Origin: an uncultured Opitutaceae bacterium | Lineage (GTDB): Bacteria > Verrucomicrobiota > Verrucomicrobiia > Opitutales > Opitutaceae | NCBI GenBank assembly: GCA_964496645.1 | Contig: CAZCAJ010000023.1 | Coordinates: 1 to 54,934, forward strand | DNA length: 54,934 nucleotides | Direction of reading: 5' to 3' | Translations under genes and position numbers: made by a program | The notes under the pieces: model-generated | What the model was told of the DNA's origin: nothing | The model's database searches: none | The model's input: the letters and a program-made list of their open reading frames with translations, nothing else | Part shown: positions 1 through 54,934 of the stretch, one piece after another | Numbering within the stretch: the first letter of the stretch is position 1 | Layout: the number at the start of each line of letters is the position of its first letter

Positions 1-1
1 C

Positions 2-154
2 GAGACCAACACGATGCCGCTCCACGTGGAGATCCTCTACAACGAGTACAACATCGTGGGGGCGTTCGCCGTCGCCTCGCTGCTGGCCCTCCTGGCGCTC
101 GCCAGCCTAGTCCTCAAGTCGATTGTCGAATGGAGGCAGGCCGTTCTGCGATGA
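2..154 (+). CDS. cysW: Sulfate/thiosulfate ABC transporter permease CysW, C-terminal fragment (5' end lies outside the window)
   Basis: Frame-2 translation ...[44 protein letters not shown] is a typical CysW C-terminus. Its TGA stop (152-154) overlaps the cysA ATG (151) as ATGA. Confidence 0.75.
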
Positions 155-1206
155 GCATCGACGCGCACGGGATCCGCAAGGTGTTCGGGGCCTTTACGGC
201 GCTCGACGGCGTCGACCTGCATGTCCCGCAGGGCAAGCTGGTGGCCGTGCTCGGCCCGTCCGGCTCCGGCAAGACGACGCTCCTAAGGATCATCGCGGGC
301 CTCGAGTTCCCCGATCCGGGCAGCGGCCGGATACTCTTCCACGGCGACGACGTGACCGACATTCCTGCGGGCAGGAGGAGGGTGGGGTTCGTCTTCCAGC
401 ACTACGCCCTCTTCCGGCACATGTCGGTCCTCGACAACGTCGCCTTCGGCCTGAGGGTTCGCCGCCGCCGCACCCGGCCCTCGCGCGCGACGATCCTCGA
501 GCGGGCGCACCGGCTCCTCGAGCTCGTGCAGCTCGACGGGCTGGCCGGGCGCTTCCCCTCGCAGCTGTCCGGAGGGCAGCGCCAGCGGGTGGCGCTCGCC
601 CGGGCGCTCGCCGTCGAGCCCAAGGTGCTCCTGCTGGACGAGCCCTTCGGCGCCCTGGACGCGCGGGTGCGCAAGGAGTTGCGGCGCTGGCTGCGCCGAT
701 TCCACGACGACATCCAGCTGACGACGATATTCGTGACCCACGACCAGGAGGAGGCCCTGGAGATCGCCGACGAGGTGGTCATCATGAACCAGGGCCGCGT
801 CGAGCAGGTCGGGACCCCGCAGCAGGTCTACGACAGGCCCGCGTCGCCGTTCGTCTACCAGTTCCTCGGGAACGTGAACGTGCTGCGCGCCCCCGCGCTC
901 GCCGTGGCGTCACGCGGGGGCGGCCCGGCCGCCCAGGCCGTGTCGGACGGCCGGATCTACGTGCGCCCCCACGACATCGAGCTCACGCCGCACGACGCGG
1001 GCGGACCGGGGCTCTCGGCGATAGTCCGGCACATCCACGCGGCGGGCCCGCACGCGAGGCTCCTCCTGGAGCAGGTGCAGACGCGCGAGCCGGTCGAGGT
1101 CGAGATCTCGCGGTCCGAGCTCTCCGGGCTCGGCCTGAGTGTCAACGACCTCGTGCGCATGCGCCTCAGGCAGGCCCATTCCTTCGAGGAGGACTACGCG
1201 ATCTAG
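151..1206 (+). CDS. cysA: Sulfate/thiosulfate import ATP-binding protein CysA (ABC ATPase with a C-terminal TOBE-like domain)
   Basis: Walker [10 protein letters not shown], signature [15 protein letters not shown], Walker [12 protein letters not shown] and H-loop VTHD. Start chosen at [12 protein letters not shown] (ATG 151) rather than the track ATG at 130 because it overlaps the cysW stop and matches the usual CysA N-terminus. Confidence 0.9.
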
Positions 1207-1259
1207 GGCCCCGTCCGCCAGCTTTACCCAAGAAACAGAAACTCAAACCCACAACCCAA

Positions 1260-2243
1260 ATGGCCAAGATATACAACGACATCACCGAGACGATCGGCAA
1301 CACGCCGCTCGTCCGCCTCAACCGGACCGCGGCCGCCCACGGGGCGCAGGCGGAGATCCTCCTGAAGCTCGAATTCTTCAACCCGCTTTCGAGCGTCAAG
1401 GACCGGATCGGGTACGCGATGATTGACGACGCGCTCAAGAGCGGACGCATCAACAAGGACACCGTCCTCATCGAGCCGACGAGCGGCAACACGGGGATCG
1501 CGCTCGCGTTCGTGGCGGCCGCCCGCGGGCTGAAGCTGGTCCTGACGATGCCCGAGACGATGACGACCGAGCGCCGGAAGATCCTCAAGGTCCTCGGTGC
1601 CCGCCTGGTCCTCACCGAGGGCGCGAAGGGGATGAAGGGGGCCATCGCCAAGGCGGAGGAGCTCTCAACGAAGATCCCGAACAGCGTCATCCTCCAGCAG
1701 TTCTCCAACCCGTCCAACCCGGCCATCCACCGCCGCACCACGGCGGAGGAGATCTGGAAAGACACCGACGGAAAGGTCGACATCGTCGTGTCCGGAATAG
1801 GCACAGGGGGCACCATCACGGGCATTGGGGAGGTCATCAAGCCGCGCAAGGCGTCGTTCAGGCTGGTCGCCGTCGAGCCGGCGGGTTCGCCGATCCTCTC
1901 TGGTGGGCAGCCCGGGCCGCACAAGCTCCAGGGGCTGGGCGCCGGATTCGTGCCGGCCGTCCTGAACACCAAGATCTACGACGAGGTGATCACGGTGAAG
2001 GAGGACGACGCCGCCCCGCTGGCCAAGCAGATCGCGAAGCTGGACGGAATCCCGGTCGGGATCTCCTCGGGCGCCGCGGTCTGGGCCGCCATCCAGGTCG
2101 CCAAGAGGCCCCAGAACAAGGGCAAGCAGATCGTCGTGATCATCCCCTCGTCGGCCGAGCGCTACCTCTCGTCGTGGCTCTTCGCCGACCTGGGCGTCGA
2201 GAGCGACTCGATCGACGACCTTCTGCCACCGGCCAAGGCCTGA
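1260..2243 (+). CDS. cysK: Cysteine synthase A (O-acetylserine sulfhydrylase)
   Basis: PLP-lysine motif [16 protein letters not shown] and [10 protein letters not shown] loops; 327 aa; sits directly downstream of cysWA. Confidence 0.92.
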
Positions 2244-2294
2244 CCCGCGCGGGCGCCCCGCCCCGGCCCTCGCCCGGGCTGCGGCGGGGCCCCC

Positions 2295-3539
2295 TCACTT
2301 CCCGCGGGCGGGAAGGGGCATCACCCAGCCGGGCGGGTTCACGGGGACGACCACGCGCTCCCCGGCGCGGATCCTGGGGGCGTAGCGGCTCCAGTGCATG
2401 TCCGCATAGGCGGGCTCGCGGTCCCTCGGGGCGTTCGCCAGGAGCCCGATGACCACGAGGGCCGCGGCCGCCCTCCCGGCCCGGCCCCCTTCGTCCGCCG
2501 TGACGAGGAGCAGCCATATCGCGACCAGCTGCGGGATGAAGACGTACCGCGCGTGTGCCAGCGGCTCGAAGTACTCGCCAAGCGTGTATCGCGTCCTGAC
2601 GAAGGCCCCGAGGAGCATCGCTGCGAACGCGAGACCCAGGAGGGCCCGCTCCGCCCGGAGCCTGCCGGGCCTGAAGGCCATGTATCCCACCCCCGCGAGG
2701 GTGGCGACGCCCGCGACGGTCCCGATGACAACGTCCGTCTCGGGGGCCATGAGCGAGCCGAGGACGATGGAGGCGCCTATCCTGCGCGCGACCGCGGGAA
2801 GGAAGAGCCGGGCCGCGATCGTGTGAGCCGCGTGGGGATCCCCGGGAAACGGGGGCTCGACGAGGACCAGGGCGAGCTGGACGACGGCGCAGGCGGCGAC
2901 GATGGCCGCGAGGACAAGGCTGGCGCGCGTCCTTCGGCTCCACGCCCGCCAGGCGAACAGCGGGGCGAGGATGATGCAGAACGGGCCGGTCAGGCCCAGG
3001 AGCGCTGCGGCGGCGACGTCGTGGGCCCACTGGCCCGCGCGCCCCGGGTCGCGCGAGACAAGGAGCAGGATCAGGCCGGCCGCCAGCACCCACTGGAGGT
3101 TCACCACGTTGAGGAACACCTCGTACGTGTCGGGGACGAGGACGACGGCGAGGGCGCAGGCGCCGGCGAAGCGGGGGAGGGGGCAGCGCCGCGACAGCGT
3201 CCGGGCCGCGACATAGAGCGTGGCGGCGCCCGAGGACGCCACGAAGATCGCCGGCGCGCGGGCGGGGTCGATCGCCACCGAGGCCTGCGCGATCATCCGC
3301 AGGACCGTGTGGAGGTACCCGGCGAACGGCTCGAGGAATGCCTTCCAGCCGAACACGTAGGCCCGCTCGAAGAAATAGGCGTCCTCGGCCCAGAACTGGG
3401 GGTTCGTCAGCGCCTCGGCCCGGCGCAGGCCGAGGATGACCGCGCACGCCGCGAGGACCGCGGCCGCCGGGGGATCGGCGAGGAGGCGCGAGAGCCGCTC
3501 GCGCGCCGTCAGGGCGCGGCTTGGGAGGACCTCGACCAT
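2295..3539 (-). CDS. Polytopic integral membrane protein of unknown function (about 414 aa, at least 9 predicted TM helices), last gene of the caa3 oxidase operon
   Basis: Long hydrophobic ORF. Internal ATG at 3539 (MVEVLPSRAL...) chosen as start because upstream in-frame sequence is Arg/Pro-rich low-complexity. It overlaps the ctaG stop by 31 nt on the same strand. Motif NPQFWAEDAYFFERAY lies in loop 1. Confidence 0.55.
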   Translation of the reverse strand: MVEVLPSRALTARERLSRLLADPPAAAVLAACAVILGLRRAEALTNPQFWAEDAYFFERAYVFGWKAFLEPFAGYLHTVLRMIAQASVAIDPARAPAIFVASSGAATLYVAARTLSRRCPLPRFAGACALAVVLVPDTYEVFLNVVNLQWVLAAGLILLLVSRDPGRAGQWAHDVAAAALLGLTGPFCIILAPLFAWRAWSRRTRASLVLAAIVAACAVVQLALVLVEPPFPGDPHAAHTIAARLFLPAVARRIGASIVLGSLMAPETDVVIGTVAGVATLAGVGYMAFRPGRLRAERALLGLAFAAMLLGAFVRTRYTLGEYFEPLAHARYVFIPQLVAIWLLLVTADEGGRAGRAAAALVVIGLLANAPRDREPAYADMHWSRYAPRIRAGERVVVPVNPPGWVMPLPARGK

Positions 3540-4294
3540 TTGAAGAAGCAGACTCCGAGCACGGTCAGCGACACGGCCATTCCCACGGATTTCATGATGA
3601 TGCCGGCAAGCAGCTGGTCGTCGGCGGGCGTGAACCCGGCGATCAGCCTCGGCGCATACTCGTAGGTCGGATAGAGAATGTCGCGCGAAAACACGATGTA
3701 GGCCGAGACCGGGATCATGGCGATCTCGGTCCCGACCGCGTAGAGCATGCGCACCCCGTAGCCCGGCGACGGAAAGGCCGCCGAGGGGCTCGCGAGCGGC
3801 CACCAGTACAGGAGCGACGCCGCGAGGAACATGAGGTGCTCGCCGACGTGGGCCAGCTTGTCCTGGAGCGTCCACTCGTAGAGCGCCGGCACGTGCCAGA
3901 GGCTTATGACCGCCGTCGAGACGACCGCGCAGGCGAAGGGGCTGAGGAGCATCCGCAGCGGCGTGCGCAGCACGGGCCGGGATAGGACCGGGTCCGCCAT
4001 CCAGGCCGGGGTCCCCAGCAGGATGAGCAGCGGCACCGGGTACATGATGAGCAGGTGCTGCGCCATGTGCGCCGACAGCAGGAAGCGCTCGCCGACCTGG
4101 TCGAGCGGCGAGCCGACGGCGAGGTAGAAGATGGCTAGCGCGCCGTAGAACCCGACCGCCTGCCCGCGCGGGAAGGGCCTCCCGGGAGCGAGCATCGCCC
4201 TCAGGGGCCCGGCAAGGATCGCGTAGAGCCAGCCGGCGAGGATGAGGCCGCCCGTCAGGAACGGCTCGTTGTGCCAGTGCCGCCAGTCGATCAT
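3509..4294 (-). CDS. ctaG: Cytochrome c oxidase caa3-type assembly factor CtaG (Caa3_CtaG family membrane protein)
   Basis: 261 aa multi-TM protein; MAQHLLIMYPVPLL and WHVPALYEW motifs are typical of Bacillus-type CtaG; located after the subunit genes in the operon. Confidence 0.75.
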   Translation of the reverse strand: MIDWRHWHNEPFLTGGLILAGWLYAILAGPLRAMLAPGRPFPRGQAVGFYGALAIFYLAVGSPLDQVGERFLLSAHMAQHLLIMYPVPLLILLGTPAWMADPVLSRPVLRTPLRMLLSPFACAVVSTAVISLWHVPALYEWTLQDKLAHVGEHLMFLAASLLYWWPLASPSAAFPSPGYGVRMLYAVGTEIAMIPVSAYIVFSRDILYPTYEYAPRLIAGFTPADDQLLAGIIMKSVGMAVSLTVLGVCFFKWSRSSQAAP

Positions 4295-4327
4295 CTTTTC
4301 GCCCGGACGGCCGGCCGGGCGGCCGGT

Positions 4328-4693
4328 TCAGGCGGCCCTGGCGGCCATCGCCGGAGGGGCCGCCGCCGCGAGCGGCTTGCTTGCGTCAGCCCCGAAGAGC
4401 TTGAGGAGCGCGATCATCGTCCCGGCCGCGAGGACGAGGCCGATGAAGAACAGGATCGTGCAGAACGCCCTGTCCCAGCGCAGGTGCATGAAATAGAAGA
4501 TGACGAACATGAACTTCACGGTCGAGAGGACGACCAGCACCGAGAACAGGATCCACCTCATGAAGGGCAGGTAGACGGTGACGAGCTCAAGGCCCGTGAT
4601 GACGGCGAGGAGCATCGCTATCTGGACGAAGATCCAGAACTTGCTCTGCTCGAGCTCGTGGCCCTGGGAGGGGGCTGCTGCGTGGGTGCTCAT
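4328..4693 (-). CDS. ctaF: Cytochrome c oxidase subunit IV (prokaryotic CoxD/CtaF type)
   Basis: 121 aa protein with 3 TM helices; the ...FMFVIFYFMHLRW... region is typical of bacterial aa3/caa3 subunit IV; lies between subunit III and ctaG. Confidence 0.7.
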   Translation of the reverse strand: MSTHAAAPSQGHELEQSKFWIFVQIAMLLAVITGLELVTVYLPFMRWILFSVLVVLSTVKFMFVIFYFMHLRWDRAFCTILFFIGLVLAAGTMIALLKLFGADASKPLAAAAPPAMAARAA

Positions 4694-4717
4694 GTCGGCA
4701 TTCGGCGTTGGAGGGGG

Positions 4718-5338
4718 TCAGATGTACTCGAGCAGGTACACGGCCGTGAAGATCACGATCCAGACGATGTCGACGAAGTGCCAGTACAGGCCCATCGACT
4801 CGACGTCTATCGCCTCCTTCTCGGTCAGCCGGCCCGTGAACGAGTAAAGGAGCATCCCGCTGAGCCAGATCACGCCCACGAGCACGTGGAGGCCGTGCGT
4901 CCCGGTCAGGGTGAAGAACGTGGTGCCGAGGATGCTGTTCGTGATCGTCAGGTGCTTCTCGTACACGAAGTTCCTGAACTCGTAGACCTGGCACCCGAGG
5001 AAGATGCACCCGAAGAAGATCGTCGTCAGCAGCGACCAGCGCATGCTCTTCAGGTTCCCCTTCTGGATCGCGTTGACGGCGAGCGCCATCATCAGGGACG
5101 ACATGAGCAGGATGAAGGTCGAGAACGACGTCAGCTCGATGCTGAAGACCTGCCTTGCCGGCGGGGTCCCCGGGGGCGGGTGAAGCCGGTAGATCAGGTG
5201 CGTCGAGATGAGGCAGCCGAAGAACATGCAGTCCGAGGCGAGGAAGGCCCACATGAGGACCTTCTTGTTCGGGATCCCGGTCGAGGTGGTCGGATCGAAA
5301 TGGTGGTCGATCGTGGCTGTCGCCGCATCGCTGCTCAT
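4718..5338 (-). CDS. ctaE: Cytochrome c oxidase subunit III
   Basis: 206 aa; conserved HHFDP, WAFLASDCMFFG and FTLTGTHGLHVLVG motifs. Confidence 0.9.
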   Translation of the reverse strand: MSSDAATATIDHHFDPTTSTGIPNKKVLMWAFLASDCMFFGCLISTHLIYRLHPPPGTPPARQVFSIELTSFSTFILLMSSLMMALAVNAIQKGNLKSMRWSLLTTIFFGCIFLGCQVYEFRNFVYEKHLTITNSILGTTFFTLTGTHGLHVLVGVIWLSGMLLYSFTGRLTEKEAIDVESMGLYWHFVDIVWIVIFTAVYLLEYI

Positions 5339-5369
5339 GGGGATTGGGTCGGCCGGGGGCCTCGGCTCC

Positions 5370-7361
5370 TCAGTGGTTTGACGGGTAGCCGCCGTGGGCG
5401 TCGTCGCCCGTCACGGTGCCGTCCTTGTCCAGGTGGATGTGGGTGCCTTCGCAGCCCTCGAGCGACCAGAGGACGATCGAGACGAACATGATCGCCCCTC
5501 CCGCCAGCGTGACGGCGATCTTCGGGCCCCAGAACCCGGGGTAAAGGTTGTGGTCGGCAGGGTCGACGATGGCCGTGCCGATCGCGCCGATCATGATGCC
5601 GACGCCCGCGAGGAACGGGTAGATCGACTGGAACGGCATGTGTATCCCCCCATGCGCCTCCTCGGCCTTCGCGTGTTCCTCTTCCTCCCTCGAGACCTCG
5701 TCCGCGTGGCGCTTCTCGTACCACCAGCCGTCGCGCGCGTGGATCGTCGGTATCACCCGGAAATTGTACTCGGGGACCGGGTTCGGGAGGCTCCACTCGA
5801 GCGTCCGTGCGTCCCACGGGTCCTTGCCGGTGCGCTCGCCCCTGTAGTACGTGTAGACCATGGTGACGAGGTAGACCCCGATCCCGCCGGCTAGGATGAA
5901 CGCCCCCACCGATGAGATCATGTTCCCCAGGTTCCAGCCCATGTTCCCGTCGTAGGTGTACGTGCGCCGGGGCATGCCCTCGAGGCCCAGGAAGTGCATG
6001 GGGAAGAACGTCGCGTTGAAGCCGATGAAAACCAGCCAGAACGACGCCTTGCCCCAGAGCTCGCTCACCTTGCGGCCGAACATGAGCGGGAACCAGTAGT
6101 GTATACCCGCCAGGAGGGCGAAGAGCGATCCGCCGATGAGGACGTAGTGGAAGTGGGCGACGACGAAATAGCTTCCGTGCTGCTGCATGTCGGCGGGCGC
6201 CGCGGCGTGCATGACCCCGGAGAAGCCGCCTATCATGAACATCCACAGGAACCCGAGGGCGAACATCATCGGGGTGCGCATGCTCAGGTGGCCCCCCCAG
6301 AGCGTGCCTATCCAGTTGAATATCTTGACGCCCGTCGGCACGGCGATCGCCATCGTCATCAGCGCGAAGGCCGCGTTGGCCACCGTGCCCAGGCCGGAGG
6401 TGAACATGTGGTGGCTCCAGACGCCGAAGCCGAGCAGGCCGATGCTTGCGCCGGAGAAGACGACGATGGGGTACCCGAACAGGGGCTTCCTGGAGAATGT
6501 CGGCAGGATCTCCGAGATGATCCCCATCGCCGGGAGGATGAGGATGTACACCTCCGGATGCCCGAATATCCAGAACAGGTGCTGCCAGAGGATCGGCATG
6601 CCGCCGTTGGAGACCTCGAAGAAGTTCGTGCCGAAGAGCCGGTCCATCATGATCTCCACGAGGGCGATCGTGATCGCGGGGAAGGAGAGGATGATCAGGA
6701 ACGAGGTGAAGAGCGTCATCCAGGTGAACACGGGCAGCCGCATCATGGTCATACCCGGCGCGCGCATGTTGATGATCGTGACGATGAAGTTGAGCGCGGC
6801 CGCGATGGAGGCCACCCCGAGCAGCTGCAGCCCCATGACCCACATGTCGATCGCATGGGTCGGGCTGAACGCCCTCGTCGTGAGCGGGGCGTAGCCGACC
6901 CACCCGGCGTTGGGCACGCCGTCCTTCATGAACCAGCCGAGGTTCACGATGATCGCGCCCACGAGGAACGTCCAGTACGAGAACGCGTTCAGCCGCGGGA
7001 AGGCCACGTCGCGCGCCCCGATCTGGAGCGGCATCACGAAGTTGAAGAACGCCGCCCCGATGGGCATGACGACGAGGAAGATCATCGTCGTCCCGTGCAT
7101 CGTGAACATCTCGCTGTACTGCGCCGACGTGAGGAACGTGTTGTTCGGGACCGCGAGCTGGATGCGGATGAGCAGCGCCTCGATCCCCCCCATGACGAGG
7201 AAGAAGAGCCCGGAGGCGCCGTAGAGGAACCCGATCCGCTTGTGGTCGACCGTGGTCAGCCAGCTCAGGAGGCCCGTCTTTGCCGTCGGGCGCCAGAGGA
7301 CGAGGGGCTTCGCGGGCTGCTGGCCCTTCGCGAGGAAGTCGGACTTGGCAATGGCTTCCAT
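5370..7361 (-). CDS. ctaD: Cytochrome c oxidase subunit I (heme-copper oxidase catalytic subunit) with an extra C-terminal extension of about 150 aa containing 2 TM helices
   Basis: WLTTVDHKRIGFLY, GHPEVYILILP, and the HHMF and HFHYV histidine ligand motifs. Start at MEAIAKSD (ATG 7361); the upstream in-frame Arg-rich 90 aa is judged non-coding. The C-terminal tail ends His-rich (HIHLDKDGTVTGDDAHGGYPSNH). Confidence 0.9.
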   Translation of the reverse strand: MEAIAKSDFLAKGQQPAKPLVLWRPTAKTGLLSWLTTVDHKRIGFLYGASGLFFLVMGGIEALLIRIQLAVPNNTFLTSAQYSEMFTMHGTTMIFLVVMPIGAAFFNFVMPLQIGARDVAFPRLNAFSYWTFLVGAIIVNLGWFMKDGVPNAGWVGYAPLTTRAFSPTHAIDMWVMGLQLLGVASIAAALNFIVTIINMRAPGMTMMRLPVFTWMTLFTSFLIILSFPAITIALVEIMMDRLFGTNFFEVSNGGMPILWQHLFWIFGHPEVYILILPAMGIISEILPTFSRKPLFGYPIVVFSGASIGLLGFGVWSHHMFTSGLGTVANAAFALMTMAIAVPTGVKIFNWIGTLWGGHLSMRTPMMFALGFLWMFMIGGFSGVMHAAAPADMQQHGSYFVVAHFHYVLIGGSLFALLAGIHYWFPLMFGRKVSELWGKASFWLVFIGFNATFFPMHFLGLEGMPRRTYTYDGNMGWNLGNMISSVGAFILAGGIGVYLVTMVYTYYRGERTGKDPWDARTLEWSLPNPVPEYNFRVIPTIHARDGWWYEKRHADEVSREEEEHAKAEEAHGGIHMPFQSIYPFLAGVGIMIGAIGTAIVDPADHNLYPGFWGPKIAVTLAGGAIMFVSIVLWSLEGCEGTHIHLDKDGTVTGDDAHGGYPSNH

Positions 7362-7369
7362 CGGGCGGC

Positions 7370-8635
7370 TCACTTGAGGCTCTCGAGGAAGGCGACCAGG
7401 GCGTCCTCGTCGGCGGGCGTCAGCTTGATGCTGTTCGCGAGGTACCCGTTCACCCACATCTTGTTGCCGGGCTTCACCTCGTTCGGGGCGTGGATCCAGC
7501 GGTGGAGCTCGTCGCGGTTGTTCTCGAGGAGGCCCCCGGCGATCGTCGTGCGCGCGCCGACGTGGGTGAGCTCGGGCCCCTGGATCCCGACGGCGCCGTC
7601 CAGCCCGCGGATCGTGTGGCAGCTGGCGCAAGTCTTAGACACGAAAAGGCCGCGGCCCTTCGCGATCAGGGCCGGATCCTCGTCCTTCCCGGGAAGCTGC
7701 TGCGCCCGCCAGGCGTCGAGCGGGGACACGTCGAACTTGTCGGTGTAGCCCGGCTCGTTCCGGCGGAACTCGCGGTAGGCGGCAAACTGCGCCCTCGGGG
7801 GGGCCCCGGCGGAGGCGACCGCGGCGGGGACGCCGCGGGCGGGCGCCGCCTGCGCGCTGAGCCAGTCGTAGAATTCCCTCGGGCTGAGCGCGATCACGCG
7901 GAACCGCATCACCGCATGCGACTCGCCGCAGAACTCCGCGCACTGCCCCCAGAAATACCCGGGCTTCTCCGCCTTGATCCAGAGGGAGTTGCCGCGGTTG
8001 GGCACCATGTCCACCTTGCCGGCGAGCTTGGGGACCCAGAAGCTGTGGATGACGTCGACCGTGCGCAGGTTGACGTGGACCGGCCGGCCGGCCGGGATCA
8101 CGAGCTCGGAGCCCGTCGTCAGCGGGGCGCTGACGAGCTTGCCCGTCGCGTCGGGCGCCTGGGCCGTCTCGTTTGGATAGTCGAACTTGAACCACCACTG
8201 GTAGCCGGTGGCCGTGACCTCGTACGCGTCGGCCCTCTCGGCCTCCGGGACGTCGTAGGTGTACCAGACGCCCTTGAGGGTGGGGATGGCGATGATGACC
8301 AGCGAGAACACGGAGGCCGCGATCAGGCTCACCTCCACTACCGGGTTGCCGTGGTGCTGCTCGGGCGGCTCGGCGTGCTCGTCGGAATCGCTGCGGGCCC
8401 TGAACCTGATCATCGCGTAGGCCAGGGCGCTGCCGACCAGGATGAAGATCGCCAGCGTCACCCAGCACGTGACGTAGAACAGGTCCAGCTGCTCGCGCGC
8501 GACCGGGCCGTTGGGATCGAAGGTCGACTGCGGGCCGTCCAGCCAGAAGCATCCCGACAGGAGCGGCAAGGCGGCTAGGGCCGCGGCCGAGACGGCCCGT
8601 CGGAGGAGGCGGGTGGGAGGGTCCTTTAAACGCAT
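7370..8635 (-). CDS. ctaC: Cytochrome c oxidase subunit II with fused C-terminal mono-heme cytochrome c domain (caa3-type CtaC), lipoprotein
   Basis: CuA motif H...CAEFCGESHAVM; C-terminal CASCH heme-binding motif; N-terminal lipoprotein signal ...ALPLLSGC. Start at MRLKDPP (ATG 8635) preferred over the upstream ATG at 8704. Confidence 0.88.
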   Translation of the reverse strand: MRLKDPPTRLLRRAVSAAALAALPLLSGCFWLDGPQSTFDPNGPVAREQLDLFYVTCWVTLAIFILVGSALAYAMIRFRARSDSDEHAEPPEQHHGNPVVEVSLIAASVFSLVIIAIPTLKGVWYTYDVPEAERADAYEVTATGYQWWFKFDYPNETAQAPDATGKLVSAPLTTGSELVIPAGRPVHVNLRTVDVIHSFWVPKLAGKVDMVPNRGNSLWIKAEKPGYFWGQCAEFCGESHAVMRFRVIALSPREFYDWLSAQAAPARGVPAAVASAGAPPRAQFAAYREFRRNEPGYTDKFDVSPLDAWRAQQLPGKDEDPALIAKGRGLFVSKTCASCHTIRGLDGAVGIQGPELTHVGARTTIAGGLLENNRDELHRWIHAPNEVKPGNKMWVNGYLANSIKLTPADEDALVAFLESLK

Positions 8636-8862
8636 TTGTGCAGTCGCAACTGAGCGGCGCCCCGAGGGGGGGCCGACAGAACGCGAAGTACAGTCAGCGA
8701 ACATCCGGGCATTTCAAGCCATATTCGGACAGATTTTTCGCCTCCAAGCCAAGCGGAGCCGCCCCGTCCGGCCCCGGGGGCGGACGTTCCGGCACCGCCG
8801 GGCCCTCGCCGCGAGTGTTTCGATTTGCGATTGGGGCCGGCCTGGGCGAGCGTTTCCGCCCG

Positions 8863-9345
8863 ATGAATACACGACTTCTTCTCCTCACTGCTGTTGTCTC
8901 AATTGTCGCTTCCGGCTGCGGCCAGAAGGACTCGTCGACGGCGGGCGCGGCGACCCCGGCCGGACCCCGCGAGATAGACATCACGGCGGGAGACACGATG
9001 AAGTACAGCATCACGGCGATAGAGGCCAAGCCGGGCGAGGACATCAAGGTGGTCCTGACGAACACCGGCACGCAGCCGAAGGAGGTCATGGGTCACAACT
9101 GGATCCTCCTGAAGGCGGGTTCCGACGTCGCGGCGTTTGACGCGGCCGCCCTCAACTCTAAGGACACCGGCTACGTCCCCGCCGCGCTCAGCGACGAGAT
9201 CATCGCCCACATCGACCTCCTGGGGCCCCGCAAGTCGGGCGAGATCGAGTTCCAGGCGCCCACGACGCCGGGCGACTACAACTTCCTGTGCACGTTCCCG
9301 GCCCACTACCAGGCGGGGATGAAGGGCGTGCTCACCGTCAAGTGA
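8863..9345 (+). CDS. Azurin-like type-1 (blue) copper protein, lipoprotein
   Basis: Lipobox IVASGC; the azurin signature MGHNW(I/V)L and C-terminal FLCTFPAHYQAGMKGVLTVK match the azurin Cys/His/Met ligand set; divergent from ctaC. Confidence 0.85.
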   Translation: MNTRLLLLTAVVSIVASGCGQKDSSTAGAATPAGPREIDITAGDTMKYSITAIEAKPGEDIKVVLTNTGTQPKEVMGHNWILLKAGSDVAAFDAAALNSKDTGYVPAALSDEIIAHIDLLGPRKSGEIEFQAPTTPGDYNFLCTFPAHYQAGMKGVLTVK

Positions 9346-9444
9346 CGGCCGCCTGCCGGCCCCGGGGCGCGGGCTGAGGGCGCCCCCGTTGGGTCCGAAT
9401 GCCTTTGCCGCCCCGGGGCGGCCGCGTCAGCGTAGGGCGACACC

Positions 9445-9879
9445 ATGAGCTGGGAGAATGAAAGCCACTACGTCAGCACCGATCCCGGGCTCCTCGACCT
9501 CGACTTCGTGTGCGCGGCGCTTGCCGGGTCCTATTGGGCGCAAGACCGCCCCCGCGACGTGATCGCGCGGTCCATCGGGGCCTCGCTCTGTTTCGGGCTC
9601 TACGAGAAGCGGGGCGGCAGACAGGTGGGCTTCGCCCGGGTCGTCACGGACGCCGCGACCTTCTCGTGGCTGTGCGACGTCGTCGTGGACGAGCGCCACA
9701 GGGGCAAGGGCCTCGGCAAGTTCCTGCTGTCGTGCGTGGTCGCCCACCCGCACGTGAGCTCCACCAAGTGCCTCCTAGCCACCCGCGACGCGCACGCCCT
9801 CTACGAGAAGTTCGGCTTCGCCCGGGCCGAGCAGATGAGGCGGCCGCCGACCGAGGCGCGGCCGCAGGCCCGGGCGTAG
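9445..9879 (+). CDS. GNAT family N-acetyltransferase
   Basis: 144 aa; acetyl-CoA binding motif RGKGLGKFLL and a GNAT-fold pattern. Confidence 0.75.
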   Translation: MSWENESHYVSTDPGLLDLDFVCAALAGSYWAQDRPRDVIARSIGASLCFGLYEKRGGRQVGFARVVTDAATFSWLCDVVVDERHRGKGLGKFLLSCVVAHPHVSSTKCLLATRDAHALYEKFGFARAEQMRRPPTEARPQARA

Positions 9880-9886
9880 CCCTTCT

Positions 9887-10321
9887 CTACCCGCGCTGAG
9901 GCCACCACCGGTACAGGAAGAAGTAGACGAGGACGCCCGTCACCGACACGTAGTACCAGATGGGAAACGTGACGCGGGCCCATGCGCGGTGGCGCTCGAA
10001 GTCCCCCTTCAGGGCGAAGACGAACGTCCGGGGCACGAGGAACGCGATGAGCCCGGCCAGCGGGATGTGGGTCCAGAGGATGGCAAGGTACACCCCGCGG
10101 ATGGCGCCGGCCCCGCCGAAGGGCGTGTGGGCCCCCCTCATCATGGCGTGATAGGTGACGTAAAAGACTAGGAACAAAGCGGATGCCACAGCCGCCGCTA
10201 GCATGCATGCGCGGTGGGCCCCGCGGTCGCCCCGCTTGATGAAGACGAATCCGGCCGTTATCAGGATGGTGGCGATCCCGTTCAGCGCGGCCTCGATCGA
10301 GGGAAGGTCGTGCACGTTCAC
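9887..10321 (-). CDS. DUF420 membrane protein (CtaM-like cytochrome oxidase accessory protein)
   Basis: 144 aa with 4 TM helices, about DUF420 length. GTG start at 10321 overlaps the ctaB stop (GTGA). It is the third gene of the ctaA-ctaB unit, the same context as Bacillus CtaM. Confidence 0.6.
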   Translation of the reverse strand: MNVHDLPSIEAALNGIATILITAGFVFIKRGDRGAHRACMLAAAVASALFLVFYVTYHAMMRGAHTPFGGAGAIRGVYLAILWTHIPLAGLIAFLVPRTFVFALKGDFERHRAWARVTFPIWYYVSVTGVLVYFFLYRWWPQRG

Positions 10322-11208
10322 GGCCGGCTCAGGAGCAGCCTGTCCCCGACGAGCAGGCCAAGGAGCAGGGGGAGGTAGGCCAGCGAGAAGAGGAAGAGCC
10401 TTCGGGCGCCCGCGTCCCGCGACGCCGGCCTGAGGAACGCCGCCGCCCTCCACAGGAAGCACGCGCCGACCGCGAGCGCCGCGGCGCCGTACCACCGGCT
10501 GGCAAGCCCGAGGAACGCAGGGAGCACGCTCACGACCGTCAGCGCGGCGGTCGCGGCGAGCGACCAAAGCGCGACCTTCCCGCCCGACTCGTCGCGCACG
10601 GGCAGCATCGGGAAATGCACTGCGGAATAGTCGCTCCTGTAGGTCCAGGCGATCGCCATGAAGTGCGGGATCTGCCAGAGGAAGAGGATGCCGAAGAGGA
10701 TCCAGCCCAGGGCCGAGACCGCGCCCTGTGCGGCGGACCAGCCTATCAGCGGCGGGAGCGCCCCCGCGATCGCGCCGATCTCGGTGCTCCACAGGCTCCA
10801 GCGCTTCGCCGGCGTGTACCAGCCCAGGTAGAAGGCGATCGTCAGGAGGGTGAAGAGGGCCGCGAGCCTGCCGACCTCCATGAATATGAGCATCAGCGCC
10901 GCGATGCACATGAGCCATCCGAGGACGAACGCCGAGCCCCCCGCGACCCTGCCCGTCGGGATCGGCCGCAGCGCCGTGCGCCGCATCCGCGCGTCCGTGT
11001 CGCTCTCCATCCACTGGTTGAGCGAGGCGACGCCGCCGGCGGCCAGCGAGGTTCCGACGACGAGGAGCCCGACCCGGAGCGGGTCGAACGCGGGCCGCGC
11101 CGCCACGTAGCCCACGAGCGCCGTCATGACCGACAGCAGGCTCAGCCGCGGCTTGGTCAGCTCGAGGTAGTCGCCGAATCGCGCATGCGCGGGAGCTGCG
11201 TCCTTCAT
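10318..11208 (-). CDS. ctaB: Protoheme IX farnesyltransferase (heme O synthase)
   Basis: 296 aa UbiA-family protein with 9 TM helices; FGDYLELTKPRL N-terminus and a conserved Asp-rich region; ATGA overlap with the ctaA stop. Confidence 0.9.
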   Translation of the reverse strand: MKDAAPAHARFGDYLELTKPRLSLLSVMTALVGYVAARPAFDPLRVGLLVVGTSLAAGGVASLNQWMESDTDARMRRTALRPIPTGRVAGGSAFVLGWLMCIAALMLIFMEVGRLAALFTLLTIAFYLGWYTPAKRWSLWSTEIGAIAGALPPLIGWSAAQGAVSALGWILFGILFLWQIPHFMAIAWTYRSDYSAVHFPMLPVRDESGGKVALWSLAATAALTVVSVLPAFLGLASRWYGAAALAVGACFLWRAAAFLRPASRDAGARRLFLFSLAYLPLLLGLLVGDRLLLSRP

Positions 11209-12185
11209 GGGATGGTCCGCCCCTCGATCGCGTCGCGGTGGGCGAGCCACGTGAGCCAGAAGGCGGCGACGAGGGTGAGCGCCCCCACCACCACGTGGCC
11301 CGTCGTGACGCCGACGGCGCGGTAGGTCCGGATTATCAGGGCCCCGAGGAATATCTGGAGGGCGACCAGGCTGACGAGGGCCGAGGCGCCGGAGCGCATC
11401 CCGGGCGACGCCCCACGGTCCCGCCAGACAGCGACCGCGAACCCCGCGATCGCCAACGCGACGGCGCACGCCATGGCGCGGTGGGCGAACTGGATGGCGA
11501 CCTGGAAGCTCCACGCCGCGGGCAGCAGGCCGCCCGCGGGCGTCGACCATGGGAACGTCGGGATCGCCAGGCCTGCGAAGCTGTGGCGCACGACGGCCCC
11601 GATGGCGAGCTGCGCGAAGAGCAGGGCGCAGCAGAGGACCCCCATGCGCCTCGCCCCTTTGCCGACCGGCATGGGCCTCGTGATCCACCCCCTCGAGCAG
11701 GAAACGGCCAGCGCGACGAGGGCGCAGGCGAAGGCCTGCGCGAGGCAGGCGTGGAGCATCGCAATCAGCCGGCCGAGGCTCGTGTCGAGGGGCTCGATGT
11801 GGATCCGGTCGAGCAGGACGCGGAGCCCGCCGACGACCGCCTGGGCGACCACGAGGCCGAGCGCAAGGTACGAGAGCCTGCGCAGCCACGCCCTCTGCTC
11901 GGTGCGCCAGAGCCAGGCGGCGAGGACGAGGGTGAGGGCCGTCATCATGCCCGCGCTCAGCCGGTGCGAGTGCTCGGCGAACATCGACAGGTTCGTGAGC
12001 CAGCCCTCGGGGTTGAGCGAGCCGTTCGAAAGCGGCCAGTCCGGGAACGCCATTCCCGCGTTGATCGTCGTCGTGAAGGCGCCGAGCGCCACCAGCACGA
12101 AGACCCAGGCCGCGGCAAAGGCCGAGAACGCAGCGAGCGCCGGCCTGTATGAGGCGTTTTGCTGGTGATCGGGCCGTGCGTCCAT
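11205..12185 (-). CDS. ctaA: Heme A synthase (COX15/CtaA family)
   Basis: 326 aa with 8 TM helices; paired His motifs (AEHSHR and FAHRAMA) typical of type-2 CtaA; upstream of ctaB. Confidence 0.85.
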   Translation of the reverse strand: MDARPDHQQNASYRPALAAFSAFAAAWVFVLVALGAFTTTINAGMAFPDWPLSNGSLNPEGWLTNLSMFAEHSHRLSAGMMTALTLVLAAWLWRTEQRAWLRRLSYLALGLVVAQAVVGGLRVLLDRIHIEPLDTSLGRLIAMLHACLAQAFACALVALAVSCSRGWITRPMPVGKGARRMGVLCCALLFAQLAIGAVVRHSFAGLAIPTFPWSTPAGGLLPAAWSFQVAIQFAHRAMACAVALAIAGFAVAVWRDRGASPGMRSGASALVSLVALQIFLGALIIRTYRAVGVTTGHVVVGALTLVAAFWLTWLAHRDAIEGRTIP

Positions 12186-12271
12186 GAGCGGGGGGAATGA
12201 GCAGAAGAAGGCAACATCGTGCCCGCCTCAAACGCTTTGACAAATTTTTCCTCGGGCGGATTGGTGTCTCC

Positions 12272-13177
12272 ATGCGAACCACTGCCGGGCGCCAACTCCT
12301 TGCGTGCGCGGCGCTGGCCGCGCTCGCGTCGGGCGGCTGCGGGAGGGGGACCGGGGGAGCCCCGGCCGTCTCCTCCGCGCCCCCCGGCGAGAGGCGCTTC
12401 GCCCTTTCGGGGGAGATCCTCTCGGTCGACGCCAAGCGGAAGGTCCTCGTCGTGCGGCACAACGAGGTCGCCGGCTACATGCCCGCGATGACCATGGAGT
12501 TCCCGGTCTCCGCGGGCGACGCGGCCGCCGCGAGGCCCGGCGAGCGGATCCGGGCGGAACTCGTGGTGGAGCGGGGAGGGGCCCTCCGGCTCGAGAGGAT
12601 CTGGCCAAACGACTCGGTCTCCCTCGACACGATCGACGCGGGCGCCCGCATGCTCCGCCAGGACACGCTTGCGAAGGGCGGTGCGGCCTTCAGGGAGGTC
12701 GGCGAGAGGGCTCCGGAGTTCGTGCTCTACGACCAAAACGGCCGCGTCGTCAGCAGCGCGCGCTTCCGCGGCAAGCAGATCATGCTCAACTTCATCTACT
12801 CGCGCTGCCCGGTGGCGAACATGTGCCCGCTGTCAACGGCGAAGATGATGGCCGCGCAGAAGCTCGCGAGGGAATCGGGCGTGGGCGACATCGAGTTCGT
12901 ATCGGTCACGATGGACCCGGCGTACGACACACCGGGAGTCCTCAGGGATTACGCCGACCAGCGGGGGATAGACACGTCCAACTTCTCCTTCCTGACCGGC
13001 CCCGAGGCGGCGATCCGGGACCTGCTGGCGCAGTTCGGCGTGATCGCGGAGTTCAGGGGGAACATCCTCGACCACACGCTGGCGACGCTCCTCATCGACG
13101 AGAAGGGCCGGATCGCGTGGAGGGCCGACGGGAGCGCCTGGGAGCCGAGGGAGTTCGTGGAGCGGATGCACCGGTGA
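12272..13177 (+). CDS. SCO1/SenC-family copper chaperone fused to an N-terminal CusF-like Cu(I)-binding domain; lipoprotein
   Basis: Lipobox LASGGC. The N-terminal about 110 aa carry the CusF-type motif HNEVAGYMPAMTMEFPV. The C-terminal thioredoxin-fold SCO domain has the metal-site His in the DHT motif, but an atypical C-x5-C (SRCPVANMCP) instead of the canonical CxxxC. Confidence 0.8.
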   Translation: MRTTAGRQLLACAALAALASGGCGRGTGGAPAVSSAPPGERRFALSGEILSVDAKRKVLVVRHNEVAGYMPAMTMEFPVSAGDAAAARPGERIRAELVVERGGALRLERIWPNDSVSLDTIDAGARMLRQDTLAKGGAAFREVGERAPEFVLYDQNGRVVSSARFRGKQIMLNFIYSRCPVANMCPLSTAKMMAAQKLARESGVGDIEFVSVTMDPAYDTPGVLRDYADQRGIDTSNFSFLTGPEAAIRDLLAQFGVIAEFRGNILDHTLATLLIDEKGRIAWRADGSAWEPREFVERMHR

Positions 13178-14106
13178 CGGACGGCGGGGACACACCGAGA
13201 ATCGGGGCCCGCGAGTGGCGCCAGATCGCCGCGATCACGGCGTCGGCGATCCTGCTATTCCTCGTCGTCCGCGAGCTGCCGACGGGGACCAACCTGAGCC
13301 ACATGGACTTCCGGGTGCAGGGCGCGAACACCATCGAGTTCTGCGACCCGGCCAACCCCCAGTTCCTGCCTGTGGTCGCCGTGCGCTCGCCGGTGTCGCT
13401 CACCGTGTCTACGCCCTCGCCGCCGCGGGCCGGCTCGGAGGTGGCGGCGACCCTGGTCCTCACCACCTTCAGCGGCAAGCCGATCGCGCCGGAGGACCTG
13501 CAGGTGGTCCAGACGAGGCGCGTACACCTCCTGATCGTCGACCCGTCGCTCGACGACTACCAGCACGTGCACCCGGTGCCGGGCCGCAGGCCAGGCGAGT
13601 GGGAATTCAGCTTCCGGCCGCGGTTCGGCGGGGCCTACCGGATCTTTGCGGACTTCACGCCGGTCGCCACGAACCGCGGACTCTACTCGGAGACCGAGAT
13701 GGGCGTAGCCGGGGCGCCCAGCCCGGTGGCCGCGGGATCCCAGCCGCGGTCGTGGGCCTGGGCGGGGGACGGATACCTCCTCGAGCTCTCGCCGGGCGCG
13801 CCGCCGATACGCGCGGGATCACCGGCCGACCTCAGGCTCGTCATCACGGCGACCGGAGGCGGCCCGGTGCCTCTGGAGACCGTCATGGGCGCGTATGCGC
13901 ACCTGGTCGCTTTCGACGCGCAGAGGAGCGGATTCGCGCACATCCACCCGCGGGAGGCCGACGTGACCCGCCGGCCCGATCCCCTGCGCCCGGCCTTCAC
14001 GTTCAGGCTGATGATCCCGCATCCCGGCCGGTACGTCATCTGGAGCGAGGTGAACCTGGCCGGCAAGCTCACCTTCGCCCCCTTCTGGTTCGACGTGAGC
14101 CCGTGA
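13174..14106 (+). CDS. Periplasmic or membrane-anchored protein with two internal repeats carrying H-x-H-P motifs; putative copper-handling protein (YtkA/FixH-like?)
   Basis: GTG start at 13174 overlaps the SCO1 stop (GTGA). N-terminal TM or signal anchor IAAITASAILLFLVV. Two repeats of about 100 aa align to each other (HLLIVDPSLDDYQHVHP...GAYRIFADF versus HLVAFDAQRSGFAHIHP...GRYVIWSEV). No confident family match from memory. Confidence 0.55.
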   Translation: MTDGGDTPRIGAREWRQIAAITASAILLFLVVRELPTGTNLSHMDFRVQGANTIEFCDPANPQFLPVVAVRSPVSLTVSTPSPPRAGSEVAATLVLTTFSGKPIAPEDLQVVQTRRVHLLIVDPSLDDYQHVHPVPGRRPGEWEFSFRPRFGGAYRIFADFTPVATNRGLYSETEMGVAGAPSPVAAGSQPRSWAWAGDGYLLELSPGAPPIRAGSPADLRLVITATGGGPVPLETVMGAYAHLVAFDAQRSGFAHIHPREADVTRRPDPLRPAFTFRLMIPHPGRYVIWSEVNLAGKLTFAPFWFDVSP

Positions 14107-14112
14107 CCCGGA

Positions 14113-14892
14113 TCAGAACTTGAGGTGCTTGACCGTCAGCCCCTTGTTGATGAGCTGGTTCAGGGAGTCGATGCCGATGTTCAGGTGCATGTCGACGAAC
14201 TTCTCCTCGACCCTCATGTCGCTCTCGATCGTCTTCACGCCCTCGGGGACCATCGGCTGGTCCGACACGAGGAGGAGGGCGCCAGTCGGGATCTCGTTTG
14301 CGAAGCCGACGATGAATATAGTCGCCGTCTCCATGTCGACGGCCATGACGCGGATCCTCTTCAGGTACTTCTTGAAGTCGTCGTGGTGCTCCCAGACCCG
14401 CCGATTGGTCGTGTACACCGTGCCCGTCCAGTAATCGAGCGCGCGGTCCCGGATCGTCGTCGAAATCGCCTTCTGGAGCGCGAAGGCGGGGAGGGCGGGG
14501 ACCTCCGGCGGGAAATAGTCGTTGCTCGTGCCCTCGCCGCGGATGGCCGCTATCGGCAGGATCAGGTCGCCGACCTCGGCGCGGTGCTTGATCCCGCCGC
14601 ACTTGCCGAGGAAGAGCGCCGCCTTCGGCCTGATCGCGCTGAGCAGATCCATGACGGTCGCCGCGTTGGCGCTTCCCATCCCGAAATTGATGATCGTGAT
14701 CTTGCCCGCCGTGGCGGTGGGCATCGGCTTCTCCCGGCCGTGGACCTGCACCTTCTGCGCCCTGGCGAACAGGTCCACGTACCGCTGGAAGTTGGTGAGC
14801 AGGATGTACTCGCCGAACCTCTCCAGGGCCACCCCCGTGTAGCGAGGGAGCCAATTCTCGACGATTTCACGGCGTGTCTTCAGGGCGCACAT
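14113..14892 (-). CDS. PNP/UDP-phosphorylase-family protein, short AMP-nucleosidase-like (catalytic domain only)
   Basis: 259 aa. Resembles the C-terminal catalytic domain of AMP nucleosidase (GKCGGIKHRAEVGDLILPIAAIRGEGTS; MAVDMETATIF) and lacks the N-terminal regulatory domain. Confidence 0.7.
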   Translation of the reverse strand: MCALKTRREIVENWLPRYTGVALERFGEYILLTNFQRYVDLFARAQKVQVHGREKPMPTATAGKITIINFGMGSANAATVMDLLSAIRPKAALFLGKCGGIKHRAEVGDLILPIAAIRGEGTSNDYFPPEVPALPAFALQKAISTTIRDRALDYWTGTVYTTNRRVWEHHDDFKKYLKRIRVMAVDMETATIFIVGFANEIPTGALLLVSDQPMVPEGVKTIESDMRVEEKFVDMHLNIGIDSLNQLINKGLTVKHLKF

Positions 14893-15086
14893 AGGGGCGT
14901 GCCGGACCGGCCGGGGCGCACGCGGGCGCCTCGCGGGGCCTCGGGATCTTCCCGCCTGCAGCGGCCTCCGCTCCTTGGTGCGCCTGTGGGGTGGGTCGGC
15001 AAATTGGACGAGCCAGTAGACAGAGACATCCGCGCGGAGCGCAAGCAGTTTGGTCGCGCCCCGGGGGCGCGCGAGGCGCCGGCCCG

Positions 15087-16211
15087 TCAGGGCGCCGGCG
15101 CCGGCCGGCGCATGCTGTCGACGAACATGCGCTCCAGCCGGGGGATGTCTATCGCGCGCACCACGGTGACGATGGGTTCGCCCAGCCCGGGGCCGAATCC
15201 GGGGAGCCAGCTCAGCGTGGCGCCGTAGCCGGCGCCGTGGTCGATGTCGACGTCCACCGCGAGCTGGTCGCTGCGCCGGACAATGGAGGGGTCGAGCCAG
15301 ACGGCGGCCGCGGTCTCGTCCCACATGGGGAAGCCGGGCGCGCCGAAGCGCGCGAAGTACCGCGACGCCGGCGTGTCGGCGCCGCCCGCCTCCCGCGCGA
15401 GCGCCGCCGTCATCTTGGTGCCGACGGTCGCGTCGGTGGGAACGACCGTGATCTTCCTCCAGTGGGCGTGCAGCGTGATCCTCGCCGCCTCGGGATCCCA
15501 GCGGCAGTTGAACTCGACGCGCGGGCTGTTGACGAACTGGAGCGAGAACTCGTCGCGGGCGGACGCGTCGGGGTTGAACGAGCCGGCCATCAGGACCAGC
15601 TCCTTCGCGTTGGCCGCGAAGCCCTCGTCGAGCTCGGCCGCCAGGGCGATGTTGGTGAACGGCCCCAGGGCGAGGATTGAAACCTCGCCGGGCGCCTCGC
15701 GCACCTTCCGCGCGAGGAAGCTTGCGGCCGGCTCGGCCAGGGGCCGCGTCGTCGGACTGCCCTCGTCGAGGGGCGGGACGACGTCGGGGGCGTGGTAGTG
15801 CCTCCTGTTGGCCGTGTTGTAGTCCGGCCACGCGTCCGTCCATGCCCCCTTGTAGGGCAGCCTCCCGTAGAGGCCCTCCCAGCGCCTGGTCTCCTCCTCG
15901 GAGTTTAGGAGCGGAAAGGTCGCTCCCGACACGACGGGGATGTCCGTCCTGCCGACCAGTTCCAGCATCCGCAGCGCGTGAGCCGTGCTCTCCTTCTGCC
16001 AGCCGTCGCCGCTCTCGATGGTGACGCCCACGACCTCCACGTCCTGGGCCTGGACGACCATCAGGATCGGCTGGAGGTTCACGCCGCCGTAGGCGTCCTG
16101 GTCGATGATGACCCTGCGCCTGGGCGGCGACGCTAGGACGCTGCAGCCGAGCAGGAGCGCGGCCGCCGCCGCGGCCCGCCTCAGCGCGGGGGGTGTGGGC
16201 TTGGATCGCAT
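15087..16211 (-). CDS. Inosine-uridine preferring nucleoside hydrolase family protein, secreted/lipoprotein
   Basis: IU_nuc_hydro fold with the N-terminal DxDxxxDD-like motif (VIIDQDAYGG); signal peptide with LLLGCS lipobox; 374 aa. Confidence 0.75.
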   Translation of the reverse strand: MRSKPTPPALRRAAAAAALLLGCSVLASPPRRRVIIDQDAYGGVNLQPILMVVQAQDVEVVGVTIESGDGWQKESTAHALRMLELVGRTDIPVVSGATFPLLNSEEETRRWEGLYGRLPYKGAWTDAWPDYNTANRRHYHAPDVVPPLDEGSPTTRPLAEPAASFLARKVREAPGEVSILALGPFTNIALAAELDEGFAANAKELVLMAGSFNPDASARDEFSLQFVNSPRVEFNCRWDPEAARITLHAHWRKITVVPTDATVGTKMTAALAREAGGADTPASRYFARFGAPGFPMWDETAAAVWLDPSIVRRSDQLAVDVDIDHGAGYGATLSWLPGFGPGLGEPIVTVVRAIDIPRLERMFVDSMRRPAPAP

Positions 16212-16339
16212 GGGGGATGGTGTCGCAGACGGGAGACCACAAGGCCAGCAGGTCGTGCGCCAGGGGCGCCCCGGGGAATGCTGGGCCGCCGCAGCCTGCA
16301 TCGCAGCGGGGGCCCCGCTCGGCCGTCCCCCTAGAGGCG

Positions 16340-17221
16340 CTAGGAGGCCCTGGCCGGGGCCAGGGCGCCCGTGTACCTGCTCGACTGCTCGTCGGCGTGG
16401 TAGCTCGAGCGAACGAGGGGGCCGCTCTCGACGACCCCGAAGCCGACGGAGAGCCCGAATTCCTTCCAGTGGAGGAACTCCTCCGGCGTGACCCAGCGGT
16501 CGACCGGCAGGTGCTGCCTCGTCGGCTGGAGGTACTGGCCGATGGTGATGATGTCCAGGCCGTCGCCCGCCAGGTCGCGGAGCGTCTGCTCGATCTCCTC
16601 CTGTCGCTCGCCGAGCCCCAGCATGATGCCCGTCTTCACGGTGAATCCGCGGCCCTTCGCGTGGCGCAGGACACCGCGCGAGCGGTCGTAGCGGGCCCGG
16701 ACCCGGACCGGCCGCTGGAGCCGCTCCACGGTCTCGACGTTGTGGTTGAAGATGTCGGGCCTGGCCTCGAGCACGGTGTCGATGTCGGCCGAGCGGCCGT
16801 TGAAGTCGGGGACGAGCACCTCGATCGCCGTGGCCGGATTCCGCCGGCGGACGGCGCGGATCGTCGCCGCCCAGACCGCCGCGCCGCCGTCGGAGAGCTC
16901 GTCGCGGGCGACGCTCGTGATGACGCAGTGCCGCAGCCCCATCGCGGCCACGGCCTCGGCGACCCGGGCTGGCTCCCCAAGGTCGAGCTCGGTGGGGCGG
17001 CCGGTCTGCACCGCGCAGAAGTTGCAGGAGCGCGTGCAGATGTTGCCTAGGATCATCACCGTCGCCGTCCCGCGCGACCAGCATTCGCCGAGGTTGGGGC
17101 ACTGCGCGCTCTGGCAGACGGTGTGGAGCCTGTGGCCGTCCACGAGGCTGCGCACGGCGGCGTAGCCGGGGCCGTTGGGAAGCCTGGCTCGCAGCCAGGC
17201 GGGTTTGCGCGTCGTGTCCAT
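16340..17221 (-). CDS. lipA: Lipoyl synthase
   Basis: Radical-SAM CxxxCxxC (CTRSCNFC) plus the N-terminal auxiliary cluster cysteines (CQSAQCPNLGEC); 293 aa. Confidence 0.93.
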   Translation of the reverse strand: MDTTRKPAWLRARLPNGPGYAAVRSLVDGHRLHTVCQSAQCPNLGECWSRGTATVMILGNICTRSCNFCAVQTGRPTELDLGEPARVAEAVAAMGLRHCVITSVARDELSDGGAAVWAATIRAVRRRNPATAIEVLVPDFNGRSADIDTVLEARPDIFNHNVETVERLQRPVRVRARYDRSRGVLRHAKGRGFTVKTGIMLGLGERQEEIEQTLRDLAGDGLDIITIGQYLQPTRQHLPVDRWVTPEEFLHWKEFGLSVGFGVVESGPLVRSSYHADEQSSRYTGALAPARAS

Positions 17222-17346
17222 GGGCGGGCCTGTATCCGGATCGATACCGCTGAAATGGATACGATCGCCGCCGAATCACAAGCAAGGAACCGGCGGAAGT
17301 TTCCGTTTGCCCACGGCGCCGCACTGCGGCACGTTAACCCGCTCAC

Positions 17347-18837
17347 ATGAGCGAGATCCCCGCCGAAATCACCCACGACCAGCACGCCGTGCGCCGGCGC
17401 AAGCTCGCCGAGATGCGGGCAGCGGGCGTGGACCCCTTCAGGACCGACTTTGAGCCGACCCATTTCTCGGGCGAGGCGCTGGGGGCGTACGCGGAGGGCA
17501 GGGAAAACGAGGTGCCGGTGGCGGTCGCGGGCCGGCTCGTGACGATCCGCGACATGGGCAAGAGCCAGTTTGCCAAGATCCTGGACCAGCAGGGCGAGAT
17601 CCAGCTCTACGTGAGGAAGGACGTCGTGGGCGACGACGCCTACGCCGACTTCAGGAAGCTCGACCTGGGCGACATCATCGGGGCGAAGGGGACGCTCTTC
17701 AGGACGAAGAGCGGCGAGGTGACCGTCCGGGTCGCCTCTTGCGCCCTCCTCGCCAAGGCTCTCCGGCCGCTCCCCGAGAAGTGGCACGGGCTGGCCGACC
17801 CCGAGCAGGTCTACCGCCAGCGCTACCTCGACCTGGTCGTGAACAGGGAGTCGCGCCGCCGGCTGCTTCTGCGCTCGAGGATCGTGTCGTCGATCCGGCG
17901 CTTCCTGGAGGCGCGGCAGTTCATCGAGGTCGAGACGCCCGTCTTCCAGACCGTCGCGGGCGGCGCCGCGGCCAAGCCGTTCTCCACCCACCACAACGCG
18001 CTCGGCGTGGACTTCTTCCTGCGGATCTCGCTGGAGCTCTACCTGAAGAGGATGCTCGTGGCGGGCGTCGACCGCGTCTTCGAGATCGGGCGGATCTTCC
18101 GCAACGAGGGCATCTCGCGCAAGCACAACCCCGAGTTCACCATGCTCGAGGTCTACCAGGCCTATAGCAGCCACCGGGGCATGATGACGCTCGCGAGGGA
18201 CATGATCTCGACCGTGTGCAGGGAGGTGCTCGGCACCGACAAGGTCCCTCACCCGGCCAGCGGCCAGACGATAGACTTCGCCGCCCCTTGGCGCGAGGTG
18301 GCCTACAAGGACCTCGTGCGAGCCGAGACGGGCGACCAGGAATGGTTCACCAGGGGCAAGGCCGAGCACGTCGCTGCGGCGGAGCGCCTTGGCCTGAAGG
18401 TCGAGGCGGGCTGGGAGGACTTCGAGGTCACGAACGAGATCTTCTCCAAGCGGATCGAGCCCGGCCTCGTCCAGCCGACGTTCGTCCTCAACCTGCCGAG
18501 GGAGCTCAACCCGCTCGCGAAGATCAGCCGCGAGGATCCGTCGACCCTGGACGTGTTCGAGCTGTGCATAGGCGGCATGGAGATCGCCCCCGCCTACTCC
18601 GAGCAGAACGACCCCGACGTCCAGCGAGAGATGTTCGAGAGGCAGGCCGGGGGCGAGCCCCAGAGCATCGACCACGACTTCCTGTTCGCGCTCGAACACG
18701 GCATGCCGCCCGCGGGGGGGATGGGCGTGGGGATCGACCGGCTCTGCATGCTGCTGACGGGCGCCGAGAGCATCCGGGACGTCATCCTCTTCCCGCAGCT
18801 TCGCCCCGCGGATGCGAAGCCCGCCGGCGGCGCCTGA
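17347..18837 (+). CDS. lysS: Lysine--tRNA ligase (class II)
   Basis: 496 aa; N-terminal OB anticodon-binding domain; class II motifs FRNEG and GGMGVGIDRL. Confidence 0.93.
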   Translation: MSEIPAEITHDQHAVRRRKLAEMRAAGVDPFRTDFEPTHFSGEALGAYAEGRENEVPVAVAGRLVTIRDMGKSQFAKILDQQGEIQLYVRKDVVGDDAYADFRKLDLGDIIGAKGTLFRTKSGEVTVRVASCALLAKALRPLPEKWHGLADPEQVYRQRYLDLVVNRESRRRLLLRSRIVSSIRRFLEARQFIEVETPVFQTVAGGAAAKPFSTHHNALGVDFFLRISLELYLKRMLVAGVDRVFEIGRIFRNEGISRKHNPEFTMLEVYQAYSSHRGMMTLARDMISTVCREVLGTDKVPHPASGQTIDFAAPWREVAYKDLVRAETGDQEWFTRGKAEHVAAAERLGLKVEAGWEDFEVTNEIFSKRIEPGLVQPTFVLNLPRELNPLAKISREDPSTLDVFELCIGGMEIAPAYSEQNDPDVQREMFERQAGGEPQSIDHDFLFALEHGMPPAGGMGVGIDRLCMLLTGAESIRDVILFPQLRPADAKPAGGA

Positions 18838-18841
18838 TTCC

Positions 18842-20071
18842 GTGCCCTGGTACCTCCACCTCGCCCTGAGGCAGCTCTTCCCGACGGGACGGTGGTTCCC
18901 GTTCTTCACCCTCATCTCGACGCTGGGCGTGGCGCTCGGGGTCGCCCTCCTCGTCATCGTCATGAGCGTCATGGGCGGGTTCGCGCACGAGATCCGCCAC
19001 ATGATCGTGGACACCGAGGGGGAGGTGCAGATCGTCGCCCGGGGCTGGATCGCGGACTACCCCTCGGTGATCAGAAAGGTCGAGTCTGTGCCGGGGGTGT
19101 CCGCGGCGACGCCCTACGCGCGCGACGCGGTGATGATCAAGTTCGGCGACAAGAGCGCATTCCCGATGCTGCGCGGCCTCGACCTCTCGAGCGTCGAGCG
19201 CGTCACGCGCCTCGCCGGCTACGTCCGCATCGGCTCCCTGGACGACCTCGACGACGACTCCATCATCCTGAGCGCCCAGCTCGCCGCCAGCATCGGGGCC
19301 AGCGTCGGGGACACGGTCGAGGTCTACTCGCCGCTCATCATCAACAAGCTGAGCGCGGACGAGGTCTTCCTGCCGAGGCAGGTCAGGGTCGTAGGGATCC
19401 TGGAGATCGGCCACCAGCAGCTCGACAGCAGCACGGTCTACGGGACCCTCCGGCTCGCCCAGGACCTGTACGGGCTGGGCTCGACGGTCCACGGGATAGA
19501 CGTCCGCCTCGACCCCGGCGTGCGCGAGGACGAGGCGGCGGCCCGGATAAACGCCGTGCTGCCCGAGGACGTGCGGGCGTTCTCCTGGGAGGAGAGCTTC
19601 TCCGAGTTCCTGTGGGTCCTGAACCTCGAGCGCGGGATGATATTCTTCCTGCTCCTCTTCATCGTGATCGTGGCGGCCTTCTCGGTCACAAGCTCGCTGC
19701 TCATCTCGGTCGTGCGCAAGACGCGGGAGATCGGCCTCCTTGGCGCCCTCGGGGGCAGGGCGGTCCACGTCGCGGCGTGCTTCTGCGCGCAGGGCCTGCT
19801 CATCGGCGTCATGGGGACGGCCGTCGGCCTCGCGATCGGCTTCACGGCGCTGGCGTTCCGCAACGACGTGGTCCTCTGGATCGCCAAGGCCACCCGGCAC
19901 GAGGAGGTCCTGACCCGCTTCTACCAGGTCAACAGCCTCCCGTCGTACACCTCCGGGTCGACCGTCGCGCTCATCATCGTGCTGACCGTCGCGATCTCGA
20001 CCCTGGCCGGGCTCCTGCCGGCCTGGAAGGCCGCGAGCCTGAGGCCCGTGGAGGCGCTCCGCAGTGAGTGA
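18842..20071 (+). CDS. lolE: Lipoprotein-releasing system transmembrane protein LolC/E (FtsX-like ABC permease)
   Basis: About 410 aa; MacB-like periplasmic domain between TM1 and TM2; 3 TM helices in the C-terminal FtsX domain. Start uncertain: GTG at 18842 (just after the lysS stop) or the upstream ATG at 18812. Confidence 0.8.
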   Translation: MPWYLHLALRQLFPTGRWFPFFTLISTLGVALGVALLVIVMSVMGGFAHEIRHMIVDTEGEVQIVARGWIADYPSVIRKVESVPGVSAATPYARDAVMIKFGDKSAFPMLRGLDLSSVERVTRLAGYVRIGSLDDLDDDSIILSAQLAASIGASVGDTVEVYSPLIINKLSADEVFLPRQVRVVGILEIGHQQLDSSTVYGTLRLAQDLYGLGSTVHGIDVRLDPGVREDEAAARINAVLPEDVRAFSWEESFSEFLWVLNLERGMIFFLLLFIVIVAAFSVTSSLLISVVRKTREIGLLGALGGRAVHVAACFCAQGLLIGVMGTAVGLAIGFTALAFRNDVVLWIAKATRHEEVLTRFYQVNSLPSYTSGSTVALIIVLTVAISTLAGLLPAWKAASLRPVEALRSE

Positions 20072-20735
20072 CACCGTCCTCGGCGCCCGCGCCATCCGAA
20101 AGAGCTTCCCGAGCGGCGACACGCGCCTCGATGTGCTGCGCGGCGTCGACCTGGAGGTCGCGGCGGGCGAAAGCGTCAGCATCCGCGGGGAATCGGGCTC
20201 GGGCAAGTCGACGCTCCTGAACCTCCTCGCGGGCCTCGACGCGCCGGACTCCGGCACGATCACCTGGGCGGGGTCGCGGGACACCGGCGCGAGGCGCAGG
20301 GCCGCCTACCTTGGGATGGTCTTCCAGTCGTTCTACCTCGTGCCGGAGCTCGACGCCTTCGCCAACGTGCTCCTGGCGCGGCGCATACTCGGGGGCGTCG
20401 ACGGGGCCGCGCGCGCCCGGGCGCGGGAGCTCCTGGGGCGGGTCGGCCTCGCCGAGCGCGCCCACCACCTGCCGTCCCACCTCTCCGGCGGCGAGAGGCA
20501 GCGCGTCGCGCTCGCCCGGGCCCTCATGAACTCCCCCAGGCTCATCCTGGCGGACGAGCCCACCGGGAACCTCGACGAGAAGACCGGCGGCGCCGTGGTC
20601 GAGCTGCTGCTCGGGCTCTGCCTGTCCGCCGGCGCGGCCCTTGTCCTCGTGACCCACAACGCCGCCCACGCCTCCAGGACCCGGCGCGCGCTGGTGCTCC
20701 ACTCCGGGGTGCTGGGCCCCTCCCTTACAGGCTGA
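20064..20735 (+). CDS. lolD: Lipoprotein-releasing system ATP-binding protein LolD
   Basis: GTG start overlapping the lolE stop; Walker A GESGSGKST, signature [15 protein letters not shown], Walker B LILADEPTGNLD. Confidence 0.88.
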   Translation: MSDTVLGARAIRKSFPSGDTRLDVLRGVDLEVAAGESVSIRGESGSGKSTLLNLLAGLDAPDSGTITWAGSRDTGARRRAAYLGMVFQSFYLVPELDAFANVLLARRILGGVDGAARARARELLGRVGLAERAHHLPSHLSGGERQRVALARALMNSPRLILADEPTGNLDEKTGGAVVELLLGLCLSAGAALVLVTHNAAHASRTRRALVLHSGVLGPSLTG

Positions 20736-21651
20736 GCGGGATGACCGCGCTGCCGGGCACCAGGGCGCCGTCCTTGACGGGCGGCAGGAAGAGCCAGCCC
20801 GAGAAGCCCTTGTTGAGGGCGTCGGCGAGGTCGAGGTCGCTCAGGCCGACCGGCCTGGCCCAGAGCACGTGGCCGTCGGTGCCGACCCGGATCTCGACCT
20901 TGACGGTGGTCCCGTGGTACTTGGCCTTCACGGCGTCGGGAAGGCTGAAGTGCAACTGGCGGAAGGCCCCGAGCGGCGCGTCCGCGGCCTTCTCAAGCCG
21001 CTCGGCAATCTTCCTCTTAAGCGCGGCAGTCTCTATCTGGTCGAAGTAGCCGGGCAGGATTTCGCCCATGCCCGTGCTCTTCACCTGCCTGCCGGCGTCG
21101 TACACGAGGAGGTGCCACCCCGAGGCCTCGTCCTCACCGAACTTCGGGAGCCTCGCGCTGAAGCTCTTCTCCTTTCCCGCCGTCAGGTCGCCGATCTTCC
21201 GCGCCATGACCGCGAGCGTCTGCTGCGCGTTCGGGTTCGGGTTGGGCGCGTAGGTGATCAGGAGCGCGTAGGCGTCCGGGATGTCGACGTTCGACGTCAG
21301 GTTGGCCTTCACGTCCACCTGGGTCGCCTTCAGCTCGTGCGAGGCGATGACGTCCGGGTCGGTCGTTGGCGGGACATCCGACGAGTAGAAATCGGTGACG
21401 GTGACGAACCCGTCCGCGTAGTGGTCGCCGACCGTCAGGAGGATGCCGGCGCCGGAGGTCAGGGGCACCGTGGTCCCGTCCGCGAAGATCACCGGGGCGT
21501 CGACCGTGGCCCCTACTACCGCCGTCCAATTGTCCTTATACTTGGTGATCGCCGAGGCGGGGCGGTCGGGCAACTGGGGCGCGGCGAAGGCCTGCGCGCC
21601 GATTGAAATCGAGACGACTGGGAGCAGAGCGAGGAGGCTTGGGTGTTTCAT
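20725..21651 (-). CDS. Secreted protein of unknown function with a C-terminal TonB-C-like domain
   Basis: Signal peptide MKHPSLLALLPVVSISIGAQAFA. The last about 80 aa (TTVKVEIRVGTDGHVLWARPVGLS...VKDGALVPGSAVIPLSL) resemble a TonB C-terminal/energy-transducer fold. Confidence 0.55.
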   Translation of the reverse strand: MKHPSLLALLPVVSISIGAQAFAAPQLPDRPASAITKYKDNWTAVVGATVDAPVIFADGTTVPLTSGAGILLTVGDHYADGFVTVTDFYSSDVPPTTDPDVIASHELKATQVDVKANLTSNVDIPDAYALLITYAPNPNPNAQQTLAVMARKIGDLTAGKEKSFSARLPKFGEDEASGWHLLVYDAGRQVKSTGMGEILPGYFDQIETAALKRKIAERLEKAADAPLGAFRQLHFSLPDAVKAKYHGTTVKVEIRVGTDGHVLWARPVGLSDLDLADALNKGFSGWLFLPPVKDGALVPGSAVIPLSL

Positions 21652-21779
21652 GGTCGGGAATCTCCTGAAAGGGGCGGGGGCGGCCCTCCGGCGCTTCCAG
21701 AACGTAGCGAATGCGCCGCCCAAAGGCGATTTTTCTTTGCGGCTCGCCCCGGGGTCGGCGGCCGTTACGGTTTGTCCCC

Positions 21780-22757
21780 ATGCCCGCCCCAAGAATCCGC
21801 TGCGGCGTCGCAGGAGTAGGCTCCCTGGGACAGCACCATGCCCGGATCTACGCCTCGCTTGCCGGCGCCGAGCTCGCCGGGGTCTTCGACACGTCGGAGG
21901 CGCGCGCGGCAGAGGTCTGCGCAAGGCTCGGCTGCCGGCGCTTCGCCTCGCTCGACGAGCTCGGAGCCTCGTGCGAGGCCATCTCGGTCGTCGTCCCGAC
22001 CGACAGGCACGCCGAGGTGGCGGTCCCGCTACTGGCGCGCGGCTGCCACCTTCTCATCGAGAAGCCGCTCTGCGCGTCGCTCGAGGAGGCCGAGCGCGTT
22101 CTGGCCGCCGCGAAGGCCGGCGGGTGCCTGGTCCAGGTGGGCCACGTCGAGCACTTCAACCCGGTCATGGCCTTCCTCGAGAAGGAGGCGGACAGGCCCC
22201 AGTACATCACGGCGGAGAGGCTCGCCCCCTACCAGGTCCGCGGAACCGAGGTCGGGGTCGTCCTCGACCTGATGATCCACGACATCGGGATCGTCCTGGC
22301 GCTGGTGAAGTCGCCGATAGCGCGGATCGACAGCGTGGGGATCAACCTGCTCTCGAGGACCGAGGACATCGCCAACGCGCGGATCCAGTTCGAGAACGGA
22401 TGCGTCGCCAACCTGAGCGCAAGCCGGATGAGCCTGAAGAAGGCGCGAGAGATCAGGATCTTCCAGGACAACGCCTACCTTTCGCTGGACTTCATGAACC
22501 AGTCGGGGCACCTCGTGCGAAAGAGCGACATCATCGCGTACGGGCTCAAGATGAAGGTGGGCCTGGTCAAGACCGGCGACATGAGCTCGATCCCGGTCCA
22601 CGAGATACCGATCGAGAAGGGCGAGCCGCTCACGTTCGAGCTGGCCCACTTTGTCGAGAGCGTGGCCCGCTCGAGGCAGCCCAAGGTCGGGGCGGCCCTC
22701 GGCAAGAGCGCCCTCGAGGTGGCGATAGCCATAACCGAGCAGATCGCCAGGAGATGA
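21780..22757 (+). CDS. Gfo/Idh/MocA-family NAD(P)-dependent oxidoreductase (candidate UDP-GlcNAc 3-dehydrogenase GnnA-like)
   Basis: N-terminal Rossmann motif GVAGVGSLGQHH; EKPL motif; its stop overlaps the lpxB ATG (ATGA). Confidence 0.8.
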   Translation: MPAPRIRCGVAGVGSLGQHHARIYASLAGAELAGVFDTSEARAAEVCARLGCRRFASLDELGASCEAISVVVPTDRHAEVAVPLLARGCHLLIEKPLCASLEEAERVLAAAKAGGCLVQVGHVEHFNPVMAFLEKEADRPQYITAERLAPYQVRGTEVGVVLDLMIHDIGIVLALVKSPIARIDSVGINLLSRTEDIANARIQFENGCVANLSASRMSLKKAREIRIFQDNAYLSLDFMNQSGHLVRKSDIIAYGLKMKVGLVKTGDMSSIPVHEIPIEKGEPLTFELAHFVESVARSRQPKVGAALGKSALEVAIAITEQIARR

Positions 22758-23905
22758 CGGGCCCCCCCCCTTTCCGGCTCCCTGCGCCGCTGGGCGGCGC
22801 GACCGACCTCCTCGTGGTGGCGGGCGAGCATTCCGGGGACGAACACGCGGCCAGGATGGTGGCCGGGCTGCTGGCCCGCCGGCCCGGCGTGCGCGTGGCC
22901 GCTCTGGGCGGCCCCCGCCTCGCCGCGGCGGGGGCGCAGCTCCTCCACGACCGGACGGAGCTGTCGATAGTTGGCTTCGGTGAGGTGCTCCGGAACCTCT
23001 CCTACTTCCGGGCCCTCATGGACGAGACGGTCCGCTGGATAGGGCGCCACCGCCCGTCCGCGGTCTGCTTCGTCGACAACTCGGGGGTGAACCTGAGGCT
23101 CGCGGAGGCCCTCCGGCTGCGCGGCTTCAGCGCGAAGGGCGGCGGGAGCGTCCGCACGCTCTACTACATCGGCCCCCAGATCTGGGCCTCAAGGGCGGGC
23201 AGGCGCTTCACGATGGCCCGCAACCTGGACGCCCTTGCCGTCATATTCCCGTTTGAGACCGGGTGCTACGAGGGCACCGGGCTCGGCGTCGAGTTCGTCG
23301 GCCATCCGTTCACGGCGCCGGACTACCGCGCGCCGGTGCGCCATGACCCGGACGGCCCGGTGCTGCTTCTGCCCGGAAGCCGCGCCGGGGCCGTTTCCCG
23401 CATCTTCCCGGCGCTCCTCGCCGGCTACCGGGCGTTCGCCGGCGGCGGGCCCGGCAGGGGCGCCGTGGTCCTTTACCCGAGTGCCGCCATCCACGCGCAG
23501 CTGGAGGCCGCTGCGCTGCCGGACGGGGTCCGGCTCCAGCAGGCCGGGGCGCCCGTCGCCGCGAGCGCCGTCCTCACAAGCAGCGGGACGATGTCGATGC
23601 ACTGCGCCCTGGCGGGGATTCCCGGGGCGATAGCCTACCGCACCGACCCGTTCACCTACCTCGCGGGCCGCTGGCTTGTGCGGGTGCCCTTCCTCGGGAT
23701 CGCCAACATCCTGCTGGATGAGCCGATGTACCCGGAGTACATCCAGGGCGCGGCCTCGGCCTCCGCCCTTGCGCGGGAGCTCGCCTCCTGCCTGGGCGAC
23801 CGGGCCCGCCGGGCCCGCACGCAGGCCCAGTCAGCCCGCCTGAGGGCGATGCTCGCGCACCGGGGCGACACCGAGGCGGACTGGCTCTCCCGGATGCTTC
23901 CCTGA
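22754..23905 (+). CDS. lpxB: Lipid-A-disaccharide synthase
   Basis: 383 aa GT19 protein; N-terminal LLVVAGEHSGDEHAARMVAGL and the conserved SGTMSMHCALAGIP region. Confidence 0.88.
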   Translation: MTGPPPFRLPAPLGGATDLLVVAGEHSGDEHAARMVAGLLARRPGVRVAALGGPRLAAAGAQLLHDRTELSIVGFGEVLRNLSYFRALMDETVRWIGRHRPSAVCFVDNSGVNLRLAEALRLRGFSAKGGGSVRTLYYIGPQIWASRAGRRFTMARNLDALAVIFPFETGCYEGTGLGVEFVGHPFTAPDYRAPVRHDPDGPVLLLPGSRAGAVSRIFPALLAGYRAFAGGGPGRGAVVLYPSAAIHAQLEAAALPDGVRLQQAGAPVAASAVLTSSGTMSMHCALAGIPGAIAYRTDPFTYLAGRWLVRVPFLGIANILLDEPMYPEYIQGAASASALARELASCLGDRARRARTQAQSARLRAMLAHRGDTEADWLSRMLP

Positions 23906-23910
23906 CCGTG

Positions 23911-24999
23911 TCACATTGGCGCGGCCTGGCGCGAAGCCTCCGCGCTCTGCCCGGGCGGGCCCGCGGCGGCGACGGAGCGCAGCAGGGGCTCGACCTGCCT
24001 CCAGAGGCCGTCGGCGCGCTGACCGAGCATGGCCCTGCACCTGGCTATCTCCGCCTCGCGGGCGAACCGGTTTCGCTCCGCGATCCTCGCGAGGTCGTCA
24101 AGATTGTACAGGAACACGTTCTGCAGGTCCGCCGCCGACGCCTCGACGTCGCGCGGGATGGCCAGGTCGATGAGAAGGAGGGGTCGGGCGGGCCGCCTGC
24201 CCATCGCCTCGGCGATGGCGGAGGTCTCGAGCACCGCGCCCGGGGCCGCCGTCGAGCAGACGACGATGTCGTAGTCGGAGAGGCGCGAGCGGCGCTCGTC
24301 AAAATCCACCATTCCCGCCCCCAGGCCGCCGGCGACCTCGGTCGCCCGCTCCCTGTTGCGGCCCGCTACCGCGAGGTGCGCGGCACCCCGGCTCATGAAG
24401 GCCCGCGCCGTCCCCTCGCCGATCTCGCCCGTCCCGAGGACGAGGACCCTTGCGCCCGCAAGGTCGCCGAAAATGTTGGAAGCCAGCTCGACGGCCACGT
24501 TCGAGACGCTCACGCGCCCGGCCGATATCCCGGTGTGGGTGCGCACGTGCTTGGCCGCCTGGAACGCCTTCTGGAAGACTCGGTTTAGCACCGAGCCGGT
24601 TGAGCCGCGGGCCTTGGCCGCGGCGTAGGCCTCCTTCACCTGGCCGAAGATCTCGTTCTCGCCCAGCAGCTGGGAGTCGAGCCCGCTGGCGACCTCAAAG
24701 AGGTGGAGCGCCGCGTCGCGACCCGCGTGCCTGTGCCGTATGCGCTCGAATTCCGCGGCGTCGAACCGCTGGCGCGCACAGTACGCCGCCTTCACCAACT
24801 CCTCCGTGTCCCCGCCAGCGCCCACCCCGTAGATCTCGACGCGGTTGCACGTGTTGAGCACCGCGAACTCACTGAGGCCGGGAACGGCGGCCAGGTCGGC
24901 CCGGAACCCGTCCTCGGAGACCAGAGCAAGCCTTTCCCTGACCTCGACCGGCGCCCTGTGGTGGGACGCGCCGATGACGAAAAGGCGGGGCTCGCTCAT
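23911..24999 (-). CDS. hemA: Glutamyl-tRNA reductase
   Basis: LNTCNRVEIY catalytic-Cys motif and the NADPH-binding GTGEIG motif; 362 aa. Confidence 0.92.
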   Translation of the reverse strand: MSEPRLFVIGASHHRAPVEVRERLALVSEDGFRADLAAVPGLSEFAVLNTCNRVEIYGVGAGGDTEELVKAAYCARQRFDAAEFERIRHRHAGRDAALHLFEVASGLDSQLLGENEIFGQVKEAYAAAKARGSTGSVLNRVFQKAFQAAKHVRTHTGISAGRVSVSNVAVELASNIFGDLAGARVLVLGTGEIGEGTARAFMSRGAAHLAVAGRNRERATEVAGGLGAGMVDFDERRSRLSDYDIVVCSTAAPGAVLETSAIAEAMGRRPARPLLLIDLAIPRDVEASAADLQNVFLYNLDDLARIAERNRFAREAEIARCRAMLGQRADGLWRQVEPLLRSVAAAGPPGQSAEASRQAAPM

Positions 25000-25844
25000 T
25001 GCGAGGTCCGCTCGGGGGCCGGCGCGGCCCCGGGGTGGCGGCTCCCCTCGACCGCCTCCAGGGAGAGGAGCGCCGCGGCGAACAGGGCCAGGCACGTCCA
25101 GGCGAACCTCCGGGCAAGCAGGCGCCCGGCGATCCTCATCCCGAGCGCCGCGGCGTACGCGATCCAGACGGCGACCGTCGACGCGAGCTTCAAATGGCCC
25201 ACCGTGGCGGTGTCCCGCGACCAGTACACCCAGCCGAAGCCGAGCGCGGCCGTGAGGATCGCCACCCCCGCCCCGAGGAGGCGCACCTCGATGTGGTCGA
25301 GGTCCATGATCGACGGAAGGAAATAGAACCAGCCTCCCAGGTTCTTGGACTTGAGCGAATAGTGGCGCATCAGGAACATGGCCGAGGCGAGAGCGAGCAG
25401 CCCGAAGACGCCGTAGCTGAACATCGCGAGGGCCGCGTGAAGCTCGATCCACGGGTTGCCGCCAAAGATGTGCGTCCGGCGGATGGCGTCCCAGGACGGG
25501 ATCGAGAGCGACACGAAGGTGAGGGCGGCGCCGAGGCACGACGTGAAGACCCCGAAGATGCTCGAGCGGAACGTTACGCCGACGACGAGGTAGAGGGTGA
25601 TGGCCGACCACGCGGTGAACTGGAAGATCTCGAACCGGTTGCCAAGAGGGCAGCCGCCCGTCGCGTGGCCGCGCATGCCCAGCCCGACGAACTGGAGGAG
25701 ATAGCCCAGGGCGATCGCCCCGTAGACGGTCGCGCCGGAGGTCCTCCCCCCGCGCAGAAGCGACACCGTGCCCAGGAGCACCCCTGCGGCGTACAGCGCC
25801 GCGGCGCCCCAGAGCCATTGCCGGTCGGACAGGTATGCGGTCAT
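24996..25844 (-). CDS. Cytochrome c assembly protein family membrane protein (CcsA/HemX-like) upstream of hemA
   Basis: 282 aa with 8 TM helices; ATGA overlap with hemA, the same arrangement as hemX-hemA in Firmicutes; Trp-rich segment GFGWVYWSRD. Confidence 0.75.
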   Translation of the reverse strand: MTAYLSDRQWLWGAAALYAAGVLLGTVSLLRGGRTSGATVYGAIALGYLLQFVGLGMRGHATGGCPLGNRFEIFQFTAWSAITLYLVVGVTFRSSIFGVFTSCLGAALTFVSLSIPSWDAIRRTHIFGGNPWIELHAALAMFSYGVFGLLALASAMFLMRHYSLKSKNLGGWFYFLPSIMDLDHIEVRLLGAGVAILTAALGFGWVYWSRDTATVGHLKLASTVAVWIAYAAALGMRIAGRLLARRFAWTCLALFAAALLSLEAVEGSRHPGAAPAPERTSQ

Positions 25845-25886
25845 TGACCGACGATGCTGCCGGGGCCGCGGCCGCGGGCAAGCCCG

Positions 25887-26396
25887 CTAGCGGCCGGCAG
25901 GCGACCAGGAGGACAGGAACGCAACGATCTTCGCGGGGCTGTGCGCCTGGCCCTCCTCGAGCTCGCCCGAGTCCTTCGTCGTGAGCTGCCGGCCGTCGGA
26001 GTCGAGGACGACAAGCACGGGGATCCCGTGCCCGGTCGGGTTGCCGTATCGCGCGACCACGTCCGCGTTGCGCTTCACGCCCCTGCGAGTGTTGACGTCG
26101 ACCATGACGACGACGAAGCCCCTGCCGAGGGCCCTTGAGACCGAGGGGTCGTTCTCAAAGGTCGAGTGGAGCCTCCTGCACCAGATGCACCAGTTCGCCC
26201 CGAAATCCACGATCACGCGCTTGTGCTCGGCCGCGGCGATGCCGACGGCGGCCGCGATCTGCGCCGAGCCGTCCGCGCGGACGTCGTAGATGTCGGGCCC
26301 CATCCTCGGGTACTCCGGATCGGCGCGAAGGGACGGCGCCGCCAGCGCGGCGAGCGCGGCCATCGCGGCCGGCACGATTCGGAGGAGCGGTCCCAT
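25887..26396 (-). CDS. Secreted thioredoxin-fold protein (TlpA/ResA-like thiol-disulfide oxidoreductase)
   Basis: Signal peptide; active site WCIWC (CxxC); 169 aa; adjacent to the ccsA-like gene. Confidence 0.75.
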   Translation of the reverse strand: MGPLLRIVPAAMAALAALAAPSLRADPEYPRMGPDIYDVRADGSAQIAAAVGIAAAEHKRVIVDFGANWCIWCRRLHSTFENDPSVSRALGRGFVVVMVDVNTRRGVKRNADVVARYGNPTGHGIPVLVVLDSDGRQLTTKDSGELEEGQAHSPAKIVAFLSSWSPAGR

Positions 26397-26483
26397 GGCG
26401 GTGAGGAGCAGGAGAATCGCCCAAAGGCGCCCCGCCGCAAGGCCGAATCCCGGGCGGGCTCCGCGGCCCCGGCGCCCGGCCCG

Positions 26484-27626
26484 CTAGGCCCGGCGCCTCC
26501 ACGACGCGACAAACATCCCGTTTGCGTCGAGGTCCTGCGGGTAGAGCGAAATCCGGGAGCCGGCCGGTCCCGCTGCGATGGGAAGCGGCGCCGGCTCAAA
26601 GTCGGGATGGGATCCCTCAAAGCCGTCGGCGACGGCCGCGGTCTCGCTCCGGGTGAGGGTGCAGACGGAATAGACCAGCCTGCCGCCGGGCTTCACCGAG
26701 GCGGCCGCGCGCGCAAGCAGGTCCCCCTGGACCCCGGCCAGCTCACGGACGTCCTCGATCGACACCTCCCAGCGCGCGTGCGGGTTGCGCTGCCAGGTGC
26801 CGACGCCGCTGCACGGGGCGTCGACCAGCACGCCGTCGCACTTCGTCCGGAACGGCGCGGGCCCCGCTCCGGTCCAGGCCGCCGCGCGGTAGTTGAAGAC
26901 GCCGGCGCGCGCGGCGCGCCGCCTGAGGACCGAGAGCCGCCGAAGGGACCGGTCGGTCGACCAGATCAGGCCCCCGTTGCGCATCAGGTCCGAGAGGTGG
27001 AGCGTCTTCCCTCCCTCGCCGGCGCAGGCGTCCCACCAGGTCTCGCCGGGCCGCGGGTTGCAGGCATGGCCCACGAGCTGCGACGAGAGGTCCTGGATCT
27101 CGAAGGCGCCCGACTGGAACCCGGGGGCCCTGTGAAGGTCGGCCGTCCCGAGGTAGCGCATCGCGGCCAGGTCGGCCGGGGTCGAGACCGGGCCGGGGAG
27201 GCTGGGCTCCCCGCAGCCGCCGAGGCTTCGGGCCACCTCGGCCCCGGCGCCGATCTTCGCGCGGATCCAGAGCGGGGGCTCCCTCTGGAGCTGGCGCAGG
27301 AAGCCCGCCGGCAGGTCCATCTCCCCGCCGAGCCATGCCGGCACGGCGCGCGCTGCGAGCGCCTCGGCCTTCACGCTCGAGGGGTCCCTCTCGAACCTCG
27401 CCTGCATGCCGAGCGCGCCGACGATCCGCCTTTGAGCCGATTGGCCCGGATCAAGCCAATGGAGCCAGCGGAAGTATGAGAACACCGCCCGGCTGACCGA
27501 GCGCTTTCCTATGGAGCCGAGGCTGCGCGTGCGCGCGAGGTACTCGCGGAGCGCGGCGTCGGCCGGGACGCCGGGCCGGGCCAGGGCCAGCACCCGGGCC
27601 GCGTGGTTCTCTAGCGTCTCGCCCAT
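26484..27626 (-). CDS. rsmB: 16S rRNA (cytosine-C5)-methyltransferase RsmB/Sun family
   Basis: SAM-MTase motif DACAGEGGKT; the two catalytic Cys (DAPCSG and CTL); N-terminal NusB-like region. Start at MGETLENH (ATG 27626); upstream in-frame sequence is low-complexity. Confidence 0.8.
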   Translation of the reverse strand: MGETLENHAARVLALARPGVPADAALREYLARTRSLGSIGKRSVSRAVFSYFRWLHWLDPGQSAQRRIVGALGMQARFERDPSSVKAEALAARAVPAWLGGEMDLPAGFLRQLQREPPLWIRAKIGAGAEVARSLGGCGEPSLPGPVSTPADLAAMRYLGTADLHRAPGFQSGAFEIQDLSSQLVGHACNPRPGETWWDACAGEGGKTLHLSDLMRNGGLIWSTDRSLRRLSVLRRRAARAGVFNYRAAAWTGAGPAPFRTKCDGVLVDAPCSGVGTWQRNPHARWEVSIEDVRELAGVQGDLLARAAASVKPGGRLVYSVCTLTRSETAAVADGFEGSHPDFEPAPLPIAAGPAGSRISLYPQDLDANGMFVASWRRRA

Positions 27627-30600
27627 CCGGTGTCCGGCTTCAGCTCGAGCGGCCGCGCCTCGAGCGCGATCCCGGCGACGCTGGGATGGGAGCGCAGTTC
27701 CAGGAACACCGGCGCCGTAAGGCGCCACGAGAGCGCGGCGCTCGCCTGCGCCACGGGCGCGTCTCCCTCCTCCATCGGGAACGCGAACTCGATCCTCGTG
27801 TCGCCCGGCTCGCGGACGACGGTCTCGCGGAGCCCGCGCAGGAAGTCGCCGGTCCCGGGGTGGTCCGGCTTCAGCAGCCAGGTCACCTTGCGCACGAGCC
27901 GCGCCACCGCCGCGTCGAGCGGGTAGCATTCCCTGACGTTGACGCGGGGGCCGTCGGCCCCGCGTATGACGTTGCCCTGGACAAGGACCGGCGCGCCCTC
28001 GGCGAGTGCGGGCCCGTATGCGGCGTAGGCGTCGGCGAACATGTTGAGCGCGATCGTCGGCCCGCGCGTCGCCAGCGTGAACGCGACCCACGGCCGGTTG
28101 TCCCTCTTCGCGTATTTCTTGGCGATGTTGCCCGCGATCCCGCAAAGCCGGAATTCCCCCCGGTCGGGAAGGCTTGAGAGCTCGTCCGCGGGCGCCGTGT
28201 CGATCGCCTCCCAGAGCCCGGCGTAGCTGTTCATCGGGTGGCCCGTGACGTAGAACCCGAGCAGTTCCTTCTCGAAGGTGAGCCGGTCCCGCGCGCTGAA
28301 GTCCGCCGCCGGGTCGGCATCGCCGGGGCCGGCGCCGTTGGCGGGGGCCGCGGTCGCGGCGAGCATCACGAGGAACGTGTCCTGCCCGGCCGCCTTGTCG
28401 CGCGCGCGGGCCGTGCCCGCCGCGATCGCCGCGTCGATCCCGCCGAAGATCCTGCGCCGGCTCGCGCCGCTGAAGTCAAAGGCTCCGGTCTTGACCAGGT
28501 GCTCGAGGACGCGCTTGTTGACGGCCCGCCCGTCGACGCGCGCGGCGAAGTCCTCGAAGTCCGCGAACGGGCCTTTCGCCTCCCTCTCGGCGATGATCCG
28601 CTGCGCCGCCAGCTCGCCCACGCCCTTTATCCCGGCGAGGCCGAACCGGATCCTGGCGCCCACCGGCGTGAACATCTCGCGCGACTCGTTGACGTCGGGG
28701 CCCATCACGTCCAGGCCCATCGCCCCGCACTCGGCGATGAAATGGGCGACCTTGTCGGCGTTGCCGAGCTCGGAGCTGAGCATGGCCGCCATGAACTGCA
28801 CGGGGTGGTTGGCCTTGAGGAAGGCCGTCTGGTAGCTCAGGAGGGCGTAGGCCGCCGAGTGCGACTTGTTGAACCCGTATCCCGCGAACTTGTAGAGGAT
28901 GTCGAAGATCGCGTCCGATGTCTCCTCGTCGATCCCGTGCAGCCGCCTCGCGCCCTCGACAAACTTTCCCCGCTCCTTGTCCATGGCCTCCGGATCCTTC
29001 TTGCCCATGGCCCTGCGGAGCATGTCGGCGCCCCCGAGGGTGTAGCCCGCTATGATCTTCGCCGCCTCCATGACCTGTTCCTGGTAGACCATCACGCCGT
29101 AGGTCTCGCGGCAGACCTCCTCGAGTAGCGGGTGGGGGAAGCGCACCGTGCTCGGGTCCCGCTTTCCCCGGATGTAGTCGGGTATCCACTCCATCGGCCC
29201 CGGCCGGTAGAGCGCGATGAGCGCGATGATCTCGTCGATGGAGGACACCTGGAGCTGCCTGCAGAGGTTCTGCATGCCGCCCGACTCCAGCTGGAACACG
29301 CCGGTCGTCCTGCCGGTGTTGAGGAGCGCGAAGGTCTTCGCGTCGTCGATGGGGATCTTCTCGATGTCAAAGCCGGGGTCGGCCGTCCGGCGGATGTTGT
29401 CCACGGCGTCCGCGATCACGGTGAGCGTCTTCAGCCCGAGGAAGTCCATCTTGAGCAGGCCGAGCTTCCCGACGGCGTTCATGTCGAACTGCACCGTCAC
29501 GTCGCCCTCCTGCAGGGTCAGGGGCACGAACTCCTCCAGGGGCTGGTCGGTGATGATGATGCCGGCCGCGTGCTTGCCCGTGTTCCGGACCATCCCCTCG
29601 AGCACCTTCGCCTGCTCGAAGATCTTGGTCGCGGCGGGATTCTTCGCCACCTCCTCGCGCAGCTCGGCGGACTTCGCGACGGCCTGCTCGAGGGTGATGT
29701 TGAGCTCGTCCGGTATCATCTTCGCCAGCCGGTCGGCCTCGGCGTACGCTAGGTTGTGGACGCGCGAGACGTCTCGGATCACCATCTTCGCGCCGAGCGT
29801 GCCGTAGGTGATGATGTTCGCGACGCAGCCGGCGCCGTACTTGAGCCTCACGTAGTCGATGACCTCGCCCCTGCGGCGCATGCAGAAGTCGATGTCGAAG
29901 TCTGGCGGCGAGACGCGCTCGGGGTTTAGGAACCTCTCGAAGAGCAGCTTGAACCGGAGGGGATCGAGGTTGGTTATCCCCAGCAGGTAGGCGACGAGGC
30001 AGCCCGCACCGGAGCCGCGGCCCGGGCCGACGGGGATGCCCTTCGACTTCGACCAGTCGATGAAATCCCAGACGACGAGGAAGTAGTCGACGAAGCCGGT
30101 CGACGCTATGACGCCGAGCTCGTACTCGAGCCGCTCGACCAGGATGCGCGCCCTGTCCGGGTCCGCGGCAGCCTCGGGCGCGCCGAAGTCGACGCCGTAC
30201 CGGCGCCGCAGGCCCTCGATGCAGAGGCGCCTCAGGTACCCGGGCCGGTCAGTCCCGACGTCGGGCGGAAGGGGATACTTGGGGTAGCGCTCGCTCCCCG
30301 TCGGGAATGGGATCGTCAAGTCGCACATCTCCGCGACCGCCTCGGTGTTGCCGACCGCGTCTGGGACCTCGGCGAACAGGCGCTCCATCTCGGCGCGCGA
30401 CTTGAGGTAGAACTGCTGCCCCTCGAATCGCATCCGCTTCTCGTCGTCTATTTTCGCACCGGTCTGGATGCACAGCAGGGCGTCGTGCGGGCCGGCGTCG
30501 GACGCGTGCACGTAGTGGACGTCGTTCGTGCACACGATCCTGAGGCCGAACTCGCGGGCGAGCTTGAGGAGGCCGGGGATGATCCTGCGCTGCTCGGCGA

Positions 30601-31171
30601 TGCCGTGGTCCTGGACCTCCACGAGGTAGTTCTCGCGGCCGAAGATGTCCACGAAGCGCGCCGTCGCCTTGCGGGCCTCCTCCCAGCGCTCGTTTATCAG
30701 GTGCTGCGGGACCAGGGACGCCAGGCATCCCGTGAACCCGATAAGGCCCTTCGCGTGGCGGGCGAGGGTGTCGAGGTCGGTGCGGGGCCTGTAGTAGAAG
30801 CCCTTCAGGTGGGCGTCGCTGACCAGCTTGAGCAGGTTCTGATAGCCGCCGATGTCCCGGGCCAGGAGGCCGAGGTGGAATATGCTCCTGCCCTCGTCGC
30901 TGCGTCCCTGCTTCTCGAGCCGGGAGCCCTCGGCGAGATAGAGTTCGCAGCCGATCAGCGGCTTGATCCCCTTGCTCTTCGCGGCCGTGTAGAAGTCAAT
31001 GGCTCCAAACAGGTTGCCGTGGTCGGTTAGCGCGAGCGCCGTCATGCCGAGCTCGCCGGCCCGCTGGGTCAGCCTGTCGATCCTGCACGCCCCGTCGAGC
31101 AGGCTGTAATCCGAGTGGACGTGGAGATGGACGAAATTCCTGTTGGTGGACGGCACGCGAGGCTTAACCAA
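27611..31171 (-). CDS. dnaE: DNA polymerase III alpha subunit
   Basis: 1186 aa; N-terminal PHP domain FVHLHVHSDYSLLDG; conserved polymerase core; C-terminal OB fold. Start uncertain: TTG at 31171, or an in-frame GTG 15 nt downstream. Confidence 0.93.
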   Translation of the reverse strand: MVKPRVPSTNRNFVHLHVHSDYSLLDGACRIDRLTQRAGELGMTALALTDHGNLFGAIDFYTAAKSKGIKPLIGCELYLAEGSRLEKQGRSDEGRSIFHLGLLARDIGGYQNLLKLVSDAHLKGFYYRPRTDLDTLARHAKGLIGFTGCLASLVPQHLINERWEEARKATARFVDIFGRENYLVEVQDHGIAEQRRIIPGLLKLAREFGLRIVCTNDVHYVHASDAGPHDALLCIQTGAKIDDEKRMRFEGQQFYLKSRAEMERLFAEVPDAVGNTEAVAEMCDLTIPFPTGSERYPKYPLPPDVGTDRPGYLRRLCIEGLRRRYGVDFGAPEAAADPDRARILVERLEYELGVIASTGFVDYFLVVWDFIDWSKSKGIPVGPGRGSGAGCLVAYLLGITNLDPLRFKLLFERFLNPERVSPPDFDIDFCMRRRGEVIDYVRLKYGAGCVANIITYGTLGAKMVIRDVSRVHNLAYAEADRLAKMIPDELNITLEQAVAKSAELREEVAKNPAATKIFEQAKVLEGMVRNTGKHAAGIIITDQPLEEFVPLTLQEGDVTVQFDMNAVGKLGLLKMDFLGLKTLTVIADAVDNIRRTADPGFDIEKIPIDDAKTFALLNTGRTTGVFQLESGGMQNLCRQLQVSSIDEIIALIALYRPGPMEWIPDYIRGKRDPSTVRFPHPLLEEVCRETYGVMVYQEQVMEAAKIIAGYTLGGADMLRRAMGKKDPEAMDKERGKFVEGARRLHGIDEETSDAIFDILYKFAGYGFNKSHSAAYALLSYQTAFLKANHPVQFMAAMLSSELGNADKVAHFIAECGAMGLDVMGPDVNESREMFTPVGARIRFGLAGIKGVGELAAQRIIAEREAKGPFADFEDFAARVDGRAVNKRVLEHLVKTGAFDFSGASRRRIFGGIDAAIAAGTARARDKAAGQDTFLVMLAATAAPANGAGPGDADPAADFSARDRLTFEKELLGFYVTGHPMNSYAGLWEAIDTAPADELSSLPDRGEFRLCGIAGNIAKKYAKRDNRPWVAFTLATRGPTIALNMFADAYAAYGPALAEGAPVLVQGNVIRGADGPRVNVRECYPLDAAVARLVRKVTWLLKPDHPGTGDFLRGLRETVVREPGDTRIEFAFPMEEGDAPVAQASAALSWRLTAPVFLELRSHPSVAGIALEARPLELKPDTGWARR

Positions 31172-31549
31172 GATCAGTGCGCCGGAGGCGCAAGCAGGAA
31201 GGGGTGCAATGTGACCGAGGGCTTGCCATTGGCGGCAGGTCGGCTTGGAGTCCGCTTCGTGTGCATCAATGACTGACCCACACTTGCGGGATGTACAGTA
31301 TTGAACGCGTTGGGCCCATAAGGGGGCGTTTTAAGGTCCTTGAAGGCCCCGTGCACGCCAGGCGTGGCGCACTTCGGCAACCCCCGGCCCCGGCCGCACT
31401 CGGGCCGGGACGGCGCATCGGCCGGCGCCGCCGGGCCGGCGACGCTGGCGATCACCCGGCGAAGGCGGGCGCACGTGCCCGACGCGACCGCGATGCCATA
31501 GCCGGTCATCCGCTTTCCCTGGAGTCCAGGGCTTCAACAACCAACCCCC

Positions 31550-33355
31550 ATGAATTACATCTCCTGGGGCATCATCGCGGTGGTCGCGATCATCGCCCTC
31601 CTCAACTACAAGCTGATCATCCGCATCCTCGGGATGGTCATCATCCCCAACAACGGGGTTGGCATCGTGACCAAGAAGTTCTGCCTGGGCGGTGTGAACA
31701 CCACGCTGCCCAACGGCAAGATCATCGCCCTCAACGGCGAGGCGGGCATCCAGGGTGACACGCTCGCCCCCGGCCTGCACTTCTGGCTGTGGCCGTGGCA
31801 GTTCTCCGTGCAGGTGGCGCCGTTCCTCACCGTGCCCGACGGCAAGCTGGGCGTCGTGGACGCCCGCGATGGCGAGCCCATCGCGACCGGGCGCGTGCTC
31901 GCCCGGCACGTGGACTGCAACGCGTTCCAGGACGCTAGGGCGTTCCTTAAGAACGGCGGCCAGCGCGGCCCGCAGATCGCAGTGATGCCTCCAGGCACCT
32001 ACCGCATCAACATGCAGCTGTTCACCGTCCAGCTCGTCGACGCCCTCGAGGTTCACGACGGCACCGTGGGCATCGTGACGACCAAGGACGGAGCCACGCT
32101 GCCTCCGGGAGAGATCGCGGGCAGCACGGTGCCGGGTCACCAGACGTTCCAGGACGGCGAGGCCTTCGTCGCGGCGGGCGGCTACAAGGGCCTGCAAGAG
32201 CAGGTGATGCTCCAGGGCCGCTACTTCGTGAACCCTGAATTCGTCACGGTCGAGGAGGTGCCGCTCACGGAGGTTCCGATCGCGCACGCCGGGGTGGTCA
32301 TCGCCTACGTCGGGCCGAAGGGCAACGACGTGACCGGCGAGAACTTCAAGCACGGCAACCTCGTCGAGAGGGGCAACAAGGGTGTGTGGATAGAGCCGCT
32401 TGACCCCGGTCGCTACCCGATCAACCCCTTCACCCACAAGGTGGAGGTCGTCCCCACGGCCAACGTGGTTCTCAACTGGGCCAACGGGAAGAGCGAGGCG
32501 CACCAGCTGGACAAGAACCTGTCCACGATCACCGTGCGCTCAAGCGACGGCTTCACGTTCAACCTGGACGTGTCGCAGATCATCCACATCCCGCGGAACG
32601 ACGCGCCCCGCGTCATCGCCCGTTTTGGCAACATGCTGAACCTGGTCACCCAGGTGCTGGAGCCGACCATCGGCAACTACTTCCGCAACGCGGCCCAGAA
32701 GTCCGACGTGATCGTGTTCCTGAAGGCGCGCTCCGAGCGGCAGGCCGACGCCAAGGCGCAGATCAGCGCCGCCCTCGAGCAGTACAACGTCGGCGCGGTC
32801 GACACGCTCATCGGGGACATCACGCCCCCGGCCGAGCTGATGAAGACGCTCACCGACCGGAAGATCGCCGAGCAGGAGCAGGTGACCTACGAGACGCAGC
32901 GGCAGGCGCAGGTCGTGCGCCAGCAGCTGGAGCAGGCGACCGCGCTCGCCACCACGCAGGCGCGGGTCGTCGACTCCGAGCGCAGCGTGCAGATCGCCGA
33001 GTTTGGCGCCAACGCCGTCGTCAAGAAGGCCGAGGGCGAGGCCAAGGCGAAGACGATCGTGGCCGCCGCCGACGCCAACGTCGTCATAACGGTCGGCACC
33101 GCCGAGGCGGAAAAGATCATGAAGATCGGCTCGTCCGAGGCCAGCGTCATCAAGCAGAAGGGAGAGGCGATCACCGCCGACAACTTCGTAGCGATCGAGG
33201 TCGCGAAGGCCCTGGCCGCCAGCGGCCAGCGCCTGGTTCCCGACATCGCCATCGCCGGCGGCGGGGACGGGAAGGCGTCGCTGATCGACGTGGTCCTTGC
33301 CTCCATCGTCAAGCAGGGCCTCCAGGCCAAGCCTGGCGGTCCCGCTGCGGGGTGA
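31550..33355 (+). CDS. Flotillin-like SPFH/Band-7 domain membrane protein (YqiK/FloT family)
   Basis: N-terminal TM helix; SPFH domain; long C-terminal Ala/Glu/Gln-rich coiled coil (EA repeats); 601 aa. Confidence 0.85.
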   Translation: MNYISWGIIAVVAIIALLNYKLIIRILGMVIIPNNGVGIVTKKFCLGGVNTTLPNGKIIALNGEAGIQGDTLAPGLHFWLWPWQFSVQVAPFLTVPDGKLGVVDARDGEPIATGRVLARHVDCNAFQDARAFLKNGGQRGPQIAVMPPGTYRINMQLFTVQLVDALEVHDGTVGIVTTKDGATLPPGEIAGSTVPGHQTFQDGEAFVAAGGYKGLQEQVMLQGRYFVNPEFVTVEEVPLTEVPIAHAGVVIAYVGPKGNDVTGENFKHGNLVERGNKGVWIEPLDPGRYPINPFTHKVEVVPTANVVLNWANGKSEAHQLDKNLSTITVRSSDGFTFNLDVSQIIHIPRNDAPRVIARFGNMLNLVTQVLEPTIGNYFRNAAQKSDVIVFLKARSERQADAKAQISAALEQYNVGAVDTLIGDITPPAELMKTLTDRKIAEQEQVTYETQRQAQVVRQQLEQATALATTQARVVDSERSVQIAEFGANAVVKKAEGEAKAKTIVAAADANVVITVGTAEAEKIMKIGSSEASVIKQKGEAITADNFVAIEVAKALAASGQRLVPDIAIAGGGDGKASLIDVVLASIVKQGLQAKPGGPAAG

Positions 33356-33475
33356 GCCCCCAATCTCATCCGGCAGGCCAAGCGGGGCCATCGGGTTACG
33401 GGGAAACCGCTCAAGAGCCCCCCGGGGCCGATCGCCCCGGGGGCAGACTGACCCACGACCTTTCCCTTTTAACCG

Positions 33476-33510
33476 TTGACGGTGCCGCCCCGGCGTGGCC
33501 TAATAAACGA
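33476..33510 (+). promoter_or_regulatory. Putative sigma-70 promoter for rpsU
   Basis: TTGACG (33476-33481), a 17-nt spacer, then CCTAAT (33499-33504), about 30 nt upstream of the rpsU ATG; an AT-rich island in an otherwise 70% GC region. Confidence 0.35.
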
Positions 33511-33538
33511 CTTTTCCTCAAAGTACCGTCCGCAGCCA

Positions 33539-33736
33539 ATGTCCATCGAAATCAAGATCCGCAAGAGCGAGCCCATCGACCGTGCGCTCCGCCGCATGAA
33601 GAAGAAGCTCGACCGCGAGAACATCATCAAGGGCACCCGCGCCAAGCGCTACTATGAAAAGCCCTGCGAGAAGCGCCGCCGCAAGGAGAAGATCCAGGCC
33701 TTCACGGCGATGCTCAGACGCCGCTACGACAGCTGA
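33539..33736 (+). CDS. rpsU: 30S ribosomal protein S21
   Basis: 65 aa, basic; MSIEIKIRKSEPIDRALRRMKKKLDRENI... is a near-canonical S21. Confidence 0.93.
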   Translation: MSIEIKIRKSEPIDRALRRMKKKLDRENIIKGTRAKRYYEKPCEKRRRKEKIQAFTAMLRRRYDS

Positions 33737-33758
33737 CCCGCGCGCCTGCGCATCCTGA

Positions 33759-33796
33759 AGCCGCGTTCCGACCCTGGTCGGCCGCGGTTTTTTTTG
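33759..33796 (+). terminator. Rho-independent terminator downstream of rpsU
   Basis: Nested GC hairpin (CCGCG TTC CGACC CT GGTCG G CCGCGG) followed by a T8 run at 33788-33795. Confidence 0.7.
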
Positions 33797-33833
33797 GTGC
33801 AATCCGCGCGGCAAGTTCGATCTTGGAGGTTCA

Positions 33834-34784
33834 GTGAATCCGGTCCCCGCTCTCTCGACATCCTGGTGTTCGCAGCGGCACCGGGACGGATACGCGATGC
33901 TGAGGGAGGTGGCCGACCTCGGCTTTGAGCGGGTCGAGCTCAGCCACGGGGTCCGGATCACGCTGGTCCCGGGAATCCTGAAGGCCGTCGAGGACGGGGT
34001 CGTCAAGGTCGGCTCGACGCACAACTTCTGCCCGCTGCCGATGGGCGTGCAGCACGCCGCGCCCAACCTCTTCCAGCCGTCGTCCGCTGATGACCGCGAA
34101 AGGGAGCAGTGGGCGAGGCAGACCAAGCGGACGATCGACTTCGCCGCCCAGGTCGGGGCCTCCGTCGTGGTCTGCCACCTCGGGAGCGTCGGGTACGTGT
34201 GGCTGCGGCCCGACCGGCAGATGGAGGCCTACCGCCGCGCCCATCCGGACGCGGTCAGGTCGGGGGACAAGGCCTACGCGGCCCTGAGGGAGAAGGCGCT
34301 GGGCAAGTTCAGGAGGCGGATGGCGCCGTTCTGGGAACGGTCCCGGGAGTCCGTGCGCAGCGTGCTCGACTACGCGGCGCAGAAGAAGATCCGCCTCGGC
34401 CTGGAGAACCGCGAGAGCTTCGAGGAGCTCCCGCTGGACGCGGATTTTCCCGAGCTCCTGGCCGCCATGCCGCCCCCCGCCCCCGTGGGATACTGGCACG
34501 ACGCCGGCCATGCGCACCTGAAGGAGACGATGGGGCTCATCGACCACCGCAGGCAGCTTGAGGCAAATGCGGGCCGGCTGCTCGGGTTTCACCTCCACGA
34601 CGTGGATTCAGAGGGCCATGACCACCAGCCGGTCGGATCGGGCGGCGTCGACTTCGAGATGGTGAGCCGGTTCTGGCGCCCGGGGCAGCTGTTCGTCATC
34701 GAGCTCAGCCCGCGCGTGACCGCGGAAGGGGTCGCCTCGTCGAAGGCCCGGGTCGAAGCTCTTCTGGCCAAGATGGCGTCCTGA
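33834..34784 (+). CDS. Sugar phosphate isomerase/epimerase (xylose-isomerase-like TIM barrel) family protein
   Basis: GTG start with a GGAGG Shine-Dalgarno 5 nt upstream; N-terminus LSTSWCSQRHRDGYAMLREVADLGFERVELSHG and a metal-binding His/Glu/Asp pattern; 316 aa. Confidence 0.75.
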   Translation: MNPVPALSTSWCSQRHRDGYAMLREVADLGFERVELSHGVRITLVPGILKAVEDGVVKVGSTHNFCPLPMGVQHAAPNLFQPSSADDREREQWARQTKRTIDFAAQVGASVVVCHLGSVGYVWLRPDRQMEAYRRAHPDAVRSGDKAYAALREKALGKFRRRMAPFWERSRESVRSVLDYAAQKKIRLGLENRESFEELPLDADFPELLAAMPPPAPVGYWHDAGHAHLKETMGLIDHRRQLEANAGRLLGFHLHDVDSEGHDHQPVGSGGVDFEMVSRFWRPGQLFVIELSPRVTAEGVASSKARVEALLAKMAS

Positions 34785-34831
34785 TCGCGGGCCCTGGGGT
34801 CACATCGGCGCCTTCAGGCGAAAAACGGACA

Positions 34832-35359
34832 ATGAGAATGCTCCTTCGCCACCTGGCCGCGATCACGGTCCTTCCGTTCACGGTCACCGTGCTCGTCCCG
34901 CTCTGGATCGCCCGGGACTGCGGCGTGAGGCTGACGGTGGGCGGCGCGGCCGGCTCCACCGCCCTGCAGGTCGTCGGCATCGCCCTCCTCATCGTCGGCC
35001 TTTCCCTCTTCCTGTCCTCGCTGTGGCATTTTGCGACCGAGGGGAAGGGGACACTCGCCCCCTGGGATCCGCCGCGCGAGTTTGTCGCGGGAGGCCCGTA
35101 CCGCTTTGTCCGCAACCCGATGATCTCCGGGGTGTGCTTCGTCCTCTTTGGCGAGGCGCTCGTGCTGTTGTCGCGGCCGCACGCCGTCTGGGCGGCGTGC
35201 TTCGTCATCCTCAACCTGGTCTTCATCCCGCTTGTGGAGGAGCCGCAGCTCGAGCGGCGCTTCGGCGACTCCTACCGGGAATACCGGAGCCATGTGCGCC
35301 GGTTCATCCCGCGCCTGCGCCCGTGGAGCCCCGCGGCGCGGCGCGGCGGCGGCGCGTGA
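34832..35359 (+). CDS. Isoprenylcysteine carboxyl methyltransferase / phospholipid methyltransferase family membrane protein (paralogue 1)
   Basis: 175 aa with 4 TM helices; C-terminal ICMT/PEMT motif GGPYRFVRNPM...EEPQLERRFGDSYREYRSHVRRFIP. Confidence 0.75.
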   Translation: MRMLLRHLAAITVLPFTVTVLVPLWIARDCGVRLTVGGAAGSTALQVVGIALLIVGLSLFLSSLWHFATEGKGTLAPWDPPREFVAGGPYRFVRNPMISGVCFVLFGEALVLLSRPHAVWAACFVILNLVFIPLVEEPQLERRFGDSYREYRSHVRRFIPRLRPWSPAARRGGGA

Positions 35360-35375
35360 CCGGCTCCGGCGGGCG

Positions 35376-36164
35376 ATGCCAATGCGGCGCGGCGCAAGAA
35401 CCCTCGTGATAGTGGTCGCCATTCTCGCTCTCGCATATGTGGCGGTCGGGGTGGCCGTGACCGTGAGCCAGCGAAGCTTCATCTTCTTCCCCACCCACGA
35501 TGGCTTTGACACTCAGCTGAGACCGTGGGTCGCCGGCGGCCAAGTCATCGGCTATTGCCGGGCCGTGGCTGATCCAGGAACCGTGTGGCTCATGGCCCAC
35601 GGCAACGCCGGTCAGGCCAGCCACCGGGCCTACGTCCTTGAGCACATTTCCGGGGCAGATTCCCTCTACGTTCTCGAATACCCGGGCTATGGCCTGCGCA
35701 AGGGGCGCCCCTCGAGGGACTCGATGGATGGCGCGGCCGCAGAGGCATATCGGATCCTTCGCGAGCAGTACCCGGGCACTCCCGTCGGAGTGATCGGCGA
35801 GTCGATCGGAAGCGGGCCGGCGTCCGGCCTGGCATCGGCGCGCGTCCCGCCCGACAAGATCGTCCTGGTGGCCCCGTTCGACACGTTTGCGAGCGTCGTC
35901 GCGGAGCACATGCCGTTCCTTCCGGTCCGGGCCATCCTGCGGGACGACTGGGACAACGTGAGCGCGCTGCGGGGTTACGCGGGCCCGGTCGACATCTATG
36001 GCGCGGTCGACGACACGGTTATCCCGTGCGAGCACGCCAGGCGGCTCGCCGCGGCGCTCAAGAACGCGAGATTCGTCATGATCGAGGGCGGGCACAACGA
36101 CTGGTCGGCCAGCGCATTGGTGCGCATCGAGAGACAGCCTGGAAATGGCGGGCGGACGCGTTGA
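35376..36164 (+). CDS. Alpha/beta-hydrolase fold protein, membrane-anchored
   Basis: N-terminal TM helix; nucleophile elbow GESIGSG; acid and His toward the C-terminus (DDTV...GGHND); 262 aa. Confidence 0.7.
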   Translation: MPMRRGARTLVIVVAILALAYVAVGVAVTVSQRSFIFFPTHDGFDTQLRPWVAGGQVIGYCRAVADPGTVWLMAHGNAGQASHRAYVLEHISGADSLYVLEYPGYGLRKGRPSRDSMDGAAAEAYRILREQYPGTPVGVIGESIGSGPASGLASARVPPDKIVLVAPFDTFASVVAEHMPFLPVRAILRDDWDNVSALRGYAGPVDIYGAVDDTVIPCEHARRLAAALKNARFVMIEGGHNDWSASALVRIERQPGNGGRTR

Positions 36165-36287
36165 CGACCTTGCTATGATCGCGACCTGCGGATAACGTCG
36201 AGGCCCTGCGGAACGCCTACAGCCCATGACCAAACACAACAACCGCAAGCCTCTCCGGAGACGGCACCGCAGCGGAGGGGGTTCACC

Positions 36288-36674
36288 ATGAGCGTTCGAA
36301 TCGTGCGCCTGGGAACGCCGCGTGCGGACGGGGAGGGAACGAGGATCGGAACGGTCCGACGCCCTCCCCGCGGAGTGCCGAAGGCGCTGTTCTCGGCCGA
36401 GGACTGGTATGATGTTTGGTTCCCGAACCTCGCACCCAGCGTCGCGACGATGAAGCTCGGCCACCAGGCCGCGTCGCCCGCGCAATGGTCCGCGTTTGCG
36501 AGGCGATACAGGGCCGAGATGGCGTCGCCCGAGGCCAGACACGACCTGGAGCTCCTGGCCGCGCTGTCGCACTCGGCCGACTTCTCGGTGGGCTGCTACT
36601 GCGAGGACGAGGGGCATTGCCACCGCTCGGTCCTTAGGCGGCTTCTCGTCGAGAACGGGGCGAAGGTCGTGTAG
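36288..36674 (+). CDS. DUF488 (YeaO-like) family protein
   Basis: 128 aa; the VRRPPRGVPKALFSAEDWYDVWFPNLAPS pattern matches E. coli YeaO (RLWPRGIKKTDLALDEWDKEITPS); Cys/His-rich C-terminus CYCEDEGHCHRS. Confidence 0.65.
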   Translation: MSVRIVRLGTPRADGEGTRIGTVRRPPRGVPKALFSAEDWYDVWFPNLAPSVATMKLGHQAASPAQWSAFARRYRAEMASPEARHDLELLAALSHSADFSVGCYCEDEGHCHRSVLRRLLVENGAKVV

Positions 36675-36685
36675 CCACGCTGCCG

Positions 36686-37183
36686 TTGAGCAAGGAGCAC
36701 CCCCTCGGCCGGCTCGGAGCCAAGGAAGGCGATCACCCGGACGTGATCGCGCTTCCGCCGCTCATCTTTCTCTTGTTCTTCGCCGCGGGGATCGGCTCGC
36801 ACCTTGCCTGGCCCATTCGCGTGGGCCCCGCCGGCGCAATCCATGCGGCCGGCGCGGTCCTGAGCCTCGTTTCGGCGGCTCTGGCCCTCTGGGCGCGGCA
36901 GGCGATGAAGGCGGGCGGCACCTACGTGCGCCCGGATCGGCCGACCCTGGCGATCGTCACAGGCGGGCCATTCAGGTACACGCGCAACCCCCTGTACCTG
37001 TCCCTGTGCCTGCTGCAGGCGGCCACCGGACTACTGGCCGATGACTGGATCCCGCTCCTCCTGGCGGCGCCCTTGGCCCTCGCGCTGCACTTCGGGGCCG
37101 TGTTGAGGGAGGAGGCCTACCTGGAACGGAAGTTCGGGGTCACCTATCTGGACTTCAAGCGGCGGGTCAGGCGCTGGGTGTGA
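36686..37183 (+). CDS. ICMT/PEMT-family methyltransferase membrane protein (paralogue 2)
   Basis: TTG start (alternative GTG at residue 20); motif GGPFRYTRNPLY...REEAYLERKFGVTYLDFKRRVRRWV; 4 TM helices. Confidence 0.65.
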   Translation: MSKEHPLGRLGAKEGDHPDVIALPPLIFLLFFAAGIGSHLAWPIRVGPAGAIHAAGAVLSLVSAALALWARQAMKAGGTYVRPDRPTLAIVTGGPFRYTRNPLYLSLCLLQAATGLLADDWIPLLLAAPLALALHFGAVLREEAYLERKFGVTYLDFKRRVRRWV

Positions 37184-37213
37184 CTCTTGGGCGGATGAAG
37201 CCGACATGACCCG

Positions 37214-38023
37214 ATGAAGACGACCTGGAGTTTGGCGACAGCCTCGGGGCTTGCGGGCATGGTCCTTGGGGTGGCCGGCTGCGAGGCACTGGTTAAACCC
37301 TCGCGCGATGCGAGGATATCCTCCGCCCAGGCCGGCGAGGCGCACTTCGCCGCCCGGATCGGGGAACTGCGGCGCTCGGTATTCTACATCTTGTCGAGCG
37401 ACACCATCCTTAGCCCGGGATTCTCGGTCGAAAAGGGCCATTTCACGTTCGCGCCGAGCAGCTCTGACTGGAGCGCTGCGCTGGCGGCGGGCATATCCCG
37501 CGACGGATACCTCCTGACGGCGGGCCACGTCGTGAGGAAACACAACTGGGCCGTCGGGTGGATGGACGGGAGGCTCTCGATGGCCCCGGCGGGCGTCGTC
37601 GAGAGGAGGGATTTCGGCGCGGTCGGCGCGGAATTCGCGATCCTGCGCGTCAAGGCGTCGATAGACAGCCCGCTGGCGTTTTCGGCCAAGGAGGGGTTCA
37701 GCGCGGACCTCTACGCGATGGCGGCCGAGCGGGGCGGGTCCCACGGCATCGATTGCCTCGCCGGCCGGGCCCTCAGCTACTCGAAGGCGCTGGGAGACTC
37801 GGCCTGCTTCGTCGTGCTGGCTGATCTCCCCACGTGGCACGGCGACAGCGGCGGCCCGGTGCTTTCGTCCGACGGAGACCTTGTCGGCGTGGACGTGGGG
37901 TGGACGTTCACGTCGCTGTTCTCCAAGCCGGTCAAGACCGTCTGCTGCCCCAATCCCGCCCTGGTCCGCTCGATCATGGGCAAGGACCGGGGAATGGCCC
38001 CAGGGACGGAAGGTCGGTTGTAG
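37214..38023 (+). CDS. Trypsin-like (S1/chymotrypsin fold) serine protease, lipoprotein
   Basis: Lipobox GVAGC; catalytic His in TAGHVV and Ser in GDSGGPV; 269 aa. Confidence 0.75.
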   Translation: MKTTWSLATASGLAGMVLGVAGCEALVKPSRDARISSAQAGEAHFAARIGELRRSVFYILSSDTILSPGFSVEKGHFTFAPSSSDWSAALAAGISRDGYLLTAGHVVRKHNWAVGWMDGRLSMAPAGVVERRDFGAVGAEFAILRVKASIDSPLAFSAKEGFSADLYAMAAERGGSHGIDCLAGRALSYSKALGDSACFVVLADLPTWHGDSGGPVLSSDGDLVGVDVGWTFTSLFSKPVKTVCCPNPALVRSIMGKDRGMAPGTEGRL

Positions 38024-38150
38024 CCGAGGCCGCTTTTCGCGGCGCGCAGTACCGGGTAGAGCCCGGGCTCCGGCGCACGCCGCCTTGCGCCGGCCCGGTT
38101 GGCGCCCCAAGGTGTCGCCCCAAGACGCAAGCGCGACAGCCGGTCACCCA

Positions 38151-38570
38151 ATGCGAATCAAGACGACCACGGTCACGGCGAACGACGAAGTGCTTGGCCG
38201 GGTCAGACTGGTCCACCCGTATGCGTGGCTCTGGGAGGCGCTCGAGTCCGAGGCCTCGTTCCTGCTGCGTCCGATGTTTGGAACCAAGGCCGCATACCTC
38301 GACGGCAGGCTTGTCCTCTGCTTCTCGGCGCGGGAGGAGCCCTGGCGCGGCGTGCTCGTCTGCACCGATCGCGAGCACCACGAGTCGCTGATCGCCGAAT
38401 TCCCGGCGCTGGCGCCGCATCCGGTGCTGCCGAAGTGGCTCTATCTTTCCGACTCGATCGACGCGTTCGACAGGCTGGCGGAGCGGCTCGTCTCCCTGGC
38501 GAGGGGGCGCGACCCGCGCATCGGGGTCGACCCAAGGGACAGGAGGCGAAGCCGTGCCCGGAAAGCCTAG
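38151..38570 (+). CDS. Hypothetical protein (139 aa), possibly a YjbR/TfoX-N-like small alpha/beta protein
   Basis: ORF in codon-biased frame with a basic C-terminal tail; no confident family assignment. Confidence 0.45.
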   Translation: MRIKTTTVTANDEVLGRVRLVHPYAWLWEALESEASFLLRPMFGTKAAYLDGRLVLCFSAREEPWRGVLVCTDREHHESLIAEFPALAPHPVLPKWLYLSDSIDAFDRLAERLVSLARGRDPRIGVDPRDRRRSRARKA

Positions 38571-39024
38571 CCGGCGCCGCGGCGTTGGCGGAGGCCGCCC
38601 CGCGCTCAAGATACGCCGCTTCAGGACGAGCGACAGCGCCGCCGTCGTTGGCCTGTGGCGGCGCTGCGGGCTGGTGCGGCCCGCAAACGATCGCTTTAAG
38701 GACATCGCAAGGAAGCTGAGGGTACGAGGGGACCTTTTCCTGGTCGGGCTCCGAGGCGGGCAGATCGTTGCGTCGGTCATGGTCGGGTACGAGGGGCATC
38801 GGGGATGGATCAATTACCTCGGGGTCTCCCCTGATTATCTGAAGCTGGGGTACGGCCGCAGGATGATGGGCGAGGCGGAGCGGCTCCTGCGCGCGGAAGG
38901 ATGCGCGAAGATCAACCTCCAGGTGCGCAGGTCAAACACCGGGGCGGCGGCGTTCTACGCCGCGATCGGCTTTGCGCAGGACGACGTCCTGAGCTATGGC
39001 AAGCGCTTGGAATATGACTCATAG
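38554..39024 (+). CDS. GNAT family N-acetyltransferase
   Basis: 156 aa; IRRFRTSDSAAVVGLWRRCGL N-terminus and the Q/RxxGxG/A-type acetyl-CoA motif LGYGRRMMGEAE; overlaps the upstream ORF by 17 nt. Confidence 0.7.
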   Translation: MPGKPSRRRGVGGGRPALKIRRFRTSDSAAVVGLWRRCGLVRPANDRFKDIARKLRVRGDLFLVGLRGGQIVASVMVGYEGHRGWINYLGVSPDYLKLGYGRRMMGEAERLLRAEGCAKINLQVRRSNTGAAAFYAAIGFAQDDVLSYGKRLEYDS

Positions 39025-39457
39025 AAAGCCCGGCCTGCGCCGCGCCGCCAAGGAGCAGGCCCCCCGGCCGCCGTCCGGCGCCGAATTGGGGGCCGCGCTG
39101 GGCCCGTCGCACGGCGTCTGGCTCGAGCTGATCGCCGCGATGAAGGCCGAGTTCCCGCTGATCGAGGAGGCCTGGAGGCCATCGAAGGTCGAATTCGGTC
39201 GCATCTGCCTGCTCAAGGTCGGGGCGCGCACGCTGCTCTACCTCATCCCCTCGGCCCCGGGGTTCGACGTCTCCGCGGTCCTCGGAGAACGGGCGGTGGA
39301 GCTCGCGATGGCCAGCGATCTGCCCGCGGCAGTGAAGAAGCAGCTAGCGGAGGCCCGGCGCTACGCCGAGGGACGGGGTGTCAGGATCGCGATGACCTCG
39401 CTCGACCTGGTACCCGTCGTCCGCAAGCTGGCTGCAATCAAGGCGACCCCGCGGTGA
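39014..39457 (+). CDS. Hypothetical protein, DUF3788-like
   Basis: About 147 aa from MTHRKP (the track ORF begins at 38996); overlaps the GNAT gene 3' end; family assignment is from memory only. Confidence 0.45.
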   Translation: MTHRKPGLRRAAKEQAPRPPSGAELGAALGPSHGVWLELIAAMKAEFPLIEEAWRPSKVEFGRICLLKVGARTLLYLIPSAPGFDVSAVLGERAVELAMASDLPAAVKKQLAEARRYAEGRGVRIAMTSLDLVPVVRKLAAIKATPR

Positions 39458-39527
39458 AGGGGCCTTCGGGCGCCGGCCGCGCCAACGCAACCTTGACCTC
39501 GGTCGTGCGCTCAATGAGCTTGCCGGG

Positions 39528-40055
39528 GTGAACACCAAAACCCTTTGCAAGGCGCTCCTGGCGCCGTGCCTCTGCGCCGTGCTGATCGGATGCGCCTCGA
39601 AGACGAAAGACAGCGGATTCAGGGTCGTCCCGATGGGCAACGACACCTACTCGATCACCTGCGAGGCCAGGAACGCCTTCGACAGGGACACCGATCGCCT
39701 GAAGGACGACGCCACGGCGGCCGCCAACAACTACTGCGCGACGCAGAACAAGCAGATGAAGCTGGTCTCGCTGACGTCGGACGTCCCCCTGTTCAGCACG
39801 GGCTATGCGAAGGCCAAGATCGTCTTCAAGGCCTTGAACCCGGGGACTCCGGAGGCTGCGAGCGAGTCCGCCACCGCCGAGGCGGCCGCACCCGCGGTGG
39901 CGCCCGCGCCCGCCGTGGAGTCCGCAAAGAGGGCGCTGACGACCGACGACCTTTACGCCCAGCTCACCAAGCTCGACGACCTCCGAAAGAAGGGCATCCT
40001 CACCGACGAGGAGTTTCAGGCGGAGAAGAGGAAGCTGCTGAGCCGGTCGAATTGA
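39528..40055 (+). CDS. Lipoprotein with C-terminal SHOCT domain
   Basis: GTG start; lipobox VLIGCAS; Ala/Pro-rich linker; C-terminal DDLYAQLTKLDDLRKKGILTDEEFQAEKRKLL is the short C-terminal (SHOCT) signature. Confidence 0.7.
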   Translation: MNTKTLCKALLAPCLCAVLIGCASKTKDSGFRVVPMGNDTYSITCEARNAFDRDTDRLKDDATAAANNYCATQNKQMKLVSLTSDVPLFSTGYAKAKIVFKALNPGTPEAASESATAEAAAPAVAPAPAVESAKRALTTDDLYAQLTKLDDLRKKGILTDEEFQAEKRKLLSRSN

Positions 40056-40100
40056 GGGCGCCCCGGGCCCAGGAGCGGCCCGCCACAGCGCCGAGCCCCC

Positions 40101-40595
40101 ATGGCGCAGGTCGTTGACATCATCACCGCAGAGTCCCCGGCCGCGCCGGCGGTCTCCCAGGCGAGCGTCCGGGCGGTTCCCGGGCAGGGGCTCAGGGGCG
40201 ACCGGTACTTCAGCGGGACCGGAACGTTCTCGCCCCATCCCCAGAAGCCCGACTTCGAGGTGACGCTGATCCAGAAGGAGCATATCGACGCGTTCGCCTT
40301 GAGCGCCGGGATCACCTTCACCGCGCGCGACGCCCGCCGGAACCTGGTCACCGCCGGGCTGGACCTGAACGCCCTGGTCGGGCGCGAGTTCCAGGTCGGA
40401 AGCGTCCGCATCCGGGGAATCCGTCTGTGCGAACCGTGCAGCCACCTTGCGAAGCTCACGTCGCCCGAGGTCCTCCGCGGCCTTCTTCACAAGGGAGGCC
40501 TGCGCGCGCAGATCATCACGGAGGGCGAGATCCGGGTGGGCGATCCCGTCGTCGTGCTCCCTCCCGGCCAGCCATCGGGCCCGGCGCCCGCCTAG
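40101..40595 (+). CDS. MOSC domain-containing protein (YiiM-like)
   Basis: 164 aa; GDRYFSG and the conserved Cys in RLCEPCSHL typical of MOSC beta-barrel proteins. Confidence 0.75.
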   Translation: MAQVVDIITAESPAAPAVSQASVRAVPGQGLRGDRYFSGTGTFSPHPQKPDFEVTLIQKEHIDAFALSAGITFTARDARRNLVTAGLDLNALVGREFQVGSVRIRGIRLCEPCSHLAKLTSPEVLRGLLHKGGLRAQIITEGEIRVGDPVVVLPPGQPSGPAPA

Positions 40596-40661
40596 CCCGG
40601 GCCCCGGGCGTTTATTAGGGCGCGGAGGGCGCCGCCCCGCGGCGGGTTTCCCTTTGATTTT
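40595..40661 (+). terminator. Tandem rho-independent terminator candidates after the MOSC gene
   Basis: Hairpin GCCCGG-GCC-CCGGGC followed by GTTTATT (40595-40616), then hairpin GCCGC-CCC-GCGGC followed by GGGTTTCCCTTTGATTTT (40631-40661). Confidence 0.55.
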
Positions 40662-40704
40662 CGGCCGAGTCCGGCCACGTTGTCCCGCTAGACCGTTTCA
40701 AGCC

Positions 40705-40899
40705 ATGAGGACGGACAACGCGCCAGCAGACCCACCTGCCGCCCACAGCGCTGCGCCCCGGAGCGGGACATCCCCGAAGAGGCTCCTGCGCCTGGTTGGC
40801 GACTTGGCCCTCGTCGCCTTCCTCGCGGCCCTCGTGGTCCTGTTCCTGTCGCACAACGGGTTCATTGGAAACGGCGAGATCCAGCCCTACCCGTATTAG
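40705..40899 (+). CDS. Small hypothetical membrane protein (64 aa, one TM helix)
   Basis: ATG 40705; hydrophobic core LVGDLALVAFLAALVVLFL; weak call in an otherwise empty 350-bp gap. Confidence 0.3.
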   Translation: MRTDNAPADPPAAHSAAPRSGTSPKRLLRLVGDLALVAFLAALVVLFLSHNGFIGNGEIQPYPY

Positions 40900-40945
40900 A
40901 GAAGCCGGCCCTGAAGCCCAAACCCGTCGCCCAAACAGGGAAGCC

Positions 40946-41353
40946 ATGGCTGGATATTCTGGCACCCCGCTCTGGAAGAAACTCGGCTACGGCGCCGGCG
41001 CCGACTGGCTCGTCGACGGCGCTCCGAGCGGCTATTCCAGGCTGCTGGCCCTGCCCGCCGGCATGGAGGTCTCGTGGCGCGCCGTGGCGCGGCCGGGGAT
41101 GGGCCACGTCCACTTGTTCGCGACTGGCGCCTCCAGGCTCGCCGCGAAGCTGAGGTCCTACCGAAGGAAGCTCGCCCCGAACGGCGTGATCTGGGTTTCG
41201 TGGCCTAAGAAGAGCTCGGGTGTGGCGACCGATATCACCGAGGACGTGGTCCGGGACCTGGCCCTGCCGATCGGGCTTGTCGACATCAAGGTTTGCGCCG
41301 TCGACGAGGTGTGGTCGGGCCTGAAGCTCATGGTTCGAAAGGAGCTGCGGTGA
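40946..41353 (+). CDS. Hypothetical protein, DUF3052-like
   Basis: 135 aa; N-terminus MAGYSGTPLWKKLGY resembles DUF3052 proteins as I recall them; a purine-rich stretch lies 6 nt upstream. Confidence 0.5.
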   Translation: MAGYSGTPLWKKLGYGAGADWLVDGAPSGYSRLLALPAGMEVSWRAVARPGMGHVHLFATGASRLAAKLRSYRRKLAPNGVIWVSWPKKSSGVATDITEDVVRDLALPIGLVDIKVCAVDEVWSGLKLMVRKELR

Positions 41354-41414
41354 CCGGGACATTAGTCGAAGGCCGCGGGGCCATGTGGGATTCACGCCGG
41401 CCCGCAGTCAATAG

Positions 41415-41810
41415 GTGAACGGGCGCCAGAACGTCTCGTCGGGCACGGCGTGGGAGCCGATCGTCGGCTACTCCCGCGCGGTCCGCGTCGGCTCGGTGGT
41501 CCACGTCTCGGGCACCACGGCTACCGGCGCGGATGGCAAGATAGTGGGCGCCGGCGACCCGTACCGCCAGACGGTGCAGGTCCTGAGGAACATCGAGTCG
41601 GCGCTGGCCCGCGCCGGCGCGTCCCTGCAGGACGTCGTGCGGACGCGCATCTATGTCATGGACATTTCCCAATGGGAGCACGTGGGCCGGGCCCACGGGG
41701 AGGTTTTCAAGGAGATAAGGCCGGCCACGAGCATGGTGGAGGTCAGCAGGCTCATCTCCCCCGAGATGCTCGTGGAGATCGAGGCCGAGGCGATAATCAT
41801 CCGGATGTGA
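41415..41810 (+). CDS. RidA/YjgF/TdcF-family protein (reactive intermediate deaminase family)
   Basis: 131 aa; GTG start immediately after an in-frame stop; VHVSGTTA and [10 protein letters not shown] motifs typical of the Rid family. Confidence 0.75.
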
Positions 41811-42906
41811 GGCCGCGCGCCGGCGGCGGCGCGCCCCCTCCCGGGCCCCGGGCCTGGCCCTTCCCCGCGGAGAGTATCTGCGCCGTCCAGCGGCGGTGGG
41901 GTCCGGACAGGGCGATCGAGCCCAGGTCCCCGAGGCGGACCCAGACCAGGCCCGGGCCCGGCCTCGCACCGGGGCGGCGCACCGAATGGATCGACTCCGC
42001 GATCCGGAAGCGCGTGATCCCGCGGATATTGCGAGCGATGAGCGGCCCCTCCGCGACGCGCGCCGGATCGAGTCCCGCCTGGCGAGCGGTGGGGAGCTCG
42101 TGGAGGTCGGCAAGGCGGCGCGCGCCGGGACCGTTGCGGTGCAGGAGCACCGCGCCGGCCCTCTCGCACCACACCCGGACGACCGACCTCCGCTCGGTCC
42201 GCCTCGCCTCGAGCCTGGGAAAGGCCTCGGGGTCGCCAGCCGAGGCGCTGGCGCAGAACCCCCGCACCGGGCAGGCGGGGCAGGAGGGCCGCCGCCTCAC
42301 GCACACGGTCGCGCCCAGCTCCATCATCGCCTGGTTGTGGTCGCCGGGGTCGGCGGGATTGACGAGCTCCTGCGCAAGCGGAGCGAACGCCCTCGACGCC
42401 GATGCGCCGTCCGTGAACCGGGTCCCGTCCCGGCTGAGGCGGGCCAGGATCCGGACCACGTTGCCGTCAACGCATGCGGCGCGATCGCCGAAGGCGATGC
42501 TCGCGACCGCGGCCGCGGTGTAGGGGCCGACGCCGGGAAGCTCATCCCATCCGGCCGCGGTGCGCGGCAGGGACCCGGCGCGCGCCACCTTCCTCGCGAG
42601 CCGGTGCAGGTTGCGGGCGCGCGAGTAGTAGCCGAGTCCCTCCCAGAGCTTCAGGACCAGCGCCTCGGGGGCGGCCGCGAGCGCCTCGAAGTCCGGAAGC
42701 GCCTCCATCCATCGGGCGAAGTAGGGCAGGACGGTGGCCACCTGGGTCTGCTGGAGCATGAATTCGCTCACGACGGTCCGGTACGGCGAGGGCGACTCGC
42801 GCCAGGGCAGCGGGCGCCGGCACGCCCGGTACCAGGCGAGCAGGGCTGCCTGGAAGGCCGCGCGCCGCGCCACCAGGGCGCCCCGGGCGGAAGTTTTGCG
42901 TGTCAT
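41797..42906 (-). CDS. mutY: A/G-specific adenine DNA glycosylase MutY
   Basis: HhH-GPD core ([12 protein letters not shown]); [4Fe-4S] cluster loop [17 protein letters not shown]; C-terminal NUDIX-like domain; 369 aa. The 3' end overlaps the RidA gene 3' end by 14 nt (convergent). Confidence 0.88.
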
Positions 42907-42936
42907 TGGCGCCAATTCTGCGAGTATTGGTCCGTC

Positions 42937-43944
42937 ATGCCCAAGCGCGGCCAGCACGACGAGGAAAAACCCAAGGCGCTGAGCACCTACACGCTCAAGC
43001 TCGACGACGCACAGATGGAGAGGCTGCGCTCGATCCTGAGCGGTCGCGGCTGGGAGTCGTTTGACGTCGCCTACGCGCGGTACGCCTTCAGGGGGAGGGA
43101 CTGCAACGTCACCGCTTACGAGAGCGGAAAGCTGGTCGTAGCCGGCAAGGGGACGGAGGAGTTCGTGACGATGACGCTCGAGCCCGAGGTCACCAAGAGG
43201 CCGGCGCTCGGGTACGACGAGGTCCACCACCCCGAGTGGTTCGAGCCGCACGCCGGCCTCGACGAGAGCGGCAAGGGCGACCTCTTCGGGCCCGTCGTGG
43301 CCGCTACGGTCATAGCGGACCGGCCGGCGATCGACGGGTGGATCAAGGCGGGCGTCAAGGACTCGAAGCGGATCGCAGAATCCCAGATCATCAAGCTCGA
43401 CAAGCTGATCCGCGCGACCCCCGGGACGGCCGTGGCCACCTGCCTCTGCGGGATGCACCGGTACAACGTCCTCATGCTGCGGCCCCACGCCAACCTGAAC
43501 CGGCTGCTCGCCTGGCAGCACGCGACGGCGCTGTCCCAGGCCCTGTCGAGGAAGAAGGTGCCCTGGGGGCTGCTCGACCAGTTCAGCAAGCAGCCGCTCA
43601 CCCAGCGGGAGCTCTCCAAGATGGGGATCAAGGACTTCGACCTGAGGATGCGCACCAAGGCCGAGGAGGACCCCGTGGTCGCCGCGGCCTCCGTCGTCGC
43701 ACGCGCCGAGTACGTTCGCCAGATGCATTCGCTCTCCAGGCGCTTCGGCGCGACGCTTCAGAAAGGAGCCGGGCCCGTCGCCAAGGAGCAGGCGGCGCAG
43801 GTCATCGCCCGCTTCGGCGCGGGCGCACTGGGCGACTTCGCCAAGCTCCATTTCCGGACGTCCTACGAGGTCGTCCTCGCCGCAGGAAAGCTGGACGAAC
43901 TGCCTCTTCCCGAGCCCAAGGAGCGGGTGGAGTGGCGGGGGTGA
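42937..43944 (+). CDS. rnhC: Ribonuclease HIII
   Basis: N-terminal DUF3378/TBP-like domain, then an RNase HII-fold with the HIII-specific active site GLDESGKGDLFGP; 335 aa; divergent from mutY with a 30-bp gap. Confidence 0.8.
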   Translation: MPKRGQHDEEKPKALSTYTLKLDDAQMERLRSILSGRGWESFDVAYARYAFRGRDCNVTAYESGKLVVAGKGTEEFVTMTLEPEVTKRPALGYDEVHHPEWFEPHAGLDESGKGDLFGPVVAATVIADRPAIDGWIKAGVKDSKRIAESQIIKLDKLIRATPGTAVATCLCGMHRYNVLMLRPHANLNRLLAWQHATALSQALSRKKVPWGLLDQFSKQPLTQRELSKMGIKDFDLRMRTKAEEDPVVAAASVVARAEYVRQMHSLSRRFGATLQKGAGPVAKEQAAQVIARFGAGALGDFAKLHFRTSYEVVLAAGKLDELPLPEPKERVEWRG

Positions 43945-43966
43945 GGGGGAGGCGCGCGTTTGCCCG

Positions 43967-44728
43967 ATGCCGAAACGCCGACAGCTGCGCAGCTTCGACC
44001 TGAAGAAGATTGAGGGTTTCGAGAGCCTGATCGGCGTGGACGAGGTCGGCCGCGGAGCGCTCGCTGGCCCCGTCGTCGCCGGCGCCGTCCTGGTGACGCG
44101 CGATTTCCTCGAGGGCCGCTGGGCCGTGTACAAGTCCGGGCGCGTCAACGACTCGAAGCAGCTCTCCGCCCCGGAGCGCGAGGCGCTCTGGGGCGAGTTC
44201 GAGGCGCTCGCGACCCAGGGGCAGATCCACGCCCACTACGGCTCGGCGAGCGTTGAGGAGATCGAGCAGCACAACATCCTCGGCGCGACCAAGCTGGCGA
44301 TGCGCCGGGCGATGGAGGGCATCTACCCGGTCGCCGCCTTCCGGCGCAGGGACGAGCCGGACCTGTTCTCCTCGGTCGAGGAGAGGGAGTCGTTCGTCCC
44401 GGCCGTCTCCTGCCGCGTGCTGGTCGACGGGCTGCCGCTCAGGGGGTTCCCGTACCCCCACACGGCCGTCGTCAGGGGCGACTCGCGGTCGCTCTGCGTC
44501 GCGATGGCGTCGATCATCGCCAAGGTGGTGCGGGACCGGATGATGGCGGAGCTTGACGCGGCGTACCCCGGGTACGGGTTCGGCAGGCACAAGGGATACG
44601 GGACCGACGACCACCGCGAGGCGGTGATGAGGCTGGGGCGCAGCCCCATCCACCGGGAGGTCTTCCTGCGCAAGCTGCTCGCCCAGCGGGTGGATCCGGA
44701 CCAGATGGATTTTCTTCCCGGCCGTTGA
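43967..44728 (+). CDS. rnhB: Ribonuclease HII
   Basis: GVDEVGRGALAGPVVAGAV active site and the DSK motif; 253 aa; lies 22 nt after rnhC. Confidence 0.88.
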   Translation: MPKRRQLRSFDLKKIEGFESLIGVDEVGRGALAGPVVAGAVLVTRDFLEGRWAVYKSGRVNDSKQLSAPEREALWGEFEALATQGQIHAHYGSASVEEIEQHNILGATKLAMRRAMEGIYPVAAFRRRDEPDLFSSVEERESFVPAVSCRVLVDGLPLRGFPYPHTAVVRGDSRSLCVAMASIIAKVVRDRMMAELDAAYPGYGFGRHKGYGTDDHREAVMRLGRSPIHREVFLRKLLAQRVDPDQMDFLPGR

Positions 44729-44751
44729 CCCCCGGGGCCGCGCGGGCAAGA

Positions 44752-45924
44752 ATGGCGGTCATGGCCGGAAAGAAACACACCTCGCTCGACCGCGTGCTGG
44801 GGCGGCTCGACAGCCTCGACTCCGTCGGCCTGACAAACCTCGTCCAGCGCCTGGCGAGGGAGCGCACCCTCCTCGAGGAGATCTTCAACACGCTCCAGGA
44901 GGGGGTCCTCGTGATAGCCGCTGACGGGACGATCGAGTACGCGAACGACGCGGCCCACCGCCTCATGGGGTTGGACGGCGACCGGCTCGCCGGGCAGACG
45001 CTCTGGCGGCTCGTCCCCGGGCTGCGGTCCTCGCTCGGCGGGGACGGGAGCGCCGGCGTCCAGGCGGTCTCGCGCGAGTTCGAGCTTTCGTACCCCGAGC
45101 CGCGCACGGTCAGGTTCTACATGGTCGCGCTGCGCGAGGAGGGAGGCGGGGCGCGCCGACGCGCGGTGATCCTCGCCGACGTCACCCCGGAGAAGCTGGC
45201 GACCGCCAGGCGCATAGAGGACGAGCGCACCTCGTCGATCCTCCTGCTTGCCGGCGGCGTGGCGCACGAGCTAGGCAACCCGCTCAATTCGCTCGGGATC
45301 CACCTTCAGCTGATCGCCCGCAAGCTGAAGCGGTTCAAGGGCAGCGCGCAGGTCGACTCGATCGCGGAGTCGGTCGGCGTATGCCGCGAGGAGGTCGGGC
45401 GCCTCGACCAGATCGTCACCAATTTTCTCGAGGCGGTCCGCCCTCGCCCCCCGGACCTGGCGGAGACGAACGTGGCGGACGTCCTGGCCGAGGTCCTCAG
45501 GTTCCAGAAGCGCGAGTTCGCCAATCGGGGGATAGCCGTGGAAGCCGAGACGCAGGCCTCGCTCCCGAAGGTGTTGGCCGACCGCGGCCAGCTCAAGCAG
45601 GTGTTCTTCAACCTGACGAAGAACGCGATGGAGGCGATGCAGCCCGGGGGCAGGCTAAGGATCAGGTCGCGCGCGGACGACGACTCGGTCTACCTCGTCT
45701 TCGGCGACAGCGGCGCCGGGATACGCGAGGAGGACATGGGCAAGCTTTTCCGGCCGTACCACACGACGAAGCCCGGGGGCCACGGGCTCGGGCTGACGAT
45801 CGTCCAGCGGATCATGCGCGCGCACGGCGGCCAGGTGGGCGTGGAGAGCAGCGAGGGGATCGGCACGGTCGTCACGCTCCAGTTCCCCCGCAAGGACCGG
45901 AGCGTGCGGATGCTGCGGGGCTGA
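44752..45924 (+). CDS. Cytoplasmic sensor histidine kinase (PAS - HisKA - HATPase_c), NtrB/AtoS-like
   Basis: No TM segments; PAS region (EEIFNTLQEGVLVIAADGTIEYAN); H-box HELGNPLNS; N-box FFNLTKNAMEAM; G-boxes DSGAGI and GGHGLGL. First ATG at 44752; an in-frame TTG at 44725 overlaps the rnhB stop. Confidence 0.8.
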   Translation: MAVMAGKKHTSLDRVLGRLDSLDSVGLTNLVQRLARERTLLEEIFNTLQEGVLVIAADGTIEYANDAAHRLMGLDGDRLAGQTLWRLVPGLRSSLGGDGSAGVQAVSREFELSYPEPRTVRFYMVALREEGGGARRRAVILADVTPEKLATARRIEDERTSSILLLAGGVAHELGNPLNSLGIHLQLIARKLKRFKGSAQVDSIAESVGVCREEVGRLDQIVTNFLEAVRPRPPDLAETNVADVLAEVLRFQKREFANRGIAVEAETQASLPKVLADRGQLKQVFFNLTKNAMEAMQPGGRLRIRSRADDDSVYLVFGDSGAGIREEDMGKLFRPYHTTKPGGHGLGLTIVQRIMRAHGGQVGVESSEGIGTVVTLQFPRKDRSVRMLRG

Positions 45925-45932
45925 CGGGCCGG

Positions 45933-46547
45933 CTACGGGGCAGCGGCCTTGGGGCTCCCGGAATCGGTGGGGACGTCCCTGACCGAGATCGTGCGGGACT
46001 CGCTGGACTTGCCCAGCTGGAGCCTGACCTTGAACGGAATCTCGTCGGAGCTGACGCCGAGCTGCGAGACCATGGGAGTCGGCTCGGCCGACCGGCCGGG
46101 CGGGATCGTGACCGTGTCGGGATCGACGACGAAGTTCCCGAGATCCGAGTCGAAGTCGAGTATCTTGACCGAGATCTCGTCGGGGCCGGTGTTCGTGAGG
46201 ATCAGGTGCAGGGTGACGGGGGGCAGCGGGCTCCCGAGGGTCTGCTTGACGTCGCTGTTCGCATAGGCGGCGTACGCGCTCTTGTCGGCGGAGGCGCCGC
46301 GTCCGCCTTCGCCGCCCTTTCCCTGCTTGAGGCCGTGGCCCACCCCGCGGCTCACCGTGATCTTTGATGCCACCATGCCTCCGAAGAAGGAGCCGGTCCC
46401 GGCCATGGCCACGGGCCGCTCGCCTGAAATGACCCCCTTTGTCATCTCGTCATTGTCCTTGGAGGCGCAGCCGGAAGCCAGGAGGAGCGCCGCGAGGCAA
46501 GCCGCCGGAGATATGGTTAAGTAATGGCCAGTGTACATCTTATGCAT
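45933..46547 (-). CDS. Lipoprotein of unknown function (Gly-rich N-terminal region, C-terminal beta-rich domain)
   Basis: Signal MHKMYTGHYLTISPAACLAALLLASGCAS (lipobox); about 204 aa; convergent with the kinase gene with an 8-nt gap. Confidence 0.55.
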   Translation of the reverse strand: MHKMYTGHYLTISPAACLAALLLASGCASKDNDEMTKGVISGERPVAMAGTGSFFGGMVASKITVSRGVGHGLKQGKGGEGGRGASADKSAYAAYANSDVKQTLGSPLPPVTLHLILTNTGPDEISVKILDFDSDLGNFVVDPDTVTIPPGRSAEPTPMVSQLGVSSDEIPFKVRLQLGKSSESRTISVRDVPTDSGSPKAAAP

Positions 46548-46705
46548 GTTTGATGCGCGCCTGCGCGGCCGGTCCCGCCGCAATCGAACGGGGTGGACAC
46601 GCGGGTCGACGGAAGGTTGCATGGGGCGTGCTCTTGCGCCAATGGTAAAAGCGCATCTTTCCGACCCGATCTACGTCTGGTCGGTCATAGAGCAATGGCA
46701 AACGC

Positions 46706-47251
46706 ATGGATGAAAGTTCACCGACCACGCTGGGTGCCCGGGTTCGCCGGGCGCAGCGCGGGGACGAGGCCGCACTGCGCGAGCTCATTGTGTCCTACCA
46801 GCACCGCGTTGCCGGGTTCACCTACGCCATCACCGGGAGGAGCGACTCCGTCGAGGACCTCGTCCAGATGGTGTTCGTCAAGGTGGCGCGCTCCATCGCC
46901 CGGCTCAAGGCGCCCGACCAGTTCGAGCCGTGGCTCTTCCGGCTCGCCCGCAACACCTGCATCGACCACCTGCGGCGGCAGAAGCTGCGCCGGATCTTCA
47001 TCCCCTTCGCTCCCGAGCACGAGAACGTGCCCGAGCCTGCCGGGGCCGTCGACGCGGAGGAGCTCGACGCGCTCCGGCACGCGCTCGCCCAGCTCCGGCC
47101 CAAGGACCGCGCGCTCGTCGCGCTGGTTCAGGAGGGCCGCAGCCACGCCGAGATCGCCGAGAGCTTCAACACGAGCGTCGCTGCCGTGAAGGCTCGCCTC
47201 CACCGCGCGCGCGAACAACTTAGACAACACTACCAAAGCGATGAGAACTGA
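46706..47251 (+). CDS. ECF-subfamily RNA polymerase sigma-70 factor
   Basis: Sigma-70 region 2 (LVQMVFVKVARSIARL...FEPWLFRLARNTCIDHLRR) and region 4 (HAEIAESFNTSVAAVKARLHRAR); 181 aa. Confidence 0.88.
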   Translation: MDESSPTTLGARVRRAQRGDEAALRELIVSYQHRVAGFTYAITGRSDSVEDLVQMVFVKVARSIARLKAPDQFEPWLFRLARNTCIDHLRRQKLRRIFIPFAPEHENVPEPAGAVDAEELDALRHALAQLRPKDRALVALVQEGRSHAEIAESFNTSVAAVKARLHRAREQLRQHYQSDEN

Positions 47252-47513
47252 GAAACAAACATGGGCGCTCCTTCGCGAGCACGCGGCGGCCCAGATTACG
47301 CCCGGATTCCCCGAACGGGTCCTCAAGGCGGCTCGCGCCGCGGCCTCGCCGCTGTTCATCACCCACTTCGCAATGTGCGCTGCGACGGCTGCGGCGTGCC
47401 TCGTCGCCGTGGCGCTCTACCACGCGCGCATCTCCGGGGACGAGGACACCCAGAGCGTCGCGGGCTGGGGCGAGATCGTCGCGCAGGCGAACGACTTCGA
47501 GCAGGGCCTATGA
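47241..47513 (+). CDS. Putative anti-sigma factor (small single-pass membrane protein)
   Basis: 90 aa; overlaps the sigma gene by 11 nt; one TM helix FAMCAATAAACLVAVALY; the position is typical of ECF anti-sigma factors. Confidence 0.6.
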   Translation: MRTEKQTWALLREHAAAQITPGFPERVLKAARAAASPLFITHFAMCAATAAACLVAVALYHARISGDEDTQSVAGWGEIVAQANDFEQGL

Positions 47514-48157
47514 GGGACCGCGTCCTCGCAGCGCTCCTGACCGCGCTCGTGTTCGGGATCGGGTTCGGCGCGGGGATGTGGGCCGAGCGTCACCGGCCTT
47601 TCCCTCCCCCGCCGGGGCCGTTCATGGGTGAATTCGACGCCAGGCACGGCTGGGTCGCGCGCGCCACGCCTCCCATCAACCGCGCCCAGTTGATGGAGCA
47701 GATCGACGCGATACGGCCGCAGATGGAGGCCTTCAGGACGCGGGTCGGCGAGATCTACGCCGAGTTCGACCGCGACATCGCGACGGTGCTGACGCCGGAG
47801 CAGCGCGAGGAGTACGAGCGCCGGTTCCGGTCGCAGCGCGGGCTCCTGGGCCCCGCCGAGTCGCCCGCGCCCGACAAGCCCTTGTCAGACGAGCAGATCG
47901 AACGGCTTCTGCAGCGGCCGTTCCGCACGCTGGCCTTCTTTGTCGTCCTGCCGATGACGCTCGACCGGATGACGAGCGAGCTCAAGCTGGACGAGGCACA
48001 GCGCGGCAAGGTGAACGACCTCCTGCACGTGCGCAGGGAGAAGTTCATCGAGCTCGTGGACAACTCCCCGCCGCTGAGCCTGATGCTTAGCCGGCTGGCG
48101 CCGATTGCGCAGCGCCTGGCGGAGCCGGGCAAGGCCGGCGGCGCGCCCGCGCACTAG
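47510..48157 (+). CDS. Periplasmic LTXXQ-motif protein (Spy/CpxP/ZraP-family-like chaperone)
   Basis: ATGA overlap with the anti-sigma stop; N-terminal signal/TM; two LTXXQ-type motifs (LTPEQREEYERRF; LDEAQRGKVNDLL); 215 aa. Confidence 0.65.
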   Translation: MRDRVLAALLTALVFGIGFGAGMWAERHRPFPPPPGPFMGEFDARHGWVARATPPINRAQLMEQIDAIRPQMEAFRTRVGEIYAEFDRDIATVLTPEQREEYERRFRSQRGLLGPAESPAPDKPLSDEQIERLLQRPFRTLAFFVVLPMTLDRMTSELKLDEAQRGKVNDLLHVRREKFIELVDNSPPLSLMLSRLAPIAQRLAEPGKAGGAPAH

Positions 48158-48212
48158 GCGTACGCGCTTGCACGGGGCTTGACCGCCGGGGCGTGTCGCT
48201 TGGAATGGCGGC

Positions 48213-49592
48213 ATGGTCCCAAGCGTGCTCATCGTCGACGACGAGAAACACACCCGCGAGGGCCTTCAGCAGGCGCTCGCGGAGAACTACGACGTGAGCG
48301 TGGCCGCGAACGCCGACGAGGCGTTCAACCTGATGGACGCGCAGCCCTTCGACGTCATCCTCACGGACCTTAGGATGCCCGGGAAATCCGGCCTGAGGGT
48401 GATCGACCGCGCGCTCGCCCTGCCGAACAAGCCGGCCGTCCTGATGATGACGGCCTACGGGAACATCGACACGGCAGTGGAGGCGATGAGGAGGGGGGCG
48501 GTGGACTTCCTCACGAAGCCGGTCAACATCGAGCGTCTTGACGTGCTCATCCGCCGGGCGCTGAAGACGAAGACCCTCGAGGTGGAGGTCAAGCAGCTCC
48601 ACGAGCGCCTGGACGAGAAGTTCGACCTCGAGGGGATCGTCGGGAACTCGCCGCTCCTCAAGGACGTGGTCGAGACCGCGAAGAAGGTCGCGCAGTCGAA
48701 GGCCACGGTCCTCATCGAGGGCGAGTCGGGCACGGGCAAGGAGCTGATCGCCCAGGCGATCCACCAGTCGAGCCCGCGCTCCAGGGGGCCCTTCGTCGCC
48801 GTCCACTGCGCGGCGCTTTCCGAGAGCCTGCTCGAGAGCGAGCTCTTCGGGCACGAGAAGGGCTCGTTCACGGGCGCCACGGAGCGCCGCATCGGGAGGT
48901 TCGAGTCCGCGGACGGCGGGACGCTTTTCCTTGACGAGATCGGCGAGGTCTCCCCGGCGATCCAGGTCAAGCTGCTGCGGTTTCTGGAGACCAAGTCGAT
49001 CGAGCGGGTGGGGGGCTCTAAGACGCTGACCCTGGACGTGCGCCTGGTGACGGCGAGCAACCGGAGCCTGGAGCAGCTGGTTCGCGAGGGCAAATTCCGA
49101 GAGGACCTGTTCTTCCGCCTGGACGTCGTGCGCTTCGTCATGCCGCCTCTGCGCCAGAGGAGGGAGGACATCCCGGAGCTCCTCGCCCATTTCATTAGGC
49201 TTTTCTCGGAGGAGAACGGAGTCCCCCCGATCGAGATCGAGCCGGGGGCGATGAAGACGCTCCAGACCTACCCCTGGCCCGGGAACGTCCGCGAGCTGCG
49301 CAACTTCTGCGAGAACGCGGTCGTGCTCCGCAAGGGGGGAAAGCTGACCGAGTTCGACCTCGATCCCCGGTTCCGCGGGGCGCCCGGCTCGGCTCCGTCG
49401 GCGGGCGGAACGGCGGATGCCGGCTCGGCGTCGACCCTTTCGGTGGAGCAGAACGAGAAGCGCATCCTAAGGGAGGCGCTCATCAAGTCGCGCGGCAACC
49501 GGACCAAGGCCGCGGAGATGATGGGCATTAGCCGGCGGACGCTCCACCGCAAGCTGGCCCAGTGGCCCGAGCTCGATGTGACCGATAAATGA
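48213..49592 (+). CDS. Sigma-54-dependent two-component response regulator (NtrC family: REC - AAA+ - HTH)
   Basis: REC domain with the conserved Asp; Walker A GESGTGKE; the sigma-54 contact motif (ESELFGHEKGSFTGA, GAFTGA-type); C-terminal Fis-type HTH; 459 aa. Confidence 0.92.
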   Translation: MVPSVLIVDDEKHTREGLQQALAENYDVSVAANADEAFNLMDAQPFDVILTDLRMPGKSGLRVIDRALALPNKPAVLMMTAYGNIDTAVEAMRRGAVDFLTKPVNIERLDVLIRRALKTKTLEVEVKQLHERLDEKFDLEGIVGNSPLLKDVVETAKKVAQSKATVLIEGESGTGKELIAQAIHQSSPRSRGPFVAVHCAALSESLLESELFGHEKGSFTGATERRIGRFESADGGTLFLDEIGEVSPAIQVKLLRFLETKSIERVGGSKTLTLDVRLVTASNRSLEQLVREGKFREDLFFRLDVVRFVMPPLRQRREDIPELLAHFIRLFSEENGVPPIEIEPGAMKTLQTYPWPGNVRELRNFCENAVVLRKGGKLTEFDLDPRFRGAPGSAPSAGGTADAGSASTLSVEQNEKRILREALIKSRGNRTKAAEMMGISRRTLHRKLAQWPELDVTDK

Positions 49593-51382
49593 CGGCCCGC
49601 CCGCGCACCACGCAGGAGCTGATCCACTGGCTCGAGATGGGCGGGGGCGCGCGGTGGGTGCGGATGGGGGCGCTCGTGGTCTGCGGGCTCGTAGTCTCGA
49701 GCCTGGTCTCCTGGCGCCAGTTCCACGGCGCGACGAGCGAGGCTACGCTGGCGCAGGCCGACATGGGCAGGCAGATTGCGTTCGGCCGGGGGTTCACGAC
49801 CCGGGTCAACTACCCGCAGGCGGTCGCGTTCTTCGCGGCCCGGGGGATCCGCTTTGACCCCTCCCGCCCCTATCCGGAGGTGTACCAGGCGCCGCTCTAC
49901 CCGATGGTAATCGCGGGCGCGCTGCGACTCCTGCCCCACGCGGTGCGCGAGGGGCTCTTCGGGTCGGCCCCCACGCCCCCGTTCGGTTTTGGCGCCGACT
50001 ACCTGCTCCTCGGGCTGAACGTCGTCCTCTTCTGGCTCGCGGTCTGGCTCGCGTTCGACCTCGGCCGGCGCCTCTTCGGGGCGCCCGCCGGCTGGCTGGC
50101 GGCGATCGCCCTGTTCGTCTCGGTGCCGGTCTGGCAGCAGGTCGTCTCGGTCGACGGCGCGGCGCTCATGATGGTGCTCGGCCTGGGCGCGTTCGAGGCG
50201 TGGTGGGGGGCGGAGTCGGCGGGGGACCTCCGGCGCGCCGCCATCCCGCTCGGGGCCCTCGGCGCCCTGTGCGGCGCCCTCTTCCTTGCCGAGTACTGCG
50301 CGGGGGCCCTGGTTGTCGCCGTGGTGGCTGGCGTGTGGCGGCGGTTCCCGGGCGCGGCGAGGTGGCGCGCTCTCGCGCTGGTCATTTGCGGCTTCACCCT
50401 GGTCGCCGGGCCCTGGGTCGCGCGCAACATGGCCGTCACTGGGATGCCGGTCGGCCTCGCTTCCCAGAACATCGCGCTAAAGGCGGGCGACTCCACCGCC
50501 GAGCCCTCGATCGTCCGCGCGACGCTCTCGGCGCAGATTCCAGCGATCGACCTGAACAAGCTCTCCAACAAGTTCCTGACTTCGATACAGGAGAACCTGC
50601 GGTCGCGGGTGTGGTCGGGCGGCGCGCTGTGGTTCCTTGGGCTCTTCGCGGCGGGCTGGCTGTACGCCTTCCGGTCGGAGTCCGTCAACCGCGTCCGCTG
50701 GCATTTCACGGTCTCGCTCGGGGTCCTCATAGCGGCGCAGGCGGCCTTCAACTCCGGCGAGAGCGAGCGCCAGGCGGTCGTTTGGCTATCGCCCCTCATC
50801 ATCGTATTCGGGGCCGGCTTCTTCTTCGTCCTCCTCTCGAGCAACCCCGTGCTCGCGGCGTGGCCGAGGGCCTGCGCCGCGGCGCTGCTCGCCCTCCAGG
50901 CGCTCCCGCTCGTTCACGACGCGCTCAACCCGCACTGGCTCCACTTCGAGTATCCGCCGTATTTCCCGGGCCTCCTTCAGGGCATGGGCAAGCAGCTCGA
51001 CGCCTCCGACCCGACCGGCCGCTTCGGGCTCATGGCGGACGTGCCGGCGGGGCTTGCCTGGTACGGCGGGACGAGGGCCTGGGCGCAGCCCGCGACGCTC
51101 CGCGACTTCTATGCCGTGCAGGACGACCAGCTGACCGGCGAGCTTCTGCTCACGCCCAGGACCCTGGACCGCCCGTTCTTCTCGGATCTGAACGCCCGGC
51201 CCAAGTCCCCCGGGCTCCTTTCGGCCTCCACCCAGGGGACCGGCGAGTGGGGCGAGGTGTACGGGGGCCTGCTCACGGGCGCCATGCCGCGCGATTTCCC
51301 GCTGACGGTGCCCCAGAAGCTTGCGGAGAATCTCTACGTCCTCATAAACCCCGCGCTTCCTGCTGCGCCTCCCAGGCGGTAG
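49589..51382 (+). CDS. Large polytopic membrane protein (about 12 TM helices plus a C-terminal periplasmic domain), putative GT-C-type glycosyltransferase (ArnT/PMT-like) or O-antigen-polymerase-like
   Basis: ATGA overlap with the response-regulator stop; 597 aa; the first periplasmic loop (SEATLAQADMGRQIAFGRGF) is reminiscent of GT39/GT83 loop-1; no exosortase CSG motif. Confidence 0.6.
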   Translation: MTARPRTTQELIHWLEMGGGARWVRMGALVVCGLVVSSLVSWRQFHGATSEATLAQADMGRQIAFGRGFTTRVNYPQAVAFFAARGIRFDPSRPYPEVYQAPLYPMVIAGALRLLPHAVREGLFGSAPTPPFGFGADYLLLGLNVVLFWLAVWLAFDLGRRLFGAPAGWLAAIALFVSVPVWQQVVSVDGAALMMVLGLGAFEAWWGAESAGDLRRAAIPLGALGALCGALFLAEYCAGALVVAVVAGVWRRFPGAARWRALALVICGFTLVAGPWVARNMAVTGMPVGLASQNIALKAGDSTAEPSIVRATLSAQIPAIDLNKLSNKFLTSIQENLRSRVWSGGALWFLGLFAAGWLYAFRSESVNRVRWHFTVSLGVLIAAQAAFNSGESERQAVVWLSPLIIVFGAGFFFVLLSSNPVLAAWPRACAAALLALQALPLVHDALNPHWLHFEYPPYFPGLLQGMGKQLDASDPTGRFGLMADVPAGLAWYGGTRAWAQPATLRDFYAVQDDQLTGELLLTPRTLDRPFFSDLNARPKSPGLLSASTQGTGEWGEVYGGLLTGAMPRDFPLTVPQKLAENLYVLINPALPAAPPRR

Positions 51383-51453
51383 GCCACCCCCGGAATGGTC
51401 TTGCCAGCGGAGTTCGAATTGCCAGCTTGGCGGTCGCCTCTGACCAGCGCCAC

Positions 51454-52632
51454 ATGAGACAATTGCGAATCATTCTCGTGGGTTCGTCGCTAGGCATCTG
51501 CGCGACCGCGCGCGCCGTGTTCGCGCCGATTCCGGAGGAGGAGAAGGGCAAGGGCCTGACGATCTCGCTCGAGAGCGGGATCACATACAACAACAACATC
51601 TTCGGCTCCGCGACGGACGCGATCGGCAGCGCCGTGTTCGAGGTGTCGCCCAGGATCGCCTTCAACTCGTCCCTCTCGGAGCAGTCCTTTTTCTCCGCGT
51701 CCTTCGAGCCCAGGCTCGACTATTTCGAGGACCGGCCCGGCTCGAAGACCCTCTACAGCCAGGACCTGGACGCGCGGCTCGCGCACTCCTTCTCACAGAC
51801 CTCGGTCCTGGACCTGAACGACGCCTATTCCTACGACCAGAACCCCGAGGCTCTGCTGTCCGGCGTTCCGGTGAACACCAACCAGACCCTCGAGAGCAAC
51901 CAGTTCAACGGCAAGTTCACGTTCTCGCCGGTCGAGAGGCTCAGCATGGCCCTGAAGACGCGCGTCATGTACTTCGACTACATCGACCCGGTGATCGGGG
52001 ACGAGCTCAACCGATTCGAGAACCTGTACGGACTGGAGTACGACTACTCCCTTCTCCCGAACCTCGCGCTTGCGGGCGAGTACCGGCACCTGGACGTCGA
52101 CTACAGGGACGACCCGGCGGAAAACGACAAGCATTCCGACTTCCTGATGGCGGGATTCGACTACAAGCCGGGCCCGAAGGTGACCGCGAGCCTGCGCGTG
52201 GGCGGCGAATACACCCGGCGCGACGGCCTGTCGGACGAGACGACGCCCTTCGTTGAGTTCGCGGCGAAGTACGAGTACGCTCAGGGGTCGTTCATCAGCG
52301 CGGGCTACACCTACGACCTGGAGGAGACATCCAATCCGGTGCTGTTCTCCGACCAGAGGACGAACCGGATGTTCGTGAACCTCCAGCATGCGATAACCGC
52401 CTTCGTCGTCGCCTCGGCGTCCGTCCAGTACGCCCCGGCGACGCTCGTCGGCCGGTCCGGGCAGGCGGACATCGAGGAGGACTCGACCCTCGCGGGCCTG
52501 GCCCTCACCTACCTGCCGAACAAGAACTGGAAGATCACCGCCTCCTACGACTACCAATTTGTCGATTCAGGAATCTCGTCGCGCGGGATGAATAGGTCCG
52601 TGACAGGCCTGAGCGCCACCGTTATCTTCTGA
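51454..52632 (+). CDS. Outer-membrane beta-barrel protein, exopolysaccharide-locus associated (PEP-CTERM/EPS-associated OMP-like)
   Basis: Signal peptide MRQLRIILVGSSLGICATARAVFA; alternating amphipathic beta strands rich in Y/D/F; C-terminal aromatic residue (…SATVIF), the beta-barrel signature; 392 aa. Confidence 0.65.
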   Translation: MRQLRIILVGSSLGICATARAVFAPIPEEEKGKGLTISLESGITYNNNIFGSATDAIGSAVFEVSPRIAFNSSLSEQSFFSASFEPRLDYFEDRPGSKTLYSQDLDARLAHSFSQTSVLDLNDAYSYDQNPEALLSGVPVNTNQTLESNQFNGKFTFSPVERLSMALKTRVMYFDYIDPVIGDELNRFENLYGLEYDYSLLPNLALAGEYRHLDVDYRDDPAENDKHSDFLMAGFDYKPGPKVTASLRVGGEYTRRDGLSDETTPFVEFAAKYEYAQGSFISAGYTYDLEETSNPVLFSDQRTNRMFVNLQHAITAFVVASASVQYAPATLVGRSGQADIEEDSTLAGLALTYLPNKNWKITASYDYQFVDSGISSRGMNRSVTGLSATVIF

Positions 52633-52679
52633 CACCGTTGGCCCGAGTCGCCCGCACCGTGGCGATTCCAAAAGAACCC

Positions 52680-54833
52680 ATGGCATCGTCTTCCGGCTCA
52701 AAGGAGAGCGCTTCCCTTGCCGACCTGTTCAGGGTCCTTAGGATGCGCTGGGTCCTGATCGCGCTCGTCATGGGGCTCGTCATCGCGACCACGCTGGTGG
52801 TGACCGCGCTGCTCCCCCAATGGTACCTCGCGACGGCCAAGGTGAGGGTGGAGAAGCCCGAGGGGGAGGTGAAGCTCTTCCAGGCGCAGAGCACCAGCGC
52901 CTACGACCCGTACTTCCTTCAGGACCAGTTCAGGATCATGCAGGACGAGAAGATCCTCTACCCTGTGATCGAGCACCTTGGCCTCAATACGAAGCTCGCG
53001 GCCGCCATGGGGGCGCCCGGCGCGACGCTCACCTCCGACATCACGTACCGGTTCCTCGTGAACAAGATGCTCAGGGTGGAGTCCCAGAGGAGCTCGTCGC
53101 TGATAGAGATAAACGTGTACGCCCAGCAGCCTGCGCTCGCCGCGGACATCGCCAACGAGGTCGCGCGCGTGTACTCGGACGACCGCATCGCGCTCGCCAC
53201 GTCGCAGCAGCGGGAGGGCCTGGTCCAGCTGCAGAAGGAGCTCGAACAGCAGGAGGGCGAGGTCACGAGGCAGCGCGACGTCGTCGAGAGGCTCCGCAAG
53301 GACCTCAACATATCCGGGGTCGACCTCAACGCGAAGTACTCGGACATGGAGATCGAGACGCTGCGCCAGATGCAGAACTCCCTCATCGCGCTCAGGGTCG
53401 ACGCGATCGGCCGGAAGACGCGCTGGGAGAGGTTCAAGAGCATCCCGATCGAGGAGCGGATGGGCCTCGTGAACTCCGAGCTGATCCCGGACCAGAACAT
53501 CCAAAACCTCCTCCAGGCCTACCTCATCGCCGACCAGAAGGTCACCCAGCTCAAGGGCCGCCTGGGCGAGGCGCATCCCGACCTCGTCTCGGCGATCGAC
53601 AACCGCGCCAAGATGAAGGAGCAGCTCGAGTCCCTCCTGCGCGGGTACGAGAGCGGCCTGGAGATCGCCTACAAGGAGGCCGAGGCGCGTGTCGAGGAGC
53701 TTGAGAGCCAGCTCGCGAAGGCCAAGGTCGACCAGATCCTGTCGGCGCGCGACAGGATGCGGCCCTTCGAGGAGGCGGCCCAGAAGCTGGACGACGAGAC
53801 GAGGCTGTACACGACGCTCAAGCTGACCCTTCGCCAGCGCGAAATCGACTTCCAGGTGCCGAAGCGCACGATCGAGATCCTGAACACGGCCGAGCCCGCC
53901 CGCCGGCCCAGCCGCCCGAACTGGATACTGAACATCGCGAGCGCCATCGTCTTCGGGGCCATGCTCTCGGTCGGCGTCGCGCTCACGCTCGAGTACTTCG
54001 ACATGAGCCTGCGCGACGTCGCGGACATTGAGGAGAAGCTCAAAGTCCCGGTGCTCGGAGTGATCCCGCACCTCCACGACCCCATGGGCGCGCAGAAGGA
54101 CGACCCCGGCGAGGCGGAGCCGTATCGCGTGCTCCACACGAACATCAACCTGGCGCTCAAGCCCGGCCAGCCCGCGGTCATCATCGTCTTCTCGGCGGGG
54201 CCCGCGGAGGGCAAGAGCACGACCATCTGCAGGCTCTCCCACCTGATGGGCGCGTTCGGCGAGCGCACGCTCCTCATTGACGGGGACCTGCGCAGGCCCG
54301 CGCAGCATCATCTCGCCGGCTGCCCGAGGGCGCCCGGGCTCAGCGATGTGCTCGCGGGCAAGTGCGCCGTCGAGGCGGCCATCCGAGGCTCCGTCTCGCC
54401 CGGCGTCGACCTCCTGACGAGCGGGGGCGTGCCCGGGTTCTCCCTTGGCCTGCTCCATGCAAACCGTCTGCGCGAGCTGGTCGCCTCGCTCCGGGCCCGC
54501 TATGACCGGATCATGATCGATTCGCCGCCGATAATCGGCGTGAGCGACTCGAGCCTCCTGGCTGGAGTCGCGGACGGCGCGATCCTCCTCATCCAGCACC
54601 GGCGGAACCCCGCGAGCATGGTCCTCAGGGCGCAGCAGACGATCGTGGGGCTCAAGGTTCCGATCCTGGGCGCCGTTCTGACCCAGGTGCCGAGGGGCTC
54701 CGGCGAGGACTACGGTTACTATACCCGGGCCTACTCGTACTATTCGGGCCGGCCGGCGGGCGGGTCCGGTGATGCCGCCACACCGCGTGGCGGCGAAGCG
54801 GGGTCCGGGCCCGACAAGCTGGTCCTGAAATGA
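52680..54833 (+). CDS. Fused polysaccharide co-polymerase (Wzz/GumC-type chain-length determinant) and BY-kinase (Wzc/EpsB-like tyrosine autokinase)
   Basis: TM1, a long periplasmic coiled-coil domain, then TM2; cytoplasmic P-loop with Walker A GPAEGKST, Walker A' DGDLRRP, Walker B IMIDSPP; C-terminal Tyr cluster EDYGYYTRAYSYYSG. Confidence 0.85.
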   Translation: MASSSGSKESASLADLFRVLRMRWVLIALVMGLVIATTLVVTALLPQWYLATAKVRVEKPEGEVKLFQAQSTSAYDPYFLQDQFRIMQDEKILYPVIEHLGLNTKLAAAMGAPGATLTSDITYRFLVNKMLRVESQRSSSLIEINVYAQQPALAADIANEVARVYSDDRIALATSQQREGLVQLQKELEQQEGEVTRQRDVVERLRKDLNISGVDLNAKYSDMEIETLRQMQNSLIALRVDAIGRKTRWERFKSIPIEERMGLVNSELIPDQNIQNLLQAYLIADQKVTQLKGRLGEAHPDLVSAIDNRAKMKEQLESLLRGYESGLEIAYKEAEARVEELESQLAKAKVDQILSARDRMRPFEEAAQKLDDETRLYTTLKLTLRQREIDFQVPKRTIEILNTAEPARRPSRPNWILNIASAIVFGAMLSVGVALTLEYFDMSLRDVADIEEKLKVPVLGVIPHLHDPMGAQKDDPGEAEPYRVLHTNINLALKPGQPAVIIVFSAGPAEGKSTTICRLSHLMGAFGERTLLIDGDLRRPAQHHLAGCPRAPGLSDVLAGKCAVEAAIRGSVSPGVDLLTSGGVPGFSLGLLHANRLRELVASLRARYDRIMIDSPPIIGVSDSSLLAGVADGAILLIQHRRNPASMVLRAQQTIVGLKVPILGAVLTQVPRGSGEDYGYYTRAYSYYSGRPAGGSGDAATPRGGEAGSGPDKLVLK

Positions 54834-54879
54834 TGTTGACGGCGGGGTGGGGCGGGTAGTCTCATCCGACCCCTAATCC

Positions 54880-54934
<55 letters not shown>

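Follow-up and report, generated by a model that had tools for sequence, protein, structure and literature searches.

A conserved Opitutaceae gene cluster for caa3-type cytochrome c oxidase biogenesis, with a coupled Sco/310-aa protein pair proposed for copper delivery

Genes of the oxidase locus

The window is the whole stretch of DNA that was analysed, 54,934 nucleotides from an uncultured Opitutaceae bacterium. Its positions 2295-14106 hold an ordinary conserved Opitutaceae (Verrucomicrobiota) cluster whose products build a caa3-type cytochrome c oxidase (Table 1). Every gene named in the initial annotation was confirmed at its coordinates by third-position GC frame analysis and by Pfam and NCBIfam scans. 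These genes form four or five transcription units, instead of the three that had been proposed.

Table 1. Features of the oxidase locus, with their positions in the window.
Feature	Positions	Strand	Support or remark
GT-C-fold membrane protein (414 aa), glycosyltransferase-like	2295..3539	-	start overlaps ctaG by 31 nt
ctaG, Caa3_CtaG-type assembly factor (261 aa)	3509..4294	-	PF09678, 179.2 bits (cutoff 27.7)
oxidase subunit IV (ctaF-like, 121 aa)	4328..4693	-	PF03626 COX4_pro, 38.1 bits
ctaE, short subunit III (206 aa)	4718..5338	-	PF00510 COX3, 87.7 bits
ctaD, subunit I (663-667 aa), C-terminal extension with two predicted extra helices	5370..7373	-	TIGR02891
ctaC, subunit II lipoprotein (lipobox LLSGC), CuA domain and fused C-terminal cytochrome c (CASCH)	7370..8635	-	PF00116 and PF00034
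divergent ctaC/cupredoxin intergenic region	8636..8862	.	conserved box GGCATTTCAAGCC(ATATT) at ~8708-8725
type-1 copper protein, azurin/auracyanin-like lipoprotein (160 aa, lipobox VASGC)	8863..9345	+	PF00127, 49.2 bits
GNAT acetyltransferase (144 aa)	9445..9879	+	PF13508 and PF00583
DUF420 (CtaM-like) membrane protein	9887..10321	-	PF04238, 140.6 bits
ctaB, UbiA-family protein	10318..11208	-	PF01040, 175.4 bits
ctaA, heme A synthase (COX15/CtaA, 326 aa)	11205..12185	-	PF02628, 118.1 bits
divergent ctaA/Sco control region, 86 nt	12186..12271	.	conserved box (GCAAACCC)TTTGACAA
lipoprotein (lipobox ASGGC), CusF-like Cu(I) domain fused to Sco-like thioredoxin fold	12272..13177	+	PF11604, 39.3 bits; PF02630, 85.6 bits
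310-aa protein of unnamed family	13174..14106	+	N-terminal transmembrane helix (12-34), Cys57, two Ig-like domains

The genes ctaC, ctaD, ctaE and ctaF encode the enzyme itself: the CuA ligands (H...CAEFCGESHAVM) and the fused cytochrome c are found in the translation of ctaC, and the motifs GHPEVY, HHMF and HFHY in that of ctaD. In the NCBIfam scan, ctaC scores 165.7 with TIGR02866 (cutoff 147.7) and ctaD 698 bits with TIGR02891 (cutoff 670.75). ctaD starts either at GTG 7373, which overlaps the stop codon of ctaC (GTGA), or at ATG 7361. CtaG (Caa3_CtaG) and DUF420/CtaM are assembly factors known from Bacillus. The window ctaG, which scores 116.8 in the same scan, is under the equivalog cutoff of TIGR02737 (279), and its role in CuB insertion is putative. 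From their profile matches, ctaA and ctaB are genes of the heme A/O synthesis families; ctaB, whose start overlaps the ctaA stop codon (ATGA), probably encodes heme O synthase.

The gene set is indeed Bacillus-like, as had been stated. As in the ctaA / ctaB-ctaCDEFG system of B. subtilis, CtaC is a lipoprotein with a cytochrome c domain, CtaD has a C-terminal extension, CtaE is short, subunit IV is small, and the assembly families Caa3_CtaG, DUF420 (CtaM), CtaA, CtaB and Sco (YpmQ) are all represented. The window differs from B. subtilis in its gene order, with ctaA-ctaB-ctaM as one operon, in the insertion of a cupredoxin gene, and in its host, which is a diderm. Such a set is not unusual in a diderm: Caa3_CtaG clustered with a COX1 having two extra helices has been described in several bacterial groups (PMC8239418).

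Two genes are passengers. The membrane protein of the cta unit, initially left without identity, is GT-C glycosyltransferase-like and joins the oxidase operon in one subclade only, as a lineage-specific addition. The GNAT gene, located between the cupredoxin gene and DUF420 and absent from the initial gene list, occurs in only five related loci (L002, L003, L083, L126 and L151); locus L001 has an unrelated 173-aa ORF in its place.

Conservation and inheritance of the cluster

The linkage of these genes is conserved in relatives. In the close loci, defined by a 310-aa homologue of 48% identity or higher, ctaA and the Sco gene are divergent neighbours in 91/91 cases; the cupredoxin gene lies between ctaC and DUF420 in 62/70 and is missing from 8/70. 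Since the linkage is conserved and the gene identities are supported, the objection foreseen in the initial annotation, that homologues might be scattered in related genomes, fails.

The closest protein relatives are those of Opitutaceae. Most of 80 Opitutales genomes keep the whole layout, as does locus L001 (71% identity in the 310-aa homologue). Coraliomargarita and Cerasicoccus retain the core, ctaB-ctaA divergent from Sco-310aa, and their 310-aa homologue is 36-38% identical to the marine family member P0290. No distinct base composition was found for the region, and its flanks (cysK; PNP_UDP_1 and lipoyl synthase) are conserved in relatives. It is not a mobile island, and the "self-contained island" first described is not supported. 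The preferred reading, to which a probability of about 0.6 is given, is a vertically inherited chromosomal cluster that encodes one family-A1 caa3-type oxidase and most of the genes making its cofactors, and in which copper is supplied via the coupled Sco/310-aa pair.

The auracyanin-like cupredoxin

The gene divergent from ctaC, initially called azurin, does encode a type-1 cupredoxin, but the protein is under the azurin equivalog cutoff (TIGR02695, 71.1 versus 105.1). Its sequence resembles the auracyanins, which are its best PDB matches (6kol, 2e-19; 1ov8, 2e-18), more than azurin (5e-15); Laz, the lipid-modified azurin of Neisseria, matches with 1.8e-14. The auracyanins of Chloroflexus and Roseiflexus and Laz are likewise membrane-tethered type-1 H/C/H/M copper proteins, but the window gene stands divergently beside ctaC in a non-phototrophic verrucomicrobium. 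The H/C/H/M ligands are present in 64/66 homologues and the lipobox in 61/66.

Judged from synteny alone, the cupredoxin is plausibly an electron donor to the oxidase, a membrane-tethered one-electron carrier which would pass electrons to CtaC at its cytochrome c domain; of the inferences drawn here, this one is the weakest. It is quite possible, at somewhat below even odds, that the protein is not the donor of the caa3 oxidase, and that its proximity to ctaC reflects only shared copper/oxygen regulation. It would then serve another pathway, for example by accepting electrons from a quinol:acceptor oxidoreductase (ACIII or bc complex) that feeds other terminal enzymes, or a CopI-like copper protection. 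Indeed, CtaC already has its own cytochrome c entry domain, and the cupredoxin gene is lacking in the 8/70 close loci and in Coraliomargarita, which has the same oxidase operon. The intergenic promoter box points in the same direction: CATTTCAA is found in 59/64 loci at a distance which is constant to ctaC and variable to the cupredoxin gene; ctaC starts an invariable ~73 nt downstream of the box GGCATTTCAAGCC(ATATT). In addition, no motif common to the ctaC/cupredoxin and ctaA/Sco divergent regions was found. The conserved position of the gene and the conservation of the type-1 ligands and lipid anchor argue, on the contrary, for the donor role. So do the nearest solved relatives, the auracyanins, which are membrane-associated and have been proposed as mobile carriers taking electrons downstream of alternative complex III (PMC3150298). 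The window contains no ACIII or bc genes. As for copper protection, there is a weak and partial CopI match, but the sequence is devoid of the His/Met-rich stretch expected of a CopI-like protein.

The Sco/310-aa pair and its proposed role in copper delivery

The Sco protein belongs to the same thioredoxin fold family as canonical Sco1/SenC (CxxxC...H) and is anchored as a lipoprotein, like Bacillus Sco. Its motif, RCPVANMCP, is C-x5-C instead of CxxxC. Alignments with solved Sco proteins place a two-residue insertion within CxxxC, giving C-P-V-A-x-M-C-P, and align the conserved His with the copper-ligand His; C-x5-C is found in 128/129 homologues. Unlike canonical Sco1/SenC and B. subtilis Sco, the protein also has an N-terminal CusF-like OB-fold domain, in which the ligands H/M/M are present (CusF_Ec, H...MPAMTMEF). 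Opitutaceae retain these ligands, whereas distant marine relatives have lost them. The fused domain could itself be the Cu(I) donor.

In 129/133 loci, the 310-aa gene immediately follows the Sco gene on the same strand. The start of the 310-aa ORF overlaps the Sco stop codon (GTGA), which predicts translational coupling; stop and start codons overlap in the window and in L001, L082, L167 and L168. A single Sco::partner fusion was found (P0278); its contig is full of frameshifts, and the fusion is probably artefactual.

The 310-aa protein matches none of the Pfam or NCBIfam models, yet about 2,500 cluster representatives make up its family. The tandem repeat noticed initially is real, with a half-versus-half local alignment score of 89 compared to 31.6 +/- 5.2 for shuffles, and a confident structure model has two Ig-like domains. 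Each domain carries H-x4-D-x7-H-x-H-P once (H118/D123/H131/H133 and H243/D248/H256/H258). Among 150 cluster representatives, conservation of the six histidines is 88-92%; Cys57 is found in 92/92. The family member P0403, named "YtkA-like" in UniRef, has a sub-threshold YtkA similarity of 18 bits over the full profile length. Paralogues of the module are fused to HMBD or DUF3347.

It is proposed that this pair, transcribed divergently from ctaA, handles the copper of the oxidase on the periplasmic side. One partner would be the lipoprotein, with a CusF-like Cu(I) site and a Sco fold that has the enlarged copper motif C-P-x-A-x-M-C-P ... H; the other, the membrane-anchored 310-aa protein, with a three-His cluster in each Ig-like domain. 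The latter would capture or buffer copper at the membrane surface and pass it to or from Sco, which would then metallate the CuA site of CtaC. The adjacency of the two genes, their overlapping stop and start codons, the six histidines and the HMBD-fused paralogues indirectly support a role in copper delivery, within which the function initially put forward, that of the CuA metallochaperone, is putative. The three-His sites of this putative copper protein could also bind Zn, Ni or Fe.

By analogy, the 310-aa protein is proposed as a functional counterpart of CtaK in Bacillus or PCuAC in Proteobacteria. The precedent is the Sco and CtaK model of CuA assembly in B. subtilis, where a membrane-tethered Ig-like protein (CtaK, YtkA) likewise works beside Sco (PMC9145763, PMC13344008). 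Unlike CtaK, the window partner combines a transmembrane anchor with two His-cluster domains, and is below the YtkA Pfam threshold. PCuAC (DUF461) and ScoI cooperate in building CuA (PMC9145763). Their pairing in Bradyrhizobium, Thermus and Rhodobacter also joins Sco to a second periplasmic copper-binding beta-sandwich protein, a putative one here. The 310-aa protein, however, does not have the PCuAC motif H(M)x10Mx21HxM; it has a membrane anchor and is duplicated, its motifs are His-only, and it is the CusF-like domain on Sco that provides the Cu(I) Met/His site. It has no detectable sequence similarity to CopC/PcoC/CrdA-type or P19-type beta-sandwich proteins. Its best structural match is CrdA, with generic Ig and filamin domains scoring nearly as high; CrdA has a Met-rich loop and no His (PMC9182242), unlike the His clusters seen here.

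CrdA is a copper resistance protein, and the pair may alternatively serve copper buffering or resistance in the periplasm in general; it would sequester copper or hand it to efflux systems and would lie beside the heme A genes of Opitutaceae by chance. The CusF family is known from copper efflux, and one HMBD-fused two-domain paralogue lies between CusB-like and CusA-like genes, beside an HMA protein and a P-type ATPase. In distant marine relatives, ctaA is adjacent to the pair in 4/24 loci only; the pair sits there beside ftsQAZ or other housekeeping genes, with a MerR-family regulator immediately downstream in one locus. This alternative is nevertheless unlikely. The divergent ctaA adjacency is invariant in the close loci, across a control region of fixed geometry: TTGTCAAA/TTTGACAA are found at fixed spacing in 96/102 loci, and TTGACA (12237-12242) is 50 nt away from the ATG of ctaA and 29 nt ahead of that of Sco. 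Coraliomargarita, Cerasicoccus and several marine contigs still have the pair linked to ctaB-ctaA or DUF420, profile scans found no efflux pump gene near the pair within the window, and Sco proteins are best known for oxidase assembly (PMC9145763).

It is more improbable still that the Sco-like protein is mainly a TlpA-like thiol-disulfide oxidoreductase keeping the CuA cysteines of CtaC reduced, with the 310-aa protein as redox partner or scaffold rather than copper carrier: the Sco domain also matches Redoxin and AhpC-TSA profiles (ResA and TlpA models weakly), Cys57 is invariant and is preceded ~20 residues upstream by another Cys in most distant members, but C-x5-C with an internal conserved Met and the copper-ligand His does not resemble redox-active CxxC motifs, only one Cys occurs in the Opitutaceae partner, and a redox role leaves the six conserved histidines unexplained.

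The noteworthy part of the cluster is the Sco pair, which combines an altered copper motif with a histidine-rich, membrane-anchored partner from a large unnamed family.

Gene content of the oxidase cluster

Genes were delimited by third-position GC (the G+C content of the window is 64-73%) and then assigned by profile searches against Pfam and NCBIfam. Every gene named in the initial annotation was recovered with the same limits, but that list had overlooked one gene, which encodes a GNAT acetyltransferase. The slot of this gene is variable in related loci: it holds GNAT in only five of them, is filled in locus L001 by an unrelated 173-aa ORF without Pfam match, and is vacant in many others. 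ATGA or GTGA overlaps join ctaC to ctaD, ctaA to ctaB, ctaB to the DUF420 gene and the Sco gene to the 310-aa ORF.

Genes of the cluster, with their positions in the window
Gene or product	Position	Strand	Profile or remark
414-aa membrane protein	2295-3539	-	GT-C fold
Caa3_CtaG (ctaG)	3509-4294	-	PF09678
Subunit IV	4328-4693	-	
COX3	4718-5338	-	
COX1 (ctaD)	5370-7361/7373	-	TIGR02891
COX2 + C-terminal cytochrome c (ctaC)	7370-8635	-	TIGR02866, PF00034
Cupredoxin	8863-9345	+	PF00127
GNAT acetyltransferase	9445-9879	+	between cupredoxin and DUF420
DUF420	9887-10321	-	PF04238
ctaB	10318-11208	-	
ctaA	11205-12185	-	
CusF_Ec + SCO1-SenC fusion	12272-13177	+	PF11604, PF02630
310-aa ORF	13174-14106	+	no family match

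Judged from the sequences of subunits I and II, the oxidase is predicted to be a heme-copper cytochrome c oxidase of family A (A1), caa3 type. Subunit I scores 698 bits with the CtaD/CoxA equivalog of NCBIfam (TIGR02891, cutoff 670.75), and its translation contains WIFGHPEVY, SHHMF and AHFHY, that is, the D-channel glutamate (GHPEV), which is typical of A1-type oxidases, and the histidine motifs of CuB and the hemes. Subunit II scores 165.7 bits with TIGR02866 (cutoff 147.7); its translation shows the CuA ligands H...CAEFCGESHAVM and a CxxCH heme site (CASCH), and the fused cytochrome c domain spans residues 324-421 (PF00034, 38.3 bits). Lipoboxes are found in the translations of CtaC, the cupredoxin and the Sco fusion.

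Heme O and heme A are made by CtaA and CtaB, and active Bacillus oxidases need Caa3_CtaG and CtaM. The profiles proposed earlier for Caa3_CtaG, DUF420, SCO1-SenC and CusF all exceed their gathering scores, but YtkA and FixH remain below theirs for the 310-aa protein. The ctaG product matches PF09678 over its full length (179.2 bits, gathering score 27.7) and falls below the level of the Bacillus CtaG equivalog (TIGR02737, 116.8 bits, cutoff 279.35); its sequence thus places it in the Caa3_CtaG family, with equivalog status not demonstrated. The DUF420/CtaM product scores 140.6 bits with PF04238 (gathering score 30.5).

The product first called azurin is predicted to be a type-1 (blue) copper protein of the plastocyanin/azurin superfamily (PF00127, 49.2 bits, gathering score 21.2), with the ligands His, Cys, His and Met in GHNW...CTFPAHYQAGM. 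These ligands are kept in 64 of 66 homologues, and relatives conserve the lipobox as well. The protein reaches only 71.1 bits with TIGR02695, below the azurin equivalog cutoff of 105.1; its closest relatives by sequence are the auracyanins of Roseiflexus and Chloroflexus, followed by azurin and Neisseria Laz. Electron transfer from alternative complex III has been proposed for auracyanins (PMC3150298), which makes it plausible, together with the position of the gene, that the cupredoxin, tethered to the membrane, delivers electrons to the cytochrome c domain of CtaC. Some relatives with the same oxidase have no cupredoxin gene, and the box conserved in this intergenic region is linked to ctaC rather than to the cupredoxin.

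The membrane protein that had been left without assignment (414 aa) shows a GT-C membrane fold, and its first extracytoplasmic loop contains an acidic motif, as fits a GT-C glycosyltransferase. Its gene occupies this position in the closest clade only, and elsewhere ctaG directly adjoins cysK. An overlap with ctaG is seen in the window and in locus L170, and in L169 the gene sits elsewhere; it is treated here as a lineage-specific passenger.

Synteny, flanks and intergenic regions

The proteins of the window were compared by tblastn with 160 related loci. The 310-aa protein has its nearest homologues among sequences named Opitutaceae, and a scan with one genome per species gave 80 loci, all of which belong to the Opitutales (80/80). 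The complete layout, ctaG-IV-E-D-C / cupredoxin / DUF420-ctaB-ctaA / Sco-310aa, is found throughout the Opitutaceae. Among loci with a 310-aa homologue of at least 48% identity, ctaA adjoins the Sco gene divergently in 91 of 91 loci and the cupredoxin gene lies between ctaC and DUF420 in 62 of 70. The linkage postulated in the initial annotation therefore holds within the Opitutaceae, where the homologues are not scattered, but the deepest conserved unit is smaller than was claimed: it is the Sco-310aa pair, usually with ctaA-ctaB. Coraliomargarita sinensis has the oxidase genes and ctaB-ctaA in a single operon that diverges from Sco-310aa; DUF420 is downstream, and the cupredoxin is absent; in Cerasicoccus arenae, Sco-310aa is paired with ctaB-ctaA alone. 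In distant low-GC marine contigs, the pair is mostly apart from the cta genes (ctaA is adjacent in 4 of 24), and in one of them it is placed after ftsQAZ.

The idea of a self-contained island was abandoned. A horizontally acquired or mobile element is rejected on the basis of ordinary composition (the GC content is within the range of the window), the absence of an integrase or tRNA at the cluster borders, and flanks that recur in relatives: cysA/cysK on one side, and PNP_UDP_1, nucleoside hydrolase and lipoyl synthase on the other. The region is a conserved chromosomal cluster, and the remainder of the window consists of housekeeping genes.

Several features were observed outside the cluster. 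About 10 kb away, an operon (23911-26375, minus strand) encodes a thioredoxin-like protein, a member of the Cytochrom_C_asm family (CcsA/HemX-like) and glutamyl-tRNA reductase (hemA); this trio also occurs in L001, and it may link the neighbourhood of the cluster with heme synthesis or with the maturation of cytochrome c. ARAGORN calls an 83-nt tRNA-Pro(GGG) at 19554-19636 (plus strand), within an FtsX/MacB-like ORF (18842-20071); the call has no Rfam support and is probably a false positive. The window closes with a truncated tRNA, detected by Rfam (54880-54934, plus strand). Two paralogous genes of the PEMT family (phospholipid methyltransferase-like; 34838-35359 and 36686-37183, plus strand) lie less than 2 kb apart, among small genes with a weaker coding-composition signal.

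Each of the two divergent intergenic regions has its own conserved box, and no motif common to both was found. The 86-nt spacer between ctaA and Sco (12186-12271) contains (GCAAACCC)TTTGACAA; in 96 of 102 loci the TTTGACAA box is at a fixed 50 nt from the ATG of ctaA and about 29 nt before that of Sco. This fixed geometry suggests that the Sco mRNA may be leaderless or have a very short leader, or that the spacer may hold a shared operator. The other box, GGCATTTCAAGCC(ATATT), at ~8708-8725, lies upstream of ctaC, a constant ~73 nt from its start (59/64 loci), and at a variable 135 to 315 nt from the cupredoxin start. Read on the ctaC strand, it is CTTGAAATGCC, which resembles a -35 element. 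A consensus promoter scan returned 0 promoters, the terminator-like sites are all within genes, and Rfam detects no RNA element in the cluster.

The Sco fusion and its 310-aa partner

The genes for the Sco fusion and the 310-aa protein are strictly coupled: in 129 of the 133 loci with enough upstream sequence, a Sco-like gene immediately precedes the 310-aa gene on the same strand, and their stop and start codons overlap in all the cases inspected. A public protein collection also contains a 662-aa "Sco plus repeat" homologue (P0278), which was considered as Rosetta-stone evidence for a Sco::310-aa fusion. It was rejected as a spurious product of assembly because its source contig (L083, ENA contig_14982), which has a window-like synteny, is riddled with frameshifts that break ctaD into five pieces and Sco into four.

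The Sco domain scores 85.6 bits with PF02630 (gathering score 22.8), and its copper-ligand histidine falls, in alignments, on the one in Blr1131 and in other Sco proteins of solved structure. The cysteine motif is RCPVANMCP, that is, C-x5-C instead of the canonical CxxxC; alignments with 4hde and 4wbj place a two-residue insertion inside CxxxC. This form is present in 128 of 129 Sco homologues (in general RCPVAxMCP). The N-terminal CusF-like domain (PF11604, 39.3 bits, gathering score 27) has the ligand pattern H-x7-M-P-A-M-T-M-E-F, with Met at the position of Trp44 of the E. coli protein.

The internal repeat noticed earlier in the 310-aa protein is borne out by an alignment score of 89 (31.6 ± 5.2 for shuffled sequences). 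The protein has no match in Pfam or NCBIfam, and a profile search of the PDB sequences with A1, an alignment of 61 sequences, returned no matches; an exhaustive search collected 2,513 cluster representatives of the family at E<=0.001. The AlphaFold model, with 61 diverse relatives as its basis, has high confidence (pLDDT 93.1) and consists of a single N-terminal transmembrane helix (12-34) followed by two Ig-like beta-sandwiches, for which Foldseek finds only generic tandem Ig-like matches in the PDB, with low TM-scores.

The motif H-L-x3-D-x5-(Y/F)-x-H-x-H-P is carried by a beta-hairpin of each sandwich. In the model, strand E117-122 pairs with E129-132 and E243-248 with E254-257, and this pairing should bring the three histidines of each domain together in space. 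Six of the eight histidines of the protein belong to the motifs; as candidate ligands they are 88-92% conserved among 150 representatives, in which Cys57 is invariant wherever the region exists. A second conserved cysteine (C-x2-L-H) is seen near the membrane in alignments A1 and A3, ~18-20 residues before the invariant Cys of E-x-C. It occurs in 47 of 50 distant loci, whereas none of 110 close loci has it; the Opitutaceae clade that includes the window has lost it.

Membership of known copper chaperone families was considered and rejected. The PCuAC (DUF461) motif H(M)x10Mx21HxM was not found in the 310-aa protein, which has no Pfam match to this family. With YtkA (CtaK, PF13115), the window protein gives no match even at E<=10, and matches occur in 3 of 61 relatives, the best of them at E 0.0012. 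Domain 1 of homologue P0403, labelled "YtkA-like" by UniRef, covers profile positions 6-84 of 85 with a sub-threshold score (18.0 bits, cutoff 25.9). FixH/CcoH (PF05751) gives no match with the window protein and two among the 61 relatives, at E 0.07.

A candidate copper-insertion branch

In other bacteria, Sco and a second periplasmic copper protein, either PCuAC or the membrane-tethered CtaK, cooperate in the assembly of CuA (PMC9145763, PMC13344008). By analogy, the pair formed by Sco(C-x5-C) and the 310-aa protein would most economically be read as the copper-insertion branch of oxidase biogenesis, a variant of the known Sco-plus-chaperone theme. The 310-aa protein would retain copper on the surface of the membrane, in exchange with Sco, and the CusF-like domain would give or take Cu(I). 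We infer that copper is the metal, which way it is transferred, and that CuA is the target.

Paralogues of the 310-aa protein have copper-related fusions and contexts. In longer ones the same module is fused to HMBD (heavy-metal binding domain) or DUF3347, and one paralogue is encoded between CusB-like and CusA-like genes, beside an HMA protein and a YHS/HMBD P-type ATPase. Such contexts bear on a rival explanation, in which the pair has a general role in copper buffering or resistance. In one marine contig (L084, 8966-9973), a gene for a MerR-family regulator, which could be metal-responsive, is directly downstream of the 310-aa homologue. Another rival explanation assigns a TlpA-like redox role to the Sco domain. 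In eight marine low-GC relatives (L085, L093, L102, L111, L123, L147, L161 and L163), the CusF-like domain is kept with its His/Met ligands lost, and both the C-x5-C...H of Sco and the His clusters of the partner are kept.

The most far-reaching reading is that Sco(C-x5-C) and the membrane-anchored, tandem Ig-like tri-His protein make up a copper chaperone system of two components, not described before, that serves the maturation of heme-copper oxidases in Opitutia. The His-cluster module would then define a family of periplasmic copper-binding domains that is new and widespread (about 2,500 clusters at 50% identity) and is also recruited via HMBD fusion into Cus-type efflux. We hold this reading tentatively, with a probability of about 0.45. 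A limited full-text literature search, which does not prove absence, retrieved no paper matching the CusF-Sco fusion or a link between an Opitutaceae oxidase and azurin.

The initial annotation stands with small corrections, and its interpretation is supported in part. Most of the cluster is a well-known type of system in an under-studied phylum: the oxidase, the heme A genes and the cupredoxin are textbook material, whose value lies chiefly in the annotation of Opitutaceae respiration. The new element is the variant Sco and its obligate partner from a large, unnamed family of His-cluster Ig-like proteins. The loading of CuA and CuB varies among lineages, with Sco and PCuAC, Sco and CtaK, or no Sco, and according to reviews further factors await discovery (PMC9145763). 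The cluster indicates a third kind of Sco partner, along with an altered copper motif in Sco itself; both features are strictly co-inherited in a clade that is abundant in soil and freshwater. Should the tri-His Ig-like module prove to bind copper, a large unannotated family, also seen in copper efflux loci, would gain a name and a testable function.

Follow-up and report, generated by a model that had tools for sequence, protein, structure and literature searches.

The gene at positions 12272 to 13177 of the 54,934-nucleotide stretch of DNA analyzed here (the window) encodes a protein that joins a CusF-like domain to a Sco domain, in which the two cysteine residues of the Sco motif are separated by five residues (Cx5C). 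We propose, with moderate confidence, that the protein is a lipid-anchored copper metallochaperone that faces the periplasm and serves the CuA center of the adjoining caa3-type cytochrome c oxidase, with its own Cu(I) donor domain in cis. The gene and the features of its product are as follows.

12272 to 13177, plus strand: CusF-like/Sco(Cx5C) fusion gene, 301 amino acids (ORF; Pfam CusF_Ec and SCO1-SenC; full-length homologues).
12272 to 12340, plus strand: signal peptide MRTTAGRQLLACAALAALASGGC with a lipobox ending at Cys23, predicted lipoprotein anchor (sequence, conservation).
12392 to 12607, plus strand: CusF-like five-stranded OB domain, residues 41 to 112 (Pfam, AF2, Foldseek).
12458 to 12502, plus strand: predicted Cu(I) loop H63-NEVAGY-M70-PA-M73-T-M75-EF, HNEVAGYMPAMTMEF, residues 63 to 77 (SilF alignment, conservation).
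12614 to 12676, plus strand: linker helix, residues 115 to 135, with a conserved LRQDTxxKG motif (AF2 model, conservation).
12713 to 13165, plus strand: Sco (thioredoxin-like) domain, residues 148 to 298 (Pfam, phmmer, Foldseek).
12806 to 12829, plus strand: Cx5C loop C179-P-V-A-N-M184-C185-P186 (alignment to CxxxC, conservation).
13070 to 13078 (about), plus strand: D267-H268-T269, Sco histidine ligand motif, in ILDH268T (alignment to the DHT of ScoI).

Translation of the window gives 301 residues for the ORF at 12272 to 13177, stop codon included. Homologues of approximately 300 residues cover this product from end to end, and the start at 12272 is therefore favored over an upstream ATG at 12197. 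The Pfam E-values exclude chance matches to CusF_Ec and SCO1-SenC, and translation of the window in six frames shows the CusF-type motif and the Cx5C motif exactly once each. A scan of positions 12100 to 14300 for promoters and terminators gave nothing useful. The product is predicted to be a membrane-tethered lipoprotein, and we infer its lipidation from the lipobox, of which Gly22 and Cys23 are at least 90% conserved among 121 homologues. The full-length AF2 model has a pLDDT of 82, with residues 1 to 35 below 50. In the linker, Leu128, Asp131, Thr132, Lys135, and Gly136 are invariant in the 121 homologues, and the LRQDTxxKG motif is also seen in distant homologues without the CusF site. All seven predicted ligand residues are likewise invariant in the 121 homologues and are kept in 79 to 80 of the 80 species-level genomes.

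The N-terminal domain matches CusF_Ec (PF11604) over residues 45 to 112 (E = 6e-10, 39.3 bits against a cutoff of 27). Modeled alone by AF2, it has a pLDDT of 90, and the values over the domain stretch are 90 to 98. The 13 top matches of the model in a Foldseek search of the PDB are all CusF, SilF, or SilB (TM = 0.65 to 0.79), the best being 1zeq, 2vb2, and 2qcp (CusF), 2l55 (C-terminal domain of SilB), and 8bwv (SilF), and SilF and CusF also rank first in a profile search of the PDB. The fusion of a CusF-like domain to Sco, which the initial annotation had read from a Met motif, is thus real at the level of both the Pfam families and the predicted folds, and the N-terminal domain has the OB fold of CusF. 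The predicted Cu(I) loop aligns with the ligand loop of SilF, HEAIPAVGWPAMTMRF, and CusF matches the same stretch of the profile. In this alignment, His63, Met73, and Met75 are paired with the His and the Met-x-Met of the SilF loop, and Met70 is in the column of a Trp. In E. coli CusF, this Trp (Trp44) caps the metal through a cation-pi interaction, and the cap is absent here; a His-Met3 site is therefore predicted. His63, Met70, Met73, and Met75 are invariant in the 121 homologues, and the CusF Cu(I) motif is found in 79 of the 80 genomes.

The C-terminal domain matches SCO1-SenC (PF02630) over residues 148 to 280 (E = 3.9e-24, 85.6 bits against a cutoff of 22.8). It matches solved Sco structures in phmmer, and its Foldseek matches are BsSco, Bradyrhizobium japonicum ScoI, and human SCO1, with target-normalized TM scores of 0.74 to 0.81 (1xzo, E = 4e-12). 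The domain also passes the Pfam cutoffs for AhpC-TSA (36.3 bits) and Redoxin (39.2 bits) and has a weak match to an NCBIfam thiol peroxidase, as would be the case for a peroxiredoxin or AhpC-type antioxidant enzyme without a copper chaperone role. This identity is highly improbable, since SCO1-SenC scores far more, the thiol peroxidase match (25.1 bits) is far under its cutoff of 140, the protein has DPxYDTP and DHT, which are hallmarks of Sco, and the top structural matches are Sco proteins; it would also explain neither the fusion to a Cu(I) domain nor the setting among oxidase genes.

The Sco family is defined by CXXXCXnH (PMC9145763). The CxxxC metal-binding motif of Sco/SenC is absent from the window protein, in which the cysteines are spaced as C-PVANM-C within FIYSRC179-PVANM-C185-P (window 12791 to 12829). 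In HMMER alignments, Cys179 and Cys185 are paired with both CxxxC cysteines of 4hde, 4wbj, and 1xzo, with a two-residue insertion after "CP". Because Cys179 and Cys185 are the only cysteines of the mature protein apart from Cys23 of the lipobox, an alternative CxxxC pairing is impossible, and the spacing described by the initial annotation holds without a hidden CxxxC. Cys179, Pro180, Ala182, Met184, Cys185, and Pro186 are invariant in the 121 homologues. The pLDDT of residues 182 to 184 is below 50 in the full-length model, and the loop is therefore predicted to be flexible. The histidine that the initial annotation reported as kept is His268, which aligns with the ligand histidine in the DHT of B. 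japonicum ScoI; His268 and Thr269 are invariant in the 121 homologues, and the His is present in 80 of 80 genomes. No solved structure with a Cx5C Sco loop was seen in the PDB with the full-length, sister-clade, and loop-peptide queries. The queries returned Sco chains only, and those aligned over the loop, Aquifex 3me7 not among them, all require a two-residue gap.

In the sequences sampled, the Cx5C spacing is the fixed, normal signature of a large Sco subfamily. It occurs in 120 of 120 close homologues, in all 80 Opitutaceae-related species-level genomes, in 131 of the 142 nearest 50%-identity clusters, and in every one of the 119 proteins of a clade annotated as Rhodothermales; fixation in these sets rules out a one-off or a sequencing artifact. 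A single split of the neighbor-joining tree of sampled domains separates all 127 Cx5C domains from 15 of the 16 CxxxC domains, so the Cx5C variants group together in this sample. The loop called atypical in the initial annotation is atypical relative to textbook Sco proteins but is no oddity within this subfamily. Databases already contain many members, which are labeled "SCO family protein". Neither a CusF-Sco fusion nor a Cx5C Sco was the subject of any paper found in our literature searches, and no biochemistry on a Cx5C Sco was found in the literature or the PDB. Searching a plasmid collection with tblastn returned canonical Sco domains only, and no full-length match.

The initial annotation had also suggested a modified Cu(I) relay from the Met between the cysteines together with the fused CusF domain. 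Met184 aligns with the Val or Ile that precedes the second cysteine of canonical Sco proteins. The same position is Phe or Tyr in a sister clade that always keeps the CusF site, and the Met is present in 64 clusters in which the Met motif of the CusF domain is lost; comparison of these sequences indicates that Met184 is probably not a special relay ligand. The relay as such, from the Met site to the thiols, is plausible for the window protein and agrees with its gene context. Of the 91 related 50%-identity clusters that keep the N-terminal domain, in the same ctaA context, 66 (approximately 70%) have lost the CusF metal loop by deletion. Many relatives can therefore dispense with the relay, which cannot be the core function of the family.

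The fusion gene is surrounded by genes for a caa3 oxidase and for heme A synthesis, which together make up a complete cluster.

3509 to 8704, minus strand: caa3-type cytochrome c oxidase operon comprising coxB fused to cytochrome c, coxA, coxC, coxD, and Caa3_CtaG (Pfam COX2 and Cytochrom_C, COX1, COX3, COX4_pro, Caa3_CtaG).
8863 to 9345, plus strand: lipoprotein cupredoxin of the azurin/plastocyanin family (Pfam Copper-bind, E = 4.9e-13).
9887 to 10330, minus strand: DUF420/CtaM-type oxidase assembly membrane protein, start approximate (Pfam DUF420, E = 1.1e-40).
10318 to 11208, minus strand: ctaB, heme O synthase, UbiA family (Pfam UbiA, E = 2.3e-51).
11205 to 12185, minus strand: ctaA, heme A synthase, divergent from the Sco gene (Pfam COX15-CtaA, E = 5.5e-34).
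13174 to 14106, plus strand: 310-residue membrane protein with an N-terminal transmembrane helix and with two repeats, one ending in DYQHVHP and the other in GFAHIHP (ORF).

Transcription of the Sco gene diverges from that of ctaA-ctaB-DUF420, and a distance of 3.5 kb separates it from the coxBACD-ctaG operon. CtaM belongs to the DUF420 proteins (PMC9145763). The CoxB subunit has an intact CuA motif, CAEFCGESHAVM, together with the heme c motif CASCH. The layout in which ctaB-ctaA diverges from the Sco gene and its downstream neighbor is conserved in 76 to 80 of the 80 genomes, with ctaA adjoining the Sco gene in all 80 and ctaB present at the locus in 76. The same layout surrounds the homologues at L081 and L090, whose Sco domains are only approximately 40 to 49% identical. 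A six-frame scan of the 55-kb window found no PCuAC-like motif, H(M)x10Mx21HxM, and no second Sco is present there.

CusF domains classically belong to Cu/Ag efflux systems, and a role in general periplasmic copper handling, not specific to CuA, would involve buffering or detoxification of Cu(I) or metallation of other cuproproteins such as the adjacent cupredoxin. The gene of this type-1 copper lipoprotein, which has the lipobox VASGC and His/Cys/His/Met ligand motifs, is 3 kb from the Sco gene and occurs in 43 of the 80 loci. Homologues of the Rhodothermales-annotated clade are CusF-Sco fusions encoded by stand-alone genes, distant from oxidase genes and in unrelated neighborhoods, and the gene of one relative comes after an ABC-2 permease gene. 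Sco proteins are also known to serve several targets (PMC7558416; PMC9145763). On the other hand, a Pfam screen of 30 ORFs of the window found no cusCBA, copA, or cueO gene, and the tightest and best conserved linkage of the Sco gene is to ctaA-ctaB and not to the cupredoxin gene. General copper handling is consequently a rather improbable account of the window protein. The cupredoxin is a possible second copper client of the fusion.

The GTG start codon of the downstream gene overlaps the stop codon of the Sco gene (GTGA), which indicates translational coupling. This gene adjoins the Sco gene in 76 of the 80 genomes and is also found beside distant Cx5C Sco genes. The protein is rich in His and conserved, with invariant His, Met, and Cys residues in its family. 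Nothing significant was found for it in Pfam, NCBIfam, or sequence and profile searches of the PDB; the Pfam search covered three family members and two half-length fragments at E-values up to 10. The sole match, to alpha-crystallin, was non-significant (E = 0.02) and was rejected. The co-translated protein is probably a partner in the copper pathway and, having no family assignment, is a candidate for a new oxidase assembly factor.

According to reviews, Sco generally requires a small Cu-binding partner for the assembly of CuA, either PCuAC or CtaK, and unrelated proteins can serve in this capacity (PMC9145763; PMC7558416). In the mechanism that we favor, the window protein would hold two copper sites: a CusF-type Cu(I) site in the OB domain, formed by His63, Met70, Met73, and Met75, and a Sco-type site formed by Cys179, Cys185, and His268, with the loop between the cysteines two residues longer than in textbook Sco proteins. 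The Met-rich domain would take up periplasmic Cu(I) and hand it in cis to the reduced Cys2His site, and the Sco domain would then dock on CoxB and deliver the copper. The transfer in cis would correspond to the task of separate donor proteins acting in trans, which are PCuAC in proteobacteria and Thermus and CtaK in Bacillus.

The copper source of bacterial Sco proteins and their role as donors or reductases are debated and seem to differ between organisms (PMC7558416, PMC9145763). If the labor were split as has been proposed for Thermus thermophilus, the Cx5C Sco domain would act as a thiol:disulfide oxidoreductase and maintain the CuA cysteines of CoxB in the reduced state, and the CusF-like domain would give Cu(I) straight to CoxB with no interdomain transfer. 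The thioredoxin fold of the Sco domain and the Redoxin and AhpC-TSA matches are compatible with such an activity, the longer, flexible Cx5C loop could suit disulfide exchange, and the Thermus model has Sco as the reductase and PCuAC as the copper donor (PMC7558416); the domain fusion is predicted equally by both mechanisms. However, a pure reductase would not need the copper ligand His268, and its invariance therefore counts against this split. Relatives without the CusF metal loop also retain the Cx5C, the His, and the ctaA context. In two further relatives (P0203 and P0233), the CusF domain is preceded by a thioredoxin-like domain that has CxxxC but no His and is followed by a Cx5C Sco domain with the His, an order that looks like an assembly line of reductase, donor, and Sco. 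The extra domain suggests that the reductase role is supplied separately, and from the tandem order the Cx5C domain is argued to be the copper-binding Sco module. We therefore consider the Thermus-type split unlikely for the window protein.

A broader and more tentative proposal, which we regard as rather doubtful, is that the predicted CusF-Sco(Cx5C) lipoprotein and the 310-residue protein with its paired H...HxHP motifs may constitute a self-contained, undescribed module for copper insertion into CuA. Such a module would replace PCuAC or CtaK and the canonical Sco in Verrucomicrobiota and related lineages and might serve the cupredoxin too, and the Cx5C loop with its invariant Met would make an S2N-plus-thioether copper site unlike that of textbook Sco proteins. 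A natural fusion of a Cu(I) donor domain with Sco is a convenient single-chain system for following intramolecular Cu(I) transfer, with built-in natural controls in the sister lineages that have lost the donor loop and in the relatives that have an added reductase-like domain. The Cx5C loop also shows that not all Sco proteins have the "defining" CxxxC, a point of importance when copper proteomes are annotated by motif.

The window protein resembles the bacterial Sco/SenC/PrrC/YpmQ proteins, for example B. subtilis Sco (1xzo) and B. japonicum ScoI (4wbj), in its thioredoxin-like fold, in two Cys residues with a His approximately 89 residues downstream, in the DPxxDTP motif, in its predicted membrane tethering, and in linkage to cytochrome c oxidase genes. 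It differs from them in the Cx5C loop, which none of the solved or characterized Sco proteins found carries, in the N-terminal CusF-like domain, and in the conserved linker helix. The N-terminal domain shares with CusF, SilF, and the C-terminal domain of SilB a small five-stranded OB barrel and a loop with His and Met-x-Met in the same place. In contrast to E. coli CusF, it has Met70 in place of the metal-capping Trp, and it is not free-standing but fused to Sco within an oxidase assembly cluster. It also has no adjoining CusCBA-type efflux pump; the Pfam screen of 30 ORFs of the window found no RND, MFP, or OMF gene.

The likeness to PCuAC (PcuC/PccA/ECuC) and to CtaK (YtkA) of B. subtilis is a functional analogy that concerns the proposed role only, namely, a Met/His Cu(I) site proposed to cooperate with Sco in the metallation of CuA (PMC7558416; PMC9145763). 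There is no relationship to them in sequence or fold, PCuAC (DUF461) having a cupredoxin-like fold and the N-terminal domain of the window protein an OB fold, and the putative donor in the window protein is covalently fused to Sco. The TlpA-ScoI-PcuC system of B. japonicum consists of three separate proteins, and the same three activities appear to be present on one polypeptide in P0203 and P0233; the window protein has two of the three modules.

The Sco fusion gene (12272-13177, forward strand) is an intact open reading frame of 301 codons in a genome with a G+C content of 69%, and MAGs of the Opitutaceae (Verrucomicrobiota) match it best, with protein identities of up to 84%. The N-terminal sequence MRTTAGRQLLACAALAALASGGC resembles a signal peptide with a terminal lipobox, in which G22 and C23 are conserved at a level of at least 90% among 121 homologues, and the protein is presumably lipidated. 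Two Pfam domains score above the curated cutoffs, i.e., CusF_Ec at residues 45-112 (E = 6e-10) and SCO1-SenC at residues 148-280 (E = 3.9e-24), and NCBIfam contains no specific model. The full-length AF2 model (pLDDT 82, pTM 0.77) consists of a five-stranded barrel (residues 41-112), a long helix (residues 115-135), and a C-terminal thioredoxin-like domain. The 13 best PDB matches of the isolated N-domain model (pLDDT 90) are only CusF, SilF, and the C-terminal domain of SilB (TM = 0.65-0.79), which bears out the CusF-like fold proposed in the initial annotation; the matches of the full-length model are B. subtilis Sco, B. japonicum ScoI, and SCO1 of Arabidopsis, yeast, and human.

In a profile of the N-domain, RHNEVAGYMPAMTMEF is aligned with SHEAIPAVGWPAMTMRF, the corresponding loop of SilF, and the CusF chains also match over this part of the profile. 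H63, M73, and M75 occupy the positions of the His and Met-x-Met ligands, and M70 that of the capping Trp, from which a His-Met3 site is predicted in this domain. The W44M variant of CusF and natural Met-containing homologues have been described. In the Sco domain, HMMER aligns YSRCPVANMCP with YTHCP--DVCP of ScoI and FTNCQ--TVCP of B. anthracis Sco, so that C179 and C185 are the canonical cysteine pair, with two residues added after CP. M184 occupies the Val/Ile position of canonical Sco, H268 aligns with the histidine of DHT in ScoI, and the DPxYDTP signature is also present. The mature chain contains no cysteine besides C179 and C185, which, together with the alignment, leaves no alternative CxxxC pairing. 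Neither of the two objections raised with the initial annotation, namely, such a pairing and an N-domain lacking the CusF OB-fold, is thus borne out. Ligand conservation is complete for the seven predicted ligands in the 121 homologues; among 80 species-level genomes, Cx5C with Met before the second cysteine and the Sco histidine are each found in 80, and the full H..M..M.M motif in 79. That the protein is a peroxiredoxin appears highly improbable.

Textbook Sco proteins are defined by CXXXCXnH (PMC9145763), and the Cx5C spacing, annotated initially as atypical, is so in comparison with these proteins only and not among the nearest relatives. A search with the Sco domain alone against 1.84 billion cluster representatives gave 14,390 matches (E ≤ 1e-3), and 142 of the best 150 that were inspected have a recognisable motif, which is Cx5C in 131 and CxxxC in 11. 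The residue before the second cysteine, among these best 150 of 14,390 matches, is Met in 106, Phe/Tyr in 16, and Lys in 5. A second clade, whose named members carry the annotation Rhodothermales, Rhodothermaceae, or Rhodothermus, has the loop CPLPD[FY]C and the CusF motif MPAMTMPF; all 119 of its proteins have Cx5C, and every one contains both CusF_Ec and SCO1-SenC. In a neighbor-joining tree of 143 Sco domains, all 127 Cx5C domains lie on one side of a single split and 15 of the 16 CxxxC domains on the other, with P0176 as the lone CxxxC exception nested within the Cx5C group. With regard to the question raised in the initial annotation, the Cx5C variants therefore form a clade in this distance tree, which has no support values and a sample biased towards relatives of the query. 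PDB sequence searches revealed no solved structure with a Cx5C loop.

The H..MxMxM motif is present in only 27 of the 93 Cx5C representatives that are long enough to include the N-domain. The motif-less N-domains are homologous to that of the query (hhalign probability 99.35%, E = 6e-21) with a six-residue deletion exactly at GYMPAM, which indicates that approximately 70% of related 50%-identity clusters have kept the OB domain and lost the CusF metal loop. The loop-deleted representatives (P0128-P0255, e.g., L081 4199-5089 and L090 2477-3454) still contain the LRxDTxxRG motif of the linker together with the Cx5C/His site. Lineages near the CxxxC outgroup carry the CusF motif, and Fitch parsimony gives at least 6 changes of the motif, a rough figure that includes fragmentary/chimeric proteins such as P0121 and P0123. 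Since the OB domain is kept after loss of the loop, the core function of the Cx5C family can do without the CusF site, and the N-domain probably has a second, metal-independent role, such as docking or spacing. Strong selection acts on the site in the window lineage (79 of 80 genomes). Met184 does not follow the presence of the CusF site (Met without the site in 64 clusters and with it in 14), and Phe/Tyr loops occur with the site in 12 of 12 clusters. This weakens the proposal of the initial annotation that the loop Met acts in concert with the CusF motif. Pro directly after the first cysteine correlates strongly with an intact CusF motif (22/25 vs 10/66, Fisher p = 1e-10); shared ancestry confounds this statistic and may alone account for the association.

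The Sco fusion is located within a complete caa3 oxidase cluster, divergent from ctaA and followed by the gene for a 310-aa protein. The relevant genes of the window are as follows:

3509-8704, reverse strand: coxB-cytochrome c fusion, coxA, coxC, coxD, and Caa3_CtaG (3509-4294)
8863-9345, forward strand: cupredoxin lipoprotein of the azurin/plastocyanin family, with apparent His/Cys/His/Met ligands
9445-9879, forward strand: GNAT acetyltransferase, between the cupredoxin and DUF420
9887-12185, reverse strand: DUF420/CtaM (9887-10330), ctaB, and ctaA
13174-14106, forward strand: 310-aa partner, with a GTG start overlapping the stop codon of the Sco gene (GTGA)
24996-25844, reverse strand: cytochrome c assembly (CcsA/ResC-type) protein
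25887-26396, reverse strand: thioredoxin-like protein, beside the cytochrome c assembly gene

CoxB carries the CuA motif CAEFCGESHAVM and the heme c motif CASCH. DUF420 is CtaM, and the Bacillus-type assembly set comprises Caa3_CtaG, CtaM, Sco, and CtaK (PMC9145763). Caa3_CtaG and DUF420/CtaM are found here in a Verrucomicrobiota cluster, and reviews describe them mainly in Bacillota and Actinomycetota. Gene linkage was counted by tblastn in 80 related genomes, in which missing neighbours are largely due to contig ends: ctaA is a neighbour in 80, ctaB and the downstream gene in 76 each, DUF420 in 71, and coxB in 51. The GNAT gene occurs in only 2 of 80 related loci and is thus a variable passenger, the rest of the cluster being conserved. 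The divergent arrangement of ctaB-ctaA and Sco plus a partner of approximately 300 residues also surrounds the distant genes lacking the CusF site at L081 (P0134) and L090 (P0177). In the Rhodothermales clade, the fusion genes stand alone, and their neighbourhoods are unrelated; one relative's gene lies downstream of an ABC-2 permease gene, and downstream of that of another, which has no recorded CusF_Ec match, lie first an unannotated gene and then one for a thioredoxin.

With moderate confidence, we favour a lipid-anchored CuA assembly chaperone, in which the CusF-like domain would acquire Cu(I) and transfer it within the chain (in cis) to the Cys2His site of the Sco domain, replacing PCuAC or CtaK; the identity of the domains, the conservation of the ligands, and the gene linkage are observed, and copper binding, the direction of transfer, the client, and lipidation are what we infer. 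Neither a PCuAC-type motif nor a second Sco was found within the window. A Thermus-type division of labour, in which Sco is the reductase and CusF the direct donor, is unlikely. The cupredoxin gene, located between coxB and DUF420-ctaB-ctaA and present in 43 of 80 related loci, could encode an electron donor and second copper client, and a general role in periplasmic copper handling, or in the metallation of this adjacent cupredoxin, is a quite doubtful alternative to the CuA chaperone. The gene pair at 24996-26396 may be a System II cytochrome c maturation/redox module for the cytochrome c domain of CoxB.

Through the GTGA overlap, translation of the 310-aa partner is coupled to that of the Sco gene. 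The protein has an N-terminal transmembrane helix, its juxtamembrane segment (LPTGTNLSHMDF...EFCDP) is highly conserved, and it contains two repeats, one with DYQHVHP and the other with GFAHIHP at its end; it gave no Pfam, NCBIfam, or significant PDB match. All source-named members among its approximately 2,000 homologues are labelled "hypothetical protein", and those adjoining the distant Cx5C Sco genes at L081 and L090 share 36-37% identity with it. This conserved His-rich protein is the most novel element nearby and a candidate for a new copper-handling or oxidase assembly factor. The window protein itself is not unique, because its family is abundant (>2,000 and >4,000 matches in two word-indexed searches), usually under the labels "SCO family protein" or "protein SCO1/2". 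We found no paper characterising a CusF-Sco fusion or a Cx5C Sco; the sole mention found is a passing remark on a Bizionia protein (PMC11213822).

Some relatives contain additional domains. P0505 (L087 8001-9221) has the order CusF-Sco-CusF, and P0203 (L082 302-1723) and P0233 consist of a transmembrane helix, a CxxxC Sco-like domain, CusF, and a Cx5C Sco domain. In a manual register based on the xxH......D spacing, the first domain of the latter two has Gln or Leu at the position of the His ligand and the second Sco domain keeps the His. This domain order argues against redundancy of the CxxxC and Cx5C domains and for the Cx5C domain as the copper-binding Sco. It resembles, on one chain, the pathway of TlpA (reductase), PcuC (donor), and ScoI summarised in PMC7558416, which suggests that a single polypeptide unites the reductase, donor, and Sco modules in these relatives.

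Follow-up and report, generated by a model that had tools for sequence, protein, structure and literature searches.

The 310-aa protein encoded at positions 13174..14106 (plus strand, stop codon included) of the window, the whole 54,934-nt stretch of Opitutaceae DNA that was analyzed, is on balance best read as a periplasmic copper-binding partner of Sco that supplies copper to a caa3 oxidase, with the CuA site of CoxII as the most likely destination. The tandem His-site protein is a candidate on both counts, as a putative copper binder and for its putative CuA target. The proteins that hand copper to cytochrome c oxidase vary among bacterial lineages and are known only in part; PCuAC and CtaK are viewed as donors without relationship to each other that fill one role, with further factors anticipated (PMC9145763). 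The gene described here is a concrete, testable candidate for such a donor in Verrucomicrobiota (class Opitutia), and it points to a large family of His-site proteins with two domains, so far unannotated, that recurs in copper-export and copper-resistance operons of bacteria and archaea.

Oxidase Locus and Gene Structure

The location of the gene in an oxidase island, proposed in the initial annotation, was borne out by a run of caa3 oxidase and heme A genes at 3.5-12.2 kb. The caa3 oxidase genes (3509..8704, minus strand; Pfam) comprise Caa3_CtaG (3509-4294), CoxIII (4718-5338), CoxI (inside an ORF at 5370-7631), and a CoxII-cytochrome c fusion (7370-8704); the island also includes an azurin-like cupredoxin. 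A second minus-strand block for oxidase and heme A biogenesis (9887..12185) encodes CtaM (Pfam DUF420, 5e-41), CtaB (UbiA, 1.8e-51), and CtaA (COX15-CtaA, 5.5e-34), and is divergent from the sco-X pair (X denoting the target gene and its homologs). This ctaM-ctaB-ctaA block is syntenic with sco-X across Opitutales, among the best 80 of 440 confirmed loci.

The ORF at 13174-14106 (+) gives a stop-free translation of 310 aa. Its GTG start (13174-13176) overlaps the TGA stop (13175-13177) of the upstream sco gene, so that the GTGA overlap noted earlier (13174..13177, +) is present as described; a 4-nt overlap is more frequent in Opitutales loci than any other arrangement, and here it is a putative translational coupling of the two genes. 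A Shine-Dalgarno-like GGAG (13159..13162, +) lies within the 3' end of sco, 11 nt 5' of the GTG. A promoter scan of 11900-14500 returned no sigma-70-like promoter, hence none between sco and the target gene, and a terminator scan of the same interval returned one terminator-like site, on the minus strand, of a kind that shuffled sequences give as many of. A 600-aa ORF in the window (12304-14106) is spurious; it resembles the wrong-frame call P0171 (662 aa), which was considered as a Sco-X fusion and rejected as a frameshifted, wrong-frame gene call on a high-GC contig.

The upstream partner gene (12197..13177, +; Pfam, ORF list) encodes a CusF-like domain (aa 70-137, nt 12404-12607; Pfam CusF_Ec, E=7e-10) fused to a Sco domain (aa 173-305, nt 12713-13111). 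The true start of this gene may be an ATG at 12272 (MRTTAGRQLLACAALAALASGGC), which would give a signal or lipoprotein-like N-terminus. The canonical copper motif of Sco proteins is CXXXCXnH (PMC9145763). The partner matches the Sco profile strongly (SCO1-SenC, PF02630, E=4.6e-24), with a C-x5-C-P motif instead of CXXXC (CPVANMCP, C204-x5-C210-P; 12806..12829, +), and this spacing is shared by 79 of the 82 sco genes in the fetched loci. A His downstream of the Cys motif was seen by eye (LDHTLATLLID).

Protein Architecture and Candidate Metal Sites

The AlphaFold2 model of the target protein (pLDDT 83, pTM 0.76) opens with a helix (residues 12-34), is of low confidence over 35-70, and then forms two beta-sandwiches (approximately 75-179 and 195-309). 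The helix corresponds to a single N-terminal transmembrane (TM) segment (aa 12-34; 13207..13275, +; hydropathy maximum at aa 17-37), in agreement with the membrane anchor proposed at the outset. Because Arg9, Arg13, and Arg16 precede the helix, the positive-inside rule suggests an N-in/C-out topology, that is, a type-II membrane-anchored protein. The TM helix is followed by a juxtamembrane segment (aa 35-73, LPTGTNLSHMDFRV...EFCDPANPQFLPVVAVRSP; 13276..13392, +), in which H43, D45, C57 (the sole Cys of the protein), and D58 are invariant. This segment is the best-conserved region of the protein, with a mean column identity of 0.86 vs. approximately 0.70 in the domains (76 Opitutales sequences), and it is predicted to be disordered (AlphaFold2 pLDDT <50); distant members carry C-x-x-L-H...C at this place.

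The two units of about 100 aa that had been recognized earlier are homologous, and the repeat holds at both the profile and the model level. Comparison of one half of the protein with the other by BLASTP gave E=2e-7 (35% identity over 60 aa), and hhalign of the family profiles of domain 1 (aa 74-180; 13393..13713, +) and domain 2 (aa 195-310; 13756..14103, +) gave a probability of 98.9% and E=1.2e-17 over 100 columns. A conserved His cluster is present in each unit as claimed, with a spacing of H-x12-H-x-H-P and not the x13 originally given. In domain 1 this cluster falls at H118 (13525-13527), H131 (13564-13566), H133 (13570-13572), and P134; in domain 2 it lies at H243 (13900-13902), H256 (13939-13941), H258 (13945-13947), and P259. 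A fourth candidate ligand stands 5 residues before each His triad, namely Q113 in domain 1 (13510-13512), where the family mostly has His, and M238 in domain 2 (13885-13887). The DSSP strand pattern was used to reason that the His triads are placed on a beta-hairpin. The protein contains 8 His and 1 Cys in total.

Conservation and Extent of the Family

Among 76 Opitutales sequences there is no variation (100% identity) at H43, C57, H118, H131, H133, M238, H243, H256, or H258, and the same His/Met positions are approximately 87-91% conserved among 120 diverse family members. Gln at the fourth position of domain 1 is a feature of the clade to which the window protein belongs (15/76 Opitutales sequences). 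The search for homologs of the target found 2005, and clustering at 50% identity gives at least 3360 representatives for the family, which spans Verrucomicrobiota, Bacteroidota, Legionella, Firmicutes, Actinomycetota, cyanobacteria, and haloarchaea. Cultured strains carrying the TM-type gene exist, among them Oleiharenicola lentus, Rariglobus hedericola, and a Lacunisphaera species.

Neither Pfam nor NCBIfam holds a model that matches the window protein, even at E<=10, so the initial annotation was correct that the repeat is not a named family; no NCBIfam model covers the two-domain module in 10 diverse members. Searches of PDB sequences with the family profiles returned nothing, or chance alpha-crystallin matches at E>=0.01. 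Literature searches on DUF3347 with copper, and on YtkA with FixH, found nothing, and the titles and abstracts of papers on staphylococcal plasmid copper loci contain no description of the module gene. The family is large, has no name, and turns up in the copper operons of both bacteria and archaea.

Synteny With sco

In the best 80 of 440 confirmed loci, all of them from Opitutales, sco is directly upstream of the target gene wherever upstream DNA is available, and a 4-nt sco/X overlap is present in 40 of 73 Opitutales loci. Of seven distant TM-type homologs (33-42% identity), five also have sco directly upstream (L081, L084, L093, L095, and L096), with the 4-nt overlap again found in L081, L093, and L095. 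The sco-X pair in L093 is remote from any cox gene, so that the pair itself is the conserved unit. The two TM-type homologs that lack an adjacent sco are L083 and L100, the latter from cultured Rubellicoccus peritrichatus, in which there is no copper gene near the homolog. Every sco-linked member belongs to a single class (Opitutia), and part of the synteny could therefore be inherited rather than selected.

Secreted Relatives in Copper Loci

The wider context of the family, drawn from single look-ups and plasmid searches, is that of copper export and resistance. The two-domain module is fused to the heavy-metal-binding domain (HMBD) that forms the N-terminal metal-binding domain of Legionella CopA (3RFU), to an HMA-type domain (per the annotation of a Tsukamurella record), to DUF3347, and to His-rich leaders. 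A weak YHS match was obtained in 1 of 65 members (E=0.013); the C-termini of other members look TRASH/YHS-like by eye. Secreted relatives come right after OEP-MFP-RND genes for Cus-like pumps; the module adjoins copper P-type ATPases in Tsukamurella, a haloarchaeon, and Nostoc, and its neighbors also include cupredoxins and Csp. On Staphylococcus plasmid SAP110A the gene order is csoR-copA-copZ-X, and 96 Staphylococcus plasmids have a match to the module, which on these widespread plasmids is still labeled “hypothetical.” One family member bears the PGAP name “FixH family protein.”

Relatives therefore occur overwhelmingly in sco/oxidase or copper-resistance loci, in keeping with the copper context that had been expected of orthologs. 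Because the module occurs just as readily in loci for copper efflux and resistance, its context backs copper handling generally and not CuA specifically: it is a general copper-handling module. Naming and characterizing it would improve the annotation of copper homeostasis loci, and it might account for periplasmic or extracellular copper transfer to and from pumps.

Proposed Function and Alternatives

In the mechanism that we favor, the His3(+His/Met) clusters would bind copper, with the His-rich site of domain 1 suited to Cu(II) and the His3Met site of domain 2 possibly also able to take Cu(I). Copper would be captured in the periplasm, or passed at the membrane via the H43/C57 segment, and would then be delivered to the CusF-Sco protein and/or straight to apo-CoxII. 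Coupled 1:1 translation would reflect a stoichiometric working pair of target protein and Sco. A second source of Cu(I) may be superfluous, since a CusF-like Cu(I) domain is already part of the Sco protein.

The most serious competitor, although we consider it improbable, is that the protein is a general periplasmic copper buffer or detoxifier, in the manner of CusF, CopC, or Zcp, and that its link to sco stems from a wider role of Sco in homeostasis. The TM-type architecture differs from that of the secreted relatives, with a TM anchor and H43/C57 vs. a signal peptide and an HMBD or His-rich leader, and the Opitutales loci examined never include pumps or ATPases, having sco, ctaA, ctaB, ctaM, and cox genes instead. 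Moreover, translation coupled to that of Sco points to a stoichiometric partner and not to a bulk buffer.

Less probable still is a role in the CuB/heme a3 branch, or as the periplasmic receiver for a membrane exporter (DUF420/CtaM or Caa3_CtaG), with the juxtamembrane segment docking on a membrane protein, by analogy with FixH in fixGHIS. Roles of Sco in CuB have been reported. The segment surpasses every other region of the protein in conservation yet is modeled as disordered, which is what would be expected of a docking motif, and sub-threshold FixH matches in 2 of 65 members point the same way. DUF420/CtaM, which has been proposed as a copper exporter (PMC13344008), adjoins the target homolog in L083 and L095 and is syntenic in Opitutales; however, the tightest and most frequent neighbor is sco and not ctaM or ctaG, there is no ctaM near the L093 pair, and Sco is classically tied to CuA (PMC9145763).

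We regard as quite unlikely a function that is not chiefly in copper handling, in which the His triads hold Zn, Ni, or Co, or the protein acts through Cys57 as a TlpA-like thiol-redox or scaffold partner that keeps the C-x5-C Sco reduced: His3 sites accept a variety of metals (Zn, Cu, Co, and Ni in the case of Zcp), Czc-type RND pumps export Zn, Co, and Cd, Cys57 is invariant, and the Cys motif of the partner Sco is non-canonical, but the fusions and neighbors that can be typed are all copper-specific (CopA HMBD, CopZ, CsoR, annotated copper ATPases, cupredoxins, and Csp), a lone Cys cannot make an intramolecular redox pair, and the conserved Met in the domain 2 cluster favors Cu(I).

A broader reading, which takes in the whole family, is offered tentatively. 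The tandem H-x12-H-x-H-P module could define an extracytoplasmic copper-relay family (3,360 or more clusters at the 50% identity level), of which the TM-anchored form in Opitutia would be the dedicated partner of the CusF-fused C-x5-C Sco, its two sites (His4-type and His3Met) carrying Cu(II) and Cu(I) for binuclear CuA, thereby replacing PCuAC and CtaK; in other phyla, Cus-like pumps and CopA exporters would have in this module their missing periplasmic chaperone.

Comparison With Known Copper Proteins

The role proposed for the target protein would be that of the lipoprotein CtaK (YtkA) in Bacillus and of PCuAC in proteobacteria. CtaK is a membrane-tethered His/Met protein that is required with Sco for CuA assembly (PMC9145763, PMC13344008). 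Like CtaK of Bacillus subtilis, the target is an extracytoplasmic, membrane-tethered protein with a small beta-sandwich and conserved His/Met residues, and it thus fits the YtkA-like trait; it differs in having two tandem domains vs. one, a TM anchor in place of the lipid one, and, in addition, a conserved His/Cys segment next to the membrane, as well as in phylum (Verrucomicrobiota, class Opitutia). The conserved His/Met residues of CtaK, His118 among them, are required for its function. The YtkA-like domain (PF13115), which is also the C-terminal domain of YcnJ, has a gathering score of 25.9 bits. The window protein has no match to PF13115 at E<=10 and so falls outside its curated membership; a Hymenobacter member reaches 25.8 bits (E=1.7e-5, model positions 3-82 of 85), the match corresponding to domain 2 including the His motif. 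Sub-threshold matches, to domain 1 or domain 2, occur in 4 of 65 relatives (best E=8.4e-4), and Priestia domain 1 gave E=0.036. These matches of relatives point to remote homology, and not to membership. A search from the Hymenobacter domain returned 4 close relatives only, and a match on a B. thuringiensis plasmid is a gene fragment; a PDB search for canonical YtkA/CtaK returned no entry.

PCuAC (PF04314, DUF461) likely does the same job as the target, as a Sco partner for CuA with His/Met ligands. The PCuAC gene often adjoins sco (PMC9145763). Unlike the target, PCuAC is a soluble, single-domain protein with a cupredoxin-like fold and the motif H(M)X10MX21HXM; this motif is absent from the target, relaxed spacings included, and there is no PF04314 match at E<=10.

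FixH (PF05751), of the fixGHIS/ccoGHIS clusters, resembles the target as a TM-anchored periplasmic Ig-like protein that is encoded with oxidase copper-delivery genes. FixH has one domain and is not known to carry HxHP clusters. The window protein has no match to PF05751, the sub-threshold matches of the 2 relatives noted above have E>=0.07, and the neighbors of the target are sco, ctaA, ctaB, ctaM, and cox genes, with no fixG, fixI, or fixS. The suggestion of the initial annotation that the units are Ig-like domains akin to YtkA/CtaK or FixH is therefore weakly but consistently echoed among relatives, and did not extend to any profile match for the window protein.

Other periplasmic metal-binding proteins are more distant. 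CopC/PcoC/CrdA share 7% sequence identity with the target, which has no Pfam match to CopC (PF04234). CopC proteins rely on either a His brace at the N-terminus or a Met loop; CrdA, unlike the target, contains no His and has a Met-rich loop. Zcp (DUF4198, PF10670) of Neisseria, a zinc capture protein and periplasmic metal buffer that in crystals also binds Cu, Co, and Ni, resembles the target in its triad of HxH plus a distant His on a beta-sandwich; it differs in its 3-layer sandwich, single site per subunit, and zinc regulon. Foldseek aligned the target with Zcp at E ~3e-6, but with a TM-score of only 0.24-0.31, level with antibodies and transglutaminases, and PF10670 has no match in the window protein or in 75 scanned relatives; the Zcp/DUF4198, transglutaminase, and Fab matches (TM ~0.2-0.3) were set aside as generic likeness between proteins with two Ig domains. 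Lastly, CusF, the chaperone of the CusCBA pump, is a functional analog of the secreted relatives fused to HMBD or DUF3347. Its OB-like fold and Met2His site are unrelated to the target, and in the window a CusF-like domain sits instead in the neighboring Sco protein.

Genetic organization of the sco-X pair

The gene for the tandem His-site protein X (window 13174–14106, plus strand) is an open frame of 310 codons whose GTG start (13174–13176) overlaps the TGA stop (13175–13177) of the sco gene directly upstream (12197–13177); a GGAG lies 11 nt 5' of the GTG. The upstream product matches SCO1-SenC (Pfam, E = 4.6e-24), so the GTGA coupling to SCO1 proposed in the initial annotation is borne out. 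The overlap between X start and sco stop is 4 nt in 40 of 73 Opitutales loci from a GTDB scan. Because the X frame stays open for 870 nt 5' of its start, within sco, a spurious 600-aa ORF (12304–14106) arises; a public 662-aa "Sco-X fusion" (P0171) was likewise rejected as a fusion, being a frameshifted, wrong-frame gene call. Downstream of X, a PNP_UDP_1 (AMP-nucleosidase-like) gene runs convergently and terminates 6 nt away.

The sco product carries a CusF_Ec domain (window 12404–12607; Pfam, E = 7e-10), a CusF-like Cu(I)/Ag(I)-binding domain, N-terminal to its Sco domain. CusF_Ec is also reported by Pfam on the sco product of the distant locus L084, and a CusF-like MxAMxM motif occurs in 65 of the 82 sco genes of the fetched loci. 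In place of the canonical Sco CxxxC, the window Sco has C-x5-C-P (CPVANMCP, 12806–12829), a spacing found in 79 of these 82 genes (L001–L096), distant ones included (CDQPQMCP, CTQPAMCP), with Met always preceding the second Cys. From its motif, this Sco type may be a subfamily that co-evolved with X. The listed sco start (ATG 12197) and the start of the divergent ctaA (12185) are just 11 nt apart; an alternative ATG at 12272, which opens a signal/lipoprotein-like sequence (MRTTAGRQLLACAALAALASGGC), is probably the true start, and with it the divergent promoter region would span 86 nt.

Protein architecture and conservation

The AlphaFold2 model of X (pLDDT 83, pTM 0.76; 46-sequence alignment) comprises a helix (residues 12–34), a low-confidence stretch (35–70), and two beta-sandwiches (approximately 75–179 and 195–309). 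The helix and the hydropathy maximum at residues 17–37 agree with the N-terminal membrane anchor previously described. Because three Arg precede the helix, X is likely N-in by the positive-inside rule, with its bulk in the periplasm. The two mutually aligning units first noticed by eye are also confirmed: in addition to the paired sandwiches, the halves are homologous by BLASTP (E = 2e-7), and the domain 1 and domain 2 family profiles align over 100 columns (hhalign, probability 98.9%, E = 1.2e-17), pairing residue 113 with M238, H118 with H243, H131 with H256, and H133 with H258. Each unit does contain the His cluster, but its spacing had been miscounted as x13; the motif is H-x12-H-x-H-P in both. 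By the DSSP pattern of the model, H118 is on one hairpin strand and H131/H133 are on the return strand; in a register that sets 118 across from 133, the side chains of all three His would point to one side.

X has only eight His and one Cys in total. Across 76 Opitutales sequences (75 from 80 fetched loci, plus the window protein), H43, D45, C57, D58, H118, D123, Y129, H131, H133, and P134 are invariant, as are M238, H243, D248, H256, H258, and P259; residue 113 varies, with 58 sequences having His, 15 Gln (the clade of the window protein), and three Asn. The wider family, sampled as 120 diverse representatives, retains these His/Met residues at approximately 87–91%, with His at position 113 in 87%. 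From conservation across these representatives, the typical ligand offer would be four His in domain 1, and three His plus Met in domain 2. The juxtamembrane segment (residues 35–73; window 13276–13392), with invariant H43, D45, C57, and D58, is the most conserved part of X (mean column identity 0.86 vs. approximately 0.70 for the domains), yet it is modelled as disordered (pLDDT <50), as is usual for motifs that dock a partner or fold upon metal binding. More distant TM-anchored (TM-type) members have C-x-x-L-H...C in this segment.

Oxidase gene cluster and linkage to sco

By the Pfam domains of neighbouring genes, the approximately 10 kb around X constitutes an island of caa3 oxidase and haem A genes, in line with the oxidase island of the initial annotation. 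Caa3_CtaG, CoxIII, CoxI, and CoxII-cytochrome c are encoded on the minus strand, as are DUF420/CtaM-CtaB-CtaA, which are divergent from sco-X. Between coxII and ctaM is an azurin/plastocyanin-family cupredoxin gene (8860–9345), syntenic in most Opitutales loci that reach that far and present in distant L081; its product may serve as a dedicated donor of electrons or be a further client for copper in the cluster. The cupredoxin gene is separated from ctaM by a GNAT acetyltransferase gene (9445–9879) that was matched in just two of 80 Opitutales loci (L001 and L002) and so appears to have entered the conserved cluster recently.

Of the 440 loci that the scan confirmed among GTDB species genomes, the 80 best were analysed; they are all from Opitutales (53–81% identity). 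Each of these that includes upstream DNA shows cox genes, cupredoxin, ctaM-ctaB-ctaA, and sco-X in that order; the gene downstream of X is variable. Among seven more distant TM-type homologues (33–42% identical), sco is directly upstream of X in L081, L084, and L096, with ctaM-ctaB-ctaA upstream of sco in the first two (and COX2 and a cupredoxin also in L081), while L095 has COX2, ctaB-ctaA, then sco-X-ctaM. In L093 the sco-X pair stands amid unrelated housekeeping genes; thus, the pair itself is the conserved unit. L083 has ctaM downstream of the X homologue and no sco. A counter-example to sco linkage is the cultured Rubellicoccus peritrichatus (Opitutia; CP136920.1), where the gene of the TM-type homologue (10001–10867) shares an overlap with an aminotransferase gene, and sco, cox, and copper genes are all missing within 10 kb. 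The named TM-type members all belong to Verrucomicrobiota, class Opitutia; Rariglobus hedericola and Oleiharenicola lentus are cultured examples.

Family size and copper contexts

X belongs to a large family named by no database. A total of 2005 proteins were matched in a 90%-clustered collection; the 120 of these that were listed are unnamed or "hypothetical", none with a Pfam domain. Searching 1.84 billion representatives of 50%-identity clusters with a profile gave 3360 matches at E ≤ 1e-3, 308 of them reaching E ≤ 1e-30. The window protein has no Pfam or NCBIfam match at E ≤ 10, in keeping with the earlier remark that the repeat is not a named family; 10 diverse members likewise lack an NCBIfam model, and a literature search found no paper on the family.

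In longer or secreted members, the two-domain module is fused to HMBD (PF19335), DUF3347, or His-rich leaders, and, by the annotation of a Tsukamurella record, to an HMA-type domain; C-termini appear TRASH/YHS-like by eye, with one weak YHS match (E = 0.013) among 65 members. The Legionella Cu(I) ATPase CopA (3RFU/8OVL) has an N-terminal metal-binding domain that HMBD matches. Module genes directly follow OEP-MFP-RND operons (L082, L085), adjoin an RND/TolC/P-type ATPase cluster (Legionella plasmid), precede an HMBD protein and TolC-MFP-RND set (Hymenobacter plasmid) or a P-type ATPase (Tsukamurella), adjoin a copper ATPase (a haloarchaeon), and lie within a Csp-ATPase-cupredoxin-MerR-HMA cluster (Nostoc PCC 7120). 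On Staphylococcus epidermidis plasmid SAP110A (NC_013383.1; L088, 5248–5904), a 218-aa "hypothetical protein" is the fourth gene of csoR-copA-copZ-X; it matches both domain HMMs and retains both HxHP motifs, which by sequence mark it as a bona fide family member, and the module is matched on 96 Staphylococcus plasmids, many from clinical isolates. Three of 11 secreted-type contexts (Priestia plasmids and the contigs of homologues P0199 and P0240) have no metal genes. Overall, the wider family points to copper.

Proposed role and relation to known systems

X would most likely bind copper in the periplasm and relay it to Sco and/or CoxII for CuA, given its remote YtkA-like domains, the invariant His3(+His/Met) clusters, the family-wide copper fusions and neighbours, and translation coupled to Sco in an oxidase-biogenesis cluster. 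On the same evidence, the original proposal of X in Cu(A) assembly stands as a candidate function. We regard copper binding as highly probable, a partnership with Sco or the oxidase as reasonably probable, and service to CuA specifically as tentative. Less probable rival readings, in falling order, are general copper buffering, a CuB or exporter-adaptor role, and a different-metal or thiol-redox role; the last is disfavoured by the copper contexts and by the single Cys of X. More speculatively, the two dissimilar sites might handle Cu(II) and Cu(I), and the H43/C57 segment might serve as an entry site or dock onto a membrane protein, for instance CtaM.

The YtkA/CtaK- or FixH-like Ig domain suggested at the outset holds as remote similarity in the family, but not as a match of the window protein at E ≤ 10. 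In a Pfam scan of 65 diverse members at E ≤ 10, sub-threshold matches were to Filamin (11), YtkA-like (four), and FixH (two). A Hymenobacter member, labelled "FixH family protein" by PGAP, reaches 25.8 bits against PF13115 (cut-off 25.9; model positions 3–82 of 85) through the His-bearing core of domain 2; others match via domain 1 or domain 2. We read each domain as probably remotely homologous to the YtkA-like branch of Ig-like (E-set) domains; by curated threshold, the family is not a YtkA-like member. Foldseek matches of X are generic two-domain proteins, one being Zcp (DUF4198), a periplasmic HxH+H zinc-capture protein; neither the window protein nor 75 scanned relatives gave a DUF4198 profile match. 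Both beta-sandwich His types can co-occur, since one metal island (L085) holds a DUF3347-fused family member together with a DUF4198 gene (14250–15050), which adjoins a cation P-type ATPase gene.

In B. subtilis, CtaK (YtkA), a membrane-tethered His/Met protein, acts with Sco in CuA assembly, and PCuAC has the same role in proteobacteria, with successive delivery of Cu(II) and Cu(I) (PMC9145763, PMC13344008). The copper motif of PCuAC is absent from X. X is not categorically new: it would belong with the CtaK/YtkA-like copper chaperones, as a diverged variant with a duplicated domain and a TM anchor.

Follow-up and report, generated by a model that had tools for sequence, protein, structure and literature searches.

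The window analysed here, a stretch of 54,934 nucleotides from a peat-soil Verrucomicrobiota genome (Opitutaceae), contains a cluster of mutY, rnhC (encoding RNase HIII) and rnhB (encoding RNase HII), with the gene for a PAS histidine kinase next to it (Table 1). The coordinates and gene identities that a first-pass annotation had given for this cluster proved to be correct. The gap between the divergent mutY and rnhC genes has the same length in the nine closest species-level genomes, and rnhB follows rnhC after 22 bp. The 3' end of mutY shares 14 bp with the RidA gene (41415-41810), which converges on it. The locus is best explained as a DNA-maintenance neighbourhood of the housekeeping kind in an Opitutaceae bacterium, with known enzymes whose arrangement is conserved and probably co-regulated, rather than as a new kind of system.

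Table 1. Features of the locus, with positions in the window and the evidence for each
Feature	Position	Strand	Evidence
mutY (A/G-specific adenine glycosylase), 369 aa	41797-42906	-	HhH-GPD match, profile search, AlphaFold model
Degenerate rnhC-proximal copy of the repeat element	42894-42927	+	Highest PWM score in the window (16 bits); orthologous alignments
mutY/rnhC intergenic gap, exactly 30 bp	42907-42936		Read from the sequence
Putative mutY promoter-like elements: CAGAAT (42920-42915) and TTGGGC (42944-42939)	42915-42944	-	Conjectural reading of the sequence
rnhC (RNase HIII), 335 aa	42937-43944	+	N-terminal TBP-like/DUF3378 domain and type 2 RNase H domain
rnhB (RNase HII), 253 aa	43967-44728	+	NF000595, PF01351, alignment
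Lineage-specific RNase HII insertion, residues ~120-150, ~25 aa extra relative to Thermotoga RNase HII	44324-44416	+	Two-stretch alignments
Sigma-70-like element TTGACC-N17-AAGAAT	44725-44753	+	1 match against 0.3 expected; the same position is kept in 23 of 62 orthologous loci
Cytoplasmic PAS-HisKA-HATPase histidine kinase (AtoS/ZraS-like), 387 aa from the conserved start	44761-45924	+	Profile matches, orthologue starts

The mutY product narrowly misses the curated threshold of the MutY profile TIGR01084 (262.9 against a cut-off of 286.5). Its score against Endonuclease III models is much lower (42.9 against a cut-off of 211.7), and MutY is therefore the best assignment. Both catalytic residues (E48 and D147) are intact, as are the four cysteines of the Fe-S cluster (C202, C209, C212 and C218), and the protein matches Gs MutY with E = 1.5e-59. 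Its AlphaFold model, with a pLDDT of mostly 72-92 in the C-terminal part, superposes on full-length MutY and MUTYH, beyond the core fragment, over approximately 350 columns (TM 0.72-0.77), and the C-terminal NUDIX-like (MutT-like) domain that distinguishes MutY from Nth is predicted to be present. The sequence of this domain has diverged beyond the reach of Pfam NUDIX_4, which gave no match in it or in the corresponding region of any of the 120 closest homologues. HMMER alignments end at residue 282, short of the region of the FSH loop that reads 8-oxoG, which sequence methods could not align; the predicted β-hairpin turn at the expected site of this loop (297-299, located by eye) has the residues I-T-R, of which I297 and R299 are invariant and T298 almost invariant. 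The last residues, 350-369, are a tail of low confidence. The protein thus shares with Geobacillus stearothermophilus MutY and human MUTYH the catalytic Glu/Asp, the 4Fe-4S cysteines and the two-domain fold, but differs from them in its diverged C-terminal domain, sub-threshold TIGR01084 score and perhaps, as read by eye, the I-T-R hairpin.

The rnhC product exceeds the cut-off of the RNase HIII model TIGR00716 (179.9 against 161.2, with residues 20-308 covered by a model of 284 positions), whereas its scores against all RNase HII models fall far under their cut-offs. Its N-terminal DUF3378 domain just passes the PF11858 threshold (27.7 against 27, residues 20-78), and the alignment with Bst RNase HIII (PDB: 2d0a/3asm) extends over residues 16-313, including the N-terminal domain. 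The DEDE residues D109, E110, D214 and E243 correspond to D97, E98, D202 and E232 of the Bst enzyme and are invariant in 13 homologues, and a GKG motif lies at 112-114. The first-pass annotation had asked whether this protein might be a second RNase HII; as judged by alignment and profile scores, it is a true RNase HIII, for which family membership predicts cleavage of RNA/DNA hybrids with an RNase HI-like substrate preference.

The neighbouring RnhB protein scores 185.6 against the NF000595 cut-off of 167 and matches PF01351 (E = 1.2e-33) in two stretches with an insertion between them. Alignment to T. maritima RNase HII (PDB: 3o3f/3o3g) identifies its DEDD residues (D25, E26, D154 and D172), G28-R29-G30 and Y211; the GRG motif and the conserved tyrosine of RNase HII recognise the RNA-DNA junction. 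A second insertion of ~10 aa, likewise defined by the two-stretch alignments, occupies residues 47-56. RnhC and RnhB share a single local match of 65 residues (42% identity, E = 8e-8), and because their likeness is limited to this segment, a recent tandem duplication is ruled out as the source of the adjacent pair. While the two enzymes had been correctly told apart earlier, their joint presence is less remarkable than was then supposed, as it is the standard combination in HIII-bearing bacteria, the recognised 'group C', which accounts for 7% of species (PMC1950709).

Gene order was compared by tblastn across 168 loci binned by RnhC identity (>=62%, 49-61% and 38-48%), the distant rnhC loci having been collected by a metagenome-wide scan. 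Divergent and adjacent mutY and rnhC genes were found in 100 of 108 Opitutaceae-like loci (RnhC identity of at least 62%), 14 of 18 loci of the intermediate clade (49-61%) and 23 of 29 distant Verrucomicrobiota loci (38-48%, ~40%). The rnhB gene adjoins rnhC in 79 of 100 informative Opitutaceae-like loci, 12 of 18 intermediate loci and 0 of 24 distant ones, and the kinase adjoins rnhB in 64 of 81 Opitutaceae loci, 0 of 9 in the intermediate clade and none in the distant clade. The conserved core of the locus is the divergent mutY/rnhC pair, and the earlier view that the linkage of mutY is no accident is borne out by the persistence of this head-to-head arrangement from Opitutaceae to lineages in which RnhC is only ~40% identical. 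Judged by gene order, the pair is old and has been retained by selection as a unit in Verrucomicrobiota; rnhB was joined to it later, downstream of rnhC, and the histidine kinase last. Co-transcription of rnhC and rnhB, which had also been proposed, is probable in the window because the two genes lie 22 bp apart, but it is harder to extend to distant clades, where the genes are not adjacent, or to a further 11 of the 100 informative Opitutaceae-like loci, where the gap amounts to 261-1200 bp. An opposite-strand gene of ~165 aa was observed in about ten of these 11 enlarged gaps, and tRNAs in none of them.

The spacer between mutY and rnhC carries a repeat element, which in Opitutaceae consists of TTTTGYG boxes with a period of ~10-11 bp; its terminal TGYGGCCAW is separated from the start codon by 6-10 nt. 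In about 68 of 75 genomes the element lies 19-22 nt upstream of rnhC, counted from the ATG. The search for this element covered both strands of 1.1 Mb, ~8 kb to either side of each locus, and 'locus-specific' is meant here in terms of these sampled flanks, not genome-wide. At metagenome scale, chance matches to the element are estimated at about 180 to 2000, enough to drown true copies. At a PWM score of >=18 bits there were 79 matches, of which 68 precede rnhC, 9 precede mutY and 2 lie elsewhere; the rnhC-side copies are orthologous and hence not independent observations. A relaxed pattern, TTGYG-N15-20-GGCYAW-N4-11-ATG/GTG, gave 28 matches, all at the starts of rnhC (20) or mutY (8), against 3 matches, zero with an ORF, in a reversed-sequence control. 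Mirror-image copies on the mutY side are recognisable in roughly a quarter of the genomes (about 20-30 of 75), and mirror-image arms beat all 20 shuffles in 31 of 84 Opitutaceae intergenic regions and 7 of 23 distant ones. Distant lineages have other repeat sequences in the same mirrored layout, and these are confined to the spacer except for two single matches and one cluster at the mutY 3' end in locus L090. The conserved pairing, along with the frequent presence of the same upstream repeat on both genes, suggests that mutY and rnhC are co-regulated.

Support for this co-regulation is weakest in the window's own clade, in which the copy before rnhC is degenerate (16 bits) and the search detected none on the mutY side of the 30-bp spacer. 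The box TTTTGCGTG (42894-42902) of the degenerate copy falls within mutY codons 2-5, and TGCGAGTAT (42919-42927), similar to an extended -10 element, is placed 9 nt upstream of the rnhC ATG, with no Shine-Dalgarno sequence in the interval. The copy might be read as a promoter. In the -10-like hexamer GGCCAW the A expected at -11 is missing, and the element may therefore not be a sigma-70 promoter. On the mutY side, the putative CAGAAT is placed 8 nt before the ATG and is kept as CAAAAT, CAAATT or CAATTT, an A/T-rich hexamer throughout, in the 30-bp clade, and TTGGGC is found 18 nt further upstream, inside rnhC codons 1-3.

Several other readings of the spacer were tried and rejected. A sigma-54 promoter has the consensus GG-N10-GC (TGGCAC-N5-TTGC); the candidate TGGCGC-N5-CTGC (42907-42921) was dropped because the GC is GT in the closest relatives and the GG is absent from other Opitutaceae. 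Considered as an operator, the perfect palindrome ATTGGCGCCAAT (42905-42916) proved to be species-specific, the relatives having ATTGGCGGCAAT or ATTGGCGTCAAA. The rnhC element is not a generic promoter of the family, since no other gene in the 1.1 Mb of flanks is preceded by it or by a strict sigma-70 pattern; within the window it shows no enrichment. It is also different from the neighbouring ECF sigma promoter, GAATCTTTC-N16-CGTCT, and GGCCAW disagrees, by eye only, with sigma-28-like and sigma-32-like promoters in spacing and -35 region. The reverse complement, TTGGCCACA, agrees at 8 of 9 positions with the DnaA box TTGTCCACA, a high-GC consensus that may not be the local one, and half of the genomes have TGCGG instead; the DnaA-box reading remains an idea. 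A search for known RNA families returned a single chance-level match, inside rnhC (E = 0.29).

The start of the kinase is most likely ATG 44761, as this codon is conserved in 61 of 62 orthologous loci; NCBI also annotates the 387-aa form. The first-pass annotation had correctly located an ATG at 44752, 24 nt past rnhB, and an in-frame TTG at 44725 over the rnhB stop codon. The overlap with rnhB drawn from the latter probably does not exist, because the conserved start lies downstream at 44761. In the window's sigma-70-like element the -35 hexamer includes the rnhB stop codon TGA (44726-44728), and 7 nt separate the end of the -10 hexamer from ATG 44761. A conserved TTGACC-N17-CAnAAn recurs 35-38 nt upstream of the kinase ATG in 23 of 62 genomes, and stays beside the kinase even where the gap to rnhB exceeds 100 bp. 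Given such an element at a fixed distance from a conserved ATG, the kinase would most likely form its own transcription unit with its own promoter, and it is a late, Opitutaceae-only neighbour of the locus. This argues against its earlier placement on the rnhC-rnhB transcript, though no terminator-like site was found between rnhB and the kinase.

The explanation that we favour, and hold to be fairly probable, combines a retained divergent mutY/rnhC pair, co-regulated through a shared element, with a separate promoter for the kinase. Here mutY and rnhC(-rnhB) would be transcribed divergently from two gene-proximal promoter/operator modules with a common lineage-specific repeat element, and because this element is common to both modules, one factor probably sets the expression of both genes. 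The promoter, transcription start and leaderless calls are all drawn from sequence geometry, which would give leaderless or near-leaderless mRNAs. In the window's clade the spacer would have shrunk to 30 bp, such that the two modules run into one another and each reaches into the first codons of the gene opposite, while the kinase would probably be expressed from its own promoter, with the rnhB stop codon inside the -35 hexamer. The coordination of mutY and rnhC that had been proposed earlier is compatible with the common upstream element; the single shared bidirectional promoter invoked for it is improbable, and the data fit two separate gene-proximal elements. The functional logic might be that 8-oxoG:A mispairs and RNA embedded in DNA are cleared together after replication; RNase H2 is known to shield mycobacteria from peroxide, possibly via removal of oxidised ribonucleotides (PMC5224475). 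A more far-reaching version can be offered only tentatively: that mutY and rnhC of Verrucomicrobiota are a dedicated two-gene regulon of a fast-evolving DNA-binding factor, with mirrored iteron-like arrays on both sides of the spacer, coupling 8-oxoG:A repair to removal of RNA from DNA (e.g. oxidised ribonucleotides or primers), and that the window's clade has fused these into a 30-bp overlapping switch.

Against the favoured explanation may be set an operon in which rnhC, rnhB and the kinase share one transcript, mutY and this transcript a single bidirectional promoter, and the kinase is part of the repair unit. The short gaps (22 bp and 23-32 bp), the interval devoid of terminator-like sites, the frequent position of the kinase after rnhB and the overlapping or nearly abutting rnhB and kinase ORFs in L014, L016, L029, L034 and L055, among others, speak for it. 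We nevertheless regard it as doubtful in view of the promoter-like element that travels with the kinase, the absence of the kinase from the locus in both deeper clades, and its separation from rnhB in 14 of 81 informative Opitutaceae-like loci, with measured gaps reaching 0.4-6.8 kb. It is also unlikely, somewhat more so, that the gene order was simply inherited without functional or regulatory coupling, the motif being an orthologous rnhC promoter and the mutY-side likeness incidental. The orthology of every rnhC-side copy, the minority of genomes with a recognisable mutY-side copy, its absence from the window's clade and the lack of the mutY/rnhC pairing in two Puniceicoccales loci are all consistent with this; yet the pair is kept down to ~40% RnhC identity while the genes on both flanks change between lineages, it stays adjacent even in L014 and L016, where mutY is on the strand of rnhC, and mirrored arms recurring with different sequences in each lineage are not easily explained by inheritance alone.

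Inverted arms of 19-32 nt with loops of 20-80 nt in L061, L090, L091 and L169, and unrelated perfect palindromes in spacers such as those of L034, L024 and L046, raise the alternative that the mirrored repeats act as one long inverted repeat, forming a cruciform in the DNA or a hairpin in the 5'-UTR of the RNA, or are selfish palindromic elements, rather than promoter/operator modules. This is quite improbable, as each arm is itself built of direct repeats and keeps a fixed distance to its start codon, the rnhC-side arm persists where its partner is missing, including in the 30-bp clade, and the repeats are not dispersed in the sampled flanks. Membership in the SOS/LexA regulon, for which the first-pass annotation had suggested looking for a LexA-like box in the gap, is scarcely credible. 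One distant locus (L092) does have mutY beside an imuB-dnaE2-like cassette; however, the LexA motif of Verrucomicrobia, TGTTC-N4-GAACA, governs at most two operons in Opitutaceae, with no mention of mutY (PMC4951493), and allowing <=2 mismatches it has 5 matches in the window against 9.45 expected, none of them in or near 42800-43000.

The enzyme chemistry offers nothing new, as all three enzymes belong to well-known families. The new part is comparative, namely the divergent pairing of mutY with the RNase HIII gene across deep Verrucomicrobiota lineages, surviving rearranged surroundings; a literature search found no description of a mutY/RNase HIII link. Together with the matching repeats on both sides of the spacer, this pairing provides a testable hint that oxidative-mismatch repair and RNA-DNA-hybrid removal may be co-regulated in the phylum. 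The layout resembles divergent co-regulated pairs with mirrored operators in having one element before both head-to-head genes in opposite orientations, but here the sequence of the element varies by lineage while the layout is constant, and the element matches neither the Verrucomicrobia LexA box nor the neighbouring ECF-type promoter. In E. coli, mutY is part of the co-directional mutY-yggX-mltC-nupG operon, which likewise places it within a conserved multigene arrangement, but with other partners and with no RNase H partner or divergent layout known there. Bacillus subtilis and Geobacillus have the same type 2 RNase H pair, an RNase HIII with a TBP-like domain and DEDE residues and an RNase HII with DEDD, GRG and tyrosine. 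To our knowledge, the rnhC and rnhB genes of B. subtilis are unlinked and neither lies beside mutY, unlike the adjacent rnhC and rnhB of the Opitutaceae window, whose RNase HII further differs from that of the Bacillus/Geobacillus system in its ~25- and ~10-aa insertions.

The locus, whose layout was established by ORF analysis and profile searches (see table), lies in a window of ~69% G+C whose nearest relatives are named Opitutaceae of the phylum Verrucomicrobiota, and it is also present in the MAG GCA_049509175.1 and on metagenome contigs from peatland. Downstream of the kinase are a small gene in convergent orientation, a cluster of ECF sigma and anti-sigma genes, and an NtrC-type response regulator.

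Features of the mutY/rnhC locus and its surroundings
Feature	Position	Strand	Size or detail
RidA	41415-41810	+	131 aa
mutY	41797-42906	-	369 aa
mutY/RidA overlap	41797-41810		14 bp
MutY C-terminal tail	41797-41856		residues 350-369
Upstream box of rnhC-side element	42894-42902		TTTTGCGTG
mutY/rnhC spacer	42907-42936		30 bp
End of rnhC-side element	42919-42927		TGCGAGTAT
rnhC	42937-43944	+	335 aa
Streptomyces-metK RNA match	43495-43611		23.2 bits
rnhC/rnhB spacer	43945-43966		22 bp
rnhB	43967-44728	+	253 aa
RnhB insertions	~44105-44134 and 44324-44416		~10 aa; ~25 aa
Sigma-70-like site	TTGACC 44725-44730; AAGAAT 44748-44753		17-nt spacer
PAS-HisKA-HATPase kinase	ends 45924	+	387 aa counted from ATG 44761
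ECF-type motif region	~46600-46705
ECF sigma gene	46706-47251
Sigma-54-dependent NtrC-family regulator	48213-49592

Conservation of gene order around rnhC was assessed in 80 species-level genomes, in 80 metagenome loci for which distant RNase HIII sequences served as seeds and in 7 more loci obtained by exact protein look-up, with MutY, RnhB and the kinase placed by tblastn and only loci with flanks long enough to judge entering the denominators. mutY is divergent from and adjacent to rnhC in 100 of 108 Opitutaceae-like loci (class A, whose RnhC is 62% or more identical to that of the window), in 14 of 18 loci of class B (49-61%) and in 23 of 29 of class C (38-48%), the last including members named 'Verrucomicrobia bacterium'. 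rnhB lies at most 260 bp downstream of rnhC in 79/100, 12/18 and 0/24 loci of the three classes respectively, and the kinase follows rnhB in 64/81 loci of class A, 0/9 of class B and none of class C. On these counts the head-to-head mutY/rnhC pair is the durable unit, to which rnhB was added later and the kinase last of all. The first-pass annotation was right in its basic observation and partly right in its interpretation: the link of mutY to the RNase H genes is real, the enzyme combination is ordinary, and neither a single promoter nor a kinase belonging to the repair unit is supported. Literature searches turned up no paper in which gene order connects mutY with RNase HIII.

The genes flanking the pair vary among lineages, and the order itself has exceptions. 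rnhB is 261-1200 bp downstream of rnhC in 11 further class A loci, and a reverse-strand gene of ~165 aa occupies the rnhC-rnhB gap in ~10 Opitutaceae loci (including L024, L029, L031, L041, L046, L050, L072, L073 and L084 among the loci compared); a hydrophobic segment is predicted at the N terminus of its product, and after it comes the conserved stretch EQRKERxNEEEEIFQRLSDEYREFLKLVLDNADLQLLRR. In two Puniceicoccales loci neither partner adjoins rnhC. In two more class A loci (L014, 6885-7934; L016, 6903-7898) mutY is directly upstream of rnhC on the same strand, and mutY, rnhC, rnhB and the kinase could form one operon; here the family repeat element is missing ahead of rnhC, and the rnhB and kinase ORFs have ~20 nt in common. 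Four loci of the distant clade (L089, L090, L091 and L093) have a gene for an HU-family DNA-binding protein after rnhC, plus a convergent dCache hybrid histidine kinase, and no rnhB downstream of rnhC. In another distant Verrucomicrobiota locus (L092, 1-4002) mutY is immediately downstream of, and convergent with, a mutagenesis cassette encoding ImuB-like (IMS_C) and DnaE2-like (PHP/DNA_pol3_alpha) proteins.

The spacer between the two divergent genes contains a T-rich repeat element, present ahead of rnhC in ~68 of 75 non-redundant Opitutaceae genomes. It consists of 1-3 TTTTGYG(C) boxes with a period of ~10-11 bp, the final box being extended to TTTTGYGGCCAW with its first T 19-22 nt ahead of the rnhC ATG; no Shine-Dalgarno sequence occurs between this box and the ATG. 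When a PWM made from the rnhC-side copies was run over both strands of 1.1 Mb at a threshold of 18 bits, 79 matches were recovered, 68 of them before rnhC, 9 on the opposite strand ahead of mutY and 2 at other sites. A relaxed pattern with a start codon 4-11 nt downstream gave 28 matches, all 28 at rnhC or mutY starts, against 3 matches, none with an ORF, in the reversed-sequence control. Copies on the mutY side typically read CTTGCGCC-N10-CTCTTYGCGGCCAAT-N7-ATG or TTTTGTGYC...CTTCGTGGCCA, and together the arms make up an imperfect inverted repeat spanning the spacer, which beats 20 of 20 shuffles in 31/84 class A and 7/23 class C spacers. In distant lineages the mirrored layout recurs with other repeats (CGTTSRR heptads; ATCTGTG...TGTGGC; TTCGTCATT), which are restricted to the spacer within their own loci except for two single matches and an extra cluster at the mutY 3' end in the distant-clade locus L090.

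Several identities for this element were considered. The LexA-like box proposed for the gap was searched for, and the element is not the Verrucomicrobia LexA box; comparison of orthologous spacers ruled out a conserved sigma-54 promoter, and a generic promoter was ruled out within the sampled flanks. Nor is it the ECF promoter next door, which reads (G)AATCTTTC-N16-CGTCT. The linkage of mutY is probably regulatory, and a conserved divergent pair with mirrored repeats constitutes a modestly interesting comparative-genomics lead. The neighbouring ECF-type promoter-like motif is itself conserved ~45-75 nt ahead of the ECF sigma start, at the same position in loci L007-L085, with a second conserved block, TTGCGCCAATTGAAAAAGCGCA, upstream of it.

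A spacer of exactly 30 bp and a MutY beginning MTRK(T/S)S mark out a clade of at least 9 species-level genomes that includes the window. The rnhC-side element is degenerate in the window (16 bits), yet it is the best PWM match that the window contains; its upstream box sits inside mutY codons 2-5, and its end is extended -10-like, 9 nt before the rnhC ATG. On the mutY side the window has no detectable copy of the family element. The minus strand has a conserved A/T-rich hexamer 8 nt before the mutY ATG (CAGAAT in the window, CAAAAT or CAAATT in relatives), with TTGGGC, located in rnhC codons 1-3, a further 18 nt upstream. If both sites are promoters, their -10 regions would overlap by 2 bp, a geometry in which polymerases would compete rather than share one promoter; the single bidirectional promoter originally envisaged is not supported.

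The kinase had been taken to overlap the rnhB 3' end and perhaps to share its transcript. At the codon orthologous to ATG 44761, 59 of 62 loci have ATG and 2 have GTG, and the NCBI call of 387 aa matches this start. A consensus scan of 6 kb for sigma-70-like sites returned a single one where 0.3 would be expected; the rnhB stop codon falls within its TTGACC, and the site ends 7 nt ahead of ATG 44761. The corresponding TTGACC-N17-CAnAAn begins 35-38 nt ahead of the orthologous kinase start in 23 of 62 loci, including some where the rnhB-kinase gap exceeds 100 bp. Together, the conserved codon and motif argue that the kinase most likely starts at 44761, rather than 44752 (or 44725), and that it probably lies clear of rnhB and is served by a promoter of its own; the spacing suggests a leaderless mRNA. 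The rnhB transcript could still read through into the kinase, as a scan of the intervening region found no terminator. The NtrC-family regulator, 2.3 kb downstream of this AtoS/ZraS-like kinase with the ECF sigma cluster between them, could be its partner.

The enzymes of the locus add new members to known families. For RnhC the curated model of RNase HIII, TIGR00716, scores 179.9 (cut-off 161.2), and every RNase HII model searched stays below its cut-off. The protein has an N-terminal DUF3378/TBP-like domain, can be aligned with Geobacillus RNase HIII across residues 16-313 and retains the DEDE tetrad (D109, E110, D214, E243). RnhB passes NF000595 (185.6; cut-off 167) and shares with Thermotoga RNase HII the residues D25, E26, D154, D172 and Y211 as well as the GRG motif, confirming the original assignment of both. 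Relative to solved bacterial RNases HII, RnhB has two lineage-specific insertions, ~10 aa near residue 50 and ~25 aa at 120-150, shared with the 49-61% clade as judged from alignment length. Since RnhC and RnhB resemble each other in one 65-residue local match only, they are old paralogues and not products of recent duplication. RNase HIII is reported to have a patchy distribution and to derive from bacterial RNase HII (PMC3597702). The co-occurrence of the two enzymes is ordinary: in a survey of 353 genomes, HII plus HIII makes up one of the two standard combinations and was seen in 16 of 235 bacterial species, and the rule that stands out there is the mutual exclusion of HI and HIII (PMC1950709). 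The weak Rfam match to Streptomyces-metK RNA inside rnhC falls below the gathering score of 44.2 bits (E = 0.29) and is most likely due to chance.

MutY and type 2 RNases H both act after replication. Loss of RNase H2 makes mycobacteria sensitive to peroxide; embedded oxidised ribonucleotides have been raised as the cause, along with the question of whether MutY acts on them (PMC5224475). From such considerations we infer a rationale for MutY-RNase H coupling. The MutY of the window has E48 and D147 as catalytic residues, together with the full set of four Fe-S cysteines, and scores slightly under the TIGR01084 cut-off. Its C-terminal domain was undetected in a Pfam search; the AlphaFold model, with a mean pLDDT of 78, matches full-length MutY and MUTYH along ~350 superposed columns, so a NUDIX-like C-terminal domain is present in divergent form. 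By eye, the putative 8-oxoG-reading loop has I-T-R in place of the expected FSH. The C-terminal tail is ~20 aa extra relative to most relatives (369 versus ~349 aa), has a pLDDT below 50 and causes the overlap with the convergent RidA gene.
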